A stretch of 64,000 nt of DNA, taken from contig PQXF01000001.1 in NCBI GenBank assembly GCA_003194445.1, positions 140,014-204,013 of the forward strand, written 5' to 3'. The notes below the pieces were generated by a model that made no database searches, was not told where the DNA came from, and saw only the letters and a list, made by a program, of their open reading frames with translations. Within the stretch, counting starts at the first letter, position 1. Each line of letters begins with the position of its first letter. The stretch comes from Candidatus Methanogaster sp. (lineage in GTDB: Archaea > Halobacteriota > Methanosarcinia > Methanosarcinales > Methanogasteraceae). The position numbers and the translations under genes are program-made. Shown one piece after another: positions 1-64,000 of the stretch.

Positions 1-1101
1 AACGCAAGCGAGGACGTCACAGTCGAACTGCCTGAGGGAACTGATAGTGTGAATCTTACAGTAGAGAACTACAACTACAAGTTCATCGAGAAATCGACAG
101 GCGATGTGGTTGTGGTCAGCGTGAATGAGGAGCTTTTCCAGGACGGCTTCTTTGAGATGAGAAAGAGGTGCAAGACAGGAGTTGCAACGCCTGATGAGAA
201 GTCGGCATTCAAACTTGCGAAGAAGGAGCTTAAGGAGAAGATTCTCTATCTGCCGGCAGAGGAGGTATTTAAGGTAAGCGGCGGGGGAGGAGCACTGTCC
301 CCTGAAGAACTCTTCAAATCGCTTGCCGGTGAATGGGCATTTGAGGGATCGATGATACTTGGCAACGATATCATACCAATCAACGGTACAAGGACGTTTA
401 CCTCGACCGGCCCTGTAAGCGCGGACTTTATTGTCGCCTACAAGATGGGCGAGACAGAGACTGCCGAGACAGGCTCTGCATGGTGGGATGGCGAGAGAGA
501 ACAACTCGCAATCAAGGAAGGCGATGAGATCGAATACTCCAATCTGACTTCAAATGGCTATGAAAGCAGAGCGGTTCTAAAAGACGGTATTCCGGAACTT
601 AACATATCTGTTGCGGTTGTATCTGAGGAGAGTCTGACCATTCTCGATGATATGACGCAGGTCATGAAATGGTCCGCGGTTAACATGAATGGTGAAACAC
701 TGTGCAGTGGAAAGTTGACATTCAAACCAGTAGCTCATAAGACCGCAACAACGCTCACTGCTGATATCATCCCCGCGATCTCGATGACCGTTCCGACGAC
801 GACTGTTGACTTCGGGAAGGTCGGAGCAGGGATGACTTCTGCAAATCAGGTCATAACAGTCGTGAACACCGGAGCAAGTTCTGCAAAGGTCTCTGCAATG
901 ATGCTTGATGACGCTGGATGCTTCTACAACGAGTCACTCCGGTTAAACGGCGGGACTATCGGAGGTTTCTCAAGCGTGTTGCCGTCGGACACGTCAGACT
1001 TCATATATGAGTATGATATTCTCACAAACCTTGTGGTGCCTGACTGGGCAGGAGGAAAGTACGATGGAACGATTCTTTTCGTTGCAGAGAGCGAGTCGTA
1101 A
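1..1101 (+). CDS. Cell-surface-type protein, N-terminus cut off by the window edge
   Basis: Reading frame is open from base 1 into track ORF 49..1101. The C-terminal part (TTVDFGKVGAGMTSANQVITVVNTGASSAKV) looks like a beta-sandwich surface domain. No family recognised. Confidence 0.45.
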   Translation, partial: NASEDVTVELPEGTDSVNLTVENYNYKFIEKSTGDVVVVSVNEELFQDGFFEMRKRCKTGVATPDEKSAFKLAKKELKEKILYLPAEEVFKVSGGGGALSPEELFKSLAGEWAFEGSMILGNDIIPINGTRTFTSTGPVSADFIVAYKMGETETAETGSAWWDGEREQLAIKEGDEIEYSNLTSNGYESRAVLKDGIPELNISVAVVSEESLTILDDMTQVMKWSAVNMNGETLCSGKLTFKPVAHKTATTLTADIIPAISMTVPTTTVDFGKVGAGMTSANQVITVVNTGASSAKVSAMMLDDAGCFYNESLRLNGGTIGGFSSVLPSDTSDFIYEYDILTNLVVPDWAGGKYDGTILFVAESES

Positions 1102-1573
1102 AGGGGTAATCCCCTTTCTCCTTCTTTTCCTGTTAATCCCGCAAGCATCCGGGATCGGTGTTGGCGCATCACCTGACAGAATCGATTTTGACGTGGTGCG
1201 CCCGGAAGAGGTAGCGGTACGAGAGATGTACGTGATCAACACCGGTGACGCGGCAGAGCATGTTATGCTCACGGTGGATGGAATCGGAATTACCGCGGAT
1301 CCTCTGGAGTTCGATCTTGCTGCAAAGGAGAACAGGGTTGTTGTGGTATCGGTAGATCATGCAGAAGCTGGTGAACATGAAGGAAGCATCCTGATCACGG
1401 CTCGCCCATCCGGAGACGGTGCAGGTGGGCTTGGTCTTGGCGCAGGCGTCAGGGTGCCGATCTCGTTTGTTGTAGAGGATAGTATCTCATGGAAGGTCGT
1501 TATCGTCGCAGGGCTTCTTCTTCTTCTTGTTACGGCTGCCGCGGTGATCCGGAGGCGGCGGACGAAGGTGTGA
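1064..1573 (+). CDS. Secreted, membrane-anchored protein of unknown function
   Basis: Internal ATG at 1064 gives a signal-like N-terminus (MERFFSLQRASRKGVIPFLLLFLLIPQASG). The C-terminus is a hydrophobic helix followed by RRRRTKV. Overlaps the stop of the upstream gene, so probably an operon. Confidence 0.5.
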   Translation: MERFFSLQRASRKGVIPFLLLFLLIPQASGIGVGASPDRIDFDVVRPEEVAVREMYVINTGDAAEHVMLTVDGIGITADPLEFDLAAKENRVVVVSVDHAEAGEHEGSILITARPSGDGAGGLGLGAGVRVPISFVVEDSISWKVVIVAGLLLLLVTAAAVIRRRRTKV

Positions 1574-1673
1574 ATGATGTTTAGGATTTTTACGCTAAAC
1601 CTAACTTTTTTAGGGCAACTTATTTCCATACCTAACATCATAATCTTCTAAAACGCAAAAGGAGGTAGAGTAC

Positions 1674-1760
1674 ATGGGTTGTGAATGCGACGGAAACTGC
1701 GCACATTGCAGATGCGAGAAAGCCAAAGCGGTAAACGAAGAAGTTGAAGACGAAGAGTGA
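1674..1760 (+). CDS. Small cysteine-rich peptide (28 aa), not in the ORF track
   Basis: ORF MGCECDGNCAHCRCEKAKAVNEEVEDEE. GGAGGT Shine-Dalgarno at 1661-1666, 7 nt before the ATG. Five Cys in 12 residues followed by an acidic tail. Confidence 0.4.
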   Translation: MGCECDGNCAHCRCEKAKAVNEEVEDEE

Positions 1761-1842
1761 AGACGCGCGAATCATCGGCAGATACGTTTTCACGAGCCGG
1801 ACCTGGACATACGCAAATTAAAAAAACGGCGCAGGTGACATG

Positions 1843-1925
1843 TAATCTGTGTCCACTTGCGTAATCTGTGACAGAGGTTTTTAGCCACTGACTGCGACAG
1901 CAGCGGCGAAGCCATTAACACGGAT
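1843..1925 (-). repeat. Hairpin repeat family 2 copy (GTGGCT..AGCCAC core)
   Basis: The reverse complement matches 15721-15812 (GTTAATGGCTTCGCCGC.GCTGTCGC.GTCAGTGGCT..) and shares the ..TTAGCCAC.GA.. hairpin core with 40383, 42523 and 57238. Confidence 0.6.
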
Positions 1926-2127
1926 TCTACTGGTTTTGTCAATCGTCATATCCATGTCCCGTGTTGATTTACCACAACTTACTCGATCACGTCCTCATTT
2001 CTGACGATTGAGCAAAAAGGAAGGTAACTTCGCCTATAAATACACTTACCAGTACCGTTTCTCCTTTGGTATCCAAAACCAAAAGGTTTTTGTACGATGT
2101 AGGCTACCAATATCGTCAGACAATACT

Positions 2128-2421
2128 ATGATGAGAAACATTTTTCTGGGGTTTATCAGAATACACATCCTGCATCATGCATCCGAGGAGGAGATATTTG
2201 GAGTAGCGATGATGGAGGAACTAAGAAGGCACGGTTACTTAATAAGTTCCGGAACTCTCTACCCCATACTTCATTCGTTAGAGGAAGACGGCTACCTTAC
2301 AAGAAGAGACGAAGTCGTCAACGGAAAGGTAAGGAAATACTATAGAATAACTGAAAAGGGTATTAGCGCTCTTGAGGACGCGAAAAAGAAGATTCAAGAA
2401 CTCACAGAGGAGGTAATGTGA
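2128..2421 (+). CDS. PadR-family transcriptional regulator
   Basis: Winged-helix PadR signature: GYLISSGTLYPILHSLEEDGYLTRRDEVVNGKVRKYYRITEKG. Start moved to the ATG-ATG at 2128. Overlaps the downstream MFS gene by 4 nt. Confidence 0.8.
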   Translation: MMRNIFLGFIRIHILHHASEEEIFGVAMMEELRRHGYLISSGTLYPILHSLEEDGYLTRRDEVVNGKVRKYYRITEKGISALEDAKKKIQELTEEVM

Positions 2422-3605
2422 AGGTAGCTAAACATTTCAGAACCAATCTGATGAAGGGCGTTGGTGCTAATGTCGCAATCCTTGGTCTGGTCAGTTTGTT
2501 TACTGATCTGGGAAGTCAGATGGTCTTTCCCTTAATTCCGCTATTTTTGGACGGAGTACTTGGCGCCAGTAAAACAGTCATTGGTCTGATCGAAGGTTCT
2601 GCTGAAACTACTGCCAGCCTGTTAAAAGTATTCTCTGGTTACTGGTCCGATAAGATTAAACGAAGAAAACCATTCGTCCTCGCCGGTTACGGACTTTCTG
2701 CGCTCTCAAAACCTCTCTTCGCCTTCGCTTATACATGGCCGGTGGTCTTTGGGATCAGGATTGTTGAGAGGGTGGGGAAAGGTATCAGGAGCGCGCCCAG
2801 GGACGCGATTATAGCCGAGTCCTGTGCCGACGATGTCAGAGGGAAGGCGTATGGCATTCACAGAGCTATGGATGGGGTGGGTTCGATTTTCGGAGCTGTT
2901 CTGGCTCTTATCATACTTATTTCGCTCGGTTTCAGAAATGTTTTCTTGCTGGCCGGCATCCCATCGTTGATCGCAGTTCTGCTGATAATATTTGTGAAGG
3001 AAGAGAAGAAGAAAACCCTTCAGCCCCTCCCGGACACTACAAGATCTATACGGATCAGTTTCAAAGCTCTCACCCCACAGCTTAAGTATTTCACCATCGT
3101 CGCAACGGTATTTGCACTTGGGAACTTTGGCTATGCTTTCCTGATGCTACGTGCGGTCGATATTGGTCTAAGCTACCCCGTAGTGATCTTGTTGTACATA
3201 ACTTTCTATATAATTTATACCATTTTCACAATTCCCGCAGGCATGATCTCGGATAAGATTGGCAGAAAACCGGTTATCGGAATCGGTTATGTGCTATTCG
3301 GGCTAACCTCACTCGGTCTCGTTTTTGTCTCAAGCCTATTTCAGATCGTCTGGCTATTCGTATTATACGGCATCTTCTATGCTATGATCGATGGCGTCCA
3401 GAGGGCGTTTGTCGTCGATTTATCGCCACCGGATCTGAAAGCTACGGCGCTCGGGACATTTCACACGGCAACAGGTTTGGCTGCTACGCCTGCTTGCGTA
3501 ATCGCAGGTTTGCTATGGGATACGATCGGTCTGGAAACGGCATTCGCCTACGGCTTCGTTTTATCTATCGTTGCAGCAGCGTCGTTATTTAAACTTAAAA
3601 TTTAG
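2418..3605 (+). CDS. MFS transporter
   Basis: 395 aa with about 12 predicted hydrophobic helices and an MFS-like loop motif (GYWSDKIKRRKP; second half ISDKIGRKP). Translationally coupled to PadR. Confidence 0.8.
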   Translation: MKVAKHFRTNLMKGVGANVAILGLVSLFTDLGSQMVFPLIPLFLDGVLGASKTVIGLIEGSAETTASLLKVFSGYWSDKIKRRKPFVLAGYGLSALSKPLFAFAYTWPVVFGIRIVERVGKGIRSAPRDAIIAESCADDVRGKAYGIHRAMDGVGSIFGAVLALIILISLGFRNVFLLAGIPSLIAVLLIIFVKEEKKKTLQPLPDTTRSIRISFKALTPQLKYFTIVATVFALGNFGYAFLMLRAVDIGLSYPVVILLYITFYIIYTIFTIPAGMISDKIGRKPVIGIGYVLFGLTSLGLVFVSSLFQIVWLFVLYGIFYAMIDGVQRAFVVDLSPPDLKATALGTFHTATGLAATPACVIAGLLWDTIGLETAFAYGFVLSIVAAASLFKLKI

Positions 3606-3683
3606 GGCAAGGTAGACATATGACAGCTAAAACAAACGGACGGGACTTAAAGACGCGCATGGGAGGAGATGCGGAACCGGAGA

Positions 3684-4275
3684 ATGAGACCGATGATGAT
3701 CGGATACGACCCCGAATTCCGGGCTAAACTTGCAGAAGACCACAGTGCGATCGCCAGATACAACGATTGCGAATACGAAAAGGAAAGCGATAGACGCGCT
3801 TGGTGGGATACCGGATGAGAACTCCCGGGTTTTGGAGATCGGCGCGGGACCCGAGAACACCGACGATATCTGCTCTTATTTCCTGTGGCAGATGAAAGAC
3901 CTCGAAAAACACCTGGAGAAGATGGAAGCAGCGTCAATGCGGTACTGTGCGGTGATACAACCGGCAGGAAGGGACGATATGGTAGAGGAGATGTGGAGGA
4001 TAACCGGGGAGCGCTATGGGGGCGAGTTCGATCCTGACGCGAATTACTTCGCTTACCTGCTACTCAGGCAGTTAGGGCGGCTTGTGGATGTGCGGATCAT
4101 GAAGTACGGCGCTGAACTTGACTTCTAGCCGGAAGTGCGGTACATAGCGAGATTTATTGGCAAATACGTGGAGGTTGATCATCACACGAAAGATGTGATT
4201 GAACAATACGTCTCTTCGAAAAGTCTCTCTGTGGAGCTGCAATCGGCAGTGGTGATGTGGTGGAAGATTCTTTGA
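3684..4275 (+). pseudogene. Decayed SAM-dependent methyltransferase-like gene (frameshift plus in-frame TAG)
   Basis: Three collinear pieces. Frame a is 3684-3818 (MRPMMIGYDPEFRAKLAEDH..). Frame b is 3730-4128 and carries motif I (VLEIGAGP). After the TAG at 4126-4128 the same frame continues for 48 sensible codons (PEVRYIARFIGKYVEVDHH..VVMWWKIL) to 4275. Confidence 0.5.
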
Positions 4276-5134
4276 GCGACGAATCTCGATAAGTTTGGAT
4301 TTTCATTCAAAACCTAATATTTGTAGGGATAACTATATACACACCTAACATCTAACTTAGTGGGTGCAGGCATACGCTTGCGGTAGACTCAAAGAACCCG
4401 CATCGATGTAGCGACATATACCGCCTCCTAAATGGTTTTGATGCGGGAGTGTGGTAGGGGATGGGGCGGGAGTGGGGCAATCTCTCATGCACATCCCCGG
4501 GCGATATGCTGCAAATCGGGACAAACAACATCAGCATCTCAAACGATGCAAAGATCGAATCGGTGAATATCATGGAAAACGTACAACAATTGACCAGATG
4601 CCCGAAGTGTGGGAAACGTCTGCACGTATGCGGACATATACAGATTTGCAGCATATGCGGCATCCTAATAACCTTGATTTGTTTGGGTTTTTGAATTTAG
4701 CCGAGTTTTTATAGGGCAGGATATTTGCATACCTAATTTCCTATTTATAGAGTGTAGGCAAACCCGGTAGACTCAAAAAAATCATAACATATCCGCAGAA
4801 TGGCATCGGATACGGCAGGGCTAAAAGCGTGGCAGGTCTCAATAGAACGCCCACAAACTTGCGCCTGCACGGTCCGATGGATATGTTATGGGCGGGGTTG
4901 TAGGGTGAGATACTGATCGTTGTGATGATACTTGCAGTGCTCACCTGCTTACAGTAGATATGCATACGTGACCTATGATACATCACCGATGTCGCATATA
5001 TAACGCAGTGGCTATATCCTGATCTCTTCGCAGACCTCAATCCTTCCAGTATACCTTATGAGTATCTTGAGCGGTTCCATGGCATGGGTATGCCGGATAG
5101 GCTCTCTGTGTACCTGGCAAGTAAGCCACAAAGC

Positions 5135-5494
5135 TCAGTGCCGGTGCTCCCTGCAAGCGTTCTCGTCGGTCGCTTCCATAAGCCGTCCCTGCTGCCATGC
5201 CTCGATTGCATCGCGCACCGTACCCGCTGCACCCACAAAGACATCGATTCCGAACTGTTCAAACATCATAACAGCCTTCGGTCCAAGCCCCCCACAGAGC
5301 ATGACATGAGTACCGGTCTTTGATATGAACTCCGGGGGCAGCCCGACGCCGCCCATATGCTCGCTGGTATTCTGAGCTACCTCAACCTCGTTCGTGTCGA
5401 GATCGACAATCGTGTAAGTGGGAACCCTGCCAAAGTGCTGACCGACAGGAGCGTCGATTCCGCCTTCTCCTTCTGTTGGAATACATACTTTCAT
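5135..5494 (-). CDS. NifX/NifB-C-terminal-like (dinitrogenase FeMo-cofactor biosynthesis domain) protein
   Basis: MKVCIPTEGEGGIDAPVGQHFGRVPTYTIVD..VMLCGGLGPKAVMMFEQFGIDVF is the typical pattern of this small domain family. Start set at the ATG at 5494. Confidence 0.7.
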   Translation of the reverse strand: MKVCIPTEGEGGIDAPVGQHFGRVPTYTIVDLDTNEVEVAQNTSEHMGGVGLPPEFISKTGTHVMLCGGLGPKAVMMFEQFGIDVFVGAAGTVRDAIEAWQQGRLMEATDENACREHRH

Positions 5495-5610
5495 CTCTTC
5501 TTCGCCTCTTGTTATTTCACGTTGTTTTTGTCTTGCGATCAACTCTATTAATACTGTGTACGGATAGGGCTGCCAACCTGGCTCTTCTCGCTTGTGTCAA
5601 ACAGACACTC

Positions 5611-5770
5611 TCTAAAAATCCGAGTGTTTTCCACCGATTCACTCGATTCGTGCCATCCGTGACTGCAAGCATAGCGAGCAAGCGCCGAAGGCATAAGATC
5701 AGCACCAATAGATCACGAATGACAGCGAATGACGCGAATTACATGAATTTGGTTACCACATATCATTCTA
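5611..5770 (+). repeat. Dispersed repeat family 1 (CGAAT-rich element), copy a
   Basis: TCTAAAAATCCGAGTGTTTTCCACCGATTCACTCGATTCG...AGCACCAATAGATCACGAATGACAGCGAATGACGCGAATT aligns with 12316-12494 and with the reverse complement of 33258-33477. Confidence 0.8.
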
Positions 5771-5831
5771 ATGTCTGAAAATACCGTATCGACCAATGTC
5801 TGCTACTTTCGAATCCTTGCATCTACCGATA

Positions 5832-6722
5832 CTACATCTCATGCGCGATCCCGCAGATATCCGGGACATCGTGTCCGTGCGCATGGCAGTAGTCCCTGAC
5901 TCCGTCTGCAATCTCCGTAAAGACCGAGATTCCTCCACATACCGCAGACCCGACCTGCACAGCACTTGCCCCAGCCATCATCATCTCGACTGCGTCCTGC
6001 CATGTAGAGATCCCGCCGACCCCGATTATTGGTATGTCGAGCGCAGCATACAGATCGTAGACACATTTCACGGCAATCGGCTTGATCGCAGTCCCTGAAA
6101 GCCCACCGAACCGGTTGCCAAGGATCGGAAATCCAGATTCGATGTCGATAGCCATTGCACGCACGGTATTGATTGCAACAACGGCATCTGCACCCCCTTC
6201 CTGTGCGGCAAGCCCGATCTCCGCAATATCAGTGACATTCGGCGTCAGTTTCGCCCAGACCGGGATGTCAACTGCGTCTTTGACCGCGGATGTGATCTCC
6301 CGGACAAGGGACGGGTCGATGCCGATGGACGCGCCATATCTGCCTGCGTGCGGGCAGCTGAGGTTCAGTTCGACCCCGTCCGCAAGATCGCAGAGTCCGA
6401 GCGCAACCTCAACAAATTCGGATGCATCTTCGCCAAAGATGCTTGCAATTACAGGAACTCTGCCTTTCTTTGCCGTCACCACCTCTTCGTGATATCGTTG
6501 GTACCCTGGATTCGGCAGACCAAGTGCGTTAAGGAAACCACATTCGATTTTTACCATGCTCGGGTTCGGATGCCCGGAATTGGGCGCGCATCCGATCGAT
6601 TTTGTGACGACTGCTCCTGCGCCGCTGCCTGCAACTCGCAGGAGCGATGCGCCGGTACTACCAAGGATTCCCGCGGCGAGGATTGTTGGGTTACTCAGTT
6701 TCAGCCCTGTTATGGTTATCAT
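5832..6722 (-). CDS. pyrD: Dihydroorotate dehydrogenase, class 1 catalytic subunit
   Basis: MITITGLKLSNPTILAAGILG...VTKSIG...NLSCPH...GGISTWQDAVEMMMAGASAVQVGSA matches the PyrD TIM-barrel pattern. Start set at the ATG at 6722. The longer track ORF runs into a repeat. Confidence 0.9.
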   Translation of the reverse strand: MITITGLKLSNPTILAAGILGSTGASLLRVAGSGAGAVVTKSIGCAPNSGHPNPSMVKIECGFLNALGLPNPGYQRYHEEVVTAKKGRVPVIASIFGEDASEFVEVALGLCDLADGVELNLSCPHAGRYGASIGIDPSLVREITSAVKDAVDIPVWAKLTPNVTDIAEIGLAAQEGGADAVVAINTVRAMAIDIESGFPILGNRFGGLSGTAIKPIAVKCVYDLYAALDIPIIGVGGISTWQDAVEMMMAGASAVQVGSAVCGGISVFTEIADGVRDYCHAHGHDVPDICGIAHEM

Positions 6723-6750
6723 GATTGTTGTGTCACACGCATTTATGGTA

Positions 6751-7098
6751 TCAAGATATGGGTCTCTGGCATCTCGCGTTACGGTGACCAACACCCCTGG
6801 GACTTTTTGATATTTTCGAAATAAAGTTTCGGAAGACCACAGAGGATACAGAGTGACACAGAGGGGGCGAAGGATAAGAATAACATCTCTCTGTGATCCT
6901 CTGTGCTCTCTGTGCTCTCTGTGGTTTAATCTTCCTTATCATAACGATCTCCGGAAGAGTGAAAAAGTGCATACGCCCGCGAATTACATAAGAACCGAGA
7001 TTGGCTTCAATCGCTTTCTTCATCACACAGCGGGAATTGGTATTCGGATTAGGGTGGGAGCTATAATACACATTCGTATCAAGATATATCCTCAGCAT
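6751..7098 (-). pseudogene. PIN-like (VapC-type) N-terminal remnant running into repeat family 3
   Basis: Begins MLRIYLDTNVYY, a DTN motif typical of PIN N-termini. From about 7005 downwards the reading frame is encoded by the repeat element, so only about 30 N-terminal codons (7005-7098) lie outside the repeat. Confidence 0.3.
6769..7005 (+). repeat. Dispersed repeat family 3 (CCACAGAG..CTCTGTGG element), copy a
   Basis: About 230 bp aligns with 36646-36875 (ATCTCGCGTTACGG.GACCAA...GACTTTTTGATATTTTCGAAAT...GTGGTTTAATCTTCC...TCCGGAAGAGTGAA.AAGTG.AT). The core recurs inverted at 48935-49010. Confidence 0.8.
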
Positions 7099-7177
7099 AT
7101 TTTTTCCTTCCGGATTTCTCTTCTGATATCTTTTATCCCCTTATGTATCTGATCTAATTCGTTTTCATCCATCCCCC

Positions 7178-7345
7178 TCACCGTACTAACATATCGAGTT
7201 TATTTTGAGTCAATTCAGCAACCATTCGCCTTGTGGCACACCTAAAAAAGTCTGACAGGTCCTCAAATTCGCTTTTTTTTATGAAGAACTCAATGAGTTT
7301 GAGATCTATCGAAGGGAGGCGCGTTGCTATCACATCTGTATGCAT
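7178..7345 (-). CDS. Ribbon-helix-helix (CopG-like) small protein, putative antitoxin, not in the ORF track
   Basis: 55-aa ORF MHTDVIATRLPSIDLKLIEFFIKKSEFEDLSDFFRCATRRMVAELTQNKLDMLVR. It has the beta-strand/helix/helix RHH pattern and lies upstream of the PIN-like remnant on the same strand. Confidence 0.4.
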   Translation of the reverse strand: MHTDVIATRLPSIDLKLIEFFIKKSEFEDLSDFFRCATRRMVAELTQNKLDMLVR

Positions 7346-7718
7346 ACTAACCATTGTTGATGTGTTGTCCTATATTAATTGTGTAGCAGACTATTATGAC
7401 CAATCACCATCCTTTCCAATATCTTATGATTGTTTCTATGAATCTTTTTAATGAATTTCTTTACGGCATGATTCATCATGTCAGGAGACTATAAATCAAA
7501 TTTCTCAAAGATATTTTTCGCTGCTGCGCAGATGTGGATCAAAAAGTATATATAGGACTTATTTCAAAAAGTAAGTTCATAGCAATACCATGCATGGATA
7601 TGGTCATGGAATAGGGTTCTATTCTGTGCATAATTCTATGCTTGGTGTCGGTGAATGAAACCGAACATACACCGTTCGATTGCGGACGGAACCGTACCAC
7701 AAAAAGAGGTAAGAACAA

Positions 7719-7946
7719 ATGGCAAAGAAAATACTACCACTGGCTCCAGTTGAGCGACTTATACGGGCTGCATCTGAAGGCGACATCAGGGTCAGCGAAT
7801 CAGCACGCAGTGCTCTGACCGACGAGCTCGAGAAGATTGGAATGAAGATCGCTAAGGAAGCGATCATCGAGACGAAACACGCAGGCAGAAAGACAGTTAA
7901 GGCAGAAGACATAAGCAGAGCACTTGATATACTCAAACTGGACTGA
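7719..7946 (+). CDS. Archaeal histone (HMf family)
   Basis: 75 aa. LPLAPVERLIRAA...VSESARSALTDELEKIGMKIAKEAIIETKHAGRKTVKAEDISRAL is a canonical histone fold. Confidence 0.9.
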   Translation: MAKKILPLAPVERLIRAASEGDIRVSESARSALTDELEKIGMKIAKEAIIETKHAGRKTVKAEDISRALDILKLD

Positions 7947-8016
7947 AATTCAGGTTTGAACGCTTGCCGTCCGGTGCATCAATCGTTGCGGGGCGGCCTT
8001 ATTTTTTAGGGGTACC

Positions 8017-8907
8017 ATGAACACATATTATACACCTGAAGAGCTCGGGAAGTATCGGCAGGCCGGAAAGATCCTTGCAGAGGTGCGGGGGCAGACCGCG
8101 AAGAGAATTGCGGTCGGAGTGAGCATCCTTGAGACCGCGGTCTTTGCCGAGAATCTAACACGTGATCTCGGCGGACAGCCTGCATTCCCGTGCAACCTTT
8201 CGCTAAACGAGGATGCTGCGCACTACACGCCCGGCACAGACGATACAGCAGTATTCGGTGAGGATATGGTAAAACTCGACATCGGGGTCCACGTTGATGG
8301 ATATATCGCGGACTCTGCCACGACCGTCGATCTTTCAGATCATCCCGAACTTGTGGACGCGTCAAGGGCAGCGCTTGAGAGCGCGATCGGTATGATCCAC
8401 GCCGGGATCGATACAAGGGAGATCGGGGTAGCAATCGAGGAGGCGATCGGTGAGTTTGGGTACAGGCCGATCTCGAACCTCACAGGACACGGACTTGCAC
8501 AGTATCAGGCACATACCCCACCAAGCATCCCGAACGTACGTACACGCACCGGAACCGTGCTTTACGATGGGCAGGTGATTGCAATCGAGCCGTTTGCGAC
8601 TGAGGGGGAAGGAAAAGTCAGAGATGCAACGAGATGGGAAATCTACCACGTGACAACAGAAAACCCCCAACTTCCGCGCATTCCAAGAGCAAGGACGCTG
8701 CTAAAGGAGATGATGGAGTATAAAAACCTACCGTTTGCGAGAAGATGGTTTTCCGGAGAGAAGATCGATCTCACATTCAGGCAACTGACGAAAGCAGGAC
8801 TCATCAAACCGTACCCCATCCTGCGGGAGGTCACCGATGCGCTCGTGTCTCAGGCAGAGCATACTGTGATCGTAACCGAGAACGGCTGCGAGGTCACAAC
8901 TGCATGA
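8017..8907 (+). CDS. map: Methionine aminopeptidase, type 2 (archaeal)
   Basis: 296 aa. AFPCNLSLNEDAAHYTP, DIGVHVDGYIADSATTV and the HG..QY..H / EHTV metal-ligand motifs are present. Confidence 0.9.
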   Translation: MNTYYTPEELGKYRQAGKILAEVRGQTAKRIAVGVSILETAVFAENLTRDLGGQPAFPCNLSLNEDAAHYTPGTDDTAVFGEDMVKLDIGVHVDGYIADSATTVDLSDHPELVDASRAALESAIGMIHAGIDTREIGVAIEEAIGEFGYRPISNLTGHGLAQYQAHTPPSIPNVRTRTGTVLYDGQVIAIEPFATEGEGKVRDATRWEIYHVTTENPQLPRIPRARTLLKEMMEYKNLPFARRWFSGEKIDLTFRQLTKAGLIKPYPILREVTDALVSQAEHTVIVTENGCEVTTA

Positions 8908-9818
8908 TGCACCTCATCTCAGCATCAGACCTAAAGCGCGAGGAGATATATAACCTCCTCGATCTGGCTGCCCGGATGAAAGAGGGGCGTGATTCGTATA
9001 TGGATGCGCTCAAAGGCCTGAGTCTTGCCATGATATTTGAAAAGCAATCCACGCGCACGAGAGTTTCCTTTGAGGTTGCGATGACCGAACTCGGAGGACA
9101 TGCGCTCTACTTGAATTACGCGGATCTCCAGCTCGGGCGGAGCGAGACGATCTGTGATACTGCAAGCGTACTCTCAAGGTACGTCCATGCGATCACGGCG
9201 CGGGTTTATAGCCACGAGATTGTGCGTGAACTTGCAAGATGCGCAGATATCCCTGTGATCAATGCGCTCTCTGATATGGAGCATCCGTGCCAGTTGCTTG
9301 CGGATCTGTTAACCATCCGGGAATGCAAAGGGGATCTGGAGGGTTTGCGCATTGCGTGGATCGGGGACGGGAACAACGTCTGCAACTCACTAATACTTGG
9401 AAGCGCAATAACCGGCATGAACCTCTCTGTAGCGTGCCCTGCCGGATACGAGCCGGATGCGAGGGTTGTGGCTCATGCTAACGAACTCGGAAGCAGTCTC
9501 TTGATTACAAACGACCCGGTCGAGGCGGCATCCGGCGCTGATGTCCTCTACACCGATGTCTGGGTATCGATGGGGGATGAGGAGGAAGAGGAGGAGCGTT
9601 TCCGGGATTTTTCCGGTTTCCAGATCAACAGCGATCTTTTGGGTCATGCAAAATCTGATTGTATCGTACTCCACTGCCTGCCAGCGCATCGCGGTCAGGA
9701 GATCTCTGCCGAGGTGCTGGACGGCGAGCATTCGGTCGTACTGGATCAGGCGGAGAACCGGCTGCATGCGCAAAAAGCGCTACTGATGACGGTGATCCCG
9801 TGCCAGTGCGATGGGTGA
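8904..9818 (+). CDS. argF: Ornithine carbamoyltransferase
   Basis: STRTR, HPCQ and HCLP motifs are present. Start set at the ATG at 8904, overlapping the map stop (ATGA). The 53-codon upstream extension in the track ORF lies inside map. Confidence 0.9.
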   Translation: MMHLISASDLKREEIYNLLDLAARMKEGRDSYMDALKGLSLAMIFEKQSTRTRVSFEVAMTELGGHALYLNYADLQLGRSETICDTASVLSRYVHAITARVYSHEIVRELARCADIPVINALSDMEHPCQLLADLLTIRECKGDLEGLRIAWIGDGNNVCNSLILGSAITGMNLSVACPAGYEPDARVVAHANELGSSLLITNDPVEAASGADVLYTDVWVSMGDEEEEEERFRDFSGFQINSDLLGHAKSDCIVLHCLPAHRGQEISAEVLDGEHSVVLDQAENRLHAQKALLMTVIPCQCDG

Positions 9819-9835
9819 TGGGTAGTCCCCGCGCA

Positions 9836-9850
9836 CCAAAAGTTTATATC
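9836..9850 (+). promoter_or_regulatory. Archaeal BRE/TATA promoter for tRNA-Lys
   Basis: CAAAAG-TTTATATC, with the TATA core at 9843-9850, about 30 nt upstream of the mature tRNA 5' end at 9880. Confidence 0.55.
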
Positions 9851-9879
9851 CTGCATGACCCAACACATCACGTACAGAC

Positions 9880-9953
9880 GGGCTCGTAGCTCAGTCAGGC
9901 AGAGCGGTGGGCTCTTAACCCATTCGCCAAGGGTTCAAATCCCTTCGAGCCCG
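9880..9953 (+). tRNA. tRNA-Lys (anticodon CUU)
   Basis: Cloverleaf read by hand. Acceptor GGGCTCG/CGAGCCC, D arm GCTC..GAGC, anticodon stem GTGGG/CCCAT with loop CT-CTT-AA, T arm AAGGG-TTCAAAT-CCCTT, discriminator G. CCA is not encoded. Confidence 0.9.
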
Positions 9954-9978
9954 TTTGAAACACAATGGGTGGCAAATC

Positions 9979-10290
9979 GTGGTAACGATCAGCAGGTCCG
10001 CAGCAGATGAACTGAAAAGCATCTTCAAAGCCGAAGCCAGTCTGGAACATGCCGATTGCGGTCTGCGAATATACGTGGCAGGAATGGGTGATCATGGCAT
10101 AATGTATGGTCTTGAACTGGACAATGCCAGGCACGATCGCGACATTGTACTCGATCTCGGTGGGATTAAGACGCTTATCGACGAGAAGATCGCACCATCG
10201 GTGCAGAATATCGTGATCGATTTTACGGATACTCATGATGGGCGCGGATTCGTGATCAGCGATCCCTATCTGTGTTGTGGGCGCAGGTGA
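9979..10290 (+). CDS. HesB/IscA-like Fe-S cluster insertion protein
   Basis: VTISRSAADELK..GLRIYVAG.G..G..YGLELD...GFVISDP..CCG resembles the IscA/HesB fold and its Cys pattern. GTG at 9979 is preferred because the TTG at 9955 abuts the tRNA. Confidence 0.55.
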   Translation: MVTISRSAADELKSIFKAEASLEHADCGLRIYVAGMGDHGIMYGLELDNARHDRDIVLDLGGIKTLIDEKIAPSVQNIVIDFTDTHDGRGFVISDPYLCCGRR

Positions 10291-10358
10291 CTTCGTATGT
10301 AGACACACTTTTATAGATCGCCATAGCCCTATTAGAATACAGAATACGAGGAATCACA

Positions 10359-11360
10359 ATGATGAAGAAAATACTACTATGTATCCTATTGCTCTCCTTT
10401 GCCCCCCATGCAGTCGGTTCCCCACAGTACGCGATGCAAGATATGGTCATAGGAGCCTATCTGATAGATCTGAGCTACAATGGTGAAGGGAACACCGCGA
10501 TAGCCAGGGAAACTATCGTATTCATAAATAACGGGGATGCAAATCACACAGATGATCTCTGCGTCATTGTCCCCGAGACTGCAACGGTCATGTATATGAA
10601 CAAGGTGGGGCACCAAAACATGAATGCATCCGCAATCCCGGTTAAGTATGATCAGGTGGGTGAGGTTCTCTACTGGAATGCAACGATTGCACCACGATCG
10701 ATGGCGATGTACTCCATAATGTACACCGTACCGATCACCGAATCGGGCGAGTTTATAAAGAATCTCGATCCAGCGGTTATGAATTATCCACTCACCAGGT
10801 TCACGCTGAATGTCAGCACAGACGGCAGTATCAAACTGACAGATGCAAATGGGGTGGTAATAAGACAGGATCCTGAGGACGATAGGGGGGGCGGAGCTCT
10901 GTACGAATGGGCAGGTGGTGTGCCGTTTAAGGAGTTGCACGTGATGGCATCATCACAGCCACAACCAGCTAATACAGATAAATGGATCGTATATGGCATC
11001 ATTGCAGTGCTGGTCATCGCTGCGCTGACCTATCCGATAATCCATGTCAGGAACAACAGACTGCGGGAGAAGGAAGGTGGAAACAAACTCTCATGCGCGT
11101 CCTGCTCTGTTTGCAGCGAGGATGGTAAAAATGATAAAGAACCGAGGGGGGGCGACTGGGATGAGATGGATGAGATCATCACGGAGATCTCCCAGACTGA
11201 AGAGGATCTGATACGGAAGAAGAGGGCGATTCTTGCCGTGCTTAATAAACTGGAAGAAGATCGTGACGCTGGCGCGGTTTCAGATGCCGATTACAAGCGG
11301 ATATCATCGAAGTACGAGAAGCAGGCAATCGCGATAATGAAACAACTGGACAAGATGTGA
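10359..11360 (+). CDS. Single-pass membrane protein, unknown function
   Basis: Signal peptide MMKKILLCILLLSFAPHAVG, one TM helix (WIVYGIIAVLVIAALTYPII), then a cytoplasmic Cys cluster (CASCSVC) and a coiled-coil tail. Confidence 0.6.
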   Translation: MMKKILLCILLLSFAPHAVGSPQYAMQDMVIGAYLIDLSYNGEGNTAIARETIVFINNGDANHTDDLCVIVPETATVMYMNKVGHQNMNASAIPVKYDQVGEVLYWNATIAPRSMAMYSIMYTVPITESGEFIKNLDPAVMNYPLTRFTLNVSTDGSIKLTDANGVVIRQDPEDDRGGGALYEWAGGVPFKELHVMASSQPQPANTDKWIVYGIIAVLVIAALTYPIIHVRNNRLREKEGGNKLSCASCSVCSEDGKNDKEPRGGDWDEMDEIITEISQTEEDLIRKKRAILAVLNKLEEDRDAGAVSDADYKRISSKYEKQAIAIMKQLDKM

Positions 11361-11361
11361 G

Positions 11362-11967
11362 ATGAGAACCGGAATCATCCTCTGCGGCGGAAGAAGCAGG
11401 CGTTTCGGGAAGGATAAAGCGCTGCTATCCACCGAGGGGGTGCCGATGGTTCAAAGGATGACTGGTCGCATCTCACAGGTTGTGGATAAGATCATCATCG
11501 CTGCACGGGACTCTGCACAGCGCGAATCGCTTGCAGCGATTTCAGCGATTCCGGATGGTGCAGAGGTCGTATGCGATTCGGTTATCGGATATGGTCCTGT
11601 TGCAGGCATTCTCGCAGGACTCCGCGCATCGAAATCAGAATATTCGATCTGTCTCGCATGTGACCTGCCTTACGTCAATCCGGATGTTGTTGATGCGCTC
11701 TTTGGGTGTGCAGAGGCGAATAATGGCGATGTCGCAATCCCGAAGCATCCGAACGGGATACTTGAACCGCTCCATGCGGTCTATGGTAAATCGATGGTGA
11801 GGGCGTGTCGCGATGCTATTGGTATGGGGGAGCATACCATCCGCGGAGCGATGTCGTCACTGGAGAGGGTTGTATTCGTGCCTACAGAGTCGCTTCGGAG
11901 GTTCGATCCTGATCTGCGTACGTTTCTGAATGTGAATTATCCGGAGGATCTTGGGGTGATGGTATGA
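11362..11967 (+). CDS. mobA: Molybdenum cofactor guanylyltransferase
   Basis: GIILCGGRSRRFG.DKALL N-terminal motif and MobA-like length (201 aa). Confidence 0.8.
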   Translation: MRTGIILCGGRSRRFGKDKALLSTEGVPMVQRMTGRISQVVDKIIIAARDSAQRESLAAISAIPDGAEVVCDSVIGYGPVAGILAGLRASKSEYSICLACDLPYVNPDVVDALFGCAEANNGDVAIPKHPNGILEPLHAVYGKSMVRACRDAIGMGEHTIRGAMSSLERVVFVPTESLRRFDPDLRTFLNVNYPEDLGVMV

Positions 11968-12063
11968 AAACGTTTCATGAGGCTGTCGAGTCACTCTGGT
12001 GCGGAGGCTGATTTTTTTGCAGGAATCGAAACTTATATGTGAAAATGCAGGTAAGCAACATAT

Positions 12064-12531
12064 ATGACCAAAGGCGAACCAGAGGCGAGGACTTATCTTT
12101 TCAGGGTGGTGGTCGAACCGGATGAAGATCGATGGCATGCCTACTGCCCAGCCCTTGAGGACATCGGGGGTGCTACGTGGGGACATACTAGAGAAGAAGC
12201 ATTAAAAAATATAAGAGAAGTGGTTGAAATGATAATAGAAGAACTCATCGAAGACGGAGAACATATACCTGAAGCTTTAGAAAATGAAGTTCGGATTTTC
12301 CCTGAATCGGCGCTATCTAAAAATCCAATGGTTTTCGACGATTTACTCGATTCGTGTCATTCGTCTATTCGTGGAATTCGTGATAAAATCAGCACCAATA
12401 GATCACGAATGGTAACGAATGACGCGAATTGCACGAATGTTCGAAGACGTGTACACCACCATAAAATCAAAGTGTTTTCAATGGAGTTTTCGGTTGCACC
12501 CTCTGAACCAATGGTAATGGTAACAGCCTGA
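12064..12531 (+). CDS. HicB-like antitoxin (UPF0150 fold) with a repeat element inserted near its 3' end
   Basis: YLFRVVVEPDEDRWHAYCPALEDIGGATWGHTREEALKNIREVVEMIIEELIEDGEHIP is HicB/UPF0150-like. Codons from about 12316 to 12494 are encoded by repeat family 1, and the frame stays open through it. Confidence 0.55.
   Translation: MTKGEPEARTYLFRVVVEPDEDRWHAYCPALEDIGGATWGHTREEALKNIREVVEMIIEELIEDGEHIPEALENEVRIFPESALSKNPMVFDDLLDSCHSSIRGIRDKISTNRSRMVTNDANCTNVRRRVHHHKIKVFSMEFSVAPSEPMVMVTA
12316..12494 (+). repeat. Dispersed repeat family 1, copy b (inside hicB-like gene)
   Basis: TCTAAAAATCCAATGGTTTTCGACGATTTACTCGATTCG...AATCAGCACCAATAGATCACGAATGGTAACGAATGACGCGAATTGCACGAATGTTCGAA...CACCACCATAAAATCAAAGTGTTTTCAATGGAGTTTTCGG. 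Confidence 0.8.
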
Positions 12532-12689
12532 TGCTAATCGATCATAGCAAGCTGCGAAACATAACTGCCAGGAAAATCATCTCCGCTCTTTCTCGTGATG
12601 GATTCTACCCCAATCTCAAAAGGGGAGTTATCAAAGATATTATTACCTCTCTGAAACACCAAAGCCACCCGTCAGGCGAGAAGCGATAA
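12531..12689 (+). pseudogene. HicA-like toxin remnant (52 codons)
   Basis: MLIDHSKLRNITARKIISALSRDGFYPNLKRG...[10 protein letters not shown] resembles the HicA N-terminal half (..ALxxDGFY..R..GSH....HP) but lacks the C-terminal half. Its ATG overlaps the hicB stop (TGATG). Confidence 0.35.
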
Positions 12690-12690
12690 C

Positions 12691-13773
12691 ATGATAGAGA
12701 ACCAAATCGCAGAGAAGACACTGCTCGAGATGATCGAGGATCTCTACGACCAGTTCGAGAACGGAACGATCCCGAACATCAAGATATCCACAAGAACGAA
12801 GAAGAATATCGAGTACAACGAGGATAGTGAGGTCTGGGTATATGGCGATCAGACCAGCATGCGGAGTGCAAAGACCGTAAAGGGCGCGTATCACCTCTTG
12901 AAGATGGCATATTCAATAGAACTCCTCATAAACGAACATTTGAGGAACAATCGCGGATCTACTCTGCGAGAACTCTATTACATATCCGAGAACTGGGATA
13001 TCGCGAAGTTTAAGCAGCAGTCAGAGAGCGACCGGCTGATCGAGGATCTTGAGATCATCAGCGCGCTCCAGCGGGAGGATTTTCACATCCGCCCTGAGGA
13101 GGACGGGGCAACAATCTTCGGACCCATATCCCTGCTCGAAGAGACAAAGCGGGGCGAGCGCCAGATCCACTGCCGGGAGGATGTTGGCGAGAGCGGATAC
13201 CAGATACCGTTTAACGTGGACAACGTCCGATTCAAGGATCACGATGCGAAACTCGTTGTTGCGATCGAGACTGGCGGTATGTATGCCAGGTTGATCGAGA
13301 ATGGGTTTGATGAGGAGTATGATGCGGTTCTGGTGCACCTGAAGGGTCAGCCCGCAAGGAGCACCCGCCGCATGGTCAAACGGATGAGCGAGGAGTTATC
13401 ACTCCCTGTCGTCGTCTTCACAGACGGCGATCCATGGAGTTACCGGATCTACGCGAGCGTCGCTTACGGATCGATCAAGAGTGCACACCTCTCTGAATAC
13501 CTTGCAGCCCCCAAGGCGCTCTTTCTTGGCGTGCAGCCGGCAGATATCGTTGAGTACTCACTTTCCACCGACAAGTTGACAGATCAAGACATCGCTGCCC
13601 TGAAGAGCGAACTCACCGATCCGAGGTTCGCTACCGAGTACTGGAAGGAACAGATCAATCTCCAGATCAAACTCGGGAAGAAATCCGAGCAGCAGGCGTT
13701 TGCCGGGAAGGGTCTGGATTTCGTGACCGACACATATCTGCCCGCCCGCCTCTCAGAGATGGGGGTCGTATAA
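12691..13773 (+). CDS. top6A: DNA topoisomerase VI subunit A
   Basis: 360 aa. Spo11/TopoVIA motifs are present, including the Toprim region [13 protein letters not shown]...[15 protein letters not shown]. Confidence 0.9.
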
Positions 13774-14589
13774 GTGGGCGACTTCCTCTTTGCTACCCGG
13801 TCGTGCCTTGGATTCCTTACGACGATCCCTGTTGGTATCAGCATGGAAGGACTCGCTGCTCTCGGCAAGCGTCTGTATCTCTTTCCTGTGATCGGCGCGG
13901 TGATCGGGCTTCTTATTGGCGGGATCGGCTACCTCTTCGGGTCAGTTCTGCCGCCAGAGGCAGCTTCGGTCATGATCATAGCCTCGCTCTACTACTTAAC
14001 CGGCATCAACCACCTCGACGGGCTTTCTGATTTTGGCGACGGGTTCGTTGCGCACGGTTCACGCGAAAAGAAGATCGGTGCGATGCGTGACGTCTCGCTT
14101 GGCATCGGAGGGGTCGTATTCTGCGTGATCGCGGTTCTCGGATTGTTCGCAACAATGAGCGGGATACTGGAACGCGATTCCGTCGGTGTCGGCTATCAGT
14201 TTCTGGCGGTCATGATCGCTGCCGAGGTGAGCGCAAAGCAGGCGATGCTTACGATCTCGGCGTTTGGGAAGAGTATTCACCCGGGGCTTGGATCGATCAT
14301 GATCGATGAGACCGGATCTCGTGAGTTTGCAATCGGGCTACTCTTCTCGGCTGCGGTCTGCGTACTCGTCTTCGCGGGCGTGGGCATGTATGTTGGTCAT
14401 GATGCATGCGCAACCATAGGTCTGCCCGTACTCGGTGTTGCAATGCTCAGCAGCGCGATCGCATTGTCGCTCGTCGTTCTCGGGACTGCAAACCGCAACT
14501 TCGGTGGCATCAGCGGCGATGTGATCGGGGCTACGAATGAGATTGCACGACTTGGTGCGCTGCTGGTGGCTGTGGCGTGGGTGGTGTAG
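13774..14589 (+). CDS. cobS: Adenosylcobinamide-GDP ribazoletransferase (cobalamin synthase)
   Basis: GFLTTIPV and NHLDGLSDFGDG motifs in a polytopic membrane protein. GTG start immediately after the top6A stop. Confidence 0.8.
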   Translation: MGDFLFATRSCLGFLTTIPVGISMEGLAALGKRLYLFPVIGAVIGLLIGGIGYLFGSVLPPEAASVMIIASLYYLTGINHLDGLSDFGDGFVAHGSREKKIGAMRDVSLGIGGVVFCVIAVLGLFATMSGILERDSVGVGYQFLAVMIAAEVSAKQAMLTISAFGKSIHPGLGSIMIDETGSREFAIGLLFSAAVCVLVFAGVGMYVGHDACATIGLPVLGVAMLSSAIALSLVVLGTANRNFGGISGDVIGATNEIARLGALLVAVAWVV

Positions 14590-14727
14590 CGATATAAACA
14601 GAAACCTATGTTTTGCTATTAGATAAGTAATATAAAATCAAAAAATCTACTTAAAACCACAAAAGTTATATACTGGGAAGTCGGTATACTATAAGAATAG
14701 ATTACATCGCTTGGGAGTGTGAGAACA

Positions 14728-15234
14728 ATGGGAATTCTTGATACCGGAATTAAAATCTTGCAAGATATAAAGTATGAATTTTCTGATGACCCTTTCATGG
14801 TTGGTTTGAGATTTGAAGATTATGTACAAGGCCTGTTCTCGAAAAAGTATTTTGCAATCTCAGAGAAAACACATTCTACTGAAACCAACCAGAAACAATA
14901 TGTTGAAAGTAGTATGAATCCCGATTTTGTGTTTAGATATATGCCTACCGGTAAACAGTTTGCTGTGGAGTGTAAATATCGTTCAGGGCTTAAAGAGGGT
15001 CGCCTAAGTTGGAGCTACCCCAAACAAATGAAAAGATATCAAGAATTTTCACATAAACGAAAAATACCTGTTTTTATCGTTATTGGACTGGGTGGCGAGG
15101 ACAATGAACCTGAAGATATGTTCAATATCCCATTGGAAGAAGCAAAATACCCAGACCTATACCCAAGCGTAATTAATAGATTCAGCAGACTTCCTGACAA
15201 GCCATTTTTCTGGAAAAATGGAAAACTGTATTAG
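14728..15234 (+). CDS. PD-(D/E)xK nuclease-fold protein (restriction-endonuclease-like), AT-rich islet
   Basis: NPDFVFRY...GKQFAVECKYRS gives a D...E-x-K core arrangement. The gene is AT-rich relative to cobS. No family assigned. Confidence 0.45.
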   Translation: MGILDTGIKILQDIKYEFSDDPFMVGLRFEDYVQGLFSKKYFAISEKTHSTETNQKQYVESSMNPDFVFRYMPTGKQFAVECKYRSGLKEGRLSWSYPKQMKRYQEFSHKRKIPVFIVIGLGGEDNEPEDMFNIPLEEAKYPDLYPSVINRFSRLPDKPFFWKNGKLY

Positions 15235-15294
15235 ATTTTGCTTCTGATCACCTCTGCGGTGAACTATCGCTTGCCGTTTTCTGATATCAGAATC

Positions 15295-15501
15295 TTATAT
15301 CTCATTGAGACTCACGAATTCCTCGTCCCGAAGGATCTTTCGCTGCCGTTCTATAAACGCCTCGTCGTAGTCAGAGTGCTCCAACCACATATCGAGCGCA
15401 TCAGTCACTGCTTTTCCGGGATCAGCGTTTAAATCACTACATCGGTCTCGAAACGTACGATAAATCCTTTCATCCACGTCCTGAACCAATTGCGCTGACA
15501 T
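15295..15501 (-). CDS. Ribbon-helix-helix (CopG/antitoxin-like) protein
   Basis: 68 aa. VDERIYRTFRDRCSDLNADPGKAVTDALDMWL is an RHH pattern. Convergent with the nuclease-fold gene. Confidence 0.5.
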   Translation of the reverse strand: MSAQLVQDVDERIYRTFRDRCSDLNADPGKAVTDALDMWLEHSDYDEAFIERQRKILRDEEFVSLNEI

Positions 15502-15720
15502 AATTGTATAATCGTTGATGAAAGCCGTTATAGTTTTTGGTACATTGAGCCTGTCAAGTATTGCGCGAATTAACGAACCCCCGCGAATGTTTATACCCAG
15601 CCGTCGGCATTCGCACCACGTAAGGGTCAGGCAGTGCCTGTGCGGTATAATCTCATGCTACTGTTTCATGGTACATGCACAATATCGCGTACAGTCTTTA
15701 AATAAATGCAACGGTACAAA

Positions 15721-15812
15721 CAATCTGTAATCTGCGTTCATCCGGGTTAATGGCTTCGCCGCCGCTGTCGCGGTCAGTGGCTGACATGTTTTTAGCCACA
15801 GATTTCACCGAC
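15721..15812 (+). repeat. Hairpin repeat family 2 copy
   Basis: Matches the reverse complement of 1843-1925. Contains the GTGGCTGACATGTTTTTAGCCACAGATT hairpin. Confidence 0.6.
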
Positions 15813-15848
15813 TTCGGAAGTCCAATCATTCCCCTGTTCAAAACCAGA

Positions 15849-18800
15849 TCATGGGCGGATCCTATACACACGCGTCTCGTGTGGGTGCAGTTCTTGAACC
15901 GTGATGACCACACCCCCAACCACTACCTCTTGTGTAGATGTTACATCCGTTACCAGTTCTTTGACTTCCACAAAACCACCACCAAAGCCGAATTTTGACA
16001 GGTCAACTGATACTACACCGCTTTCCGTAGCAGAACCACTGTTTCCGACTGTATAATATAAACCGTCTTCAATCCCCCCATATCGCTCGAATTTTATATT
16101 GCGATTGTCGGCTGTCGCATAAGGTATGGGTTCCCATCCTGCGCTTGAGATCGCTTTTATGAGCGGTACATATCTCTTAAACAGCCCCCGATCCCGCCCG
16201 TACAGCGTGGCGTCAGCCCAGTAATCATCCCGCTTTCCGGACGCATACCAGATGCCTGGAAACATGCCATAGAACATCTGGTCATTGATATACGTTTCCA
16301 TCTCTGTATGCGTGATCGGGTCGTTCCCATATTGATCCCAGTTCAACAGATTGCGATTCGTCTTCTGGTAACTCATTGTACGGTGTAACGATGCATCAGC
16401 ACAGTCCATCCGCAGTTCCCAGACTTCACTACCCGGCACGTCAATCAGGTGCCCATAGAACGAATATGCGTACGAGAACATGTTCGCATCGAGACGCTTG
16501 CCTGCATCGCTCATATTTGCCTGCATCGCTGCAAGGTATTCATGTTGTGATAATGTACCAAGCAGCACTGGTTGTCTGGTATCATAACTAAATACAAGCG
16601 GATGATCCGTGTATGCCCACTGACGCCTCCGGTAGTTTTCAAGCATGGCAGATCTCCCGTGAGCGGAGAGCGAATCCAGACGTAAACCATCACATTGAGG
16701 GACGTACTCAGTGGATTCAAAACCGCTGTTCCGGACTAAATTATTAGCTGTCCCGGCTACGGACAGGCTGACATCATCGACCCAGAAAGTACCGTGTCCA
16801 CCATATATATTATTGCAAATTCTTATTGTTGCAGTATCTGGTGTGGTTGCAAATGCCATACTCTTCTGCGCCCAGTCGTTTGTCCCGTGCCAATAGTGCA
16901 GATTGCGCTGTGTTATATAAGTGCCGTCGGCTGCATATTCTGCTGCGCGTACGGCAGGAAAAGCAGAACCTCCGCATTGGTACGTGCGCCCCCACGCTGA
17001 AAAAACGTATTGCGTGGATGGCGATGCAGCGATCAGGTCACTGCATAGTACGGAAGAAGTGGCATCGTCCGTACCACCGATGTCGAGTTTGGCGGAATAG
17101 CTGCCAGTGCGTGAAACATCATCGGCGATATGCCAGTTATGCCAGCCAACCACTGTGGGAGTCCAGTTATGAGCGTGCAACGAGGATGAACGTCCATTGT
17201 CCATGCTGTATTCCAGATAGCTGACATCAAACCTGTTTAACCCAGGGATGTCCGGGTCAGGATTCATCGGGTAACTCTGTGACCATTCTAAAAAGTGTTC
17301 CCAGAAACATGGCAGAAGGTATTGGTTACCGTTTTTGTCAAGCGGACAAGTCTCAAGCACACTCGATGCCATCTGGCTTCGTGAGATCACGTATTCGTAC
17401 GGATCGGTCCCATCTACGATCTCTTTATCCAATCTCGCTATTTTTTCTTTATAAGACGGCTCGGCCGGATCATCGTCAAAATACGTTCGGTACCCCCATG
17501 GTTCGGAATATTCCATAGAATATATGCCATGCATTTCATTAAAGATTCGTTCTGATGGGGGCATGCAATGCGAATCGGTAAACACAAATCCAAAATCGTC
17601 CACGTCCGGTATATTCATCTGGTGATCGATAACCCAGAGCCCCTCCCGGTCATTTTTCTTCACAAAAAACCCGGGGTACAGCTCATAATACTTCTTCGCC
17701 GCAGCCCTGAAACCCCACTCGGGTTCATCTACCCGGTACAGGATAAACGTAAAGTTAGCATGACCCGCCCCGATCTTATCGGTGCAGTTTGAAAGCCCGA
17801 AATCATACTCAATCAAATAGCCGCCTGCATCAGTATCGTACCCGATCCGGTATATTCTCGGCATGTCCATCGGAACCGCGAGACAGATGCCCTGCCTGCC
17901 ATCGCCGACAAACGTAAACGGATACGTGTTCTGCGTCCGCACGTCCCCGATCTTGTACACATTCTCGTACCGTGTCCCGGATTTGATCTTCCTGCCCTTC
18001 CTGATATCATCATCCCACTGCCAGCCGGTGGCATCCACAGGCAGGGCATACTGCACCTGAATTGCCCGGTCCACTCCTCGCATATCCTGTATATCGCCAT
18101 GTACTTCGATATATCGGTCTTTTGGTATGTAATCGAATTTAAACGCAATATCCGAACTGATTACATGCTCTGTGATGCTGCCATCAGTATTCTTTTCAAC
18201 CGTGCCGGAAAGCGGGATGCCGGGCGTGGTTGAAGATACCTCTCCAAAGGAGAAACCACCGGGTAGGAATAGCATTGGAATCCTGTTATCGTCTATTGCC
18301 ATGCCAGTGACTGTTCCGTCTTCTGTGAGACTAAATTCGAGACCATCTGATGTGCGCACCATGAATTCAGCACGCCTCGTCGTCTCTGCCGTCTGGTTGA
18401 CCCAAGTCTTACCCGTATTTCCGGATACATCGACCGTATATATACCAATCTCGTAACAGGTGCCGGACTTAAGTCCGGTCATATTGTAAAATGACTCCGG
18501 AGTGGTACCACCGTGCATTTCGCTTATGTAAACCAGCCCATAAGCAAATCCCATATGCCGATACATGATCTCTGGCAGCCGGTTGCCGTTTAAGTAAATT
18601 CGCGCATAAGTGAATCTTGCACTCCCCCGGTTTGTCCACGTCCAGTTGATCCATGTCCTGCCCGCGGTATGGTTAAGGTCAGTGACACATGGCAGCGGTG
18701 CTGCATGAGCTTCCAGTCCCGACCATGTAGCAGACAACCCCTCAGACGCATGTACCCCGGATGTGCGCGGAAAAGCCGAAGTTCCGGATGTGAATGCGAA

Positions 18801-18887
18801 CAGCAGAAGCGATATACACGCGATTGTCAGTAGATACCATACATACTGGTGGACATGTCCTTTTTTTGGAAGTGCAGTGCTGCGCAT
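15849..18887 (-). CDS. Large secreted protein with a CBM4/9-like carbohydrate-binding module (putative polysaccharide-active enzyme)
   Basis: About 1010 aa from the ATG at 18887 (MRSTALPKKGHVHQYVWYLLTIACISLLLFAFTSGTSA signal/anchor). A jelly-roll-like block (..WHIADDVSRTGSYSAKLDIGG...TFWVDDVSLS..NLVRNSGFES) is present. The catalytic family is not recognised. Confidence 0.6.
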   Translation of the reverse strand: MRSTALPKKGHVHQYVWYLLTIACISLLLFAFTSGTSAFPRTSGVHASEGLSATWSGLEAHAAPLPCVTDLNHTAGRTWINWTWTNRGSARFTYARIYLNGNRLPEIMYRHMGFAYGLVYISEMHGGTTPESFYNMTGLKSGTCYEIGIYTVDVSGNTGKTWVNQTAETTRRAEFMVRTSDGLEFSLTEDGTVTGMAIDDNRIPMLFLPGGFSFGEVSSTTPGIPLSGTVEKNTDGSITEHVISSDIAFKFDYIPKDRYIEVHGDIQDMRGVDRAIQVQYALPVDATGWQWDDDIRKGRKIKSGTRYENVYKIGDVRTQNTYPFTFVGDGRQGICLAVPMDMPRIYRIGYDTDAGGYLIEYDFGLSNCTDKIGAGHANFTFILYRVDEPEWGFRAAAKKYYELYPGFFVKKNDREGLWVIDHQMNIPDVDDFGFVFTDSHCMPPSERIFNEMHGIYSMEYSEPWGYRTYFDDDPAEPSYKEKIARLDKEIVDGTDPYEYVISRSQMASSVLETCPLDKNGNQYLLPCFWEHFLEWSQSYPMNPDPDIPGLNRFDVSYLEYSMDNGRSSSLHAHNWTPTVVGWHNWHIADDVSRTGSYSAKLDIGGTDDATSSVLCSDLIAASPSTQYVFSAWGRTYQCGGSAFPAVRAAEYAADGTYITQRNLHYWHGTNDWAQKSMAFATTPDTATIRICNNIYGGHGTFWVDDVSLSVAGTANNLVRNSGFESTEYVPQCDGLRLDSLSAHGRSAMLENYRRRQWAYTDHPLVFSYDTRQPVLLGTLSQHEYLAAMQANMSDAGKRLDANMFSYAYSFYGHLIDVPGSEVWELRMDCADASLHRTMSYQKTNRNLLNWDQYGNDPITHTEMETYINDQMFYGMFPGIWYASGKRDDYWADATLYGRDRGLFKRYVPLIKAISSAGWEPIPYATADNRNIKFERYGGIEDGLYYTVGNSGSATESGVVSVDLSKFGFGGGFVEVKELVTDVTSTQEVVVGGVVITVQELHPHETRVYRIRP

Positions 18888-19252
18888 CTTCAAGTAAATC
18901 CTCCTATCGGGTCTTGAGATGTGGTCGGGAAATGCCCCCACTCCCCCCACATCTCATGATGATAATAGTTATTGTGCTCATAGCATATAAACTTGACGGT
19001 CACAGACTCAAGAGTAGGTACTCCGGATGTGCGTAGAACAGCAAAAGTTTTATGAGTTGGTCATATAGTTATATAAGACAGGAGACGCGCGATGAAATTG
19101 ACATCGAACATCGGCCAATCGGCAGCAGTGACAAGACCGCCGAGCAGCGCGTATGTTCAATGTTGCAGCTTAATCGCTCTTGTAGGCCCCATGCGAACAT
19201 TCGGGAAAGGAGGCGTGAAACTTTGGGTGGGGGTGGGCGGTTTGAGGAGCGG

Positions 19253-20161
19253 ATGACAGAGAGGGTAAGCGCGGATACGAAAATAATTGCAGGGATTCCG
19301 GCGTATAATGAACAATATTCAGTTTGCGGCCTGATACACGCTACAATGGATTACGCAGATGATGTAATCGTTGTAGATGATGGAAGCACGGACAACACAT
19401 CAAAGCTTGCGAAACGAGCTGGCGCAGTCGTGGTGAGACACAAAATAAACCAGGGGAAGACTGCTGCGATCCAGACGATAATAGCTGAGGCGATAATGAG
19501 GGATGCGGATGTGCTTGTTTTACTGGATGCGGACGGACAGCACGACCCTGAGGAGATACCGTCACTTCTAAAACCGGTTTTGGAAGATGAATATGAGTTT
19601 GTGATGGGGTCAAGAAAGTTAAACGGATCGAAAAAGATTGGTAAGAGGCCGCTCATCCGGCCATTCGGTCAGTTTGTGTTAAAGATTGGTCTGGGCGCGA
19701 TAACCAAAAAGAAGTACACTGATCCGGAGTGTGGATTCAGGGTGCTTTCGAGACGTGCGATGGAGGTGATGGAATTTAAGGGCAGCGGGTTTTCAGTGGA
19801 AGCTGAGATGATACGTCTGGCAGAGGCGCATGGATTAAAGTCGATAGAAGTGCCTATGGCAGAGATCTATGTCGAGAATGGGTCAACACTGAATCCGTGG
19901 AGGCATGGATTTAGCAATTTGAAGAGGATCCTTGCATGGATCGCTGAGAAGAGACCGCTCTTCTTTTTCGGAGTTTTAGGGATGTGGTTTACAGTCATAG
20001 GGTTGATACTGGGTGCAAATGCCATATATATCGCCAATACCAGTGGGAATGTTGCTCTCGGGTCTGCACTTGCATCGGTGTTGTATATCGTTATCGGGGT
20101 GTTTAGTATGTTCACAGGACTGATATTAAGCGAGATTGAAAGAGGGAAGGGGCAACGATGA
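19253..20161 (+). CDS. GT2 glycosyltransferase, dolichyl-phosphate hexose synthase-like, with C-terminal TM helices
   Basis: AGIPAYNE...VVDDGSTDNT...LDADGQH (DxD) with two C-terminal TM helices. Start set at the ATG at 19253, behind a GAGGAG site. Confidence 0.8.
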   Translation: MTERVSADTKIIAGIPAYNEQYSVCGLIHATMDYADDVIVVDDGSTDNTSKLAKRAGAVVVRHKINQGKTAAIQTIIAEAIMRDADVLVLLDADGQHDPEEIPSLLKPVLEDEYEFVMGSRKLNGSKKIGKRPLIRPFGQFVLKIGLGAITKKKYTDPECGFRVLSRRAMEVMEFKGSGFSVEAEMIRLAEAHGLKSIEVPMAEIYVENGSTLNPWRHGFSNLKRILAWIAEKRPLFFFGVLGMWFTVIGLILGANAIYIANTSGNVALGSALASVLYIVIGVFSMFTGLILSEIERGKGQR

Positions 20162-20547
20162 AGCGAATTGCAATCATTTTGGGGACGAGACCGGAACTGA
20201 TTAAGATGTCGCCGGTGATCCGGGAATGTGAAAAGCAGGGTTTGGATTACTTTATCCTGCACACAGGGCAGCATTATTCATATAGTATGGACCGGGTCTT
20301 CTTTGAGCAACTCGGACTTCCTGAAGCTATGTATAATTTGGATGTTGGGTCGGGAAAGCACGGAGGACAGACCGCAAGGATGCTTGCCGGAATCGAGAAG
20401 ATTTTAATCGAAGAAGCTCCCGAAGTTGTCAGGGAGGAATGGGACACGAACACGGTTCTTATAAGGGCGCGGGGCTGGAATCATCCGTTTGGCGATGGTA
20501 GGGTCGGAGCGCGGATTGTGGAGATTCCCAAAGGAGGTATGACATGA
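20158..20547 (+). pseudogene. wecB: UDP-N-acetylglucosamine 2-epimerase (WecB-type) remnant with a large internal in-frame deletion
   Basis: The N-terminal ~95 aa (MKRIAIILGTRPELIKMSPV...HTGQHYSYSMD...DTNTVL) is joined directly to the extreme C-terminus (NHPFGDGRVGARIVEI). It is 129 aa versus about 350-370 aa for the family. Confidence 0.7.
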
Positions 20548-21686
20548 AAATACTGATGACCTCGGTTGTGGACCTGAAGAAATCGCAGCACAATAGGCCA
20601 CACCAATTTGCCAGATATCTATCCGAAGATCACGAGGTCACAATCCTTAGCATAAATGACTGGTGGAAGGGGAGGCAAGACGATCTGGAAGGCTACAGCA
20701 GTGGCTTTGATGATCTCTTTGAAGGGATTGAAATTCTTTATCTCACCGAAAAGAAGGTAAATCCGGTCTTGCAGGAACTGTTCTCTGCGAAGAGGGTAAA
20801 AGAAGTTCTAAAGAGAGATTTTGATGTTCATCTGAACTACAACACGCTGATGTCCGGATATTTCGTTTCCAAACGGATAAAAACCGTCTATGATCTGGCA
20901 GATGATCTGGGTGCGATGATACGGGCATCCCCTCAGATACCAGGATTGCTGAGACCTTTCGGCGGAGTTATAGGGAATTTTATGATGGATGTAAATATCA
21001 AGAGGTCGGAACGGGTGACAGTAACAACCGATGTACTGATGCGCTCATACAACATCCCCGGTGCCCGATGTGAAGTTATTCCGAATGGAGTAGATACAAC
21101 ACTTTTCAGAGATCGCAACGATACAAAGGAGGAACTCGGTCTTGGCGGGTTTGTCATCGGTTATGTTGGTGTTCTCAGGGAATGGGTCGACCTGAAACCC
21201 GTTTTTCTTGCTTTGAAGGATCTGGATCCTGAAATAACAATGTTAGTGGTTGGAAAAGAAGGGACATTCGAAGAGAATGTGAATCTGGCTAAAAGGTGCG
21301 GTGTACAGGCGCGAGTTGTATTCACAGGGATGGTGCCATATATGGAAGTTCCAAAGTACATCTCTGCAATGGATATCTGCCTTATTCCTTTCGCGCGGGG
21401 CGCCATCTCAGAAAACTCCCTTCCTTTAAAGTTATTTGAGTATATGGCGTGCGAGAAGCCTGTGATCGCAACCGAATTAGCAGGAGTTAAAGGGGTTGCT
21501 GGCGATGGCGTGATGTATGCAAATGATGCAAAAGGTTACGAGAATCGAATATCAGAACTATATGGCAATGATGAACTGAGGCGCGATATTGGCAGAGCAG
21601 GAAGGCGGCTTGTCGAATCAGGCTATGATTGGAGAAGGATTGTTAAGAGAATGGAGGGAGTGTTAGTAGAAACGGCTGCAATGTGA
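20544..21686 (+). CDS. GT4 (group 1) glycosyltransferase
   Basis: C-terminal GT-B motif ..VFTGMVPY.EVPKYISAMDICLIP......ENSLPLKLFEYMACEKPVIATELAGV. ATGA overlap with the upstream gene. Confidence 0.8.
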   Translation: MKILMTSVVDLKKSQHNRPHQFARYLSEDHEVTILSINDWWKGRQDDLEGYSSGFDDLFEGIEILYLTEKKVNPVLQELFSAKRVKEVLKRDFDVHLNYNTLMSGYFVSKRIKTVYDLADDLGAMIRASPQIPGLLRPFGGVIGNFMMDVNIKRSERVTVTTDVLMRSYNIPGARCEVIPNGVDTTLFRDRNDTKEELGLGGFVIGYVGVLREWVDLKPVFLALKDLDPEITMLVVGKEGTFEENVNLAKRCGVQARVVFTGMVPYMEVPKYISAMDICLIPFARGAISENSLPLKLFEYMACEKPVIATELAGVKGVAGDGVMYANDAKGYENRISELYGNDELRRDIGRAGRRLVESGYDWRRIVKRMEGVLVETAAM

Positions 21687-22837
21687 CAGATATTCCGATT
21701 AAAATGAGCAGAGAACACCTGGCAACGTGCGTTATTGCGTACCCTGTTAGTAAAGCGTTTGCCACCCCTTTATCAAATACGGAAAAAATATTGCGTTCAT
21801 TCTCAGATGTTCGCGTTATCACCGGAACTATAGAGGATGCCAGAGTCGAAACGGATCTGTCAGGTGTCCGAACTTATGGGGTGCAACACAAAACGACGAC
21901 GAACGTATTTGTCTGGATTTTACGGTATCTGCTATTAGAGGTAAGGATATCTTTGATCATGGCGAAGGTAGCGCAAAAAGCGGATGTGTGCATATTCTTT
22001 ATGGAAGGGGGCGCTTTATTGCCCGTCTTGATCGCAAAGGTGCTGGGTAAAAAGACCATACGGGTGGTGCCGTCTTCTATTTTAAAAGAGACTGCCAAAT
22101 CCCACAAAATAAAACGCGTCGCGCTCCTGCCGCTAATCTGTCTGCAAACCATCGCTTATGCACTGTCAGATATGATCGTGCTTTACTCCCCGGATCTGAT
22201 CAAAGAATGGGGCTTGGAAAAACACAAAAATAAAATTTGTATTGCACACGAGCATTTTTTAGACTTTGATACACTCAAGATAAGGAAGGAATATAAAAAG
22301 AGGGATAATTTTGTCGGCTACATCGGGCGTCTGGATGAAGAGAAAGGTGCATTGAATTTCGTTAGAGCAATTCCGGAAATAATGAAAGAAAAAGACGATT
22401 TGGAATTCATAATAGGGGGGGATGGGTGGTTACGAGATGAAATCGAAAAATACATAAGAAAAGAAAATTTAGGCGATAAAGTGAAACTTACAGGATGGAT
22501 CCCTCATGGCGAAATTCCGGATTACTTGAATACGTTGAAATTGGTTGTTTTGCCGTCATACACCGAAGGACTGCCAAATCTCATGCTCGAGGCGATGGCG
22601 TATGGCACGCCGGTTCTTGCAACACCGGTTGGCTCGATACAAGATGTGATAAAAGACGGTGAAACCGGATTTATTATGCAGGACAATTCTCCAGAGTGCA
22701 TTGCAGAAAATGTGGTGCGGGCACTCGATCACCCGGATATGGAGTGTGTTATGGGGCGTGCTGAGGCACTGGTTGCGCAGACGTTTACATATAAAGCTGC
22801 TACAGAGAGGTATAAGGAAATAATAGGGGACATTTAA
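21683..22837 (+). CDS. GT4 (group 1) glycosyltransferase
   Basis: FVGYIGRLDEEKG...VVLPSYTEGLPNLMLEAMAYGTPVLATPVGSIQDVIKDGETGF. Confidence 0.8.
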   Translation: MTDIPIKMSREHLATCVIAYPVSKAFATPLSNTEKILRSFSDVRVITGTIEDARVETDLSGVRTYGVQHKTTTNVFVWILRYLLLEVRISLIMAKVAQKADVCIFFMEGGALLPVLIAKVLGKKTIRVVPSSILKETAKSHKIKRVALLPLICLQTIAYALSDMIVLYSPDLIKEWGLEKHKNKICIAHEHFLDFDTLKIRKEYKKRDNFVGYIGRLDEEKGALNFVRAIPEIMKEKDDLEFIIGGDGWLRDEIEKYIRKENLGDKVKLTGWIPHGEIPDYLNTLKLVVLPSYTEGLPNLMLEAMAYGTPVLATPVGSIQDVIKDGETGFIMQDNSPECIAENVVRALDHPDMECVMGRAEALVAQTFTYKAATERYKEIIGDI

Positions 22838-22847
22838 GGGGTTAAAA

Positions 22848-24941
22848 ATGATATGGAGGTACGGGCGCAATGGCTGGTTCGTGTCTATGCTATCGGTACT
22901 TGTTCTGGTAGACATCGCTGTTCTTTTAAATATCCCGGTCTTAAGGCAAATTCTTGGATTCATCTTTCTCGCGATCTTACCAGGAGCATTGATCCTCCGA
23001 ATTCTAAACCCAGGTAAGTCAGAACTTGTAGAGGAGATTGTGCTATCGGTTGGACTCAGCATCTCATTCCTGATGTTCTTTGGGCTGGTGATGAACAATA
23101 TAGCTCTCAGTCTTGGCTACCTGACCCCGTTATCCACGACTTCATTGTTGGTTTTGTTCAATATAATATTAATTATATTTATTATTGTGGGACATGGATT
23201 AAACAAAGATGTGGCATTTTCAATATCTACACTCGATTTAAAGAGATCGGAAAAGACGTTTTTGATCGTTCCAGTTTTATTTCCAGCGTTAAGCATATTT
23301 GGAATGCACATAATGAATACAACAAATAATAACCTGCTCCTGCTACTTCTTTTGCTTTTAATTCCATGCTATGTTGCTTTCGTCTGCACCTTCAACCGGG
23401 AATTTCCAGAGAGGCTTTACCCGGTTGTCATAATCTTGATCGCCACATCACTTTTGCTTATTTTCATGTTGAGATCTCCGCATATCTGCGGACACGATGT
23501 ACATACGGAATATGGCATTTTCTTCCGGACAACTCTTCGGAATCTGCACTGGAGCGTACTGGGACACTCTATACTCGATGCTTGTTTGAGTATCTCGTTG
23601 CTGCCCACCATATTCCAAACCATTATGGGCGTGGATGCACACGAGTACCTCTTCAAAGGTGTTTATGTCGCAGTATGCTCTTTTAGCCCATTGGTAATAT
23701 ATATAATATCAAAGGAATATGTTAATAATTTATATGCGTTCATAGCTTCTTTCTTCTTCATATCACAATCGGCTTTTTTGGTGACGGCAGGAAGCCCGCG
23801 CACGAATGTTGCAATATTCTTCGTTGCTCTAACGGTCATGGTTTTCTTAAGTAGCAAAATCGATCCGATCAAGAAAAAAATCCTGTTGATTGTTTTTTTG
23901 TTTTCCACGGTTGTATCGCACTATTCAACCACATACATATTCTTCTTCATAATACTTCTCGCATGGCTCGGAGCAGAAACGCTTTCAAAGAGATGCGTCT
24001 TTGAGAAACTCCTGAGTTTGAAACTTGTGTTGATATTCTTTGTCTTTATCTTCCTCTGGTACGCTCAGGTGACAGAAGGTGCGTTTGATGCAGGAGTTAC
24101 TTTCATCGGGGATACAATTAGCAATTTAAACAACTTTTTTATAGAGGAATCCAGAACACCGGAATTAAAGCAATTATTCGGTCAAGGACTCGAATATCCG
24201 ATACTGAACAGAGTGAACCTTGCTATTACATGGAGTACGTTTATTTTTATCGGCATAGGCGTCTACACAATATTCAAAAGATCCGAAGAGATGGGAGCTG
24301 CATCCAATAAAAAAACAAAATGTAACGTGGAATATCTATTAATGACATTAATATGTGTTGGGCTGCTGACGGCAATGGTCGTGCTTCCTTACATCTCGCA
24401 GGGATATGGAATCTACAGGTTGTACCTACTGACGATGGTTATCTTATCCGTATGTTTTGTTTTAGGTGGCATAACAATATCGAAACATCTGAAATTACAA
24501 GCTTGTCTGACCATATTGTTGGTATTGATACCTTATTTCCTGTTTGCGACCGGTGCGGTGCAGCAGATGTGCGGCGCACCGGTTATATACACCCTAAACT
24601 CCGAAGGAAAAGGATATGCTGTGGAATATCTTCATGACCATGAAAGTTGTGCTGCAAAATGGATCGCGGAAAGTAAAGGGCGGGATTTTCAGATTAACAC
24701 TACCGATTGGCACGGTAAACGGAAGTTGATAAGCCAGGGAGGGATCCCTCCGGAGCAGATTGGCTACGATAGTTTCCTGGAGCATAAGCAGATTGATGAA
24801 TATATCTATCTAAGCTATAATAATGTGGTCAATGGCAAATTTGAAGAAAAGAACGAATGGTATAACATGAGTGAGTTTTCAGATGCTTTTATTGGAAAAA
24901 GCCAGATATATAATAATAGCGGTTCAGAGATATGGGAATAA
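22848..24941 (+). CDS. Large polytopic membrane protein, candidate glycan polymerase/oligosaccharyltransferase-like (DUF2206-like by recollection)
   Basis: 697 aa, more than 12 hydrophobic helices followed by a soluble C-terminal domain. Sits inside the glycosyltransferase operon. AT-rich. Confidence 0.6.
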   Translation: MIWRYGRNGWFVSMLSVLVLVDIAVLLNIPVLRQILGFIFLAILPGALILRILNPGKSELVEEIVLSVGLSISFLMFFGLVMNNIALSLGYLTPLSTTSLLVLFNIILIIFIIVGHGLNKDVAFSISTLDLKRSEKTFLIVPVLFPALSIFGMHIMNTTNNNLLLLLLLLLIPCYVAFVCTFNREFPERLYPVVIILIATSLLLIFMLRSPHICGHDVHTEYGIFFRTTLRNLHWSVLGHSILDACLSISLLPTIFQTIMGVDAHEYLFKGVYVAVCSFSPLVIYIISKEYVNNLYAFIASFFFISQSAFLVTAGSPRTNVAIFFVALTVMVFLSSKIDPIKKKILLIVFLFSTVVSHYSTTYIFFFIILLAWLGAETLSKRCVFEKLLSLKLVLIFFVFIFLWYAQVTEGAFDAGVTFIGDTISNLNNFFIEESRTPELKQLFGQGLEYPILNRVNLAITWSTFIFIGIGVYTIFKRSEEMGAASNKKTKCNVEYLLMTLICVGLLTAMVVLPYISQGYGIYRLYLLTMVILSVCFVLGGITISKHLKLQACLTILLVLIPYFLFATGAVQQMCGAPVIYTLNSEGKGYAVEYLHDHESCAAKWIAESKGRDFQINTTDWHGKRKLISQGGIPPEQIGYDSFLEHKQIDEYIYLSYNNVVNGKFEEKNEWYNMSEFSDAFIGKSQIYNNSGSEIWE

Positions 24942-26155
24942 AAATAAATATGTGCATGTTATTCGAACTCCGGTATGACCCAAGGATGCTGGTGGTACCG
25001 CAGATCGGGGTCGTAAGTTACATAACCAACTTTGGTCATGATGTTACATGGGTTCTGCCATCTGAGGGGGCAAAAGAAGTTCGGAAGGAGACTCTTGGGG
25101 GCGTATCTGTTTTTGCAGTTCCGTATAGGTCAGGAAAAGGTCTTTTGGATTATGTCAATAAAACGGTGTATGCTCTTCGAAGGGCGCGCTTCGTGTCCGG
25201 TCTTTTTAAGCAAGAGCAGTACAACATGGTATTTGCAGGGGATTGCATCTTCGATGCACTACTGGCACTCTATATAAAGCGAAGATACAGCGTTCCTTTT
25301 GTTCTTGAACTGGGAAATCCGGTCGAACAGGATGGGGAATTTCACAAAGTTTATCATTCGAATCACAAACATCTCTGGCAGCTCATATCAAAGATCAATG
25401 TTTATCTTCTCATGCACGCACTTCGTGACGCGGATCTGGTCCTTCCGATAAGTAAATGGTTAAAAGAGGATTTTATTAAGAAAGGGATAGGGGCATCAAA
25501 GATACTGCCGCTTCCGGAAGGTATGGATGCGGACAGGTTTTCGGATGCGGATGGTGACGCTATACGAAGACAGTATAATTTAGACGGTTCGGGTGTTGTC
25601 GTATACGTGGGAACGATGGATAAGATGAGACATCTGGATACGTTGATTCATGCGACTTCAGAGGTGAAGAATCGCGGGAGAAGGGTGAAGCTATTGATGG
25701 TTGGCGATGGCGATGACAAAACCGATCTCGAAAGACTTGCATGCGAACTTGGTATCGGTGATGACGTGGTGTTCACAGGGCAGGTCTATTCCGATGAAGT
25801 CCCGAATTTTATTGCTGCGGCAGATGTTGGGGTATCGCCGGTTCCGCCGTTTGATTTTTACAAGTTCAGTTCACCAATTAAACTATTTGAATATACGGCG
25901 GTCAGAAAACCGGTTGTGGCAAATAAGGAGATACCGGAACATGATGAAGTTATCCGGAAGAGCGGCTGTGGTGTTCTGGTGCAGTTTACTGGTGAATCGT
26001 TTGCGGAGGGGATAATTAAATTGTTGGATGATCCTGAAATGGCAGAGGAGATGGGCAAGAAAGGATATAAGTGGGGTGTTACTAACAGATCTTATGAAAC
26101 GACGGCTCGTGGGGTGGAGAAGAGGTGTCTTGGACTTTTGAAGGATAGTATTTAA
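24932..26155 (+). CDS. GT4 (group 1) glycosyltransferase
   Basis: VVYVGTMDKMRHLDTL...LLMVGDGDD...VFTGQV...ADVGVSP......SSPIKLFEYTAVRKPVVAN. Confidence 0.8.
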   Translation: MGIKINMCMLFELRYDPRMLVVPQIGVVSYITNFGHDVTWVLPSEGAKEVRKETLGGVSVFAVPYRSGKGLLDYVNKTVYALRRARFVSGLFKQEQYNMVFAGDCIFDALLALYIKRRYSVPFVLELGNPVEQDGEFHKVYHSNHKHLWQLISKINVYLLMHALRDADLVLPISKWLKEDFIKKGIGASKILPLPEGMDADRFSDADGDAIRRQYNLDGSGVVVYVGTMDKMRHLDTLIHATSEVKNRGRRVKLLMVGDGDDKTDLERLACELGIGDDVVFTGQVYSDEVPNFIAAADVGVSPVPPFDFYKFSSPIKLFEYTAVRKPVVANKEIPEHDEVIRKSGCGVLVQFTGESFAEGIIKLLDDPEMAEEMGKKGYKWGVTNRSYETTARGVEKRCLGLLKDSI

Positions 26156-26178
26156 TAAAAAGACACGGAGACAAATCT

Positions 26179-27690
26179 ATGAGGTCAACAGACGAGAAAC
26201 ATGGGGCGGCATCGAACATGGTTACTTTTTACCATGATATCGAGCAAGATATCGATAGTGAAGCAGATCCCGGGGAATGCCGGAAGGTTGTAAAGGAATT
26301 TTTAGAATTAGAAAAGCGATACGATGTTCCTGCAACTTACAATATTGTAGGGCGGATATTTCAAGAACAGCCCGTCCTCATAGAGTGTATCCTCCGGGAA
26401 GGCCAGGAAGTGGCTTTTCACTCTTATAACCACCAATCCGACTGGCAACCCCCCTACTACTCCGATGAAATTGATCTGTGCAGAAAAGCTTCCCCAATAC
26501 CCTGTGGATACCGCTCTCCAAGGTCACAATGGGATCGAAACACATTAAAAACGCTCTGGGAAAGAGGATTTCTATGGAACGCCGAGTGTGATACACATAA
26601 AGAACCTTACTTCATCCATAACGGGTTGGTACGTTTGCCCATAGCTACCGACGACTGGCTCCTTCATACCAGGGACATGGATGTCGATGAGTGGGTCAAA
26701 CAATTCCCAGTGCTACTGAAGAGCAGACCTTACTTTGGTTTTGGTTCTCATGACTATATAATCAGTTTTGCGCCCAAAGATCGGCTTAAAGCGTGGGAAC
26801 GAGTGTTACAGATGGCGGTTGAAAACGAAGTACTCATGGTCACATTCTCTGAAGCAGCAGATCTATTTAGACGCGCGAAAGTTTCGCGATATTACAGTAG
26901 CACTGCAAAGGATTGGAATCGCGGTACAAAAACGCTTTACCGGACAAAGCGCTTTCAGGAACTGATTAGAGGTGAAGCCGAGAGACTGAACCAGCCGATT
27001 GTCGTTGATCTGGGTTCTGCCGGAGGGGCACTCTCGTTGCCACTACAAGATATTGCAAAGAAAATTTACTTGATAGACAATGCACCCGGTATGGTCGGAG
27101 AGGTCAGTTCAAACGGCCGCATCCGGGCGTGTCAGGGCGATGTCACGGAGTCCAACCTACCTGACAGGATATGCGATTTCGTGATCTGTGCCCGCATAAT
27201 CGAATACCTGTTCTGGCCAGATCGCCTTGCTGATGAGATCAAGCGAATCGGCAGGATCGGAGCTACCTATCTCGTAACCTTTCCAGCTTTTCGTGAAACT
27301 CTCCCGCCCCATGCGGGACCTGCGCCCGACAGGATAAGGCGATATTTCACGCCCGATGAGATCCGAAAGTGGGCAGACCGGATCGGTCCGGGCAGTCTCA
27401 TCGGCATCCAGTATGAGGTGGCAGAACCTGACAGCCCCGAAACAGAAGAACGCTACCGGGCAATCGAGAAGGATCAACCACCGAATGCATATCCGACGAA
27501 CTGGGTGTATATCGGGAGTATCGAGAACGATTCTACAACAAAACGCCATAAAAAGATTATTCCAGTGTCGGCTTTCGATTTCCGTTTTCCAAGCGATCGC
27601 TACGAACGTATCCGGACGTGTATGGATTTAGTGAAAAGACACTTTCCGAAACCGATCCTGCGACTTGGGAAGTGGGTTAAGGGCATATAA
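26179..27690 (+). CDS. Fusion protein: polysaccharide deacetylase (NodB-type) plus class I SAM methyltransferase
   Basis: The N-terminal half has NodB-like motifs (TFYHD, HSYNH, YRSPRS). The C-terminal half has MTase motif I (VVDLGSAGGALSLPL...IYLIDNAPGM). Confidence 0.65.
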   Translation: MRSTDEKHGAASNMVTFYHDIEQDIDSEADPGECRKVVKEFLELEKRYDVPATYNIVGRIFQEQPVLIECILREGQEVAFHSYNHQSDWQPPYYSDEIDLCRKASPIPCGYRSPRSQWDRNTLKTLWERGFLWNAECDTHKEPYFIHNGLVRLPIATDDWLLHTRDMDVDEWVKQFPVLLKSRPYFGFGSHDYIISFAPKDRLKAWERVLQMAVENEVLMVTFSEAADLFRRAKVSRYYSSTAKDWNRGTKTLYRTKRFQELIRGEAERLNQPIVVDLGSAGGALSLPLQDIAKKIYLIDNAPGMVGEVSSNGRIRACQGDVTESNLPDRICDFVICARIIEYLFWPDRLADEIKRIGRIGATYLVTFPAFRETLPPHAGPAPDRIRRYFTPDEIRKWADRIGPGSLIGIQYEVAEPDSPETEERYRAIEKDQPPNAYPTNWVYIGSIENDSTTKRHKKIIPVSAFDFRFPSDRYERIRTCMDLVKRHFPKPILRLGKWVKGI

Positions 27691-27719
27691 ATGGAATTAT
27701 GCAGTTTCAGAGATCAAAT

Positions 27720-29144
27720 TTATCTTCCCAATATCTGCTTAAACAATTGCAGATCGTCATCCGAAAATGCTCTCGTTAGATATAACACAAAACAATAGAG
27801 ACTTGCTGCTAAAATAATCACTAAAATTAAATTAAACTCCATGAATTGATAGATAACAACCCCCATAATCAGACTGGCGATCGAGGGTTTTATCAGTATC
27901 TTGCCTACCTGAAGTTTATAAAAGCTTTTTGAGATGATGCTGAAGAACAAGGCGATGAGAAGCGTTTCCGTTATTATCGTTGCTATCGCTGCCCCGACGT
28001 AACTGAAAGGTGGGATCAAAACCAAATTTAATATAATATTTACCAATGCGGCACAGCCTGCAATAGCAGCCATCCGGTTCTGTTTAGTAAGCGAGACCAG
28101 TACAAATGCCATGCAGAAGTATGAAAAAAATAACAGGACATCCCACGACAATATCTGAAGCGCAAGTATCGAAGGATGAAATTGTTGACCGTAAAAAAGA
28201 AGAATAAACCGATCTGCAAGCAGTGTCATCAGAACAACAATCGGCAACCCCAGGATAAATAGATACTTAAACGACTTTTCATAGACTGTTTTCAACGAAT
28301 CCGTAGAAGATGTGTAATAACCAGCCATTAATGGAAAAAGAGCATTCATGAATAGGTGTGGAATTGGTTTGAAACCTAAAACCAGATTATACGCGGCATT
28401 ATACCAGCCGACGACCGCATCTCCCTTCATCATCGAGAGCATTACGGTATCCATGCTTGTATATATCAAACCAAAGATTGATAACATGCCGATCGGCAGT
28501 GCAACCTTCATCGTACTCTTCCAAAACCCAAAATCCGGCTCCATCTTCGGCTTCACAAACCTCCTCGTGCATACAACAAAGCAAAATAATAAATCAAGAA
28601 TACTTGATAGTATAAAGACCAGTGCAAGTTCTATCAATCCATAACCCATGAACAGAACCAATAATCCCAGAGAGAGTCGTATCATGGCTGCGAAAATCGT
28701 GATACTTGCTTCATATTCCATCTTTTCAAAGACGCGGAAGGTCACTTTAAAGACATCAGAAAAAGACAGGATAAGCAGGTAAACGCCGAAAAGATATACG
28801 ACGTTCTTTGTGTCTGCCGGATAACCCAGCACATTAACTGCTATCACGATTGAAGTGAAGATTACAGGGAACAAAAATGCACGCATGAGCAGGACATTAC
28901 TCAGATACTTGCTTGCCTGTGATTTGTCTCTTGCAACGTCCCTGATCAGCAGCGTATTATACCCTAAATCCGAGAAGACGGCAAAGATCGACGTAAAAGC
29001 AAGCGCAAAGGAATATTTGCCGAAGATAACGTCCCCTGAACTCCGGGCGATGACGATGGCTAATGCAAGCGATAATATCGCGACTGCGAATTGGGCCGCG
29101 AATAGTGCTGCGGTGTTCTTAACTATCTTCTGTACGGTATTCAT
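27720..29144 (-). CDS. Wzx-like polysaccharide flippase (MOP superfamily)
   Basis: 474 aa, about 12-14 TM helices. The N-terminus (KNTAALFAAQFAVAILSLALAIVIARSSGDVIFGKYSFALAF) is typical of polysaccharide biosynthesis proteins. Confidence 0.75.
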   Translation of the reverse strand: MNTVQKIVKNTAALFAAQFAVAILSLALAIVIARSSGDVIFGKYSFALAFTSIFAVFSDLGYNTLLIRDVARDKSQASKYLSNVLLMRAFLFPVIFTSIVIAVNVLGYPADTKNVVYLFGVYLLILSFSDVFKVTFRVFEKMEYEASITIFAAMIRLSLGLLVLFMGYGLIELALVFILSSILDLLFCFVVCTRRFVKPKMEPDFGFWKSTMKVALPIGMLSIFGLIYTSMDTVMLSMMKGDAVVGWYNAAYNLVLGFKPIPHLFMNALFPLMAGYYTSSTDSLKTVYEKSFKYLFILGLPIVVLMTLLADRFILLFYGQQFHPSILALQILSWDVLLFFSYFCMAFVLVSLTKQNRMAAIAGCAALVNIILNLVLIPPFSYVGAAIATIITETLLIALFFSIISKSFYKLQVGKILIKPSIASLIMGVVIYQFMEFNLILVIILAASLYCFVLYLTRAFSDDDLQLFKQILGR

Positions 29145-29175
29145 CTACTCTTATCCGCGATAACCTCGAAATATT

Positions 29176-30102
29176 CTACACCGAAAACGACCTGATCGTC
29201 TCTTCGAGTCCATCTGTAAGAGCGTAAGATGGCTCATATCCGATAGACTTAGCCCGCGATATGTCGGCAAGCGAATGCCGCACATCCCCATCCCTTGGCT
29301 CCGCATGTAATATGCCCGGGTCGGTACCGGTGGCGGATGCTTCTATTACCGCTGCTGCAAGTTCATTCACACTCACCCGCGCACCGCTGCCGATGTTAAA
29401 CACTCCTGTCTTGCTGCTCCCTGCCGCAAGGATGTTTGCGCTGACAACATCCTTCACGAAGGTAAAATCTCGTGTCTGCTCTCCGTCCCCGCAGATCACG
29501 GGCGGTTTGCCATTCAGTACGCGCGTTATGAACTTCGGTATCACAGCCGCGTATTCAGAGGATGGATCCTGCTTTGGCCCGTACACGTTGAAATATCTTA
29601 AAGAGGCGGTCTTTAACCCATATATCTCGGCAAAGACCTTACAATAGTATTCACCAGCCAGTTTGGATACTGCATAAGGCGAGAGCGGGTCAGGTATCAT
29701 CCCTTCCTCTTTTGGAAGGACCGGGGTTTCGCCGTAGACTGATGAGGATGATGCATACACCACTTTCTTAACACCCTCCTGATCCGCTGCGATCAAGACG
29801 TTTAATGTTCCGCTTATGTTCACTTCATTCGTCTTTGCAGGGTCTTTTATCGAGCGGGGTACTGACGGGATCGCTGCCTGATGAAACACGTAATCGACGC
29901 CATCAAAAACCTGTTTGAGTAAGTTTAAGTCGGTTATACTACCTTCCACATATCTGTAATTCTCGTTATCGAGCAAATCTTCGTTATTTTCCGGTCTGCC
30001 GGTAGAGAGATCGTCGATAACCGTGACTTCATCCACTTCCACCAGTTCATGGGCGAGATTCGATCCGATGAATCCACAGCCGCCAGTGATTACAACATTC
30101 AT
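29176..30102 (-). CDS. NAD-dependent sugar-nucleotide epimerase/dehydratase (UDP-hexose 4-epimerase-like SDR)
   Basis: VVITGGCGFIGSNL Rossmann motif, ASSSSVYG, and the YAVSKLAGE catalytic YxxxK. Confidence 0.85.
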   Translation of the reverse strand: MNVVITGGCGFIGSNLAHELVEVDEVTVIDDLSTGRPENNEDLLDNENYRYVEGSITDLNLLKQVFDGVDYVFHQAAIPSVPRSIKDPAKTNEVNISGTLNVLIAADQEGVKKVVYASSSSVYGETPVLPKEEGMIPDPLSPYAVSKLAGEYYCKVFAEIYGLKTASLRYFNVYGPKQDPSSEYAAVIPKFITRVLNGKPPVICGDGEQTRDFTFVKDVVSANILAAGSSKTGVFNIGSGARVSVNELAAAVIEASATGTDPGILHAEPRDGDVRHSLADISRAKSIGYEPSYALTDGLEETIRSFSV

Positions 30103-30351
30103 GCGTTAACATTCTTTGTTTGCAGATAAAAAATCTTCCTCTGAAGAGGGGTTGGCTTATTGGGTGTAGGGGATATCTCGATATTGCCGTTGATTCAAGT
30201 CTTGTGCCTGTTGCATCCGGAAAGAATGATTCCAACAATCCGGATGATCCTGTTATTTATTATGGCTCTCTTGTGGGTGGGGTCATACGTTGCGCAAGTT
30301 ATATATGGGGGGTATTTTGTAGTTAGTAGTGGTATAACTATGTAGCGGAGA

Positions 30352-32040
30352 GTGACCATGACCAAATGTATTCTGATAATCATCGCCATATTTGTGATAG
30401 CTGCAGGAACAGCGTCCGCAGCTACGGTGTATGTGCCAAGCACATATCCGACGATACAGGCTGCTGTTGACAGTGTAGGCACTGGCGATACGGTCTATGT
30501 GTACAACGGCACATATATAGAGAACGTTACTGTGAAGAAGGGGATTTTACTGCAAGGTGAGGGGAAGGATGTTGTGACGATCGATGGTAACGGCAGGACT
30601 GCACTGGATGTAAGGTCTTCTAATGTCGATATCAGTGGATTTGCGATAACAAACAGCCAGGACGGAATAGCCATGACGATCAGCAAGAATTGTACGATAA
30701 GTGGCTGCGACATGCATTCAAACACCAATGGCATCCATCTGTTGATGTCCTGCAATTACAACACGATAAGCGACTGCACCATGCATTCGAACAGCGATTA
30801 CGGGATATATTTCAGTAAATCATGTAACCATAACACGGTAAGTGGCTGCGATGCGTATTCAAACACCGATGGCGTCCATCTTTCGAAATCGTGCAACCAC
30901 AACAAGATAAACGACTGCACCATGCATTTGAACAGCAATTGTGGGATATACCTCTGGAGAGCATGTAAATGTAACACGATAAGTGGTTGCGACGTATATT
31001 CCAATGAGGGAAAAGGGATCCTCGCCTTCATGTCATGCGATAACAACAGCATAATCGGCTGCAACGCGTATTCGAATAAGGATAACGGAATTATACTGCA
31101 GAAGATGTGCAGCGGAAACACGATAGAAGACTGCAACGCAACATCGAATATAAGAAATGGCATCATTCTCTTTCAGGCAAGCGGAGGTAACACGGTACGA
31201 AACTGCGGCGCGCATTCGAATCTGATAGATGGTATCGTCCTCTTTCAGACAAGCAATGGAAACATGATACATGGCTGTGGCGCGCATTCGAATAGCAGAG
31301 CTGGTATATACATAACCCACGCAAGCAATGGCAACACAGTGACCGGTTGTGATGCAAGAGATAACAAAGACGGCATCCGTATATCTCACACAAGCAATGG
31401 CAACACGGTGAGTGGCTGTGATGCGAAAGATAACAACAATGGCATCATCATATCTCACGTAAGCAATGGAAACATGGTGGCTGACTGTAACGCGACATCG
31501 AATCTGCAAAGCGGAGTCTCTATAACCATGAACAGCAAAGGAAATGAAATAACCAGTTGTTTGATAGATTCAGCCGAGTATGGTCTGGTCATGTCAAGAG
31601 CCAGTACCGGAAACGTAGTAAGCGGCACCACCATCCGCAATATCGGTTCTCGCGACTTCCTGCTGGAGTACGCATCATCAGGAAGCGCGATTGAGACGCC
31701 GTTTGAGACGATTGGCGTCAGTCTTTCATCCATGCTCTCTGTCAGAAACTATCTTTATGTGAAGGTCATGGCTGGTACAACCCCGGTCGGAGGCGCTGAC
31801 GTCCGCGTTACCGATGATGGGCATATAGTATATGCATCATCAGGGTACGGCGGATCGGACCCGCGTACCGATTCTGCCGGGCTCTGCAGCAGGATTCTGG
31901 TGACCGACCGCATCTATCACCATCTCAGCAGCACCGCTGCCGAGAACACCACCCTTGTCAGTGCGAAGCATGGCGCATGGACTGAAACGGATAGGGATGT
32001 GGACATGTCCGAATCGCATACCGAGGAGTTCTTCATCTAA
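30352..32040 (+). CDS. Secreted right-handed parallel beta-helix repeat protein (NosD/PbH1-like)
   Basis: Signal peptide (CILIIIAIFVIAAGTASA) and NosD-like start (TVYVPSTYPTIQAAVDSVGTGDTVYVYNGTYIENV). Then about 14 tandem 22-23-aa units of the form N.ISGC.AHSN..GI.L. Confidence 0.8.
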   Translation: MTMTKCILIIIAIFVIAAGTASAATVYVPSTYPTIQAAVDSVGTGDTVYVYNGTYIENVTVKKGILLQGEGKDVVTIDGNGRTALDVRSSNVDISGFAITNSQDGIAMTISKNCTISGCDMHSNTNGIHLLMSCNYNTISDCTMHSNSDYGIYFSKSCNHNTVSGCDAYSNTDGVHLSKSCNHNKINDCTMHLNSNCGIYLWRACKCNTISGCDVYSNEGKGILAFMSCDNNSIIGCNAYSNKDNGIILQKMCSGNTIEDCNATSNIRNGIILFQASGGNTVRNCGAHSNLIDGIVLFQTSNGNMIHGCGAHSNSRAGIYITHASNGNTVTGCDARDNKDGIRISHTSNGNTVSGCDAKDNNNGIIISHVSNGNMVADCNATSNLQSGVSITMNSKGNEITSCLIDSAEYGLVMSRASTGNVVSGTTIRNIGSRDFLLEYASSGSAIETPFETIGVSLSSMLSVRNYLYVKVMAGTTPVGGADVRVTDDGHIVYASSGYGGSDPRTDSAGLCSRILVTDRIYHHLSSTAAENTTLVSAKHGAWTETDRDVDMSESHTEEFFI

Positions 32041-32236
32041 CCCGCTGATTGGTCAGGTTATACTTTCTGCCGCGGTAGTACAATCTTTCCGATAATAGAT
32101 CAGAAAAAATCGGTGATAACCAAATTCAGGTTATTTGCCCGAACTTGTGCATTCATGATCTCTTAAAACCAAACTTTAACAAAATTTTGACCGGAAAAAA
32201 ATTAAAAAGCGTATTAGCGTATTAGAGCTCATACCG

Positions 32237-33007
32237 TCACCGAGCCCCAACCGCGGTCCCACCTGAAAATGCACCTTCGACGAACCTGGGATGCGTAAGT
32301 TCGATGATCGTTTCAAGATTCACTATGTCTTCCCGGTTGTACTTCAGCAACAGTTCGAGCGCATCCGCACTGCCGCGTTCGTACTCGTGCCAGAGCCGGA
32401 CTGCATCAAATCCGGTGATCCCTGTCGTATCCTCGCTCCGTTTGATCCCGAGCATCTGCTCGATTGCCTTGAGACCGCCCGCGTAACCGATGCGCCGCAG
32501 AGGATACATCAGGTCCGTATGCAACTGGTCAAATTCGATCTCCGGGTACTCTCGCTTGATAAACGGCAGGTCAAAACGTGCGCCGTTATAGGTCACCAGA
32601 AAATCGTATTTTGCAAACGCATCGACGATCTCGTCAAGGTCGATCCCGCGCACGTAGGTCTTCGCGCTCTTGCCATCGTATATCCCGACAACGGTCATGT
32701 GGGCATAGTTCGGAGATAGACCTGTGGTCTCGATGTCCACAAAGGCAATTTTATCCTTAAAATCGCGGTATGCGCGCCAGTGCTCGGATTTCGGGAGCGA
32801 TTCTGCAAAGAATCGAGCGTCACGTGCAATGAGGCGCTGCATGGACTCATCGATCCCTGCAAGGATGGTCGTCTTCTTTGCATCGGATATGGGTATCTCG
32901 TCTTGGTGTTCTGCGAACTCGGACCATGTCCTGATGCCGCAGGACCATATCCGGTGTTCGATCGTACTCCCGATGCGGGGTATGTGGATGTATGTGCTTG
33001 TGAGCAT
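32237..33007 (-). CDS. RNase H-fold 3'-5' exonuclease-like protein (YprB/COG3359-like)
   Basis: IAFVDIETTGL (DxE), FLVTYNGARFDLPF and the YNREDIVNL motifs of the PolB-exonuclease-related family. Confidence 0.7.
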   Translation of the reverse strand: MLTSTYIHIPRIGSTIEHRIWSCGIRTWSEFAEHQDEIPISDAKKTTILAGIDESMQRLIARDARFFAESLPKSEHWRAYRDFKDKIAFVDIETTGLSPNYAHMTVVGIYDGKSAKTYVRGIDLDEIVDAFAKYDFLVTYNGARFDLPFIKREYPEIEFDQLHTDLMYPLRRIGYAGGLKAIEQMLGIKRSEDTTGITGFDAVRLWHEYERGSADALELLLKYNREDIVNLETIIELTHPRFVEGAFSGGTAVGAR

Positions 33008-33257
33008 GGTTCTCCCTTTTTCAGAAGATAATGGTAATCATGTAACTAAAATCTTATTGCGTTATGGTGGTTGAGTGGAAGGCTCTTTGCGAACGCTTGC
33101 GGTAAATTGTAACAACTTTTGGAGCATATACGGAGATATTACGTATATGTGTAACAAGGATATCAAGAGGATAACGTGATCTCAAAAACATCTGGCGGAA
33201 CCGGATCATTCCCAATAGCCTCTCGTCTCTTCGGTTATGAGGTGCTTCGCATCGGCA

Positions 33258-33477
33258 CAATCGCAAACTCCAGTGAAAACGCTCTGATTTTATGGTGGTG
33301 TGCACGTGTTCGAACATTCGTGCAATTCATGCAATTCGCGTCATTCGTTACTATTTGTGATCTCTTGGTGCTGATTTTATGCCAACGGCTTCGCTCGCTA
33401 CGCTCACAGTCACGAATGCCACGAATAAACGAATGGCGCGAATCGAGTAAATCGGCGGAAATCACTGGATTTTTAGA
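33258..33477 (-). repeat. Dispersed repeat family 1, copy c (longest)
   Basis: The reverse complement reads TCTAAAAATCCAGTGATTTCCGCCGATTTACTCGATTCG...AGCACCAAGAGATCACAAATAGTAACGAATGACGCGAATTGCATGAATTGCACGAATGTTCGAA...CACCACCATAAAATCAGAGCGTTTTCACTGGAG. Confidence 0.8.
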
Positions 33478-33516
33478 CGGCATCCTTTACATCATTGGAA
33501 CTACCGGGGTGGAACC

Positions 33517-35043
33517 GTGAGTGTGAGTGATAGAGATAGCGAGCCAGCACCCGGCAGTATGTTTGTATTGCTAAGCGAACTGATCGATAAACTGGTGTCC
33601 AATTATGATATCAGACTGAAATACCTTGAAACCGGTGATTCGGATCCCTCCTCCTACATCCATGTCTTTACAGCGTCCAGGCGTGCCGACCTCTACATCA
33701 AGACCCGCAGCGATCAGAACGATCTTGCAAGACTGCTCGCAAGCCACGAGATCGCGCATCTGCCGCACATAAACGATCTGATCGCGGGCTACCGCGAGAT
33801 CACAGAGGCGGAGAAGATAAGCGATGCCGACATCTGGAGCGGGCAGTACCTGGACGCGGATATCGTGCATTTCGCAACAAACATCGTCTCTGACTATGCA
33901 ATCAACCGCGGGATGGATACCTGTGCTTACGAGCCAATGGATGCGTCGCTCATAGACTCGCTTGCAGAATCGAAGAGTGACGATGCCTATACCATAGCGA
34001 TGCTCATCCTGCTGTCACGGCATCCACACACATTCCCGGAATTTCGTGAGGGGCGTCCATACCAAAACCAAGATCAAAACAGAGACAGAGGGCGGGACAG
34101 AGATCGTGATCCGGGTTGGGACGGTGAGATCATGGAAAGCATAACAAAACTCGCAGGATCTGACCAGTTCAGGCACCTTGTTAGTCTCGTGGCAGATTCG
34201 GCAGAGCATCTCACGAAGAAGCGGTTTACCGAGTTTGTCGAGTCGGCATCTGCGCTGGCAGGCGTTTTGAGCTCGGTCTGGCGCTCGGACAACACGCCGT
34301 GGCGGATGATGAAGAAGAATACCGATGTGATCCATGAGCGCACGCCGCAGTACATCAAGCAGGAGAAGTTCTGCGAATTTGCGCCAGAGACCCTCGCCCA
34401 GAAGATCGATGGCATGAGCATCGGAAGCGGGAAGGGTGTACTTGAATACGATGAAGCCGAATGCGCCGGGATGGCGCGGGAACTGAAACTGCCAGCCCTT
34501 CTCGAGCGCGGGCTTGGAATCGAGAGACCGCGCCTCGTAACACGATACCGTGGCACAAGCATGTCACTTGCCGACAAGAAACGTCTCATTCTATTCGATT
34601 CAAGTAATATGTGGCTCGAGCGGGAACTGGAGAAGCGAAAAACGGTCTGGGTGCTTGTTGACACCTCCTCGAGCATGACCAAATCGATCACATCGGCAAA
34701 GATGCTGGCAAACACCATCCACAGGTATTTCAAGTCCAGGACAAAGATCATCACTTTCAATGCAGGCGCATCTCAGACCGACATCGCTGCACTGCGGTCT
34801 ATGACCGCGGGAGGTGGAACCGATGTGAGTTCGGTGCTGCCACACTTAAACACAAGCCACAATGATCCGATCGTGCTGATCAGCGATTTTAAGTTTCTGA
34901 TGTCGCATTTCTACCCGTTTCTGGGACATGTTGAGCGACATCGCCCTGAGATGATGTTTATGCCGATCGATCAGGAGAGTGTGGCACGTCTTGGTTCGCT
35001 TATGTCTGCGTGGAAAGGAAGTCTGCGATATCTGGTGGTGTGA
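33517..35043 (+). CDS. Putative metallopeptidase-VWA protein (DUF2201-like architecture)
   Basis: HExxH at SHEIAHLPH in the N-terminal half. The C-terminal VWA has a MIDAS motif (VLVDTSSSM ... AGGGTD ... VLISDF). A low-complexity QNQDQNRDRGRDRDRD linker joins them. Confidence 0.6.
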   Translation: MSVSDRDSEPAPGSMFVLLSELIDKLVSNYDIRLKYLETGDSDPSSYIHVFTASRRADLYIKTRSDQNDLARLLASHEIAHLPHINDLIAGYREITEAEKISDADIWSGQYLDADIVHFATNIVSDYAINRGMDTCAYEPMDASLIDSLAESKSDDAYTIAMLILLSRHPHTFPEFREGRPYQNQDQNRDRGRDRDRDPGWDGEIMESITKLAGSDQFRHLVSLVADSAEHLTKKRFTEFVESASALAGVLSSVWRSDNTPWRMMKKNTDVIHERTPQYIKQEKFCEFAPETLAQKIDGMSIGSGKGVLEYDEAECAGMARELKLPALLERGLGIERPRLVTRYRGTSMSLADKKRLILFDSSNMWLERELEKRKTVWVLVDTSSSMTKSITSAKMLANTIHRYFKSRTKIITFNAGASQTDIAALRSMTAGGGTDVSSVLPHLNTSHNDPIVLISDFKFLMSHFYPFLGHVERHRPEMMFMPIDQESVARLGSLMSAWKGSLRYLVV

Positions 35044-35167
35044 TCGCAAAAGTGCGTTTCTGGCATCTGCTCATGTACTGATAGTGATTGGACGGTGGAA
35101 AAAATAAAACAGACCCTGAAACTTCAAGCAGGATCTGTGTTTAACCGCATGTCCTCTATCGGATATT

Positions 35168-35710
35168 TCAGTATCCGCAGTATCCGCCTGCTCCAAGTGC
35201 CGCAAGGAACGCCGCACCCAGCACCACGATCAACAATACCGCGATTGTTGTCAGCACGACTATCGGTATGAATATCGCTATCGCAGACCTCAATGTCGTG
35301 ATATTATGGACAAAGGTTCCGCCAACAATTCCAAGGTAGATCGCATAAAGTCCGATGATCCAACCGATGATCGGTATCCACGAAATCGCTTCCACTGCTG
35401 ATGCATAAGCCATTATCCGAACCGTGCCCTCGTAACTTCCGGACCCACCAACGATCTTGAAGCAGATATGGAACATCAATCCGAAGATGAACAGCGCGAT
35501 AATCCCGAATATCGGTGCAGCAATAACTGCTGCAAACATGCTGCCAAATGTGATAAGTGCTATCCCGATACCCGATATTAGGTAGTTTACGACCGCGAAC
35601 TTAAGCGGCTCTTCATACCCGCCCGATGTCGGCATCTCCTTGAAGAAGTCACCTGGCGTGGTTATCACTTTCTTCCATGTTCCGATGAACTCGTCTATGA
35701 ATTCACTCAT
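35168..35710 (-). CDS. Yip1-domain membrane protein
   Basis: N-terminus FIGTWKKVITTPGDFFKEMPTSGGYEEPLKFAVVNYLISG followed by 4-5 TM helices, as in the Yip1/DUF1282 family. Confidence 0.6.
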   Translation of the reverse strand: MSEFIDEFIGTWKKVITTPGDFFKEMPTSGGYEEPLKFAVVNYLISGIGIALITFGSMFAAVIAAPIFGIIALFIFGLMFHICFKIVGGSGSYEGTVRIMAYASAVEAISWIPIIGWIIGLYAIYLGIVGGTFVHNITTLRSAIAIFIPIVVLTTIAVLLIVVLGAAFLAALGAGGYCGY

Positions 35711-35997
35711 TATTTACCCTCCTCTGACTTGTGATCATTCGCTATGACCCTGATTAGTTCGGTATGTACGCTATATAAATCTTTGCTATAGAATCGATGC
35801 ACAAAATAGATTGATGCCCCCAATCGAACGATGAAATTTCCAGTGACGATGAAATGTCATTTGAATCTCGCACATCCCGCAGAACATAGCGAAGACCTCA
35901 TGAAGACGAGGCGATCGCGTTACCATTATATGTCACTCGAAACCATAGACCATAGTATAGATCGAGATAGCTCGAGAGATAGAAGAGGTGTAAAAAA

Positions 35998-36345
35998 ATG
36001 TTTCCAGGACTTGGGAAGGGCATGAGCCCACGAAAGATGAAGCAGATGATGAAACAGATGGGTATCAGCGTCACAGAGATCGAGAACGTGGAAGAAGTGA
36101 TCATTAAAACCGCGGACTCGGAGATCGTCTTTGATGATGCCGCGGTTTCGATCATGGATGCGGCAGGCACGAAGACCTACCAGCTGATGGGCACGCCGCA
36201 TGAGCGTGCAAGGGAACTTGCGATACCTGCGGAGGATGTGCAACTCGTGATCGAGCAGACAGGTGCAAGCGAGGATGCGGCACGCGAAGCACTGGAAGAT
36301 GCTGGCGGCGATCTCGCTGATGCGATCATGAGGTTGAGCGTGTGA
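35998..36345 (+). CDS. nac: Nascent polypeptide-associated complex protein (archaeal NAC alpha)
   Basis: MSPRKMKQMMKQMGI..EIENVEEVIIKT NAC domain plus a C-terminal UBA (EDVQLVIEQTGASEDAAREALEDAGGDLADAIMRL). Confidence 0.9.
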   Translation: MFPGLGKGMSPRKMKQMMKQMGISVTEIENVEEVIIKTADSEIVFDDAAVSIMDAAGTKTYQLMGTPHERARELAIPAEDVQLVIEQTGASEDAAREALEDAGGDLADAIMRLSV

Positions 36346-36645
36346 GGATCTGATCCAATCCAATCAGCGCAGTATAGCAATCGTCGAGATGTCTAAAAAT
36401 CCGAGTGTCTTCACTGATTAATTCGATTGTGCCGCAATCATCAATGAACGCGCCTCTGTTTGGTGCAATCCCGCACACTTCCGGCACGACCTGGAGTTTG
36501 CCACGAAGCCGCATGCCCGCGGGCGTCGGTGATCACATCCCCAGACCCTATCGATGGGTTTTCCTGCGGCGATATCGATCGCTTGCAGGGATTGCCGACC
36601 GATAATCTTCGAGTCTCTGGTAACGACTCTGTCGTCGGTGCTTGC

Positions 36646-36875
36646 GTTATCTCGCGTTACGGCGACCAAAACTCCGGAGACTTTTTGATATTTTCGAAAT
36701 AGGGTTTTTTGGAAAGCTGTATGGGAACAGAGTGGCACAGAAGGGATGAAAGATAGAAATAGCAACTCTCTATGATCCCCTATGCTTTTTGTGGTTTAAT
36801 CTTCCATAATATGACCGGATCCTCCGGAAGAGTGAACAAGTGTATGCACTCGCGAATTACCAGAGAGGTATAGTC
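36646..36875 (+). repeat. Dispersed repeat family 3, copy b
   Basis: Aligns over about 230 bp with 6769-7005. Preceded at 36393-36440 by a fragment of family 1 (TCTAAAAATCCGAGTGTCTTCACTGATTAATTCGATTG). Confidence 0.8.
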
Positions 36876-37029
36876 TTGCACCACATCCCCTAACTACAGG
36901 AACAATGTTTCTAAACAATGTTTCTCATTGTTTTATAAACTTTTTGTGGTTATATGGAGTATCGCCATGGCTGATAGGGTGTGACAGTTGTGGCTGCAAC
37001 AGAACACAAACCAAAAGGAGAGATGATAT

Positions 37030-38118
37030 ATGACCAAAGAATCCACAGAGGAACAGGTATTTTCAGAGGAATACATTGAAGACATAGAAGACGAGCTTGA
37101 ATGGGTCGAGGGGGATATTGAGGCAGAGGCTGAGCCCAGCGTGGCTGATGAGTACGAAACAGAAGCCGGGGAACTTGAAGACCATGATGAAGTCTCCAGC
37201 GATGAGCCCATAGCAGGCGAAGTTGATTTGGAGCCTCCGGAGTATGGTGAGGAAGGGGCACCGTCCGCCGTCGAAGCTGACCTTGAGTTAGAACCGATGG
37301 AAGGCTACGATGAGAGTATTTTGGAGATGAGCCGCGAGGAAGCCCAGACCGACGAAGCACGTATGTTGGACGCGTGGTACGCGGAGTTTGCCGATCCTAC
37401 GACTATTGCTTTGGCACGACAACAGCCCAGCATCAGCCAAACAACCGCCGAGGTCGTGATCGGTAAAGATGACCGTATTCAGGTTAATAACACCACTGCG
37501 TATCCATGGCGCACTATCTGCTCGCTGATAATGACAGCCAGGGATGGTAGTAGGTGGATCGGCACAGGTTGGCTTGTCGGTCCGCGTACGGTCATCACTG
37601 CAGGTCACTGCGTTTACATGCACCGTCATGGTGGTTGGGCCAAGAGTATCGAGGTGATCCCTGGGAGAAATGGATCGAGACGACCTTATGGGTCATGCAT
37701 TGCCACGAGTTTCCGCAGTGTGAAGGGCTGGACACGGAAAAAGAGGCGATCGCATGACTACGGCGCGATCATCCTACCGCGCAACTGTGCTTACGGCAAT
37801 CGACTCGGATACTTTGGTTATGCGAATCTGAGCCACTTTTCACTGCTTGGTCTTACTGTGAACCTCTCAGGGTATCCAGGCGACAAGCCCCGTGGAACAC
37901 AGTGGTGGCACGCACGTCGTATCAAGTGGGTTACATCGAGAAGACTCGTCTACAATATCGACACTGCTGGTGGACAGAGCGGTGCACCGGTATGGCGGTT
38001 GAGGAACGGCAAGCGCCATGTGGTTGGTATTCACACCAACGGTTCAGCGTCCGGAAACTCTGCCACACGCATTGCTAAGCCGGTCTTCAAGAACATCAAG
38101 AAGTGGAAGCATGTATAG
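37030..38118 (+). CDS. Trypsin-like (S1B, V8/Glu-specific-type) serine peptidase with a long acidic N-terminal extension
   Basis: Catalytic triad contexts are TAGHCV (His), HDYGAIIL (Asp) and GGQSGAPVW (Ser). The first ~110 aa are strongly D/E-rich and no signal peptide is visible. Confidence 0.75.
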   Translation: MTKESTEEQVFSEEYIEDIEDELEWVEGDIEAEAEPSVADEYETEAGELEDHDEVSSDEPIAGEVDLEPPEYGEEGAPSAVEADLELEPMEGYDESILEMSREEAQTDEARMLDAWYAEFADPTTIALARQQPSISQTTAEVVIGKDDRIQVNNTTAYPWRTICSLIMTARDGSRWIGTGWLVGPRTVITAGHCVYMHRHGGWAKSIEVIPGRNGSRRPYGSCIATSFRSVKGWTRKKRRSHDYGAIILPRNCAYGNRLGYFGYANLSHFSLLGLTVNLSGYPGDKPRGTQWWHARRIKWVTSRRLVYNIDTAGGQSGAPVWRLRNGKRHVVGIHTNGSASGNSATRIAKPVFKNIKKWKHV

Positions 38119-38202
38119 TTCGGAACCATTTGGATACTTTATTCGAAATGGGTCCACCGTGCACGTGCAGGGAACCTGAAATACTATCGCATCAGGCACC
38201 CT

Positions 38203-38257
38203 CCCATGTCTCCTGTAGATTGTGTCGCAGAAGCAATTAATCTACAGGAAACATGGG
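38203..38257. other. Long near-perfect hairpin (19-bp stem, 17-nt loop)
   Basis: CCCATGTCTCCTGTAGATT (38203-38221) pairs with AATCTACAGGAAACATGGG (38239-38257) with one mismatch. Located 85 nt downstream of the protease stop. Confidence 0.6.
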
Positions 38258-38429
38258 AAGCACGAACTTGCAAGGGAAAAACAATTAAGAGGACAACGGA
38301 TGTCGAGGTCAGTGCGATGACGACCGGTGACCGCCGCTTATAGGGGAAATTAGGTCACACAAATAAGGGCAAGTCATATTACACTGCCTTGTGAGTAAGA
38401 TTGATGGCTAAGTAGTAATAAATGGAATT

Positions 38430-38780
38430 ATGTACAATAGTAAAAAAGTGATATTGATCATGTCAAGCATCATCATAGTAATTAGTGTATTGGCTTTACA
38501 AAATATGGTCAATTCGACAGACAAAGGAGCTATTGCAGGACAGGTAACAACAGTACAAGGTGAGCCAGTAGTCGACGCCAGTGTGATGATAACCGGCGAC
38601 AGTCCTGTTCATGAGGATATTGCTGCCCTGACGAATGAACAAGGTGAATACGGGTTTGATGATCTCGTACCGGGAGATTACGCCATTATGGTCAACGCGG
38701 AGAACTATGTTGTACAAACCCGGCATGCGCATGTAGAGGCAGGTCATATTACCCACCTTAATTTCTCGTTAACCATCTGA
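38430..38780 (+). CDS. Small secreted carboxypeptidase-regulatory-like (CarboxypepD_reg) domain protein
   Basis: N-terminal TM/signal, then GAIAGQVTTVQGEPVVDASVMI...TNEQGEYGFDDLVPGDYAIMVNAENY, the typical transthyretin-like fold pattern. Confidence 0.65.
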   Translation: MYNSKKVILIMSSIIIVISVLALQNMVNSTDKGAIAGQVTTVQGEPVVDASVMITGDSPVHEDIAALTNEQGEYGFDDLVPGDYAIMVNAENYVVQTRHAHVEAGHITHLNFSLTI

Positions 38781-38977
38781 CTCTGACCATTGAAGCAAGA
38801 ATAGTTCCCTCATACGATAGGTTATCAGGTTGGGTGCGTACAATGGCTACGGTTTGTGAGACCCCACCCAAAAGATACTACCAGTTAAGTGTCTGAACTA
38901 AACGGATACCACTTCACTTACACCATGGTTTCAGCAGTTTGAAAAAGCTCAAGTTGTGGCGGTGCGAAGTAGGGTTG

Positions 38978-39503
38978 TCGGTGTATATCAGTGGCACTGG
39001 TTACGATTTTTTCCAGAAAAAAAGAGATTTTGTAGCCTGTGAAACCAGCAATGCCGGGTTAAGGATCGTCAACCCGGGCGGAGATCCCCTGATCCGAACT
39101 CCCGGGCAGACCTTCTCCTTCACCCGACCATGCTATGCTTCACTTCGAGGTAACTCTTGAGACCATGCATCCCAAGTTCCCTGCCAATCCTGCTCTCGCG
39201 AGTACCTGCCAAACGGCGCATACTTCGGAGCGCCATGATACGTATCGATCCACACCGTTCCTGCCCGGATGTGGCTTGCAACCCTCTTTGTACGAGAAAC
39301 ATCCTCTGACCAGACCGCTCCGGCAAGCCCGTACCTTGTCGTTTGCGATCCCGATTCCATGTGATCAAATATCGTCGGCTCGACAAAGTAGCCAGCCTGG
39401 TCAAGACGTTTCCCACTGGTTACGAGTTCTGCGCCATCCTCGATGATCCGTCAGGATCGTCGAGTCCGTCCCCGATCACAAGCCGTCTCGTCTCTGCGAC
39501 CGT
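38978..39503 (-). pseudogene. Duplicated 3' fragment of the aldehyde dehydrogenase gene plus its downstream flank
   Basis: Aligns with 40740-41402 at high identity, including 143 bp past the stop codon. Two internal deletions correspond to about 41110-41188 and about 41288-41346 of the intact gene. The stop is at 39120-39122. Confidence 0.85.
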
Positions 39504-40123
39504 CATTTCTTTCGCAGTACATATCCCACAAGCAGAAGCAGCCCAATCGAGAACAGTGCTACCGTTGGAAGCTCGGGGATCGGGGGTTCGGGATCAGAAA
39601 CTTGTACACTATAATCTTCTACTTCGCCGTAGCCGATGGGGCCGTATGAGGGCGGTTCTGAGCCCTCTTTTAGAGAAACACGCATTCGTGTTGTTGTTGT
39701 CGACCCATTCGGAACAGTAATAGAAACTGTATGTGGTCCGCCAGTATAACTCCCATTTGCCACTACAAATTTTTCGTCCGTATCGTTGAAGTCTTCGTCC
39801 TGATTCCAATCAATCCAGGCTGTTATATAACAGGCAAAAGCGTCAGGATGAATCGTTACAGACAAATTGTATGAGACACCTCTACTTACTCTTGCGCTTA
39901 TATTTGTATAATTCCCATATCCATCGGTTTCTTTTCCGGTAGTTTCGTTTATCTCGGAAAAATTCACATTAGTAATCCATTCATACTTGGTATTACCATT
40001 AGAATCCGGATAAGCAGCTAATGCACTTGGCGCACACAGCACAAGTATCACTGCAACCAAAATGGAAAATCCCAAAGGCTTTATGTTACGGCTCCCTCTT
40101 CTATTTCGCACTTTTATATCCAT
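39503..40123 (-). CDS. GEVED-domain secreted protein with PEF-CTERM-type sorting signal (putative archaeosortase substrate)
   Basis: Signal peptide MDIKVRNRRGSRNIKPLGFSILVAVILVLCAPSALA and GYGEVEDYSVQV (GEVED motif). The C-terminus is PEPPIPELPTVALFSIGLLLLVGYVLRKK: a PE(F/L)P motif, a TM helix and a basic tail. Confidence 0.7.
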   Translation of the reverse strand: MDIKVRNRRGSRNIKPLGFSILVAVILVLCAPSALAAYPDSNGNTKYEWITNVNFSEINETTGKETDGYGNYTNISARVSRGVSYNLSVTIHPDAFACYITAWIDWNQDEDFNDTDEKFVVANGSYTGGPHTVSITVPNGSTTTTRMRVSLKEGSEPPSYGPIGYGEVEDYSVQVSDPEPPIPELPTVALFSIGLLLLVGYVLRKK

Positions 40124-40382
40124 ATTTACCACCCTTTTTGCTTTATCTTCGCCCACGTATACCCCATTTATGATTGGTAGCAGGGACATACGAGTATGCT
40201 ACAATGTCTCTTCGTTGTACCACCTATAAAAGCTTTTCGGTTTTTTTTGGGGCTGTCACAGTATATGGCGTTTAAGTCATATCTTCATCGGTGGTGCGAT
40301 TGGATAAGCCCAGATATAATATGAAATCTCTTGAATGAATCTCGCTCTTGGGCAAATAACATTTAACCTGTGTCCATCTGGG

Positions 40383-40440
40383 AAATCTGTGGCTGATAAA
40401 AGCTTTTAGCCACAGATTAACACTGATTACACAGATTTTA
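40383..40440 (+). repeat. Hairpin repeat family 2 copy
   Basis: AAATCTGTGGCTGATAAAAGCTTTTAGCCACAGATTAACACTGATTACACAGATTTTA. Confidence 0.75.
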
Positions 40441-40882
40441 TCTACAACTTACTTGAACATACTCATGGAATCGTATGTAGCACCAGATGGCGTGACAATC
40501 TCGGTTTTTTACGATTGTAAAAACGTTAAAGATACTCTCCGCACGAAATTACGCTATTCCGGTTTTATTCTACTATCAACACAAAAGATGGACCGTTGAG
40601 GATCTATCGAGAGAAGAATGCGGAAGAGGCGAGTCCGATAATGATTTATCAGTGCAAGATTGACGAAAATGTAAAAAGATTCGAAGAGAAGTTCTGAACG
40701 CGAAAAGTGTACGCGATCTTATGAGCCTTGTACCAGTCATCGGCGTATATCAGTGGCACTGGTTATGATTTTTTCAGAAAAAAGAGATTTTGTAGCCTGT
40801 GAAACCCACAATGCCGGGTTAAGTTGGGCTGTCAACCCGGGCGGGGACCCCCTGATCCGAACTCCCGGGAAGACCTTCTCCT

Positions 40883-42289
40883 TCACCCGACCATGATATG
40901 CTTCACTTCGAGGTAACCCTTGAGACCATGCATCCCAAGCTCCCTGCCAATCCCGCTCTCGCGATACCCGCCAAACGGCGCATACTTCGGAGCGCCATGA
41001 TACGTATTAATCCACACCGTTCCTGCCCGGATGTGGCTTGCAACCCTCTTTGCACGAGAAACATCCTCTGACCAGACCGCTCCGGCAAGCCCGTACCTTG
41101 TATCGTTCGCGATCTCGATAGCTTCCGCCTCATCGCTGTACGTCAGCACAGACAGCACCGGTCCGAATATCTCCTCTTGTGCGATACGCGATCCCGATTC
41201 CACGTGATCAAATATCGTCGGCTCGACAAAGTAGCCAGCCCGGTCGAGACGTTTTCCACCGGTTACGAGTTCTGCACCATCCTCGATCCCGTATCTGATG
41301 TATCTCAAGTCTTTTTCCATCTGCTCGGGACTTATCACAGGTCCCATGTCAGGATCGTCGAGTCCGTCCCCGATCACAAGCCGTCCCGTCTCTGCGACCA
41401 TCAGTTCCATGAACCGATCGTGGATGCTCTCTGGTAGAAGCAGCCTCGAACCCGCGGTGCATACCTGCCCCGCGTTAAAAAACATCGCAAAGACGGCACC
41501 CTTCACCGCCTTTCCTATATCTGCGTCACCGAGGATTATGTTTGCGGATTTCCCACCGCATTCGAGCGTTATCTTCTTGAGATTCCCTGACGCATCTCTC
41601 ATGACCTCTTTTCCGGTCTCAGTTCCCCCGGTAAACGCAATCTTGTCGACCTTTGCGCTTCCCGCAAGTTCTGCCCCGGCAACGCTCCCCTGTCCAGTGA
41701 TCACGTTTACCACACCTTTCGGGCATCCTGCCCTGCTAAATATCTCGCCAAGTTCGAGCGCTGTTAGAGGGGTCTGGCTTGATGGCTTGAGTATGATCGT
41801 ATCTCCCGCGGCAAGTGCTGGCGCAACCTTCCATGACGCCATCTTAAGCGGCAGGTTCCACGGGACGATCCCTGCAGCAACTCCGGCTGGCTCGTAGTAG
41901 ACGGTGCTCTGGGCGCCAAGTTCCTCGACAAGCGGCTCTGTGAAACCCGCGTAATACTCGAAGAAGTCTGCCACGTCAGGGACGAACCGCGTTGCCCAGC
42001 CAATCGGCATTCCGTTATCCAGCGTTTCAAGGCGTGCGAGTCGATCCGCGTCCTTGCGGAGGAGTTCTGCTGCTTTCAGGAGGACGATCTTCCGGAGTGT
42101 GTGGTTCCAGCTCCAGTCGGTGTTGTCGAACGCGTCACGCGCTGCATCGATCGCTTTTCTGGCATCCACGCGTCCACCGTCTGCGACGGTTGCGATTCTC
42201 TCTTCTGTCGCCGGGTTAGTTACTGAGATTGTATTTTTAGACTCCGGTTCAGTCCATTCGCCGTTGATCCAAAGTTTGTATTGTTTCAT
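40883..42289 (-). CDS. NAD(P)-dependent aldehyde dehydrogenase
   Basis: 468 aa. Catalytic Glu (LECGGKSANII) and Cys (FFNAGQVCTAGSRLL) motifs and the GSVAG NAD-binding region are present. Confidence 0.9.
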   Translation of the reverse strand: MKQYKLWINGEWTEPESKNTISVTNPATEERIATVADGGRVDARKAIDAARDAFDNTDWSWNHTLRKIVLLKAAELLRKDADRLARLETLDNGMPIGWATRFVPDVADFFEYYAGFTEPLVEELGAQSTVYYEPAGVAAGIVPWNLPLKMASWKVAPALAAGDTIILKPSSQTPLTALELGEIFSRAGCPKGVVNVITGQGSVAGAELAGSAKVDKIAFTGGTETGKEVMRDASGNLKKITLECGGKSANIILGDADIGKAVKGAVFAMFFNAGQVCTAGSRLLLPESIHDRFMELMVAETGRLVIGDGLDDPDMGPVISPEQMEKDLRYIRYGIEDGAELVTGGKRLDRAGYFVEPTIFDHVESGSRIAQEEIFGPVLSVLTYSDEAEAIEIANDTRYGLAGAVWSEDVSRAKRVASHIRAGTVWINTYHGAPKYAPFGGYRESGIGRELGMHGLKGYLEVKHIMVG

Positions 42290-42522
42290 GATTGCTTACT
42301 CTTTAACCAGTGACTTGTGATCCCATTGTACAAAAAATGTAACTACTCGGGTACCTAAACCACTGTCAGGGAACTTCACTATATATGCAGACTACCCTAT
42401 CCGGGACATGGGGCATACTGTAACCAAGAGTCTTTTTATTATTTTCTGGGAACGTCGGATTGTCTTACGCGACCCCAACTGTTAGAATGGAGCACTATCG
42501 ATCTGAAAATCCATTTACATCG

Positions 42523-42580
42523 TTAATCTGTGGCTAATACTGTTTTTTATCCACAGATTAACACCAATTTCACTGATTAC
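42523..42580 (+). repeat. Hairpin repeat family 2 copy
   Basis: TTAATCTGTGGCTAATACTGTTTTTTATCCACAGATTAACACCAATTTCACTGATTAC. Same orientation as the copy at 40383. Confidence 0.75.
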
Positions 42581-42703
42581 CCCCATCTAATCATATTTGT
42601 ATCTGCCTGATTGGCGTCACGTTTTCAACCGACCAGGACAAATTCAAAAGACCCACTATGTTTTTTACGCTTGAATGCGGTAGTGCGTAGCAGGACGGAG
42701 ACA

Positions 42704-43546
42704 TTAACCTTTTGCAAATCTCGGATAGCAGATGATCAGGATCGGAATCATGAATAACACGATGACGAGCAACCATCCCCACAAACCGAGATCCATGAGC
42801 TGGTATATGATGAGTTTTTCCTCTTTTTTGAACTCAAACATGTGTGGAAATGCCTCACTCAAAAATTCCTTCTCCATTTCGAGTACATTCTCATAAGATC
42901 CGGATAATGGGGCGAGTGCAGAAACCCGGATCATCGTAATGGTATTTGAGGTAAAACCCCTGTTCAGGTAGAGATACAGAACAACCCTTCGCTCTGTGAT
43001 TTTTCCCTTCGATTCCTTTACCACAACGAGTTTCTTGACGGAGATTGATTTATTTTCTTCTTCACTTTTCTTATATATAGAAAACTCTTCTTCCCAGCCC
43101 ACATTCTGCATAGACACAGGTACCTTCTCCTTACCTTCCTCCTCTATCGTGTATCCAAGGCTAGGATAACAGACGATTGGCGGATGGAAACTTGAACGAT
43201 TGTCCGATTGGATGATGAGGAAGAATAAGGGTTGATACGATTCAGGATTGGTATATGCACGCATAAGCATGACGTCTGCATCCAATCCAGATGCACGATT
43301 AGCAGTATTGTAATTAGATCCCCTCCAATGACCTATCTCTATTGGAAATTCATTCATACAGTCATCGCTTCCGAGATCCATCCTTGTTCGAACCGTCATT
43401 GCGTCTCTTGATGCGCGTGCAAGTTCGGTGTCGATCGCGGTGGCGGATTTGGAAAAGAGCATGGACTGATTCGAAAAGAGCATGACAATTACTAATGTAA
43501 GCACCAGAAGTCCAATGATCGGGGCATATTCTTTAAAGAAGTTCAT
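42704..43546 (-). CDS. EpsI-family (exosortase-associated) protein
   Basis: N-terminal TM, then FPIEIGHWRGS....LDADVMLMRAYTN....PLFFLIIQSDNRSSFHPPIVCYPSLGYTI matches the EpsI signature (W.G, Y, H.P..C...G). There is an extra C-terminal TM. AAGGAGG lies 6 nt before the ATG at 43546. Confidence 0.7.
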   Translation of the reverse strand: MNFFKEYAPIIGLLVLTLVIVMLFSNQSMLFSKSATAIDTELARASRDAMTVRTRMDLGSDDCMNEFPIEIGHWRGSNYNTANRASGLDADVMLMRAYTNPESYQPLFFLIIQSDNRSSFHPPIVCYPSLGYTIEEEGKEKVPVSMQNVGWEEEFSIYKKSEEENKSISVKKLVVVKESKGKITERRVVLYLYLNRGFTSNTITMIRVSALAPLSGSYENVLEMEKEFLSEAFPHMFEFKKEEKLIIYQLMDLGLWGWLLVIVLFMIPILIICYPRFAKG

Positions 43547-44363
43547 TCTGTCCTCCTTTTTCCCCAATCCTGCATTTCATTAATTTACTGATGATTATCA
43601 GGGATATAAATGCGATGATAAATAAAAAAGGGCTGGAAAAATCATGGAATAACCTCATTGCAACCTCCGCGCCATGATGATCCGCGATCAGGATTATGGC
43701 GGTGACTCTGATGATATTTGCAACGATTGCGACTGGAATCGTTATGCAGAAAAGAGCGGTTTTTGTTAGAAGTGGGCATTTTAATAGGTAAGCGAAAATG
43801 GCAGATACCGCCAGTAATGAGATGAGCGTATTCATCCCGCTGCAGGGCAGACCGATAGAGAATGAACAATCCGTGAGTTGGATTTCAGATCCTGTTTGTA
43901 TAACTGCGACTCCAAGCATTTCAAGAGTCAGCGCGGAATAGCGTGCTGATATCGATTGGAGGGTGACTGAGATAGCAGGCACCACCGGGATCGGGATTGC
44001 GAATATCAGGAATAGCACAGGGAATAGCAGCGATCTCATCATCTCTTTTCCATACAGATAAAGGATCAAGCCGCAGAGTACGAACAGAAAAGAGATCGCG
44101 GATAAGAAGGGGAAGATCATGATGGAGCCGATGATGTAGAGAATAATGCCGAATGTCAAGGGGATTATTCCGGGTTTGAAAGGATCAGTATCGCGCATGT
44201 CTTTATCTCTCACGCTTCTCCATGCGAAGAATAACGAGACGATCGGGATTAATACGCCGTGAGAATATACCTGGTCAGTGAACCATGTATTGGCAAGCCA
44301 GACGAATGTGCGAAGATACATGAGGGATAAGAGGGACACGAGCAGGATCGTGATCTTTTTCAT
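43533..44363 (-). CDS. Archaeosortase/exosortase-family transpeptidase
   Basis: W.TDQVYSHGVLIP N-terminal motif, catalytic Cys context IGLPCSGMNTLISL, conserved Arg in IVANIIRVTAI and a downstream His. 276 aa, polytopic. Confidence 0.8.
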   Translation of the reverse strand: MKKITILLVSLLSLMYLRTFVWLANTWFTDQVYSHGVLIPIVSLFFAWRSVRDKDMRDTDPFKPGIIPLTFGIILYIIGSIMIFPFLSAISFLFVLCGLILYLYGKEMMRSLLFPVLFLIFAIPIPVVPAISVTLQSISARYSALTLEMLGVAVIQTGSEIQLTDCSFSIGLPCSGMNTLISLLAVSAIFAYLLKCPLLTKTALFCITIPVAIVANIIRVTAIILIADHHGAEVAMRLFHDFSSPFLFIIAFISLIIISKLMKCRIGEKGGQNELL

Positions 44364-44553
44364 TGATGATTATTTATTTCTCCAGACCTTATAAGCATAT
44401 CCCACAAACGCGAGCAAGCCAACTGAAAAGGGGATCAATAAGCTCAGTTCAGGGGTCGGATGTTATTTCTCTGAATCATAAGCCTATCGTTCACAGGGCA
44501 TCACACCATAAGACGCGACAGCCCGATGCCATGGAGCCGTAAACATCTTTACC

Positions 44554-45555
44554 ATGGATGCCAGAAGACACCCCATGACGATCGAGATCACGACACCCTC
44601 TCGTCTCCATATCACCTTAATCGATCTCAACGCATCGATCGGGCGGGTGGATGGCGGGATCGGGCTGACGATCGGAGAGCCAGGCATCCGCATCAAGGCA
44701 GAAGTGGTAGAAGCGGCAGAAGGGGTGGATGGGATCACCGTCGCAGGCGACTCTGAACTGACGGGCCGGATGCGCGAGAGCGCGAGAGCGATCCTCCCGG
44801 AGGGCTGCGGCGTCCGCATCCACATCGAGCAAGATTCCCCTTCGCACGTCGGTCTTGGCACTGGCACGCAGGCAGCACTTGCCGCGGGCATGGCTGTGAA
44901 CCGGTTGTACAACCTAAGCATGAGCGTGCGGGATATCGCAATCGCTGTAGGGCGCGGCGGAACATCAGGCATCGGTGTCGCGTCGTTTGAGAGCGGCGGT
45001 TTCATCCTCGATTCCGGGCATAAGTTTTCCGAGAAGGGTGTATTCAAGCCGTCGGCAGCATCACAGTCGCCGCCGGCATCGATCCTGTTCCAGCAGCCAT
45101 TCCCGGACTGGGAGATCGTGCTTGCAATCCCTGGTGTTGTGGGTGCGCATGATGCAAGAGAGGTGGACATCTTCGGAAAGGAGTGCCCGATCCCACTTTC
45201 GGAGGTACGAAAACTCTCGCATATCATATTAATGGAGACGCTTCCGAGTGTTGTCGAAGGCGACATCGAGGCATTCGGGGATTCGATAAATCGGATACAG
45301 GATGTAGGGTTCAAGAGACGTGAGATTGCGCTTCAGGAACCGGAGATCGTGCAGATCATCAAACGGATGCAGGAAAGTACGTGTGGCGCCGGGATGAGTT
45401 CATTCGGACCTGCAGTCTACGGGATCACAGACAGCCGCAGGGCGGCGGCAGATACCATGCACCGGGTGCAGGAGTTTCTGGATGCGACACTCGGTGGCAG
45501 GTGCATGGTTGTTCATGCCAGGAACTCGGGTGCTGATGTGTGCGTATCCCCATAA
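44554..45555 (+). CDS. mptG: Beta-ribofuranosylaminobenzene 5'-phosphate synthase (methanopterin biosynthesis, GHMP superfamily)
   Basis: ITTPSRLHITLIDLNASIGRVDGGIGLTIGEP and GLGTGTQAALAAG motifs. The true start may be the ATG at 44575. Confidence 0.75.
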   Translation: MDARRHPMTIEITTPSRLHITLIDLNASIGRVDGGIGLTIGEPGIRIKAEVVEAAEGVDGITVAGDSELTGRMRESARAILPEGCGVRIHIEQDSPSHVGLGTGTQAALAAGMAVNRLYNLSMSVRDIAIAVGRGGTSGIGVASFESGGFILDSGHKFSEKGVFKPSAASQSPPASILFQQPFPDWEIVLAIPGVVGAHDAREVDIFGKECPIPLSEVRKLSHIILMETLPSVVEGDIEAFGDSINRIQDVGFKRREIALQEPEIVQIIKRMQESTCGAGMSSFGPAVYGITDSRRAAADTMHRVQEFLDATLGGRCMVVHARNSGADVCVSP

Positions 45556-45716
45556 TAAGGCGCGGGGACAAACCATTCAATAGAAAATAGTATCCACTTC
45601 AAAGATCACGGTAATCAGAAGATAATAAAAAGTACCGAGGTTTGAGGAGCAGCCGAAGGGGAAAACCATTTAAACAAATCAATCCAGAAGGATCTTGTGA
45701 AAATTGTGGTGAGAAA

Positions 45717-46124
45717 ATGAAGACGAAGGACGTACGCTGGAAACAGCGATTTCAGAATTTTGAGAAAGCTTATGTGCGTTTGGAAGAAGCAATGGAGCTG
45801 GAAGAATTGACCGAACTTGAAAGAAATGGTTTGATTCAGCGTTTTGAGTTCACACTCGATCTTTCGTGGAAGGTGATGAAAGATTTTTTGGAAGAAAAAG
45901 GATTTGTTTTTAAACCTTCGCCCAAGGATACGTTGCGACTGGCACAACAGAGCGAATATATAACTTATGCGCAAGAGCTGATTGATGGATTGGATATAAG
46001 AAACGAGCTCTCACACGATTATAGCGGTGAAAAATTTGAACGTTCGGAGAAGAAATTAAGAGGAGAAACTTATGTTGCATTGAGAAAACTGCACCTCTTT
46101 TTTGTAAATGAAAAAAACAAATGA
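45717..46124 (+). CDS. HEPN-domain protein, HI0074 family (nucleotidyltransferase substrate-binding protein; toxin of HEPN/MNT pair)
   Basis: DVRWKQRFQNFEKAY..L......ELERNGLIQRFEFTLDLSWKVMKDFL...........DIRNELSHDY. Start set at the ATG at 45717. Confidence 0.75.
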   Translation: MKTKDVRWKQRFQNFEKAYVRLEEAMELEELTELERNGLIQRFEFTLDLSWKVMKDFLEEKGFVFKPSPKDTLRLAQQSEYITYAQELIDGLDIRNELSHDYSGEKFERSEKKLRGETYVALRKLHLFFVNEKNK

Positions 46125-46462
46125 TTATGCAGAATTATTCCATGAATAAAAAGGGAAAAAATTCTTTTGGACTTTTCGATAGGGATATGAAAACGTTGCA
46201 GGACATTTTTAAAAAATATCCTGATGTGAAAAACGTTTTTGTATTTGGGAGTCGGGCTAAGGGAACGTACAAACAAGGCAGTGATATTGATCTGGCAATA
46301 ATGAACGAAGGGGTGCAAGATACGTTTATCCGCAAGATGAAAAGCGATTTTGAAGACAGCAGCCTGCCTTATACAGTTGATCTGGTGAACTACCCCACAC
46401 TAAAACATCCCGAACTGAAAAATCATATTGATATGGTCGGGGTGCCTTTGTTCCAAAAATAA
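46121..46462 (+). CDS. Minimal nucleotidyltransferase (MNT, HI0073-like; antitoxin of HEPN/MNT pair)
   Basis: VFVFGSRAKGTYKQGSDIDLAIM (GS..G..SD.DL motif). ATGA overlap with the HEPN gene. Confidence 0.8.
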   Translation: MIMQNYSMNKKGKNSFGLFDRDMKTLQDIFKKYPDVKNVFVFGSRAKGTYKQGSDIDLAIMNEGVQDTFIRKMKSDFEDSSLPYTVDLVNYPTLKHPELKNHIDMVGVPLFQK

Positions 46463-46562
46463 CCGCGCATATATGAGAGTATCAATCATAGGCACCATCT
46501 AAAAATCCAGTGATATCCACACTTTCTGCCAACCACGCACACCCAACTCCCCTCATCTATAG

Positions 46563-46690
46563 GTGACGAAAGTCCCAGACCAGAAAATCCACACCAGATT
46601 TTCCACATTTTCCCGACAAAACCACGAAAACTGTCCGCACAGCAGTCAAAAATTGATAGCCACTGCTAAGGACACTTACACATCATTCAC
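46563..46690 (+). repeat. Dispersed repeat family 4 (about 125 bp), copy a
   Basis: GTGACGAAAGTCCCAGACCAGAAAATCCACACCAGATTTTCCACATTTTCCCGACAAAACCACGAAAAC... matches the reverse complement of 60195-60325 at roughly 80 percent identity. Confidence 0.7.
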
Positions 46691-47171
46691 AACTAAATAT
46701 CCTCAACCAGTATCCGGAAATGGCACAAACATCAAAAATACCTCCAGAAGCGTCAGCAATTCCCGCTCTCCTTTAGCACCCGCATCTAAAATGTCGTGTG
46801 ACTACACCGCCTCTCGATATCGGTTTGTCGTGTAATACGATGAAGTAGAAGTGCTTCATAACTTAAAATGTTCGCGAAAACACAAAGAAACAGTCCTGAC
46901 GTTAGCGATTTTCGTTGTGATTGTAAACGTATGCAAGAGAGGGTGGTCTTTCATCATTTTGCACATATTTCGTAAACATTTCGTAACACACTTTGTCCCA
47001 TCACAAAACAAATCAACAGCATGCGGTGATATAGCTACAAACAGTTAAGGGTCGAAAGTGTAGAGGGAACGGGAATTACTGAAGAAGCTTCTTTTCACAC
47101 TTGCCCAGTACCCCCGCCCGTTTCATCGCTGATAGTTTCATCTGGTTCTTAATTCCCCTCTCAGTCATGAG

Positions 47172-47705
47172 TTGCTTCTTCATGAGCGTCTTCAGACTTG
47201 CCGAATAGTAGTTCTTGACCAAATTATTGTTGTGAAATTCTTTGATGGCGACGAAGAAACATACCATGGATGCCTGACAAACGACTACACGGAAAGCGAG
47301 GCGCAAATTATCGATGGAAGCCGCTGGCAGTGGAGAATCGAGAATTTTTCCGAGGAATGTGACTTTTTAGGGATTGATGCGCTGCCGAGCATTGAATTAA
47401 ACAAGATTGCGGCGATGGTGGCGATGAGACTGTTTGCTTTTGATCTGATCGCACGTCCGAAGAAGGGCGCGGGGCGTGAATTTGAGAATCTTACCATAGA
47501 ATCGATTTTTGAGGAAATTATCGAATTTCCGGAGTTAGTGAAGGCTAAACGAGATCGAATTGTCGTAACATTCTATGGTGGCTACAAGGAGTGGCATAAA
47601 GCGGCTGTCAATGCGCTGATGGGGCGGCTCGATTAAACGAGACGGAATGTGCCGATACCCTGGCTGGGAAATCGGAAGATCGAGGTTCGATTTAAGGGAG
47701 GGTGT
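47172..47705 (+). mobile_element. DDE transposase C-terminal remnant (IS4-like signature; family not assigned)
   Basis: ..SRWQWRIENF.. resembles the YxxRWxIE box of IS4-type transposases. The tail continues after a frame break as IPWLGNRKIEVRF. No intact N-terminal or DDE region and no inverted repeats were found. Confidence 0.4.
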
Positions 47706-47809
47706 AACCTAAATTGGGTCGTGGAAATGTCTGGTACTCCTTATTTACTTGATTTAGCATGGAGATATATATCATGGGAATTGTCAAAGAGCCAACGTGC
47801 CACCACCAC

Positions 47810-48775
47810 TCACAGATGGAAGCACGTACCAGTGATCTCCTTCTCGACTGTCCCACCATTCAGTTCCACGATCAGTGCCCCGTCGTGGTCGACGCCGACC
47901 GCTTCACCAACAATCGTCCTGAATCTTGTTACGATCTTCACCCTCCGCCCGATAGTGGACGAATATTCCCTCCATTGCGTGATGACCGAAGGGAAACCAT
48001 CCGTCAGGAATGTTGTATAATACTGCTCGAAGCGCTCCAGAAACCTCTGCGTGATCGCTATCCTATCCACAACCTGCCCGGTCTCTTCTTTAAGCGACGT
48101 TGCCTGTAGCATTGTGATCGGCGGGAGCAGATCGAGCCCGGTATTGGCGTTGATCCCGATCCCGATGATCACGTAGTTCATGACATCTGCCTCTGCATCG
48201 ATCTCGGTTAAGATGCCACAGACCTTCTTCTCGTTTATGAGTATGTCGTTGGGCCACTTTATTCTTGCGTCAAGCCCCATTTCATTTAAGACCTCGACAG
48301 CCGCAACTCCGGTAACAAGCGTCAGCCTGTGGATGTGGTCAGGCGGGATCTCCGGCTTTAGGATGATCGAGAGATATATCCCGCCGGGCGGAGATGCCCA
48401 TGCCCCACCAGTCCTGCCCTTGCCTTCGAACTGTTCCTCTGCGATAACGACGGTTCCGTTTGGGCTATCTGCGGCGATTTCTCTGGCTCTCAGATTGGTG
48501 GAGGCAATTGTATCGAAATGGTGTATCTGCCTGCCAACAAACTTGGTTTTGAGCCCTTTTTCGATTTCAGCAGGCAGGAGCAGGTCGGGAATGTCTTTGA
48601 GTAGGTAACCCTTGCCTGTGACTGATTCGATTGTATACCCACAGTCCCGCAGTGCATTGACGTGCTTCCAGACCATCGTCCGCGAGATGTTTAAAGCCCC
48701 TGATAGGTCTTCACCTGAAACAAAGTCATCAGGTTTTTCTTTTAGCATTTCTAAGATTTTTTGTTCTGTTTTCAT
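47810..48775 (-). CDS. birA: Bifunctional biotin-[acetyl-CoA-carboxylase] ligase / biotin operon repressor
   Basis: N-terminal wHTH (MKTEQKILEMLKEKPDDFVSGEDLSGALNISRTMVWKHVNALRDCGY), then a ligase core with GKGRTGGAW (GRGRxGRxW-type) and KWPND motifs. Start set at the ATG at 48775. Confidence 0.85.
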   Translation of the reverse strand: MKTEQKILEMLKEKPDDFVSGEDLSGALNISRTMVWKHVNALRDCGYTIESVTGKGYLLKDIPDLLLPAEIEKGLKTKFVGRQIHHFDTIASTNLRAREIAADSPNGTVVIAEEQFEGKGRTGGAWASPPGGIYLSIILKPEIPPDHIHRLTLVTGVAAVEVLNEMGLDARIKWPNDILINEKKVCGILTEIDAEADVMNYVIIGIGINANTGLDLLPPITMLQATSLKEETGQVVDRIAITQRFLERFEQYYTTFLTDGFPSVITQWREYSSTIGRRVKIVTRFRTIVGEAVGVDHDGALIVELNGGTVEKEITGTCFHL

Positions 48776-48934
48776 TATTAGAACCTCCTTGAGACGAGAG
48801 CGTACCGGACGGATACAAAGGAGCATTTAAAAGCCCCGATGTAGACTCAAACGATAGCCCTTTAGTCATTTTAGTTCTTCCTTCGGTTATATTCGAAATA
48901 CTGTTGTGGTCAAATCGACCCCACACAAGTGGCA

Positions 48935-49010
48935 AAGTCACCTGATTTAACCACAGAGAGCACAGAGTTTTTAAACCGATCCTCGGTGTCCCTCTGTGGT
49001 TGTATTGCCT
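48935..49010 (-). repeat. Repeat family 3 core, partial inverted copy
   Basis: GATTTAACCACAGAGAGCACAGAG...CCCTCTGTGGTT is the reverse complement of the CTCTGTGCTCTCTGTGGTTTAATC / CACAGAGGG core of 6769-7005. Confidence 0.55.
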
Positions 49011-49120
49011 ACTGATACCATCTATGTCAGTCGCGGTGTTGTGCATCCGACTGAGTATTACATTATATTCGAAATACCCTGCAAGTTTTAGCAGACTCTC
49101 AAGAGGTTGAACAACTCGAA

Positions 49121-50212
49121 TCATAATTCTACCGCGCCAGCTACTGCCTGCAGGATCATGAGCGCGTCGAGCGATGTGACGTTCCCATCGCCGCTAACGT
49201 CCCAGCGCAGGTCGGGCGGGCTGCTGCCGACTGCGATCTGGAGCGCGATCACGACATCAGCGGTAGTGAACACATACGATCCCGGAACCGGTGCAACGAA
49301 TCCAGCCGTGCTTGTAGAATCCAGCAGGTCACTTGTTGCGTTGTATGTGCCTACCACTCCTGCCGCCTGATTGTCCGCAACGATGTCGTACTCAGTGTGA
49401 GTAACGGCAGCATTCTGGTCGATTGTCCAGATCGCGGTAACCGGAAGCGTTCCGCTGGCATCGGTATCAACCGACTCCTGTATACCTGATAGGTCTTCAT
49501 CTGTAACGAGGGCATCTCCATCACTCACCGCCTCATCCTGAATCCAGAGTTTGTAACTGGTGCCTGCGGGAAGACTGTTTCCGGTGACATAGACCGCCTC
49601 ACCCATGACAAACTGATCTTTTGGATTGCAATTCGAATCACAGGAGAATATCCCGATCGGAATGTCGTAGATGTAGGCCGAGCCTGAATTCGTACCAACG
49701 TCATCATCATGATCAGCACCCACGACCACGTAATCGCCTGATATTGCAACGCTGCTGCCGAAGACGTCTTCTGCCGCACCATCGCTTGCAGTAATCTTGG
49801 CCTGCTCTGTCCATGTGGTTCCGTCACGCGTGAAAATATAGGATGAGCCTGACCACGGACCAGTGTCACCATCCCTCCAAGCACCCAAGACCGCACAGTC
49901 GCCTGAGACTGCAACGCTTGCGCCAAAGTGATCGTATGCCGCGCCATCGCTTGCAGTGATCTTGGCCTCTTGTGCCCATGCGGTTCCGTCGCGCTTGAAG
50001 ATGTAGGCTGAGCCTGAATCATTGCCAGCGTCAGCATCCTCATAAGCACCCACGACCACACAGTCGCCTGAGATTGCAACGCTTGCGCCAAAGCGATCGT
50101 ATGCCGCGCCATCGCTTGCAGTGATCTTCACCTCGGCGGCATTGACATTGGCAGCCAGCGCTGCAAACAGCAGCATTGAAAGGACTGCTGACACCAGTAT
50201 CCTTCTTTTCAC
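49121..50212 (-). CDS. Secreted FG-GAP repeat protein with C-terminal dockerin-like module
   Basis: Signal peptide MKRRILVSAVLSMLLFAALAANVNA. Three near-identical about 55-aa FG-GAP units (KITASDGAAYD.FGASVA.SGD..V.GA..D...G..SGS.YIF.RDGT.W). C-terminus DVSGDGNVTSLDALMILQAVAG is a dockerin/EF-hand-like repeat. Confidence 0.75.
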   Translation of the reverse strand: MKRRILVSAVLSMLLFAALAANVNAAEVKITASDGAAYDRFGASVAISGDCVVVGAYEDADAGNDSGSAYIFKRDGTAWAQEAKITASDGAAYDHFGASVAVSGDCAVLGAWRDGDTGPWSGSSYIFTRDGTTWTEQAKITASDGAAEDVFGSSVAISGDYVVVGADHDDDVGTNSGSAYIYDIPIGIFSCDSNCNPKDQFVMGEAVYVTGNSLPAGTSYKLWIQDEAVSDGDALVTDEDLSGIQESVDTDASGTLPVTAIWTIDQNAAVTHTEYDIVADNQAAGVVGTYNATSDLLDSTSTAGFVAPVPGSYVFTTADVVIALQIAVGSSPPDLRWDVSGDGNVTSLDALMILQAVAGAVEL

Positions 50213-50266
50213 GTGTTATTTCCTCCTGTTAGTTGGCGATTTGTCTTGCAATGTAACAGAGTCAGG

Positions 50267-51751
50267 TTAATTATCCGCTATTTGAGTAGAGCCACCCATA
50301 TACGTCTGCACAGCAGCGGTTATCGCCGCAACCTTCCGGTCATCCGAACCTATGGCAGAAGCAAGGGTCGCGCCCTTCACTTTCTCCTGTTCAACCACCA
50401 CGGCAACCTCTGCTGGTATATCGAAGTCATCGATGAAGTGTGTCGTGAGTTCGGCTCTTATGAAGTGCGGGTTTTTAAGTACCGCCTTGTGAAACGGAAT
50501 GTTTGTGGTCACGCCGATGATGATATACTCGTAGAGTGCCCGGCGCATCCGTTCTATGGCTTCAAGCCGGTTTTCGCCCCATGATATCAGTTTGGATACC
50601 ATCGAGTCGTAGTACGGGGAGATCGTGTATCCTGTATAGACGCCGCTGTCCACCCGTATCCCGGGACCTCCCGGCGACCGGTACCGCGTGAGTCTTCCAG
50701 GCGATGGCGCGAAATCGTTCATAGGGTCTTCGGCATTGATCCTGCACTCGATCGCCCATCCGTTGATACCGATATCCTCCTGCCTGCGATCCAGTTCCTC
50801 GCCTGCTGCGATTCTTATCTGTCTTCTTACGATATCAAGCCCGGTCACCTGCTCAGTTATCGGATGCTCCACCTGTAGTCTCGTGTTCATCTCAAGGAAG
50901 TAGAAGTCTCCGTCAGAGTAGATGAACTCCACAGTTCCGGCGTTTGTATAATCAAATGCCTCCGCCGCTCCAATTGCCGTCCTGCCCATCTCTTCCCGAA
51001 GTTCCGGCGTCATAACCGGCGATGGTGACTCTTCGATCAGTTTCTGATGGCGACGCTGTATCGAACACTCTCTCTCATTCAGGTGGATCGTGTTCCCGTG
51101 GGAATCCGCAAGGATCTGGAACTCGATATGTCTTGGCTGGTGCAGGTATTTCTCCATAAAGATAGTAGCATCGCCAAACACTGATTCAGCCACTGCCTGA
51201 GTCGAATCGATGGCACCCTGCAATTCGGAAGCGTCGTTTGCGATCTTCATCCCGATCCCACCACCGCCTGCCGATGCTTTCACGATGACCGGATACCCGA
51301 TCTTCTCCGCATCATCGAGTGTGGACTCGAGATCATCGATTCCGGCAGAGATTCCTGGGATGATTGGAATGCCTGCCTTTTCCATCGCCTTTCTTGCAGC
51401 GATCTTGCTGCCGGACGCTTCCATACATTTGCCGGACGGACCTATGAATACGATTCCCGCCTTCTCGCATTCCCTTGCGAAGACCGAATTTTCGGAGAGA
51501 AAACCATATCCCGGGTGGATCGCCTCTGCGCCGGTCTTCTCCGCGACATCAAGAATCCTGTCTATCATAAGGTAACTCTGGCTTGTCGGCGGAGGTCCGA
51601 TGCAGTGGGCAACGTCAGCGTACTTTGCGAATAACGCGTGTTTGTCCGCCTCCGAATATACCGCCACAGTCATTATGCCCATCTCGTGACATGCTCTCAT
51701 CGCCCGTATCGCGATCTCGCCCCGGTTCGCAACCAGTATTGTGTTAAACAA
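50267..51751 (-). CDS. pycA: Pyruvate carboxylase subunit A (biotin carboxylase)
   Basis: 494 aa. [23 protein letters not shown]-grasp core and the [14 protein letters not shown] motif. Confidence 0.9.
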
Positions 51752-51777
51752 AGTAAAGACCCTCCTGTTACTCCTGT

Positions 51778-53514
51778 TTAGTAGACGGACATGAGATTGT
51801 CCCCTGCACCCACGCTATCGCCTTCAGAGACGAAGATCTCCCTGACGATCCCGCTGTGCTGGGAATGGATGTTGTTCTCCATCTTCATAGCCTCGATCAC
51901 CGCAACGACATCGCCCTCCTCGACTACGTCCCCTTTTGAAACTTTCAGCCCGAGAACCATTCCGTGCATGTTGCTTGCTATCCCGCCTTCTACGGACGCG
52001 GTGGGCGACTTCGCATCGCCGGCATCGTTGGCCACAGTCATCTCACCAGCCCCCGTGGCGAGGACCTCGACAACGAACGGCTCTCCATCGACTACCACCT
52101 TGAATTTGTTAAATATTCCAGTATGCGACTCCACTCCACTGCCACCGGTTGCCGCTGCCGACTTTAACTTCTCTTCCTCTGCCTCGCCCATAAGGAACTT
52201 CGGAGCGATCTGCGGATAGATCGCATAAGTCAAGACATCCTCCTCTTTCCCGATGATGCCGAGTTCCTGTGCTTCTTTTGTCCGCATCTCAAGTTCGGGT
52301 GGGAGCAGGTCGGCAGGTCGGCATGTTATAGCCGCACCATCACCAAGCACTTTTGCAAGCAGCTGCTTGTTGATCGGCGCAGGCGGTCTTCCGTATATGC
52401 CGCTTACATAGTCCCGCACCTCCTTTGGTATGACCTTGTACCGCTCGCCCATTAAGACATTCAGGACCGCCTGAGTGCCCACGATCTGACTGGTCGGCGT
52501 TACAAGCGGCGGATAGCCAAGATCCTCCCGCACCTTCGGCATCTCTTGAAGCACATCGTCATACCGGTCCATCGCGTTCTGTTCCTTAAGCTGCGATACC
52601 AGATTTGATAACATTCCCCCCGGTATCTGGTGGATCAGGACGCTCGTGTCGATCTTCTCGGATACCGGATCGAGGATGCTTCTGTATTTTTCTTTTACCC
52701 CGTCGAAATACTCCTTTATATCGGTCAGGAGAGTAAGGTCAAGACCGGTATCGTACGGTGTTCCATCAAGCCCTGCAACCACAGTCTCTGTCGGCGGCTG
52801 GGATGTGCCGCCTGCAAATGGAGAGAATGCGGTATCCAGTATATCAACCCCTGCCTTGCAGGCAGCCATGTAGCTCATGGGCGCCATCCCGCTGGTGCTG
52901 TGCGAATGCAGGTCAACAGGCAGCCCGACCTCGTCCTTGAGTGTCTTGATAAGGTCGTAAGCGGCGTGCGGCGAGATGAGACCTGCCATATCCTTTATGC
53001 AGATAGAGTCGCAGTCAAGCGATGCCAGTTCTCTTGCATTAGCGACGAACGTCTCTATCGTGTGCACAGGGCTTATTGTGTAGCTGATCGTCCCCTGAAC
53101 GTGCGCACCTGTTTTCTTTGCTGCAGTGATTGCAACCTCCATATTCCTGATGTCGTTTACGGCATCGAAGACCCTGAATATCTCGATTCCGTTTTCTGCT
53201 GATTTTTCAACGAATTTGATTACAATATCATCAGGATAATGCCGGTATCCGACAAGGTTCTGCCCCCGAAGGAGCATTTGAAGCGGGGTCTTCCTGATTT
53301 CATCCGCAAGGCTTCTCAGCCGGTCCCATGGGTCTTCATTCAAGAACCGGATGCAGACATCAAAGGTTGCACCGCCCCAGACCTCGAGCGAGAAGAAGCC
53401 GACGCTGTCCAGTTTCTCTGCGATCGGGAGCATATCCCGAGTCCGCATCCTGGTTGCGATCAGGGACTGGTGCGCATCCCTTAGCGTGGTATCGGTTATT
53501 GCTACTTGCGTCAT
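51778..53514 (-). CDS. pycB: Pyruvate carboxylase subunit B (carboxyltransferase plus biotinyl carrier domain)
   Basis: [13 protein letters not shown] start, HMGL-like TIM barrel and a C-terminal biotinylation motif (IEAMKMEN). Confidence 0.9.
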
Positions 53515-53678
53515 ATTACTCTTCCTTTCCTTGTCCTATCCCCTATTAAAAATCTTGCTTAGGCAAAAGATGTTAGCTTGATCGGTTGATGTTGAATATC
53601 CTGCCGGACTCCACGGTTCGATAATTCACTACTTCTCGCGAGTATTCCTTGTAGTATCTCACCTATGCGCTATTTTAT

Positions 53679-54083
53679 TCATCTGGGGTATGCAACGGGT
53701 TCCGGTATGTAACCCGGTCCCATATCAGAGATCGATTTCAGTTTTTCTGGCTTACTATCAAATACATTTGACCACCAATCCGGCAGATTTTCAGAATATA
53801 TATCCCTCTTACCGTTCACATATTTAATCTTTAAATTGCGAGTTATGCTATCATTGACTTTCAAAGTTGCTTTTTCCGTATCATCGATCACTATCTCGAC
53901 TAAGTTTTCATCCTTGTAGATGCAGACGGTTTTATCGTCCCTTGATTTTCTGATTTTTGCACCTTTGGTCCAGCCGATGTTACAATCATCTCTAAGGTAT
54001 TCTAAGAGGTTCTCCTCATCATCTAGGTTCTTCTCATCTTCTATAGGAATGTTGTCCCAGCTAAACAAATACTTTTCAGACAT
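53679..54083 (-). CDS. Small soluble protein of unknown function, paralogous to the central domain of the adjacent membrane protein
   Basis: 134 aa, AT-rich. LFSWDNIPIEDEKNL..LLEYLRDD..GWTKGAKIRKSRDDKTVCIYKDENLVEIVI aligns with residues about 110-170 of the 54088..54882 product. Confidence 0.6.
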   Translation of the reverse strand: MSEKYLFSWDNIPIEDEKNLDDEENLLEYLRDDCNIGWTKGAKIRKSRDDKTVCIYKDENLVEIVIDDTEKATLKVNDSITRNLKIKYVNGKRDIYSENLPDWWSNVFDSKPEKLKSISDMGPGYIPEPVAYPR

Positions 54084-54087
54084 ATTT

Positions 54088-54882
54088 TTACCTCCATAGT
54101 ATGGTTTTAATGATCAAACATATAAATGTGATGATGGAAAGGATAAAAAAGCATATAGCAACAGTAAACCACTTCATCGACGTGAGATACTTTTCTGTAT
54201 TGTAGTTATAATCTTCTTGGAGCTGTTGTAAAAAATGCCGGGTTAGTTCTTCTCCGGAACTGTACAAAAAATTATATAATGTATCATCATATACCCTTAA
54301 CTCACCGTTCTCCTCTTCTTCAACGTTTAGTTTGTGGACTCTGTCTTTACCGAATCGGTCTTTACCGAGTATTAGAGCTGCCATCTCCTGGTCATCAGCA
54401 ATTTTTATTTCGACTAAGTTTTCATCCGTATGGATGCAGATGGTTTTACCATCCGTGGATTTGTCGATTTTTGCGCTTTTCATCCAACTAAGATAGAAAT
54501 AATTATCTATAAGGTATTTTAGAAGTTTCTTGTTATCTTTTCCCGGGACGTTGTCCCAGCTAAACCAATGCTTTTTTTCAAAGACTTTCAACTCCCTATA
54601 CTCGGTCGGAAAGAAAATTAAAACAGTTATGCAAAACGCGATGGCCGAGAAAGTAACAAAACCACTCAATAGTACAGTGTCCATGTATGTAAGTTCCCAT
54701 CCTGTTCTATGCAAAAATAATACCAATGCCAAAATAATTGAAATACTGGTTAAAATTATTCCCAGAAACGCTGAATTTCGGTTAGTTAGGCTAAAAATGG
54801 CGTTCTTTCTTCTTTCGAAAACTTCATTCCCTCGGTCGAGGAGAATCTTATACTTGTCTATTTTGTCTTCTTGTAACGCCAT
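54088..54882 (-). CDS. Three-TM membrane protein of unknown function with inserted soluble FSWDN-type domain
   Basis: ATG at 54882 (MALQEDKIDKY..). The track ORF extends to a GTG at 54897. Two N-terminal TM helices, a soluble domain (WFSWDNVPGKDNKKLLKYL...KTICIHTDENLVEIKI), a helical segment and a C-terminal TM. There is a 4-nt gap to the downstream gene. Confidence 0.6.
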   Translation of the reverse strand: MALQEDKIDKYKILLDRGNEVFERRKNAIFSLTNRNSAFLGIILTSISIILALVLFLHRTGWELTYMDTVLLSGFVTFSAIAFCITVLIFFPTEYRELKVFEKKHWFSWDNVPGKDNKKLLKYLIDNYFYLSWMKSAKIDKSTDGKTICIHTDENLVEIKIADDQEMAALILGKDRFGKDRVHKLNVEEEENGELRVYDDTLYNFLYSSGEELTRHFLQQLQEDYNYNTEKYLTSMKWFTVAICFFILSIITFICLIIKTILWR

Positions 54883-54908
54883 CTTCCCACCCCGCACCGT
54901 ACTAAATC

Positions 54909-55114
54909 ACCGAATGCAGACATCAAAGGTTGCGCCACCCCAGACCTCAAGCGAGAAGAAGCCGACGCTGTCCAGTTTCTCTGCGATCGGAGCATATCCC
55001 GGGTCCGCATCCTGGTTGCGATCAGTGACTGGTGTGCATCCATTAGCGTGGTATCGGTTATTGCTACGTGCGTCATTTCACTCTTCCTTCCTTGACCTAT
55101 TCCTTATTAAAAAT
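54909..55114 (-). pseudogene. Orphan duplicate of the pycB promoter-proximal region and first ~56 codons (frameshifted)
   Basis: Aligns with 53346-53553 at about 93 percent identity with two 1-bp indels. Translation is [29 protein letters not shown], then out of frame. Confidence 0.85.
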
Positions 55115-55377
55115 GGCGATCGTTCAAGTGGGTGTTGCATGAGATTGTTAGGTCACGCGAGTGGCTATGGCGCGTGGACAAATTGGCGCAATCAAAATTA
55201 TAGTGAAAAGACTTCTGATTGTGGCAGCCAAATTCGTGCAATTCGGGGAATTCGCCCGCATTCGTGTTTAAAACCTGCACACACGTTTTCCGAAGCTATC
55301 ATCAGATCCGGCCACACTGCCAAAAGTTGCAAAAAAACAGATGCAAAAAGAAAAAAGGGTGCGTGGGTTACCACGCT

Positions 55378-57045
55378 TCAGTACATGCCTTCCATTCCAG
55401 GTGGCATTCCGCCCATGCCGCCCATATCAGGTGGCATTCCGCCGCCACCTTGTGGCATTGGTTCTCCTCTGGATGCGATAACGTCGTCGATCCGCAGGAT
55501 CATGACAGCTGCCTCTGCAGCAGAACTGATCGCCTGGGTCTTGACACGCAGCGGCTCAACAATGCCTGCTTCCCACATGTCAACGATATCGCCGGTGAAC
55601 ACATTAAGTCCTGCATGGATATCGCCGTCCTTGTGCTGGCTCGTCATCTCGACCAGTTTATCGATCGGATCAAGTCCTGCATTCTCTGCAAGCGTCCTCG
55701 GGATGATCTCGAGCGCATTTGCGAATGCGGTCACTGCCAGCTGCTCTCTGCCGGTCAGGCTGTTTGCATATTCCTGTAGTTTCAGCGAGAGTTCGACCTC
55801 TGGCGATCCGCCGCCTGCCACGAGTTTTCCGTCCTCGATCGTGACGCCTACGACACGCAGAGCGTCTTCAAGCGCACGCTCCAGCCCATCGACCACATGC
55901 TCGGTTCCACCGCGCAGTATCAGCGAGACTGCCATCGGGTTCTTGCAGCCGGTTACGAATACCATGTTCCCGCCGCCGATCTTCTTCTCCTCAACCTGAT
56001 CCGCAGTACCGATATCGTCAGCCTCGATCTCATCGAGATTTGTGATGTTCTTAGCACCTGTTGCTTTTGACAGTTTATCAAGATCGCTCTTCTTGCATCT
56101 TCGAATCGCCATTACGCCGGCTTTTGCAAGGAAATGCTGCGCCATGTCATCGATACCTTTCTGGCAGAAGAGAACGGTTGCACCACTGTCAGTGATCTTT
56201 GTGACCATGTTCTTAAGCATCTTCTCTTCCTGATCCAGGAATGACTGGAGCTGGTCAGGCGAGGTGATCTGGATCTCTGCATCTACTTCAGTACTCTTCA
56301 GTTCGACCGCAGTGCTCAGCAGCAGGATCTTTGCGTTTTCGACCTTCTTTGGCATGTTCGGGTGTACCCGCTCCTTGTCGATGATCATGCCGCTTATCAG
56401 TTCAGAGTCCTCAACAGAGCCGCCAACCTTCTTTTCAACCTTGATATTCTCGATATCAACGGTCATCTTGCCATCGGCCTCCTCTGCAACCGACCGGACC
56501 GAATCAACACAGAGTTTGGAAAGCTTGTCCCTCGCCCCTTCGATCCCCTTTCCGGTCATCGCGGTGTTTGAGATCTTAAGAAGTGCAACCTCGTCACCTG
56601 ACGCGACGTCGGTCGCGATCGATTCGAGTATCTCGTCAGCTTTGAGGGCTGCAAGCCTGTACCCGGATGCGATGATCGTCGGGTGTACGTCCTTGTCAAG
56701 CAGTTCCTCTGACATCTTCAACAGCTCTCCGGTCAGAACCGCAGCGGTCGTTGTGCCGTCCCCTACCTCGTCATCCTGGGTCTTTGAAACCTCTACGACC
56801 ATCTTAGCTGCCGGGTGCTCGATATCCATCTCTTTTAAGATGGTGACACCGTCGTTTGTGATAACGATGTCGCCGAGTCCGTCCACAAGCATCTTGTCCA
56901 TTCCCTTTGGTCCAAGCGTGGTGCGTACCGCAGCGGCTACTGCCTTCGCAGCCATGATGTTCGAGTTCTGTGCATCTCTTCCGCGTGTTCTTTCGCTTCC
57001 TTCACGCAAGATGAATATTGGCTGTCCTCCAAGTTGTCCTGCCAT
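55378..57045 (-). CDS. ths: Thermosome subunit (group II chaperonin)
   Basis: 555 aa. [17 protein letters not shown] and the C-terminal [10 protein letters not shown] tail are present. Confidence 0.95.
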
Positions 57046-57116
57046 TTTTTATCATGCCTCACTTATATTATTAATGACCTCGATGTAATAATCAGGTCAA
57101 CAAAACAGTGATAGTA

Positions 57117-57130
57117 CTTCTATAAAAGGC
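57117..57130 (-). promoter_or_regulatory. Candidate TATA box for the thermosome gene
   Basis: The minus strand reads GCCTTTTATAGAAG about 75-85 nt upstream of the ATG at 57045. TTTATA is a canonical archaeal TATA core. Confidence 0.3.
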
Positions 57131-57237
57131 TTGTGGTGGCGAGTGGGAGTCTTTCTAATTTCATCTGGTCGGTTGAAAAACACGATGTCAATTCTGCAAA
57201 CACTGGTATGATTGGGTGGTGGAATCAGTGAAATCGG

Positions 57238-57297
57238 CGTTAATCTGTGGCTAAAACTTTTATTTGCCATAGATTAACACCGATTACGCAGATTAAC
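57238..57297 (+). repeat. Hairpin repeat family 2 copy
   Basis: GTTAATCTGTGGCTAAAACTTTTATTTGCCATAGATTAACACCGATTACGCAGATTAACGG. Confidence 0.7.
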
Positions 57298-57565
57298 GGT
57301 GTAAACATCTTTTTAGATCGATAGTACCACATTCTGGAAGTTGTGCTTACCTAAGACAATCCGACATTCCAGAAAATAATAAAGAGCCTCGCGAGTGGTT
57401 GTCGGCTTGCCACAAGCGTTTGCACAGGGTTGGCAAATCTCCGAGTTTTTCAGATGTTAGGAACCGACACAGCAGAGACAAGACTCGGATCGACAACCTA
57501 CTGCCTGCCGCTGCCGGAACAATGCAAACATCCGGACAATGCCGGATAACTTCACAGCTGTACCG

Positions 57566-57916
57566 CATATCAAAAATACCTAAAAGAAGACAAGCTCACC
57601 AACAAATTGTTAAGGAGATATGCGAGCGGGAGTGTGGGAAGTGGGGAGTGGGGGTTAGTGTGGTTAAAAAGGTTTTAGAAACCCGCTCGCATAGTATACC
57701 ACTTTACGGGATAGTATATAAACCTTTCTACTCGGCAAATCATATCAAAAATACCTAAAAGAAGACAAGCTCACCAACAAATTGTTAAGGGGATATGCGA
57801 GCGGGAGTGTGGGAAGTGGGGAGTGGGGGTTAGTGTGGTTAAAAAAGGTTTTAGAAACCCGCTCGCATAGTACACCACTGTTATGCGGCGGTATATAAAC
57901 CTTGCGGCTCGGTAGG
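57566..57916 (+). repeat. Tandem duplication (2 x about 175 bp), each unit with a 12-bp-stem hairpin enclosing a G-rich loop
   Basis: Units start at 57566 and 57741 (CATATCAAAAATACCTAAAAGAAGACAAGCTCACC...). TATGCGAGCGGG (57619-57630) pairs with CCCGCTCGCATA (57682-57693) around GGGAGTGTGGGAAGTGGGGAGTGGGGG. Each unit ends with GTATATAAACC. Confidence 0.9.
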
Positions 57917-57994
57917 TTATATGCCTTAATACGGATATATATTTACTTAATACCCATATACAGTCATAATACCCATCCGATCACATAACCAACC

Positions 57995-58627
57995 ATGAAA
58001 GAACTCCACAGGGAAATGATAATCGACATCACCCGGACACTTGGACTGGACACGGTCAGTTTTCCGGATGATGCGGATTTCTCGGCGTCATATACGCGTG
58101 CCTCCGGATACGCGCTCTCCAGTCTGGTGATGAGCAGCCACTCCGGAACGCACATCGATGCGCCACTCCACTTTTTTGAGGGGCGCGAATCGCTTGATGA
58201 GGTGCCGGTCGAGCGATTCTTCCTTGATGCGGACGTGATCGAAATTGAATCGCCCACAGCCGTGACCATATCTGAACTGGACAGTTATCCGTTCAAACCC
58301 GGACAGGCGGTTCTCTTCAAGACGCGGAACAGTGATCTGCCACGCGAACGGTTTCACGAGAACTTCGTTTACATCGAATCCGGCGCCGCGCGATGGCTGA
58401 TTGATAGAGGGGTGTCACTGGTAGGATTCGATTATATATCTGTCGAACGCTACGATGATATGGATTTTCCAGTCCATATAATCCTGCTTGGCGCCGGCGC
58501 GCTGATTCTCGAAGATATCGACCTGCGATCTGTCGAGCCGGGGCGATACCATCTGACCTGCCTCCCGATCAAGACCGTTCATGCGGATGGCGCGCCGTGC
58601 AGAGCGGTTCTGCGGAGGCTGTTATGA
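57995..58627 (+). CDS. Putative cyclase / kynurenine formamidase-like metal hydrolase
   Basis: HSGTHIDAPLHF motif and the overall 210-aa cyclase-family (PF04199-type) layout. Confidence 0.75.
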   Translation: MKELHREMIIDITRTLGLDTVSFPDDADFSASYTRASGYALSSLVMSSHSGTHIDAPLHFFEGRESLDEVPVERFFLDADVIEIESPTAVTISELDSYPFKPGQAVLFKTRNSDLPRERFHENFVYIESGAARWLIDRGVSLVGFDYISVERYDDMDFPVHIILLGAGALILEDIDLRSVEPGRYHLTCLPIKTVHADGAPCRAVLRRLL

Positions 58628-59706
58628 GCGCCGCAATCATCTGCCCGAGATGTGGGGGCGGCGATTGCATCACTCCTGCTGAAGAGGTGCTTGAGTCGAT
58701 AGCTTCCATGTATGCGGCATGTCAGTCTTGCGCGCCAGACCCCCAAATCAGCAAGCAGTTACCGTTTCATCAGCTCGACCAGCCCTTCCGTAACGTCGAT
58801 GATGCTGCCATGCGGTGCCAGAATTGCGGGAAGCGACATCTCGACATCGTCATCGCGCACGTACTTAAGATACTGGTGCGGGAGGGTTTGCGCGCCAGAG
58901 ATGCCGCGCTCTCTAATGTCGGCACCCCGATGATCACGATTGGGTATCCGGTCCCGTTTCCTCCGAGACTTGGCAGGGACATGCTGATCCTTGTCATGGA
59001 CGCGATCGACAAAGTGACCGCAGAGATGCTGGTGGACGAAGTCTATGAGGTTAAGGGTGTGATCGAGCGAAAGGGGGAACCGGGTCAACCGGTCGGGATT
59101 TTGGATGCGGACAGCGCGCCCCACACATATAATCTGCTTGCTGGGTGCGATCTTCGCGGAGATGTCGTCTCATCGGCATTCGGGGAACTGTGCATCTACA
59201 AAACCCAATCTGACACGCATATCGAGTTCTCGCGTGCCGACTCCGACAAGACCCGGGTACTCGAATCGTTATACTACCAGCGGAAGGTGAAAGGTACCGT
59301 TTTGGACGGTTGCTGCGGCGCGGGCACGCTCGGGCTTGTCGCGGTTCTCGCAGGTGCGCGCGAGGTGATACTGAACGATGCATTCCTGCCTGCGGTTAAG
59401 AATACTATTCTTAATATCAAAGCGAACGCATCTATTCTCGGTCTCGATCCTGAACCGGAGCTCCATACCGACCCCTCGAAACTCCCGCTGATAGCTGACA
59501 CCGGTACTCCGAGATTGGTTGCAACAGCGCATGGAGCTGGAGCATCAGGACCCATTGATATCTCGGTGTACCACGGCGACCTTGCGGATCTTGCGGAAGT
59601 GATCGACCGCTGCGACCTCTGCATGGTCGATGCGTTCATCGGCGTTTCGACCGATCGATTCGTGCAGGCATGGAAAGAGCGGGCGGGGATGGTTGTTACA
59701 ATATAA
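58624..59706 (+). CDS. Zn-ribbon-containing class I SAM-dependent methyltransferase
   Basis: N-terminal CPRCGGGDC...CQSC and CQNCGKRH cysteine pairs. C-terminal MTase motif I ([29 protein letters not shown]). The ATG overlaps the upstream stop (ATGA). Confidence 0.65.
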
Positions 59707-59985
59707 GAGTGCTGCGGTGCGGGACTGCCGCGTCACCCAAGCCCCTGTTGTCGATAGCCGCGATCCCATACATGCTTTCGCAGGTGGCGCGATCCTGCGC
59801 ATTCAGCACGGGCTCGATCGTGGACGGTGGCTTGGATGAGATCGCATAAGCAACCCGGGTCACGCCGCTGATCTCGTTTGCGGTCCTGCTGCCGATCCGC
59901 TTCAGCAGATCATACGGAAGCTTTGCAAAATCAGGTGGCTATACTGCCCTCCGAAATCCATGACTGCTACGAGTTGCTTCTTCAT
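59704..59985 (-). pseudogene. guaA: GMP synthase remnant: N-terminal 19 codons joined out of frame to the extreme C-terminal tail
   Basis: The minus strand reads [19 protein letters not shown] (GATase start). One frame over it reads [36 protein letters not shown] (the canonical GuaA C-terminus). The roughly 1.4 kb in between is absent. Confidence 0.55.
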
Positions 59986-60194
59986 GCCGATGCCCCGGTG
60001 TCATCTCCAACCGTGTGTCGGTCGCATTTAAGTACTGCGATGAGAGGATTTGCAAGCTTGCATCTTCTCCTTCCGAAGTTTCACTTTTCTTTTGCTCATA
60101 CGTGCGACCATCCATTAAGTTCCAAATTTGCTAAACATTATTTGGAATTGTTCTTTGTACGTCTCTATGTTGCACATAAATGTTTACGAAAGTA

Positions 60195-60325
60195 TAGAGG
60201 ATCGACCCCTTGTCCGCATGTGTTTATAGTCCTAACGGGAATTGCTGATGTGCATACGGTTTTCGTGGTTTTATCGGGAAAATGTGGTAAATCCGGTCTG
60301 GATTCTCTGGTCTGGGACTTTCATT
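60195..60325 (-). repeat. Dispersed repeat family 4, copy b (forms the 3' end of the helicase ORF)
   Basis: The reverse complement GTAATGAAAGTCCCAGACCAGAGAATCCAGACCGGATTTACCACATTTTCCCGATAAAACCACGAAAACC matches 46563-46690. Confidence 0.7.
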
Positions 60326-62070
60326 ACATACCGGCGAGGGAGTTTAGGTGGATGTGGTGGGCGGAAAGTATGGATATCACTATATTTTTCGACAGTACCC
60401 TCTACATCATACCCCTGCCCCATATCGCTTAAGTCCTGCGTATACCACTTCTTTGATTCGGACTTCACGAGGTATGCTGGCAGTAGATAAGAGAAGGCAC
60501 CTTCCGACGTATGTTTTTTGAACTTCGCAGTGGCAATTCCTCCCTTTGCCGGCTTTACATACAACCTCTCAAAGGACTCTCTGACGATCCGCCATACCCT
60601 TCCACCAAGCACAAATATCTCGTCAACCGGATACTGCACCTCACCGATTGTTTGCCTGGAACTGATGTCTATAACCGCAACCACTTTGTTTGATGGAATA
60701 TTCGAATGAATCTCCCCTTTTGCTCCAAGATCCATCAATCTGGTTGTTGCACGCCACTTTTCATTCCATTTTTCGATCCATTCGCTCTTTGCAAGGTGAC
60801 TTAAGATGTCGCGCAGTTCGTCTTCCGGACAGAACCCTTCGAAAAGATTCAGAAGGTGGAAATCGGTAAGCCCACATGGGCTGGCATAAAGCGAGGAGAA
60901 GACCTGTTGCACCACAACAGACGGATCGTGCAAGTAGTCAACCGGTTCGAGGTATCCTGCCATCGCAACGTGAAACATACGTTCAAGCAGCATCTGTTCA
61001 TCCGCAGAACCATACATGGCAAAGACGCGGTTTCGTTTCATACGCCGGCTCCCCCGCCCAATCCGCTGGAGCAGCGATGATATGCTCCACGGGACTTCTG
61101 CAAGCACGATGGCATCGATATCTCCGATATCAATTCCTATCTCAAGCGTCATGGTAGCCACGCAGACTCCATACTGCGCGTCCTTCATGAAACTCTCGGC
61201 TTCTCCGCGAATAGATCTGCTCAAACTGCCATGATGGACAACGACGCGGCTATGACCCCAGAGATCCATGCATTCCCTGGAAAACCCCTCCACTGTTGCT
61301 CTCTTATTGCAAAAGATGAGCAGCTTCCGGATGTTCTCTCTTTTTACGCAGCCATATAGTTCTTCAGCCGATTCTACAAGCGTGTACTCAATTTCTCGTT
61401 TATCAGAGTCTGTGATTACCTCAAAATCTCCAAGATATCTGCTCCCCACCTCCTCTGGAGATGCTATAGTGGCAGAGAGGGCATAGACGTTGAAATCTCT
61501 TTCTGAAAGATGTCTTAGTCTTTTTAAAAGGATCCTGAGTTGATCTCCTCGATATGTGTTGTCGATAAGATGTATTTCATCGAGTATCACGGCTTTTATC
61601 TTCTTAAACGAGCCGGGGTGTCTGCAAATCATCGAATCAAACGACTCGGGTGTGGTGATCAAGACGTCCGGAGACTTGGCCGGGTTAAATCGTGGCGTAT
61701 CACCGGTCTTTAACGACACCGAGACTCCAAGTTCGTCCATCTGCTCCTTGAGGCGGTCGTGCATATCATTAACCAGTGCCTTCGTCGGAGAGATGTAGAG
61801 GATCGTAATGCCATTCATGCCGCCCCACGCTTCCTTCAAATGCCTCTCGATAAGCGGTGCAATCACAGCTTCGGTCTTTCCACTGGCGGTAGATGAGATG
61901 ATGATTGCGTTCTTCCCGGTAAGGACCACAGGAACAGAACGCGCTTGAATCGGAAGGAGCCTACCGTACCTACCAAAGAAAGTAATCCACGTACGCCTGA
62001 GCTTTCGTCTGTCAGAATCCATCCGGCAATTCCCCGATCGGCTTATCAGGATGCGAACGAGCAGGGTCAA
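60271..62070 (-). CDS. DExH-box superfamily 2 helicase (Lhr/Ski2-like)
   Basis: Motif I (SSTASGKTEA), Ia (ILYISPTKALVND), II (ILDEIH), SAT (LSAT) and motif VI (QRIGRGSRR) are present. The start is uncertain; the ATG at 62022 (MDSDRRK) is plausible. The last ~20 codons lie in repeat family 4. Confidence 0.8.
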   Translation of the reverse strand: MTLLVRILISRSGNCRMDSDRRKLRRTWITFFGRYGRLLPIQARSVPVVLTGKNAIIISSTASGKTEAVIAPLIERHLKEAWGGMNGITILYISPTKALVNDMHDRLKEQMDELGVSVSLKTGDTPRFNPAKSPDVLITTPESFDSMICRHPGSFKKIKAVILDEIHLIDNTYRGDQLRILLKRLRHLSERDFNVYALSATIASPEEVGSRYLGDFEVITDSDKREIEYTLVESAEELYGCVKRENIRKLLIFCNKRATVEGFSRECMDLWGHSRVVVHHGSLSRSIRGEAESFMKDAQYGVCVATMTLEIGIDIGDIDAIVLAEVPWSISSLLQRIGRGSRRMKRNRVFAMYGSADEQMLLERMFHVAMAGYLEPVDYLHDPSVVVQQVFSSLYASPCGLTDFHLLNLFEGFCPEDELRDILSHLAKSEWIEKWNEKWRATTRLMDLGAKGEIHSNIPSNKVVAVIDISSRQTIGEVQYPVDEIFVLGGRVWRIVRESFERLYVKPAKGGIATAKFKKHTSEGAFSYLLPAYLVKSESKKWYTQDLSDMGQGYDVEGTVEKYSDIHTFRPPHPPKLPRRYVMKVPDQRIQTGFTTFSR

Positions 62071-62430
62071 GAGCTTCTACCAGCTCCTTGATGAATCTGT
62101 GAGGTTCCGGAGCCGATGTTTTGACATGCTCGTTTGCATCCATGTCTGTGCAATATGCTTGTGGTGTCATAAACGTTGTGCGCGTGGTTTAGCCCCTCTT
62201 CTCCCCCCTGGAATGTGCATCGACATTGGAATCGGTATCAGAACCGCCACGGTGGATTAAACGAGAGAAAAAACTTTCAACCGTTACAAACGCTACTTGC
62301 CCATCAGCCATACACGCACCATACCCAGTCGTGATTGTCATGGCAATCGGGATATGAGTGCTTGTGATGCCGGATAAGCATTTAAAGGATTGCGATTGTG
62401 TGCTCTGGTAGAATACGGGGCGTGATTGTT

Positions 62431-62655
62431 ATGAAAGGGTATGATCGTGTAATTTGGCCTCATAGGGATATGTGGGCAATGGTGCTCAGTGCGGGCATGC
62501 TCGCGGTGCTGTTGGTGCTTGCATGCGCGGGTAGGGTAGCGGGCGCGCGACGAGATGAGCTGTGGATGATGATAGCGACGCGGATCGGTGAGATTGTGAT
62601 GCCGAAAGGCATTTATGGGGTTGCGGCGTGTGGATATATACCATACCGGATGTGA
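62431..62655 (+). pseudogene. Degenerate duplicate of a secreted-protein gene 5' end (start codon plus signal peptide)
   Basis: MKGYDRVIWPHRDMWAMVLSAGMLAVLLVLACAGRVAGA, then nonsense. The DNA at 62501-62600 aligns (about 80 percent) with 63872-63960. Confidence 0.4.
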
Positions 62656-62722
62656 TTGTTATGAAAAGGCATGATCGCGTAATCGGGTCATATATGTACA
62701 ACGTAACAGGGGGGTAGGTAAT

Positions 62723-63802
62723 ATGATGGAAGTGAGCTTTTACGACAGGGAGCAGGAAACAAAAGAGATTATGGATACGCTGCGTATGAAACCGAGACTT
62801 ATCACATTCATTTACGGGCCGATAAACTCAGGGAAGACTGAACTGATCACTCATCTGATCGAAGAACTGCCCGAGGATTACATCCCATTCTACGTTAACC
62901 TGCGTGGGCGGTTTATTACAGGTTACGAAGATTTTCTAAATGTGTTATTCGAGATTGACGAAGGGGGCATGATCGACAACGTAAGTGAGTATGCAACATC
63001 GATATTAAAGGATCTAAAGATCGTCAGCGGGATCCCAATACCAGTAAATCTATTTGAGCAAATATTTGAGAGAAAGGATAAAAGTAAAGATGTTTTCAAG
63101 TACATCGAACATTTCTTTATTGAGATATCAAAGAAACGTGTCCCTGTGCTGGTCATCGATGAGTTGCAGGTGATTGGGGACCTGAAGATCGATGGTCTTC
63201 TGGTTTACAAACTATTCAATTTCTTTGTGCGGCTCACAAAAGAGTTGCACCTGGCACACGTATTCGTGGTCACTTCTGATTCGCTCTTTATCGAGCAGGT
63301 TTATAGCGAGGCGATGCTGGAAGAGCGATGCAAGTATCTGCCGATAGATGATTTCGATTATGAAACAACGATTGCGTTTTTGGATCATTACGGATTTGAT
63401 ATGCACGAGAGGGAGATTGCATGGCAGTACGTTGGTGGAAAACCAGTATCACTTGTTAGACTGATCGATGAAAAAGCGAGTGAGAAGAAGATCGAGGATG
63501 TTGCAGGCAGTATGCTTACGCTTAGAACTGGCGAGATAGAAACGATGCTTAAAAGAGTTAACGAGTTGGGTGGTGGAATAATTATAGAAGATATTAAATA
63601 TAGTGTAAGTTACGAGAAATTGGTTGAGGCATTGAAGAGTTTTGCTACGTGTGAGGCGATCGGTATGAATGAAGTGGATGAGATATCCAAGACGTTTCTG
63701 GTCAAGAAGAATGTGTTGTTCGTTGATCCGCTTACAAAGATGATCAAGCCGCAATCACAGCTGAATCTGCTTGCAGTGCGAGAGGTGACAGGAATTGTGT
63801 AG
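62723..63802 (+). CDS. Archaeal ATPase family protein (PF01637-type AAA+ with DUF234-like C-terminus)
   Basis: FYDREQETKEIMD..., Walker A (IYGPINSGKTEL), Walker B (VLVIDELQ). 359 aa, AT-rich. Confidence 0.75.
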   Translation: MMEVSFYDREQETKEIMDTLRMKPRLITFIYGPINSGKTELITHLIEELPEDYIPFYVNLRGRFITGYEDFLNVLFEIDEGGMIDNVSEYATSILKDLKIVSGIPIPVNLFEQIFERKDKSKDVFKYIEHFFIEISKKRVPVLVIDELQVIGDLKIDGLLVYKLFNFFVRLTKELHLAHVFVVTSDSLFIEQVYSEAMLEERCKYLPIDDFDYETTIAFLDHYGFDMHEREIAWQYVGGKPVSLVRLIDEKASEKKIEDVAGSMLTLRTGEIETMLKRVNELGGGIIIEDIKYSVSYEKLVEALKSFATCEAIGMNEVDEISKTFLVKKNVLFVDPLTKMIKPQSQLNLLAVREVTGIV

Positions 63803-63835
63803 AATTGGGATGGTTCTTTGAGATAGTTCTCGTGA

Positions 63836-64000
63836 TCACATCTGCGGGCGCGTGGACCACGGCGGCTCATCGCGGGCGGGCTCGCGGTGCTGGTGCTTGC
63901 GTGCGCGGGCATGGCGGCGGGTGCGACGTATGTGATGGATGATGATGGTGCGTGGGTGTGGGCTATACGATGCTTGCAGGCGGCGGCAGGTGTTGATCGG
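63836..64000 (+). CDS. 5' part of a secreted (beta-helix-type?) protein gene, runs off the window, no canonical start upstream of its signal peptide
   Basis: Frame open from 63836: ..RRLIAGGLAVLVLACAGMAAGATYVMDDDGAWVW.. This is a signal-peptide h-region plus an A-x-A site, then the ATYV.DDDG start typical of secreted NosD-like proteins. The only ATG (63911) lies after the hydrophobic core. Confidence 0.4.

Follow-up and report, generated by a model that had tools for sequence, protein, structure and literature searches.

The intact aldehyde dehydrogenase (ALDH) gene, the GEVED-domain gene and the duplicate of the ALDH 3' end that lie side by side in the Candidatus Methanogaster DNA analyzed here (a stretch of 64,000 nucleotides from contig PQXF01000001.1, hereafter the window) are best explained, at roughly even confidence, as the fixed and decaying scar of one insertion-duplication linked to an insertion sequence (IS). 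The arrangement itself, with a unique segment carrying the GEVED gene between the intact gene and the duplicate, had been described correctly in a sequence-only reading of the window. The rearrangement is of an ordinary kind, and constitutes neither a new class of mobile element nor a mobile-cassette system. Its interest lies in the remodelling of a housekeeping locus in a methane-oxidising archaeon for which enrichment cultures and metagenome assemblies are the only sources. Around ALDH, IS-linked illegitimate joins appear to have introduced both an exosortase pair of bacterial type and a surface protein that diversifies fast, leaving dated scars that can be tracked across strains.

Self-alignment of the window reveals a direct repeat in which 38978-39509 (copy A) matches 40740-41407 (copy B) at block identities of 88-97%, far above chance expectation. 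The repeated sequence runs from ALDH codon ~295 to the stop codon and on through a 143-nt downstream flank, such that copy B comprises the 3' 525 nt of the whole 468-aa ALDH gene together with that flank. The coding parts are 93.8% identical over 389 aligned columns, and the two flanks differ at 11 of 140 positions. Copy A is without 81 nt (41102-41182 of copy B), a deletion edged by CGCGATC/GCGATC direct repeats, and without a further 55 nt (41288-41342 of copy B); its remaining lesions are a 1-nt insertion and a 3-nt indel in the flank. The alignment bears out the initial description of 38978-39503 as a second copy of 40740-41402 with two internal deletions, one of them between short GCGATC direct repeats, and refines the ends to 39509 and 41407. 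Homology had also been thought to stop exactly at the GEVED stop codon (39503); instead it continues past that codon to 39509, and the TGA at 39503-39505 sits within ALDH-derived sequence. Annotation of the locus should list 39120-39509 as an ALDH pseudogene fragment and ~40545-40739 as an IS remnant (Table 1).

Table 1. Features of the ALDH locus and its surroundings, in window coordinates.
Feature	Position	Strand	Basis
Flank A, duplicate of the 143-nt flank downstream of ALDH, containing a GC-rich hairpin and a T7 tract	38978..39119	-	alignment; fold
ALDH 3' pseudogene remnant (copy A), codon ~295 to stop, with 81-nt and 55-nt deletions and frameshifts	39120..39509	-	alignment
GEVED-domain surface-protein gene (putative), stop codon ALDH-derived	39503..40123	-	Pfam GEVED; C-terminal signal; strain comparison
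Candidate BRE/TATA of the GEVED gene, AAAGCTTTTATAGG	40223..40236	-	read from sequence; function inferred
254-nt MITE-like insertion with 'family 2' hairpin (40384-40421)	40247..40500	.	strain comparison; fold
IS481-like insertion sequence remnant	40545..40739	+	tblastn 2e-7; termini of other copies; terminal repeat
Flank B, ALDH downstream flank beside the intact gene	40740..40882	-	alignment
Intact ALDH gene (copy B) and ~50 nt of ancestral promoter	40883..42289	-	Aldedh; orthologues; promoter alignment
17-nt exact IS fragment (IS nt 79-95)	42656..42672	-	0 chance matches expected
EpsI-like gene (42704-43567) and EpsH-type exosortase gene (43533-44363)	42704..44363	-	Pfam; TIGR02602
LTD-domain substrate gene remnant, final ~28 codons (PELSLLIPFSVGLLAFVGYAYKVWRNK*), truncated beside the kinase promoter region	44364..44440	-	sequence comparison

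The duplication is real and not an artefact of assembly, because contigs from five other assemblies carry the same two junctions (GEVED/ALDH codon ~295 and flank/IS terminus) wherever these are covered. The contigs derive from Ga0136651 (two contigs), Ga0164318, Ga0164315, ERZ27245762 and Logan SRR6664620 and represent related strains of ANME-2c (Ca. Methanogaster); each strain covering a junction has it in identical form, and no related strain was found to have the duplicated ALDH end without the insert. Sequencing runs SRR6664620/21, from the source enrichment, include the genome analyzed here. That two strain variants of a single ALDH locus were concatenated is suggested by the origin of the window in a metagenome-assembled genome (MAG), as well as by the ~94% identity of the copies, which is typical of strain-level divergence. 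Such a concatenation is nevertheless barely credible: copies A and B have different neighbours on either side, a 1.3-kb contig from another metagenome and a different strain (L041) stretches from within flank B to within flank A, the junctions recur in four further contigs and in the Logan contig, and the pseudogene lesions of copy A are common to several strains. The independent assemblies of related strains thereby settle the concern, raised along with the initial description, that assembly had produced the duplicate.

Comparison of the two copies points to a long and unconstrained decay of copy A. Derived substitutions number 17 in copy A and 3 in copy B, those in copy A show no third-position bias, and strains differ from one another 3-5 times more in their A copies than in their B copies. 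Large deletions are strain-specific, with L041 and L042 having a different, 232-nt deletion in the copy A remnant; flank A is kept in both contigs despite this internal loss. Together these data indicate that copy A has been neutral since its formation, probably never having been functional, and that decay of the duplicate began before the strains sharing the junctions diverged. Gene conversion keeping the two copies alike was considered and rejected, the coding part giving no clear signal of it. A scan for bacterial-type terminators gave no match in flank A or flank B; the GEVED transcript probably now takes its 3' end or its terminator from flank A.

The 1.2-kb segment between the repeats consists of the GEVED gene, a MITE and a transposase stump only, with no integrase. 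It had been described as holding just the gene and a hairpin repeat, whereas it also contains the transposase and terminus remnant of an IS481-like element, and the hairpin lies within a 254-nt insertion. Remaining of the IS are the last ~44 transposase codons (40566-40694), the stop codon (40695-40697), the terminal repeat (40707-40729) and the terminus at 40739, a placement given by copies in unrelated contexts (L048 and L052) that align up to this position. The terminus adjoins the end of flank B to the nucleotide (40739/40740). Only the right end of the element (40707-40739) is present, the left end and most of the body being gone, and what surrounds the whole insert is a duplication of 0.66 kb rather than a target duplication of a few base pairs. 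Homologues of the 116-aa transposase fragment carry rve_3 and HTH domains, and a near-full IS copy from the same sample (L050) carries HTH_23 and rve; its best NCBIfam family is IS481, at 88 bits and below the 224-bit cut-off. In addition, an exact 17-nt fragment of the IS is located upstream of ALDH, precisely at the point up to which the exosortase-EpsI module is homologous to other genomes, and is also found in L053 and L054. Its orientation is opposite to that of the remnant, and ALDH is thus bracketed by IS scars.

The likely start of the GEVED gene is M23 of the mechanical open reading frame 39503-40189. The presence of a GEVED domain, proposed from the first, is confirmed by Pfam (PF20009, 68.8 bits against a gathering cut-off of 24.4, 7.5e-19, full model 1-78), and, read by eye, the protein consists of a signal peptide, the GEVED domain and a C-terminal sorting signal composed of PELPT, a transmembrane (TM) helix and RKK. 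The gene is intact in five strains with dN/dS values of 0.8-1.5 (about 1) and displays strain-level mosaicism, while the database holds a single GEVED protein from the source MAG. These characteristics argue for a functional gene encoding a secreted, fast-diversifying surface protein. At the 3' end of the GEVED gene, ALDH reads ..GG AAC TGA TGG.., the window AAA TGA, and L044 AAC TGG CGG CCG TAG; the GEVED stop codon is borrowed from out-of-frame ALDH sequence at an illegitimate junction by which the gene's own stop was removed. The position of the candidate BRE/TATA is occupied by AAAGCTTTTATAAG in L043/L044 and by AAAGCTTTTACATG in L041/L045. Upstream of this promoter, and in this strain only, lies the MITE-like insertion, flanked by a 10-nt target duplication (AAAAAACCGA) at 40237-40246 and 40501-40510; the insertion is absent from L041, L043, L044 and L045, in which the site is uninterrupted. 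Its hairpin has a fold z of -4.9, and further copies of the family are located at 42428-42649 and 57164-57391.

The gene beside which this insertion took place is a well-conserved ALDH (Pfam Aldedh, 552.7 bits), the orthologues of which are 88-93% identical in amino acid sequence. The ancestral gene order (kinase, sHsp-like, ALDH, Yip1, VWA) is covered in parts by eight related species-representative MAGs, and none of these eight, each covering part of the locus, contains any of the inserted genes. Flank B is unlike the sequence of the species-level relatives from the stop codon on. Compared with seven outgroups, copy B is 87-91% identical in its 5' part and 88-94% identical in its 3' part, and sliding-window identity reveals no step in divergence at codon 295, ruling out a foreign origin of the ALDH 3' end. 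Searches for an empty site, defined as intact ALDH and the 143-nt flank running straight into ...CAACCCTACTTCGC, and for a second context of the GEVED gene returned none; the exact ALDH protein has no entry in the gene-position index.

According to the favoured explanation, the event would have taken place in the common ancestor of the ANME-2c (Ca. Methanogaster) strain cluster, after its split from the species-level relatives. The GEVED gene would have lain past the left end of an IS481-like element. The right terminus of this element became attached exactly where the 143-nt flank ends, a junction that is directly observed, and the far end of the incoming DNA would have been joined illegitimately within ALDH at codon ~295. 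Because this second join fell 0.66 kb behind the first, the interval between the junctions is now the direct repeat around the insert, as the topology demonstrates. The IS end may have carried out strand transfer in a one-ended or uncoupled manner, replication then proceeding through the IS into adjacent donor DNA and being resolved by template switch or end-joining. Afterwards, the upstream ALDH would have remained whole and functional while the downstream partial copy decayed, with different deletions in each strain; the IS would later have been reduced to its last ~0.2 kb, and the MITE would then have inserted in this strain only.

Target duplications of IS481-type elements are short (4-15 bp), and one of 0.66 kb is far beyond this size, for which reason the one-ended or uncoupled route must be regarded as non-canonical and as deduced from topology. 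One-ended transposition and capture of adjacent genes are established for ISEcp1, IS91/ISCR and Tn21/Tn1721, in which target duplications are short or lacking; to our knowledge no such events have been described for the IS481 family. The locus resembles these cases in that an IS end forms one of the junctions exactly, a variable non-IS point forms the other, and a neighbouring gene travels along. It differs from them in that 0.66 kb of target is duplicated, in that the element is IS481-like, and in that the 0.2-kb stump prevents reconstruction of the reaction. Also weighing against the favoured explanation are the loss of the left end and most of the IS body, by which a two-ended event cannot be checked, and the failure to find a donor locus with the IS beside a GEVED paralogue. 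The inverted IS scrap at 42656-42672, moreover, would fit an alternative in which ALDH itself is the copied piece.

Beyond ALDH lie the genes of an exosortase and an EpsI partner. The exosortase scores 143.1 bits with TIGR02602 (cut-off 105.55) and 182.4 bits with Pfam Exosortase_EpsH, and its partner scores 35.2 bits with Pfam DUF3485/EpsI (cut-off 26.1), the NCBIfam EpsI models remaining below their cut-offs. The module is 85% identical at the nucleotide level to L047, L048 and L049, where it occurs in other contexts. In L048, sequence like 40570-40723 is found just downstream of EpsI. This similarity was dropped as evidence that the unique segment continues an exosortase-EpsI island interrupted by ALDH, the sequence in question being that of the multicopy IS481-like element. 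The last 31 aa of the GEVED protein share 52-58% identity with the C-terminal ends of LTD proteins whose genes lie immediately upstream of orthologous exosortase genes, and the exosortase/EpsI pair is probably the sorting machinery of the GEVED protein. As in PEP-CTERM/exosortase (EpsH-EpsI) systems, an EpsH-family exosortase and EpsI are present, here 2.5 kb from the GEVED gene, and the protein, judged by eye, carries a putative signal peptide and, at its C-terminus, a motif followed by a TM helix and a basic tail. In contrast to those systems, PELPT takes the place of a PEP or PEF motif, none of the curated NCBIfam CTERM models matches the protein at E<=0.1, and the host is archaeal. The label PEF-CTERM, given to the gene initially, finds no support: there is neither a PEF motif nor a match to a PEF/PEP-CTERM model at E<=0.1, and the enzyme is not archaeosortase C (ArtC), scoring 30.7 bits with TIGR03762 against a cut-off of 100. 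Exosortase-family domains have been noted earlier in ANME genomes (PMC5244752). In ANME-2c consortia, the GEVED protein is a concrete candidate for a cell-surface protein that is diversifying and is sorted by an exosortase.

Several other histories could have led to a similar arrangement. In one, which is unlikely yet deserves to be taken seriously, a full copy of ALDH and its flank was placed upstream of GEVED, as a segment bracketed by inverted IS copies or through tandem duplication with reciprocal loss, and the redundant original was truncated by a deletion spanning the interval between the GEVED stop codon and ALDH codon ~295. Consistent with such a history, the ALDH segment 42655-40740 lies between inverted IS scars with the right end pointing inward at flank B, the linkage of the exosortase/EpsI pair to its putative substrate gene would be explained by an originally contiguous arrangement, and a deletion taking the GEVED stop codon would yield a junction of the observed kind. 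It demands at least three events, however, and the similarity between the window and L048 that suggested continuity of the island is merely an IS copy. The flank on the A side continues into non-IS sequence, though the source copy should retain the IS; copy A lacks a constrained, synonymous-biased phase; and no trace of an earlier GEVED copy or of sequence from the ALDH 5' part was seen anywhere in the window. Rather unlikely as well is a Campbell-type or unequal homologous exchange, including homology-facilitated uptake from a related strain, in which a circle or a sister or foreign chromosome carrying ALDH 3' end, flank, IS and GEVED (one illegitimate join) recombined into an insert-free ALDH locus. 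This would produce the exact observed topology from a single illegitimate junction, and the intact gene, insert, truncated copy and long direct repeats are those of Campbell-type insertion-duplication; the repeats are long enough for homologous recombination, the mosaicism of GEVED shows that recombination occurs in the population, and e14 at E. coli icd leaves the same arrangement of an intact gene and a C-terminal icdC pseudogene (PMC13626634). Such an exchange, unlike the favoured insertion, presupposes a pre-formed circle of ALDH 3' end, IS and GEVED, and no such molecule was found; nor was a donor already carrying IS-GEVED after the same 143-nt flank, or a recipient lacking it. The excess of A-B differences on the A branch (17 vs 3) indicates near-identical copies at the start, against a divergent donor. 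Simple tandem duplication was dismissed, as it would double the GEVED segment, which is present in a single copy, and so was unequal exchange between flanking IS copies (X-IS-X), the IS scars being oppositely oriented and none following flank A. Replicative inversion fits the IS orientations and leaves the duplication unexplained.

The e14 element possesses its own integrase, a short att core within the repeat and an element-borne replacement 3' end. It is a 15-kb prophage with SOS-induced excision, beyond which lies a C-terminal fragment pseudogene of icd, and recombination between the direct repeats could eliminate the insert (PMC13626634). The order icd-e14-icdC, in which the gene is intact and its displaced 3' end lies beyond an insert removable via direct repeats, is mirrored at ALDH, and a decayed site-specific integrative element of this type, or an integron-like cassette at the ALDH 3' end, would have supplied a replacement 3' end, with the repeats as attL/attR and circular excision possible. 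We regard this as very improbable. No integrase or recombinase, and in particular no tyrosine recombinase of the IntI type, was detected with Pfam and NCBIfam in any open reading frame of 33.5-45.6 kb, and the vicinity of the site is free of tRNA and Rfam features. The hairpin is upstream of the gene and absent in four other strains, and is therefore no attC; 3' of the open reading frame, where an attC would be expected in a cassette, ALDH-derived sequence follows directly. Unlike at icd, the 3' end of the intact copy shows no foreign divergence, and the borders are an IS terminus and an illegitimate join. There are no matches to viral contigs, and database searches for a virus or provirus link gave none. 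The discrete and possibly excisable cassette implied by the sequence-only reading thus finds no support at the locus, where all strains have the junctions fixed and decay of one repeat is under way.

The parallel drawn between this locus and pycB is upheld, the architecture being the same. At pycB, where a similar duplication pairs 53346-53553 with 54909-55115, no remnant of the ALDH-locus IS is detectable, which counts against the favoured explanation. A search of the literature on long target duplications by IS elements yielded nothing relevant. As a distinctly speculative extension, foreign genes may recurrently be installed beside housekeeping genes in ANME-2c with duplication of 0.2-0.7 kb of a host gene end that donates expression signals, possibly by one-ended IS481-type transposition and template switching; if true, such a route would be a previously undescribed outcome of transposition with giant target duplications. 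The signals donated would be a stop codon and terminator at ALDH and, at pycB, 15 kb away in the same window, a promoter and 5' end.

The window derives from a Ca. Methanogaster (ANME-2c) MAG, in which the GEVED protein encoded between the repeats is C4B59_00705. The second copy of the ALDH 3' end claimed in the sequence-only reading was recovered as a direct repeat, with 38978-39509 (copy A, the decayed duplicate) matching 40740-41407 (copy B, the end of the intact gene) at 88-97% identity in blocks and at 93.8% over 389 aligned coding columns. Copy A lacks 81 nt (B 41102-41182), lost, as had been read, between direct repeats (CGCGATC/GCGATC), as well as 55 nt (B 41288-41342). It also carries a 1-nt insertion, and its flank shows a 3-nt indel. 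The end of the homology, previously placed exactly at the GEVED stop codon, is refined to 39509, and the GEVED TGA therefore lies within ALDH-derived DNA.

Features of the ALDH and pycB loci (window coordinates)
Feature	Position	Strand	Description
Derived block 1	42.3-44.46 kb		truncated LTD-gene tail, exosortase and EpsI, in place of the sHsp-like gene
Derived block 2	~36.85-40.88 kb		remaining inserted material
GEVED-domain gene	39503-40189		between the repeats; GEVED domain; start more likely 40123
MITE-like insertion	40247-40500		254 nt; carries the family 2 hairpin; 10-nt target duplication AAAAAACCGA
Copy B	40740-41407		last 525 nt of ALDH and 143 nt downstream
Intact aldehyde dehydrogenase gene	40883-42289	minus	468 aa; Pfam Aldedh 552.7 bits
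IS481-like fragment	42656-42672	minus	17 nt, exact (IS nt 79-95); opposite to stump
pycB repeats	53346-53553 and 54909-55115		93-95% identity; ~169 nt coding and ~40 nt upstream
pycB insert	53554-54908	both genes minus	1.4 kb; two paralogues of unknown function, at 53679-54083 and 54088-54897

The unique segment between the repeats had been described as holding only the GEVED gene and a hairpin repeat; this description fails, as the segment opens with the stump of an insertion sequence (IS). A 116-aa ORF of L048, which carries an IS copy found elsewhere, resembles window 40570-40723 and is part of a large ANME/Methanosarcinales protein family. Most of its members are fragments, and the longer ones have rve_3 and HTH domains; a near-complete copy from the same sample (L050) encodes HTH_23 and rve. 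The best NCBIfam family for the IS is IS481, with a score below its cut-off. Of the transposase, the window stump preserves the final 44 codons (tblastn 2e-7); a single terminal repeat, AAGGCTCATAAGATCGCGTACAC, is also present. The IS terminus, as defined by two copies at unrelated sites (L048 and L052), is ...CCTTACCA(C/G)TTA, and its window counterpart, ...CCTTGTACCAGTCA, ends at 40739 with flank B beginning at 40740, an alignment that makes the B-side boundary of the duplication an IS end, to the nucleotide. The IS end likewise abuts flank B in other strains (...GTTA/TCGG).

At the opposite join, the ALDH frame reads ...TTC ATG GAA CTG ATG GTC..., and the GEVED frame enters the remnant, the ALDH-derived coding part of copy A, as ...CTG CGA AAG AAA TGA in the window and ...AAG AAC TGG CGG CCG TAG in the related-strain contig L044. 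Comparison of the two frames shows that the GEVED stop codon is out-of-frame ALDH sequence (AAC TGA); the join cost the gene its own stop and, judged from related C-termini, at most a few codons. Such a join is illegitimate and does not mark the border of a self-contained cassette. Furthermore, from the stop codon onward the 143-nt ALDH flank (40740-40882) is unrelated to the sequence that follows ALDH in eight close relatives (L002-L009), so that an earlier rearrangement must already have ended exactly at the ALDH stop. Because the flank also breaks at this position, a junction exactly at a gene end is no signature of a particular mechanism; selection tends to leave junctions at such points.

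When orthologous ALDH loci were compared, eight species-representative MAGs (ALDH 88-92% nucleotide identity) were found to keep the ancestral order of GHMP kinase, small heat-shock-like (sHsp-like) gene, ALDH, a 150-430 nt spacer, Yip1 and VWA, without inserted genes; the exosortase, EpsI, GEVED, CarboxypepD_reg and trypsin-like genes are absent from the ALDH locus in all eight. The sHsp-like gene, called by eye, was seen between kinase and ALDH in four relatives (L002:9469-9936, L004, L007 and L008). Within the window, the 17-nt IS scrap is located precisely where the exosortase-EpsI module ceases to match other genomes, and is common to strains L053 and L054; the exosortase block, this suggests, also arrived or was trimmed via an IS-linked event.

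Polarisation of the A/B differences with seven outgroups assigned 17 derived changes to A, about 5 of which adjoin an indel and may be alignment effects, and 3 to B. The A-derived changes show no concentration at third codon positions, and between strains the A copies are 3-5 times more different than the B copies. Together, the polarised changes and the strain comparison show that copy A started out almost identical to B and has never been other than a pseudogene. The divergence of copy B from the outgroups does not change at codon 295, and its 3' end was therefore not imported. In a multi-strain alignment, the frameshift GGATCATCGAGG and a lesion after GATCCTGAC are common to all A copies, and the large deletions vary by strain (81 and 55 nt in the window, 232 nt in L041 and L042). 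Since junctions and lesions are common across strains, the event is older than the divergence of these strains, between which silent-site divergence of neighbouring genes is ~0.1; copy A arose only slightly before that divergence.

Topologically, the locus is an insertion between 0.66-kb target duplicates, one end being a true IS terminus and the other an illegitimate join. In the most economical account, to which we give an even chance, the IS end would have driven one concerted event, with the second join displaced 0.66 kb from the IS-end junction; we infer the steps beyond the topology. Duplication of the whole ALDH gene followed by deletion is favoured by the inverted IS scars on both sides of the intact gene and is considered unlikely; slightly less likely still is a Campbell-type or unequal homologous exchange involving a chromosome that lacked the insert. 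Neither simple tandem duplication nor IS-IS unequal exchange yields the observed arrangement.

An assembly artefact is scarcely credible. Over the GEVED/ALDH-remnant junction, the window is matched without a difference by a Logan contig of run SRR6664620, and the duplication proved real when checked against independent contigs of related strains, in which the junctions recur. Three JGI metagenome contigs were found through an exact 23-mer of the shared flank, and two more through protein look-ups; all five represent related strains (83-94% nucleotide identity) with unchanged architecture. L041 runs from the interior of flank B through IS stump, GEVED and remnant to the interior of flank A within 1.3 kb, L042 joins the trypsin-like and CarboxypepD_reg genes to flank A, remnant and GEVED 3' end, and L043, L044 and L045 join GEVED to flank B and ALDH, both junctions being invariant in every contig covering them. 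One-ended IS transposition with neighbouring-gene capture is the nearest known mechanism, from which the ALDH locus differs in its abnormally long duplication. The nearest described architecture is icd-e14-icdC of E. coli (PMC13626634); in contrast to the latter, the ALDH locus has no recombinase, and a decayed integrase-type element is regarded as highly improbable. Overall, the locus is a genuine and well-dated IS-associated rearrangement scar, of a kind already known and of modest interest.

The parallel drawn earlier with pycB stands as a mirror image, the 5' end and promoter being duplicated there instead of the 3' end. The duplicate is about 208 nt long, a 1-nt frameshift interrupts the fragment copy, and the first insert gene starts 12 nt past the duplicated promoter/5' fragment. 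An independent Logan contig from the same sample (L055) spans the insert; remains of the IS481-like element were not found at the pycB locus. Given two such cases in 64 kb, a recurrent mechanism is possible but unproven.

In all five strains the GEVED reading frame is unbroken, and its signal peptide, core motifs (WIDWNQDEDFND, GEVEDY) and C-terminal tail are conserved. Pairwise dN/dS is 0.8-1.5 for GEVED versus 0.16-0.17 for ALDH and the trypsin-like gene, and the L045 GEVED is an apparent mosaic of L041-like and L044-like alleles, a pattern that fits a surface-exposed, diversifying protein. The tail, P(I/V)PELPT..LFS.GLL.L.GY..RKK, which no other ORF in the 64 kb possesses, matches those of proteins with LTD, a domain of presumed exosortase substrates, encoded immediately upstream of orthologous exosortases in three other genomes (L047, L048, L049), and also the LTD stump beside the window's exosortase. 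An EpsI partner accompanies the enzyme, which is an exosortase of the EpsH type and not archaeosortase C; exosortase-family domains have previously been noted in ANME genomes (PMC5244752). Ahead of the window's exosortase gene stand the final ~28 codons of an LTD-domain substrate gene (44364-44465), cut off and with upstream stops. The nearest GEVED homologues outside the strain cluster are 340-aa proteins of 43-48% identity, at least one on a contig of, in our judgement, bacterial-looking gene content, and inter-domain transfer is possible. The duplicated flank contains a GC-rich hairpin and T7 tract and is kept in strains without most of the remnant, so that it plausibly now terminates the GEVED transcript.

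The 254-nt insertion lies directly upstream of the BRE/TATA-like box of the GEVED gene, is missing from four other strains, and has related family 2 copies at 42428-42649 and 57164-57391; it is a later MITE-like arrival with no part in the duplication event. Six nt from the end of flank A lies a 30-mer at 38942-38971 (+), AAAAAGCTCAAGTTGTGGCGGTGCGAAGTA, versions of which, differing at 1-4 positions, occur in distant ANME-2 MAGs. The gene downstream of it varies there, being ALDH in L018, aminotransferase-like in L016 and ATPase-like in L014; the 30-mer may be a regulatory motif or mobile promoter-like element. A 59-nt repeat bordering the derived block at about 36.65 kb (36649-36707) recurs at 6771-6829 with 88% identity and in another ANME-2c scaffold (L047:11496-11720), and is probably another small mobile or promoter element. 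In L045:1-541, part of an ENA contig from a related strain, an otherwise intact ALDH copy contains one additional base and further changes close to its 3' end (GGGTAATCGCGAGCACGG); either the sequence is in error or this strain has lost ALDH function. Elsewhere in the window, another dispersed intergenic family (5615-5748, 12316-12496, 33258-33477) shares 56-81 nt blocks of 85-93% identity in both orientations, a 111-nt direct repeat of 97% identity occupies 57566-57676 and 57741-57851 (spacing 175 nt), and a 155-nt inverted repeat of 79% identity lies at 46491-46645 and 60245-60399, 13.6 kb apart.

Follow-up and report, generated by a model that had tools for sequence, protein, structure and literature searches.

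An exosortase/archaeosortase-family gene, an EpsI-like gene and a gene for a secreted GEVED-domain protein with a three-part C-terminal tail lie close together in an ANME-2c archaeon. Two questions arise: to which sorting system the enzyme and the tail belong, and whether the three genes work together. The window analysed is a 64-kb stretch of a 244-kb contig, which also encodes a thermosome and a beta-RFA-P synthase, marks of an archaeal host. All three ORFs named in the first-pass annotation were recovered on the minus strand with the same coordinates, and the features relevant here are as follows.

38978 to 39509, no strand assigned: decayed duplicate of an aldehyde dehydrogenase 3' end (repeat search)
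39503 to 40189, minus strand: secreted GEVED-domain protein, candidate substrate (PF20009, 68.8 bits)
39506 to 39586, minus strand: candidate sorting signal PPIPELPTVALFSIGLLLLVGYVLRKK (motif, TM helix and basic cluster)
42704 to 43546, minus strand: EpsI-family accessory protein (280 aa; PF11984; ATG start)
43533 to 44363, minus strand: exosortase (EpsH-family, XrtA-like, unnamed subfamily; 276 aa; PF09721, TIGR02602)
44373 to 44462, minus strand: relic of a further sorting signal, HPTPELSLLIPFSVGLLAFVGYAYKVWRNK, ending in a stop codon (30.3 bits in a six-frame scan)

The sortase belongs to the exosortase superfamily, as it scores 182.4 bits on PF09721 (Exosortase_EpsH; cutoff 25.7) and 61 bits on the superfamily signature TIGR04178 (cutoff 23). 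It also passes TIGR02602 (8TM_EpsH), the model of the bacterial exosortase subfamily, with 143.1 bits against a curated cutoff of 105.55. Among the named Xrt subfamilies in an NCBIfam-type model search it lies below every cutoff, with XrtW the best match (167 bits, cutoff 425) and XrtA (TIGR03109) the second (160 bits, cutoff 208), while XrtD (146.7 bits, cutoff 400) and XrtV (133 bits, cutoff 313) also fall short. The models for ArtA through ArtG are all failed as well, only ArtC (30.7 bits, cutoff 100) and ArtF (26.9 bits, cutoff 150) being listed at E ≤ 0.1. The enzyme had at first been labelled an archaeosortase; model scores instead assign it to the bacterial-type EpsH-family exosortases. 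The motifs by which it was recognized stand, with YSHG at residues 33–36, the expected Cys in a PCSG context (Cys174) and the conserved Arg in ANxxR (Arg219). All 22 homologues compared, with identities down to 39%, keep Cys174, Arg219 and His240, and the AF2 model is all-helical (pLDDT 84). The protein is predicted to be a polytopic membrane transpeptidase with a Cys174/Arg219/His240 centre.

The partner gene was listed as an ORF from 42704 to 43567 beginning with TTG; the ATG at 43546 gives a protein of 280 aa and makes the gene overlap the sortase stop by the 14 nt noted earlier. The EpsI signature recognized by eye (W.G ... HPP.VCY..GY), which aligns with bacterial EpsI, holds at the HMM level, with 35.2 bits on PF11984 (EpsI/DUF3485) against a gathering cutoff of 26.1; on TIGR02914 the protein scores 23.4 bits, below the cutoff of 42.8. 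All 13 members of this EpsI clade match TIGR02914, the score at hand being that of the window protein. An hhalign comparison with the EpsI neighbours of classical bacterial exosortases gave 99.2% probability (E = 6.8e-20), and the neighbouring proteins in loci L001 and L002 are placed in the same family (PF11984) by precomputed annotation. One TM helix lies N-terminal to the EpsI domain and another C-terminal to it. By its sequence, the partner is a genuine, if divergent, EpsI, in which the C-terminal helix is an extra. The first-pass annotation had considered EpsI an unusual companion for this enzyme, which is wrong: since the sortase is of the bacterial exosortase type by TIGR02602, EpsI is its expected partner. 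The real oddity is the presence of the whole bacterial-type module inside an archaeon.

The GEVED protein scores 68.8 bits on PF20009, above the gathering score of 24.4, and matches, at 100% identity, the NCBI protein C4B59_00705 from Candidatus Methanogaster sp. Translation likely starts at Met23 (position 40123), a start that yields a normal signal peptide ending in ALA|AYP. As first reported, the protein ends in IPELPTVALFSIGLLLLVGYVLRKK and its gene lies 2.5 kb from the EpsI gene. The tail had been described as PEF-CTERM-like, with Leu in place of Phe. However, neither this tail nor nine related tails match the PEF-CTERM model (TIGR03024) at E ≤ 10, and the sole related match of the window tail, to PEP-CTERM (TIGR02595), reaches 8 bits, below the cutoff of 16. 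On the same model a classical control tail scores 30.2 bits; the listed scores of the nine related tails range from 11.6 to 17.5, one of the nine passing and four giving no match. The sortase falls in a subfamily whose signal is not PEF-CTERM, the very outcome that the first-pass annotation had set against its own proposal.

The tail belongs instead to a large, well-conserved and unmodelled variant of PEP-CTERM with the consensus [VI]PEL[PSA]T..L..GLL.LAGYV followed by basic residues. A census found 1130 protein cluster representatives that match this signal at E ≤ 1e-3, 179 of them at E ≤ 1e-10. In 133 of the 139 top census proteins (133 of 134 census motifs) no more than 40 residues separate the motif from the C-terminus, and the three-part architecture of P-E motif, TM helix and basic cluster is found on proteins with signal peptides. 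The signal sits on unrelated secreted domains, most visibly beta-helix/NosD (44/114), and also on proteases of families C1, C25 and S8, DUF2341 and FG-GAP. A conserved Cys precedes the motif by two residues in 50 of 134 census tails. PF07589 matches only two of 114 census proteins. Proteins with the PEL-type signal are sometimes labelled LPXTG anchors by NCBI and JGI.

A census profile built only from unrelated database proteins gives the GEVED tail 52.4 bits, and classical PEP-CTERM tails at most 12 bits. A six-frame scan of the whole window (1857 fragments) returned the GEVED tail at 48.3 bits and one relic at 30.3 bits, and no other tails. Such scores for the GEVED tail lie far outside what chance would give. 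Orthologues with bodies 74–76% identical keep nearly the same tail, one residue being different.

The signal family is physically linked to the sortase clade. Of 30 related archaeal loci, 11 have a gene bearing it directly upstream of the exosortase gene and 18 have one within 5 kb, with up to three such genes within 10 kb; the gap from signal-gene stop to sortase start is about 6 nt, including in loci L004, L005 and L012, which lack a CPBP gene. EpsI follows the sortase directly downstream in 25 of 27 related archaeal loci. These counts strongly support the earlier suggestion that the sortase, its accessory protein and the tagged protein work together in a single processing system. Members of the clade are found in ANME-1, ANME-2, GoM-Arc1 and Dehalococcoidia; the clade branches within the bacterial exosortases, next to whose genes proteins with PEP-CTERM tails are encoded. 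Its close bacterial relatives (Omnitrophota, Planctomycetes) keep the same sortase–EpsI order with classical PEP-CTERM genes nearby, and no signal match of 30 bits or more was found in diderm bacterial loci. A CPBP/Rce1-like protease gene, separate and convergent, adjoins EpsI in 11 of 23 related loci; the window holds no CPBP homologue.

The relic fits this arrangement. It is 30 codons long, with in-frame stops shutting it off upstream and 6 nt separating its end from the sortase ATG. L004, L005 and L007 each have an intact orthologous gene that ends at this very position, while in L006 only the 3' end of the gene, tail included, is on the contig. The same relic is present in L008, whose sortase protein is 93% identical to that of the window and whose locus DNA is about 94.5% identical. 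The relic is what deletion has left of a dedicated substrate gene; its position so close to the sortase start shows that this lineage once had such a gene and lost it.

The decayed aldehyde dehydrogenase duplicate at 38978–39509 pairs with 40740–41407 as direct repeats that bracket the gene, the direct-repeat families D1–D4, D6 and D7 are 88–97% identical with small indels, and an unrelated dehydrogenase gene stands between the GEVED and EpsI genes. The GEVED gene appears to have arrived by local duplication or insertion, so its closeness to the sortase may be accidental. The system had also been tied to a neighbouring glycan island, a link that finds no support here: the glycan cluster (19052–30102) stops about 9 kb short of the GEVED gene and about 12.6 kb short of the EpsI gene, and L002, the only related archaeal locus inspected for gene content, has none.

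The data presented above have led us to propose, as the probable reading, that this ANME-2c archaeon carries a two-gene operon of an EpsH-type exosortase and EpsI which sorts proteins with PEL-type tags, the GEVED protein being one substrate. The family assignments, the catalytic residues, the gene order, the signal family and its linkage to this sortase clade are observed; cleavage, the acceptor and the part played by EpsI are modelled on the XrtA/PEP-CTERM and ArtA/PGF-CTERM systems. Substrates bearing a Sec signal peptide at the N-terminus and, at the C-terminus, a [VI]-P-E-L-[PSA]-T motif, TM helix (L..GLL.LAGYV) and basic residues would be exported and remain held in the membrane through the C-terminal helix. 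The exosortase would then recognize the PEL motif on the outer face of the membrane, its Cys174/Arg219/His240 centre would remove the helix, and the cleaved protein would be handed to a surface or matrix acceptor, which may be a lipid, a glycan or a polymer. EpsI, anchored at both ends, would assist the exosortase. A dedicated substrate gene would formerly have stood directly upstream of the sortase and have been deleted, leaving only its tag.

Three other readings were weighed against this one. An ArtC-like archaeosortase acting on a PEF-CTERM-like signal, with a bacterial EpsI unusually recruited, would suit the archaeal host, the superficial likeness of the IPEL at the start of the GEVED tail to IPEF, and the ArtC and PEF-CTERM proteins reported from other ANME-2 genomes (PMC5244752). 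It is contradicted by the HMM classification, in which the sortase passes TIGR02602 while missing ArtC and ArtF and none of the ten tails matches PEF-CTERM, and also by the nesting of the clade within bacterial exosortases with PEP-CTERM neighbours; we regard it as highly improbable. It is rather unlikely that the tail is processed by another enzyme, such as a CPBP/Rce1-type intramembrane protease or ArtA, or by none, with the proximity of sortase and GEVED gene a coincidence. CPBP-type sortases are known to act on C-terminal signals that contain Cys (10.1101/2023.06.07.544157), and the protease gene beside EpsI in related loci, the Cys ahead of the motif in many census tails and the apparent insertion of the GEVED gene by local duplication all speak for such a reading. 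Yet the window has no CPBP homologue and the GEVED tail no Cys, the PE-containing motif and the tail architecture are those of exosortase substrates, and signal genes abut the exosortase gene even in loci that lack CPBP.

The loss of the adjacent dedicated substrate could point to decay of the system in this lineage. That the module is a decaying remnant of a horizontally acquired cassette with no role left would agree with the reduction of the upstream substrate to a relic both here and in L008, with the missing CPBP partner of many relatives and with the single intact tagged gene in 64 kb. However, neither the sortase nor the EpsI ORF is disrupted, every invariant residue is in place, the identities to L008 are compatible with constraint, and the GEVED tail has stayed nearly unchanged on diverging bodies, which makes this reading quite improbable.

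Exosortase/PEP-CTERM sorting was described as a trait of double-membraned bacteria with EPS genes, and Archaea were explicitly stated to be without it (Haft 2006, PMC1569441), a rule that is broken here; archaeal relatives had been taken to be distant archaeosortases. What is new is a true EpsH-type exosortase with EpsI, found widely among methane- and alkane-oxidising archaea and also in Dehalococcoidia, and a cognate signal whose changed motif is mostly missed by current Pfam and NCBIfam models and is carried by at least about a thousand protein clusters. More tentatively, with less than even confidence, we suggest that a single-membrane-adapted exosortase system, spread by inter-domain transfer, is common to Dehalococcoidia and to ANME-1, ANME-2, GoM-Arc1 and further alkane-oxidising archaea, and is made up of a PEL-CTERM signal, an EpsH-type exosortase, an EpsI anchored at both ends and often a CPBP/Rce1-type protease. 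Such a system might attach beta-helix proteins, proteases and adhesin-like proteins as the protein part of the surface or intercellular matrix in syntrophic methane- and alkane-oxidising consortia. For uncultured ANME consortia, whose way of life depends on contact between cells that is hard to approach by experiment, a profile of the signal would offer a direct, sequence-based list of surface and matrix proteins. The mechanistic question that it raises is what serves as exosortase acceptor in a cell without an outer membrane.

Among known systems, the XrtA/EpsH–EpsI–PEP-CTERM prototype of Methylobacillus (PMC1569441) shares with the present one the enzyme family (TIGR02602), the order of sortase then EpsI, and a three-part C-terminal signal with an invariant P-E on diverse secreted substrates. 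It differs in that the host here is an archaeon without an outer membrane, PEL[PSA]T stands in place of PEP, with a far more conserved helix (GLL.LAGYV) after it, EpsI has its extra C-terminal TM helix, and the scores lie below the XrtA, TIGR02914 and TIGR02595 cutoffs. Nor is the locus embedded among EPS genes, so that the 2006 definition, an outer-membrane host with the sortase among EPS biosynthesis genes, does not describe it. That definition also includes several tagged proteins per genome; the 64 kb analysed hold one intact tail and one relic. ArtC/PEF-CTERM, also found in the Methanosarcinales/ANME-2 lineage and with a motif likewise beginning P-E, is set apart by the ArtC score and by the failure of its signal model to match the tails. 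PELPT fits the P-E-x-P-T pattern of XrtJ/PExPT-CTERM (TIGR04199/TIGR04200), and one related tail gives a weak match to the XrtJ target model (13.8 bits, below the cutoff of 40), but the sortase scores 18.2 bits against a cutoff of 200 and the likeness is at the motif level only. XrtE (VPEID-CTERM, TIGR04162) is an exosortase/protease fusion whose fusion partner is CPBP-like, and its second protease activity is echoed by the CPBP/Rce1-like gene of the relatives; here the sortase scores 22.7 bits (cutoff 150), and the protease is a separate gene in relatives and absent from the window. ArtA/PGF-CTERM of Haloferax volcanii belongs to a different subfamily, with no ArtA match listed at E ≤ 0.1, a different signal and no EpsI partner described. 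It is of the same superfamily (TIGR04178), however, and likewise archaeal, and it removes the C-terminal helix of a surface protein, as the present enzyme presumably does; among systems studied by experiment, ArtA comes closest to what would happen in a cell that lacks an outer membrane (PMC6098224).

The three minus-strand ORFs in which the first-pass annotation had seen a sorting enzyme, its accessory protein and their substrate were borne out, and its observation was confirmed as a whole:

43533-44363, minus strand: sortase, 276 aa, with the motifs YSHG, PCSG (Cys174) and ANxxR (Arg219)
42704-43546, minus strand: EpsI, 280 aa from the ATG at 43546; the listed ORF begins at TTG 43567
39503-40189, minus strand: GEVED protein, 228 aa, ending in IPELPTVALFSIGLLLLVGYVLRKK

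NCBI C4B59_00705, from a 244-kb contig of Candidatus Methanogaster sp., matches the GEVED protein with 100% identity, and thermosome and beta-RFA-P synthase genes are also encoded in the window. The host is therefore an archaeon; Methanogaster is placed in the ANME-2 cluster of the Methanosarcinales.

The label “archaeosortase” proved to be wrong. Among NCBIfam models, the sortase passes the superfamily signature TIGR04178 (61 versus a cutoff of 23) and the bacterial exosortase subfamily model TIGR02602 (143.1 versus 105.55), whereas the archaeosortase models hardly match it (ArtC, 30.7 versus 100; ArtF, 26.9 versus 150). The top named models, XrtW (167) and XrtA (160), each stay under their own cutoff, while Pfam Exosortase_EpsH matches with 182 bits. 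Residues Cys174, Arg219 and His240 are unchanged across 22 homologues with identity down to 39%. The enzyme belongs to the exosortases, in an as yet unnamed subfamily, and not to the archaeosortases. AlphaFold (AF2) confidently predicts an all-helical membrane protein (pLDDT 84); a Foldseek search with this model returned meaningless TRP-channel matches only (E > 0.07), and PDB sequence searches that used the sortase profile or EpsI as query matched no solved structure.

Read from the ATG at 43546, which agrees with an independent gene call, the EpsI gene overlaps the end of the sortase gene by 14 nt, as had been noted. The protein passes Pfam PF11984 (35.2 versus 26.1) and lies under the TIGR02914 cutoff (23.4 versus 42.8). 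When 13 members of the clade were compared with the EpsI models all 13 matched, with best E-values of 1e-7 to 2e-9; the window EpsI, the sole member with scores shown in this comparison, gave sub-cutoff matches throughout. Profile-profile comparison with the EpsI neighbors of classical bacterial exosortases gave 99.2% probability (E 6.8e-20), aligning the FP..IG.W.G and HPP.VCY..GY motifs of the archaeal and bacterial proteins. Of the 27 related archaeal loci that extend far enough, 25 have EpsI directly after the sortase, and the same gene order occurs in Omnitrophota and other bacteria.

The GEVED protein, read from Met23, begins with a normal signal peptide (…LCAPSALA/AYP). Its tail had been called PEF-CTERM-like, a label that has to be withdrawn: the PEF-CTERM model matched neither this tail nor nine related tails at E <= 10. 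With the PEP-CTERM model TIGR02595 (cutoff 16) the window tail reached 8 bits and the five related tails listed 11.6-17.5 bits, compared with 30.2 bits for a classical Omnitrophota control tail. XrtJ/PExPT-CTERM, considered because the motif fits, was ruled out by HMM scores. The same tail ends genes located directly upstream of the sortase in related archaeal loci (for example …YPVPELSTLILFSTGLLALAGYV…; a second example ends in …APVPELPTFILFSTGLIALAGYVLLTKKR). In 11 of 30 loci a gene bearing the signal ends <=150 nt from where the sortase begins, and in 18 of 30 one is found within 5 kb. Among bacterial sortase neighbors, the tails read PLPELPT or PLPELSG in Dehalococcoidia and VPEPAT in Omnitrophota and Planctomycetes, and a profile built from the locus tails splits the tails into three groups: archaeal (44-66 bits), Dehalococcoidia (33-36 bits) and classical PEP-CTERM (<=25 bits). 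The sortase, EpsI and the tagged protein are thus well supported as one functional group, as had been proposed.

The breadth of the signal was defined by a census, an exhaustive profile search of 1.84 billion cluster representatives, of which 1130 matched at E <= 1e-3, including 179 at E <= 1e-10; a separate big-database search with the tail alignment yielded only fragments of <=78 aa, from which no census could be drawn. The motif P-x-P-E-[LAM]-x-[TSA] is present in 134 of the 139 top census proteins, lying <=40 residues from the C-terminus in 133 of these 134, most commonly as ELPT (73), ELST (30) or ELAT (13). The consensus reads [AY]P[VI]PEL[PSA]T[IVL][IV]L[FLM][SAG]xGLLxL[AV]GYVxx[RK][RK][RK], and the window tail scores 52.4 bits on a profile made solely from unrelated census proteins. 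The Pfam PEP-CTERM model recovers only 2 of 114 census proteins. Secreted proteins of many kinds carry the signal: right-handed beta-helix/NosD domains account for 44 of 114, with DUF2341, papain-like C1, C25 and C11 peptidases, FG-GAP, Laminin_G_3, PKD and Big_1/TED among the others, and carriers within the loci also include subtilases, lamin-tail domains and an unannotated family of ~230 aa with …DPGYPVPEL. Nearly all census proteins are metagenome sequences, the single named cluster coming from a Methanosarcinales archaeon. A Cys two residues ahead of the motif (C-A-P-[VI]-P-E-L) is conserved in 50 of 134 tails. For some proteins with the signal tail (census proteins P0178-P0316 and hits P0121 and P0141 were considered), NCBI or JGI gives the name “LPXTG cell wall anchor”; this is probably a misannotation, since the LPXTG model is passed by one tail and by a small margin (17.7 versus 15.9 bits).

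A six-frame scan of the window found two signal matches only, the GEVED tail (48.3 bits) and a fragment next to the sortase (30.3 bits):

44373-44462, minus strand: relic tail of 30 codons, reading stop-HPTPELSLLIPFSVGLLAFVGYAYKVWRNK-stop, with in-frame stops upstream

The relic stop codon lies 6 nt ahead of the sortase ATG. In three related loci (L004, L005 and L007; sortases 70-86% identical) an intact substrate gene ends at this spot, and in L006 just the 3' end of a substrate gene, tail included, is on the contig. Because the relic stands where relatives keep an intact gene, the dedicated upstream substrate must have been deleted in the window lineage. L008, from a 93% relative, shows both the relic and the divergent beta-RFA-P synthase gene as in the window.

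The GEVED gene is flanked by a direct duplication (~530 nt) of the 3' end of an aldehyde dehydrogenase gene:

38978-39509 and 40740-41407: duplicated dehydrogenase 3' end, 88-97% identical with indels; deletions in the downstream copy

Bracketing by this decayed duplication suggests that the gene came by local insertion or duplication. In an independent assembly (Logan, L084) the contig breaks at these repeats around the GEVED gene. Orthologues with 74-76% identity have a near-identical tail, differing in one residue. The next relatives (P0160-P0177) are Bacteroidota proteins ending in the T9SS sorting domain (PF18962), and therefore one passenger domain is joined to different sorting tags in the different lineages. 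A 38-nt hairpin-forming element (AATCTGTGGCT…AGCCACAGATT) occurs upstream of the GEVED gene (40384-40421) and between the EpsI and dehydrogenase genes (42522-42559). Just past the GEVED gene are a trypsin-like serine protease (37030-38118, plus strand), whose N-terminal ~100 aa are very acidic, and a small secreted CarboxypepD_reg-domain protein (38430-38780, plus strand); the sorting signal is absent from both.

The glycan island that the first-pass annotation had placed beside the system does exist: the products of ORFs 19052-30102 include glycosyltransferases, a flippase, an epimerase and related enzymes. From the end of the island the distance is ~9 kb to the GEVED gene and ~12.6 kb to the EpsI gene. 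A conserved link to the sortase system was not seen: no such cluster was found in L002, the one related locus inspected for it. Of 23 related archaeal loci, 11 have a CPBP/Rce1-like intramembrane protease gene (PF02517), convergent and right after EpsI, and such a gene is also present in a Dehalococcoidia locus; none was found in any diderm bacterial locus or in the 64-kb window:

12156-12941 of L002: CPBP/Rce1-like gene; equivalents in L017-L021, L023, L026-L029, L031, L034, L039 and L046

Two small overlapping genes at 45642-46462 (plus strand) look like a toxin-antitoxin-type pair, the first encoding a nucleotidyltransferase substrate-binding (HEPN-like) protein (PF08780) and the second, by eye, a minimal nucleotidyltransferase (GS…D.D motif).

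A large protein database contains 156 sortase homologues, the named ones from MAGs of ANME-1 (Methanophagaceae), Methanosarcinales and Methanomicrobia. A locus scan with one genome per species returned 80 loci, the nearest including Methanosarcinales B131_G9 from Guaymas (93% sortase identity), with further archaeal loci from GoM-Arc1/Candidatus Argoarchaeum, many Methanophagales, Methanospirareceae and Altiarchaeales; bacterial relatives are Dehalococcoidia (38-43%) and Omnitrophota and Planctomycetes (33-39%). A rough, unbootstrapped NJ tree pairs the main archaeal clade with Dehalococcoidia as sister groups, the two together nesting within bacterial exosortases. A second pair of archaeal exosortase-EpsI loci branches apart, L040 (Syntrophoarchaeum) and L046 (Methanoperedenaceae GB37), the latter with a neighbor gene bearing a classical VPEP-type tail (CVPEPITLAMTTLGILGVLGF…).

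By analogy with XrtA/PEP-CTERM (PMC1569441) and ArtA/PGF-CTERM (PMC6098224), Sec would export the tagged proteins and the C-terminal helix would keep them in the membrane, where the exosortase may cut at or near PEL and transfer the product to a surface acceptor; the same analogy underlies the proposed acceptor and the proposed role of EpsI. PEP-CTERM/EpsH was originally described as confined to diderm bacteria with EPS genes, with none in Archaea (Haft 2006, PMC1569441). A 2017 review tabulates one “Exosortase, EpsH” domain match in each of two genome columns of its comparison table (PMC5244752), and a 2023 Haft preprint still terms the archaeal homologues simply archaeosortases (10.1101/2023.06.07.544157). 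Literature searches on exosortase or PEP-CTERM in ANME or Dehalococcoidia turned up no account of the clade, of its long EpsI or of its signal. The system is a new, widespread exosortase/EpsI/PEP-CTERM variant of single-membrane organisms. The EpsI partner, which had been taken for an oddity, is the usual companion of an EpsH-type enzyme; the unusual features are the archaeal host and the second anchor. Diderm EpsI is ~206 aa with an N-terminal helix only, whereas archaeal and Dehalococcoidia EpsI (~280-300 aa) has an additional C-terminal TM helix (…IIFYPQI or ICYPRF, followed by basic residues).
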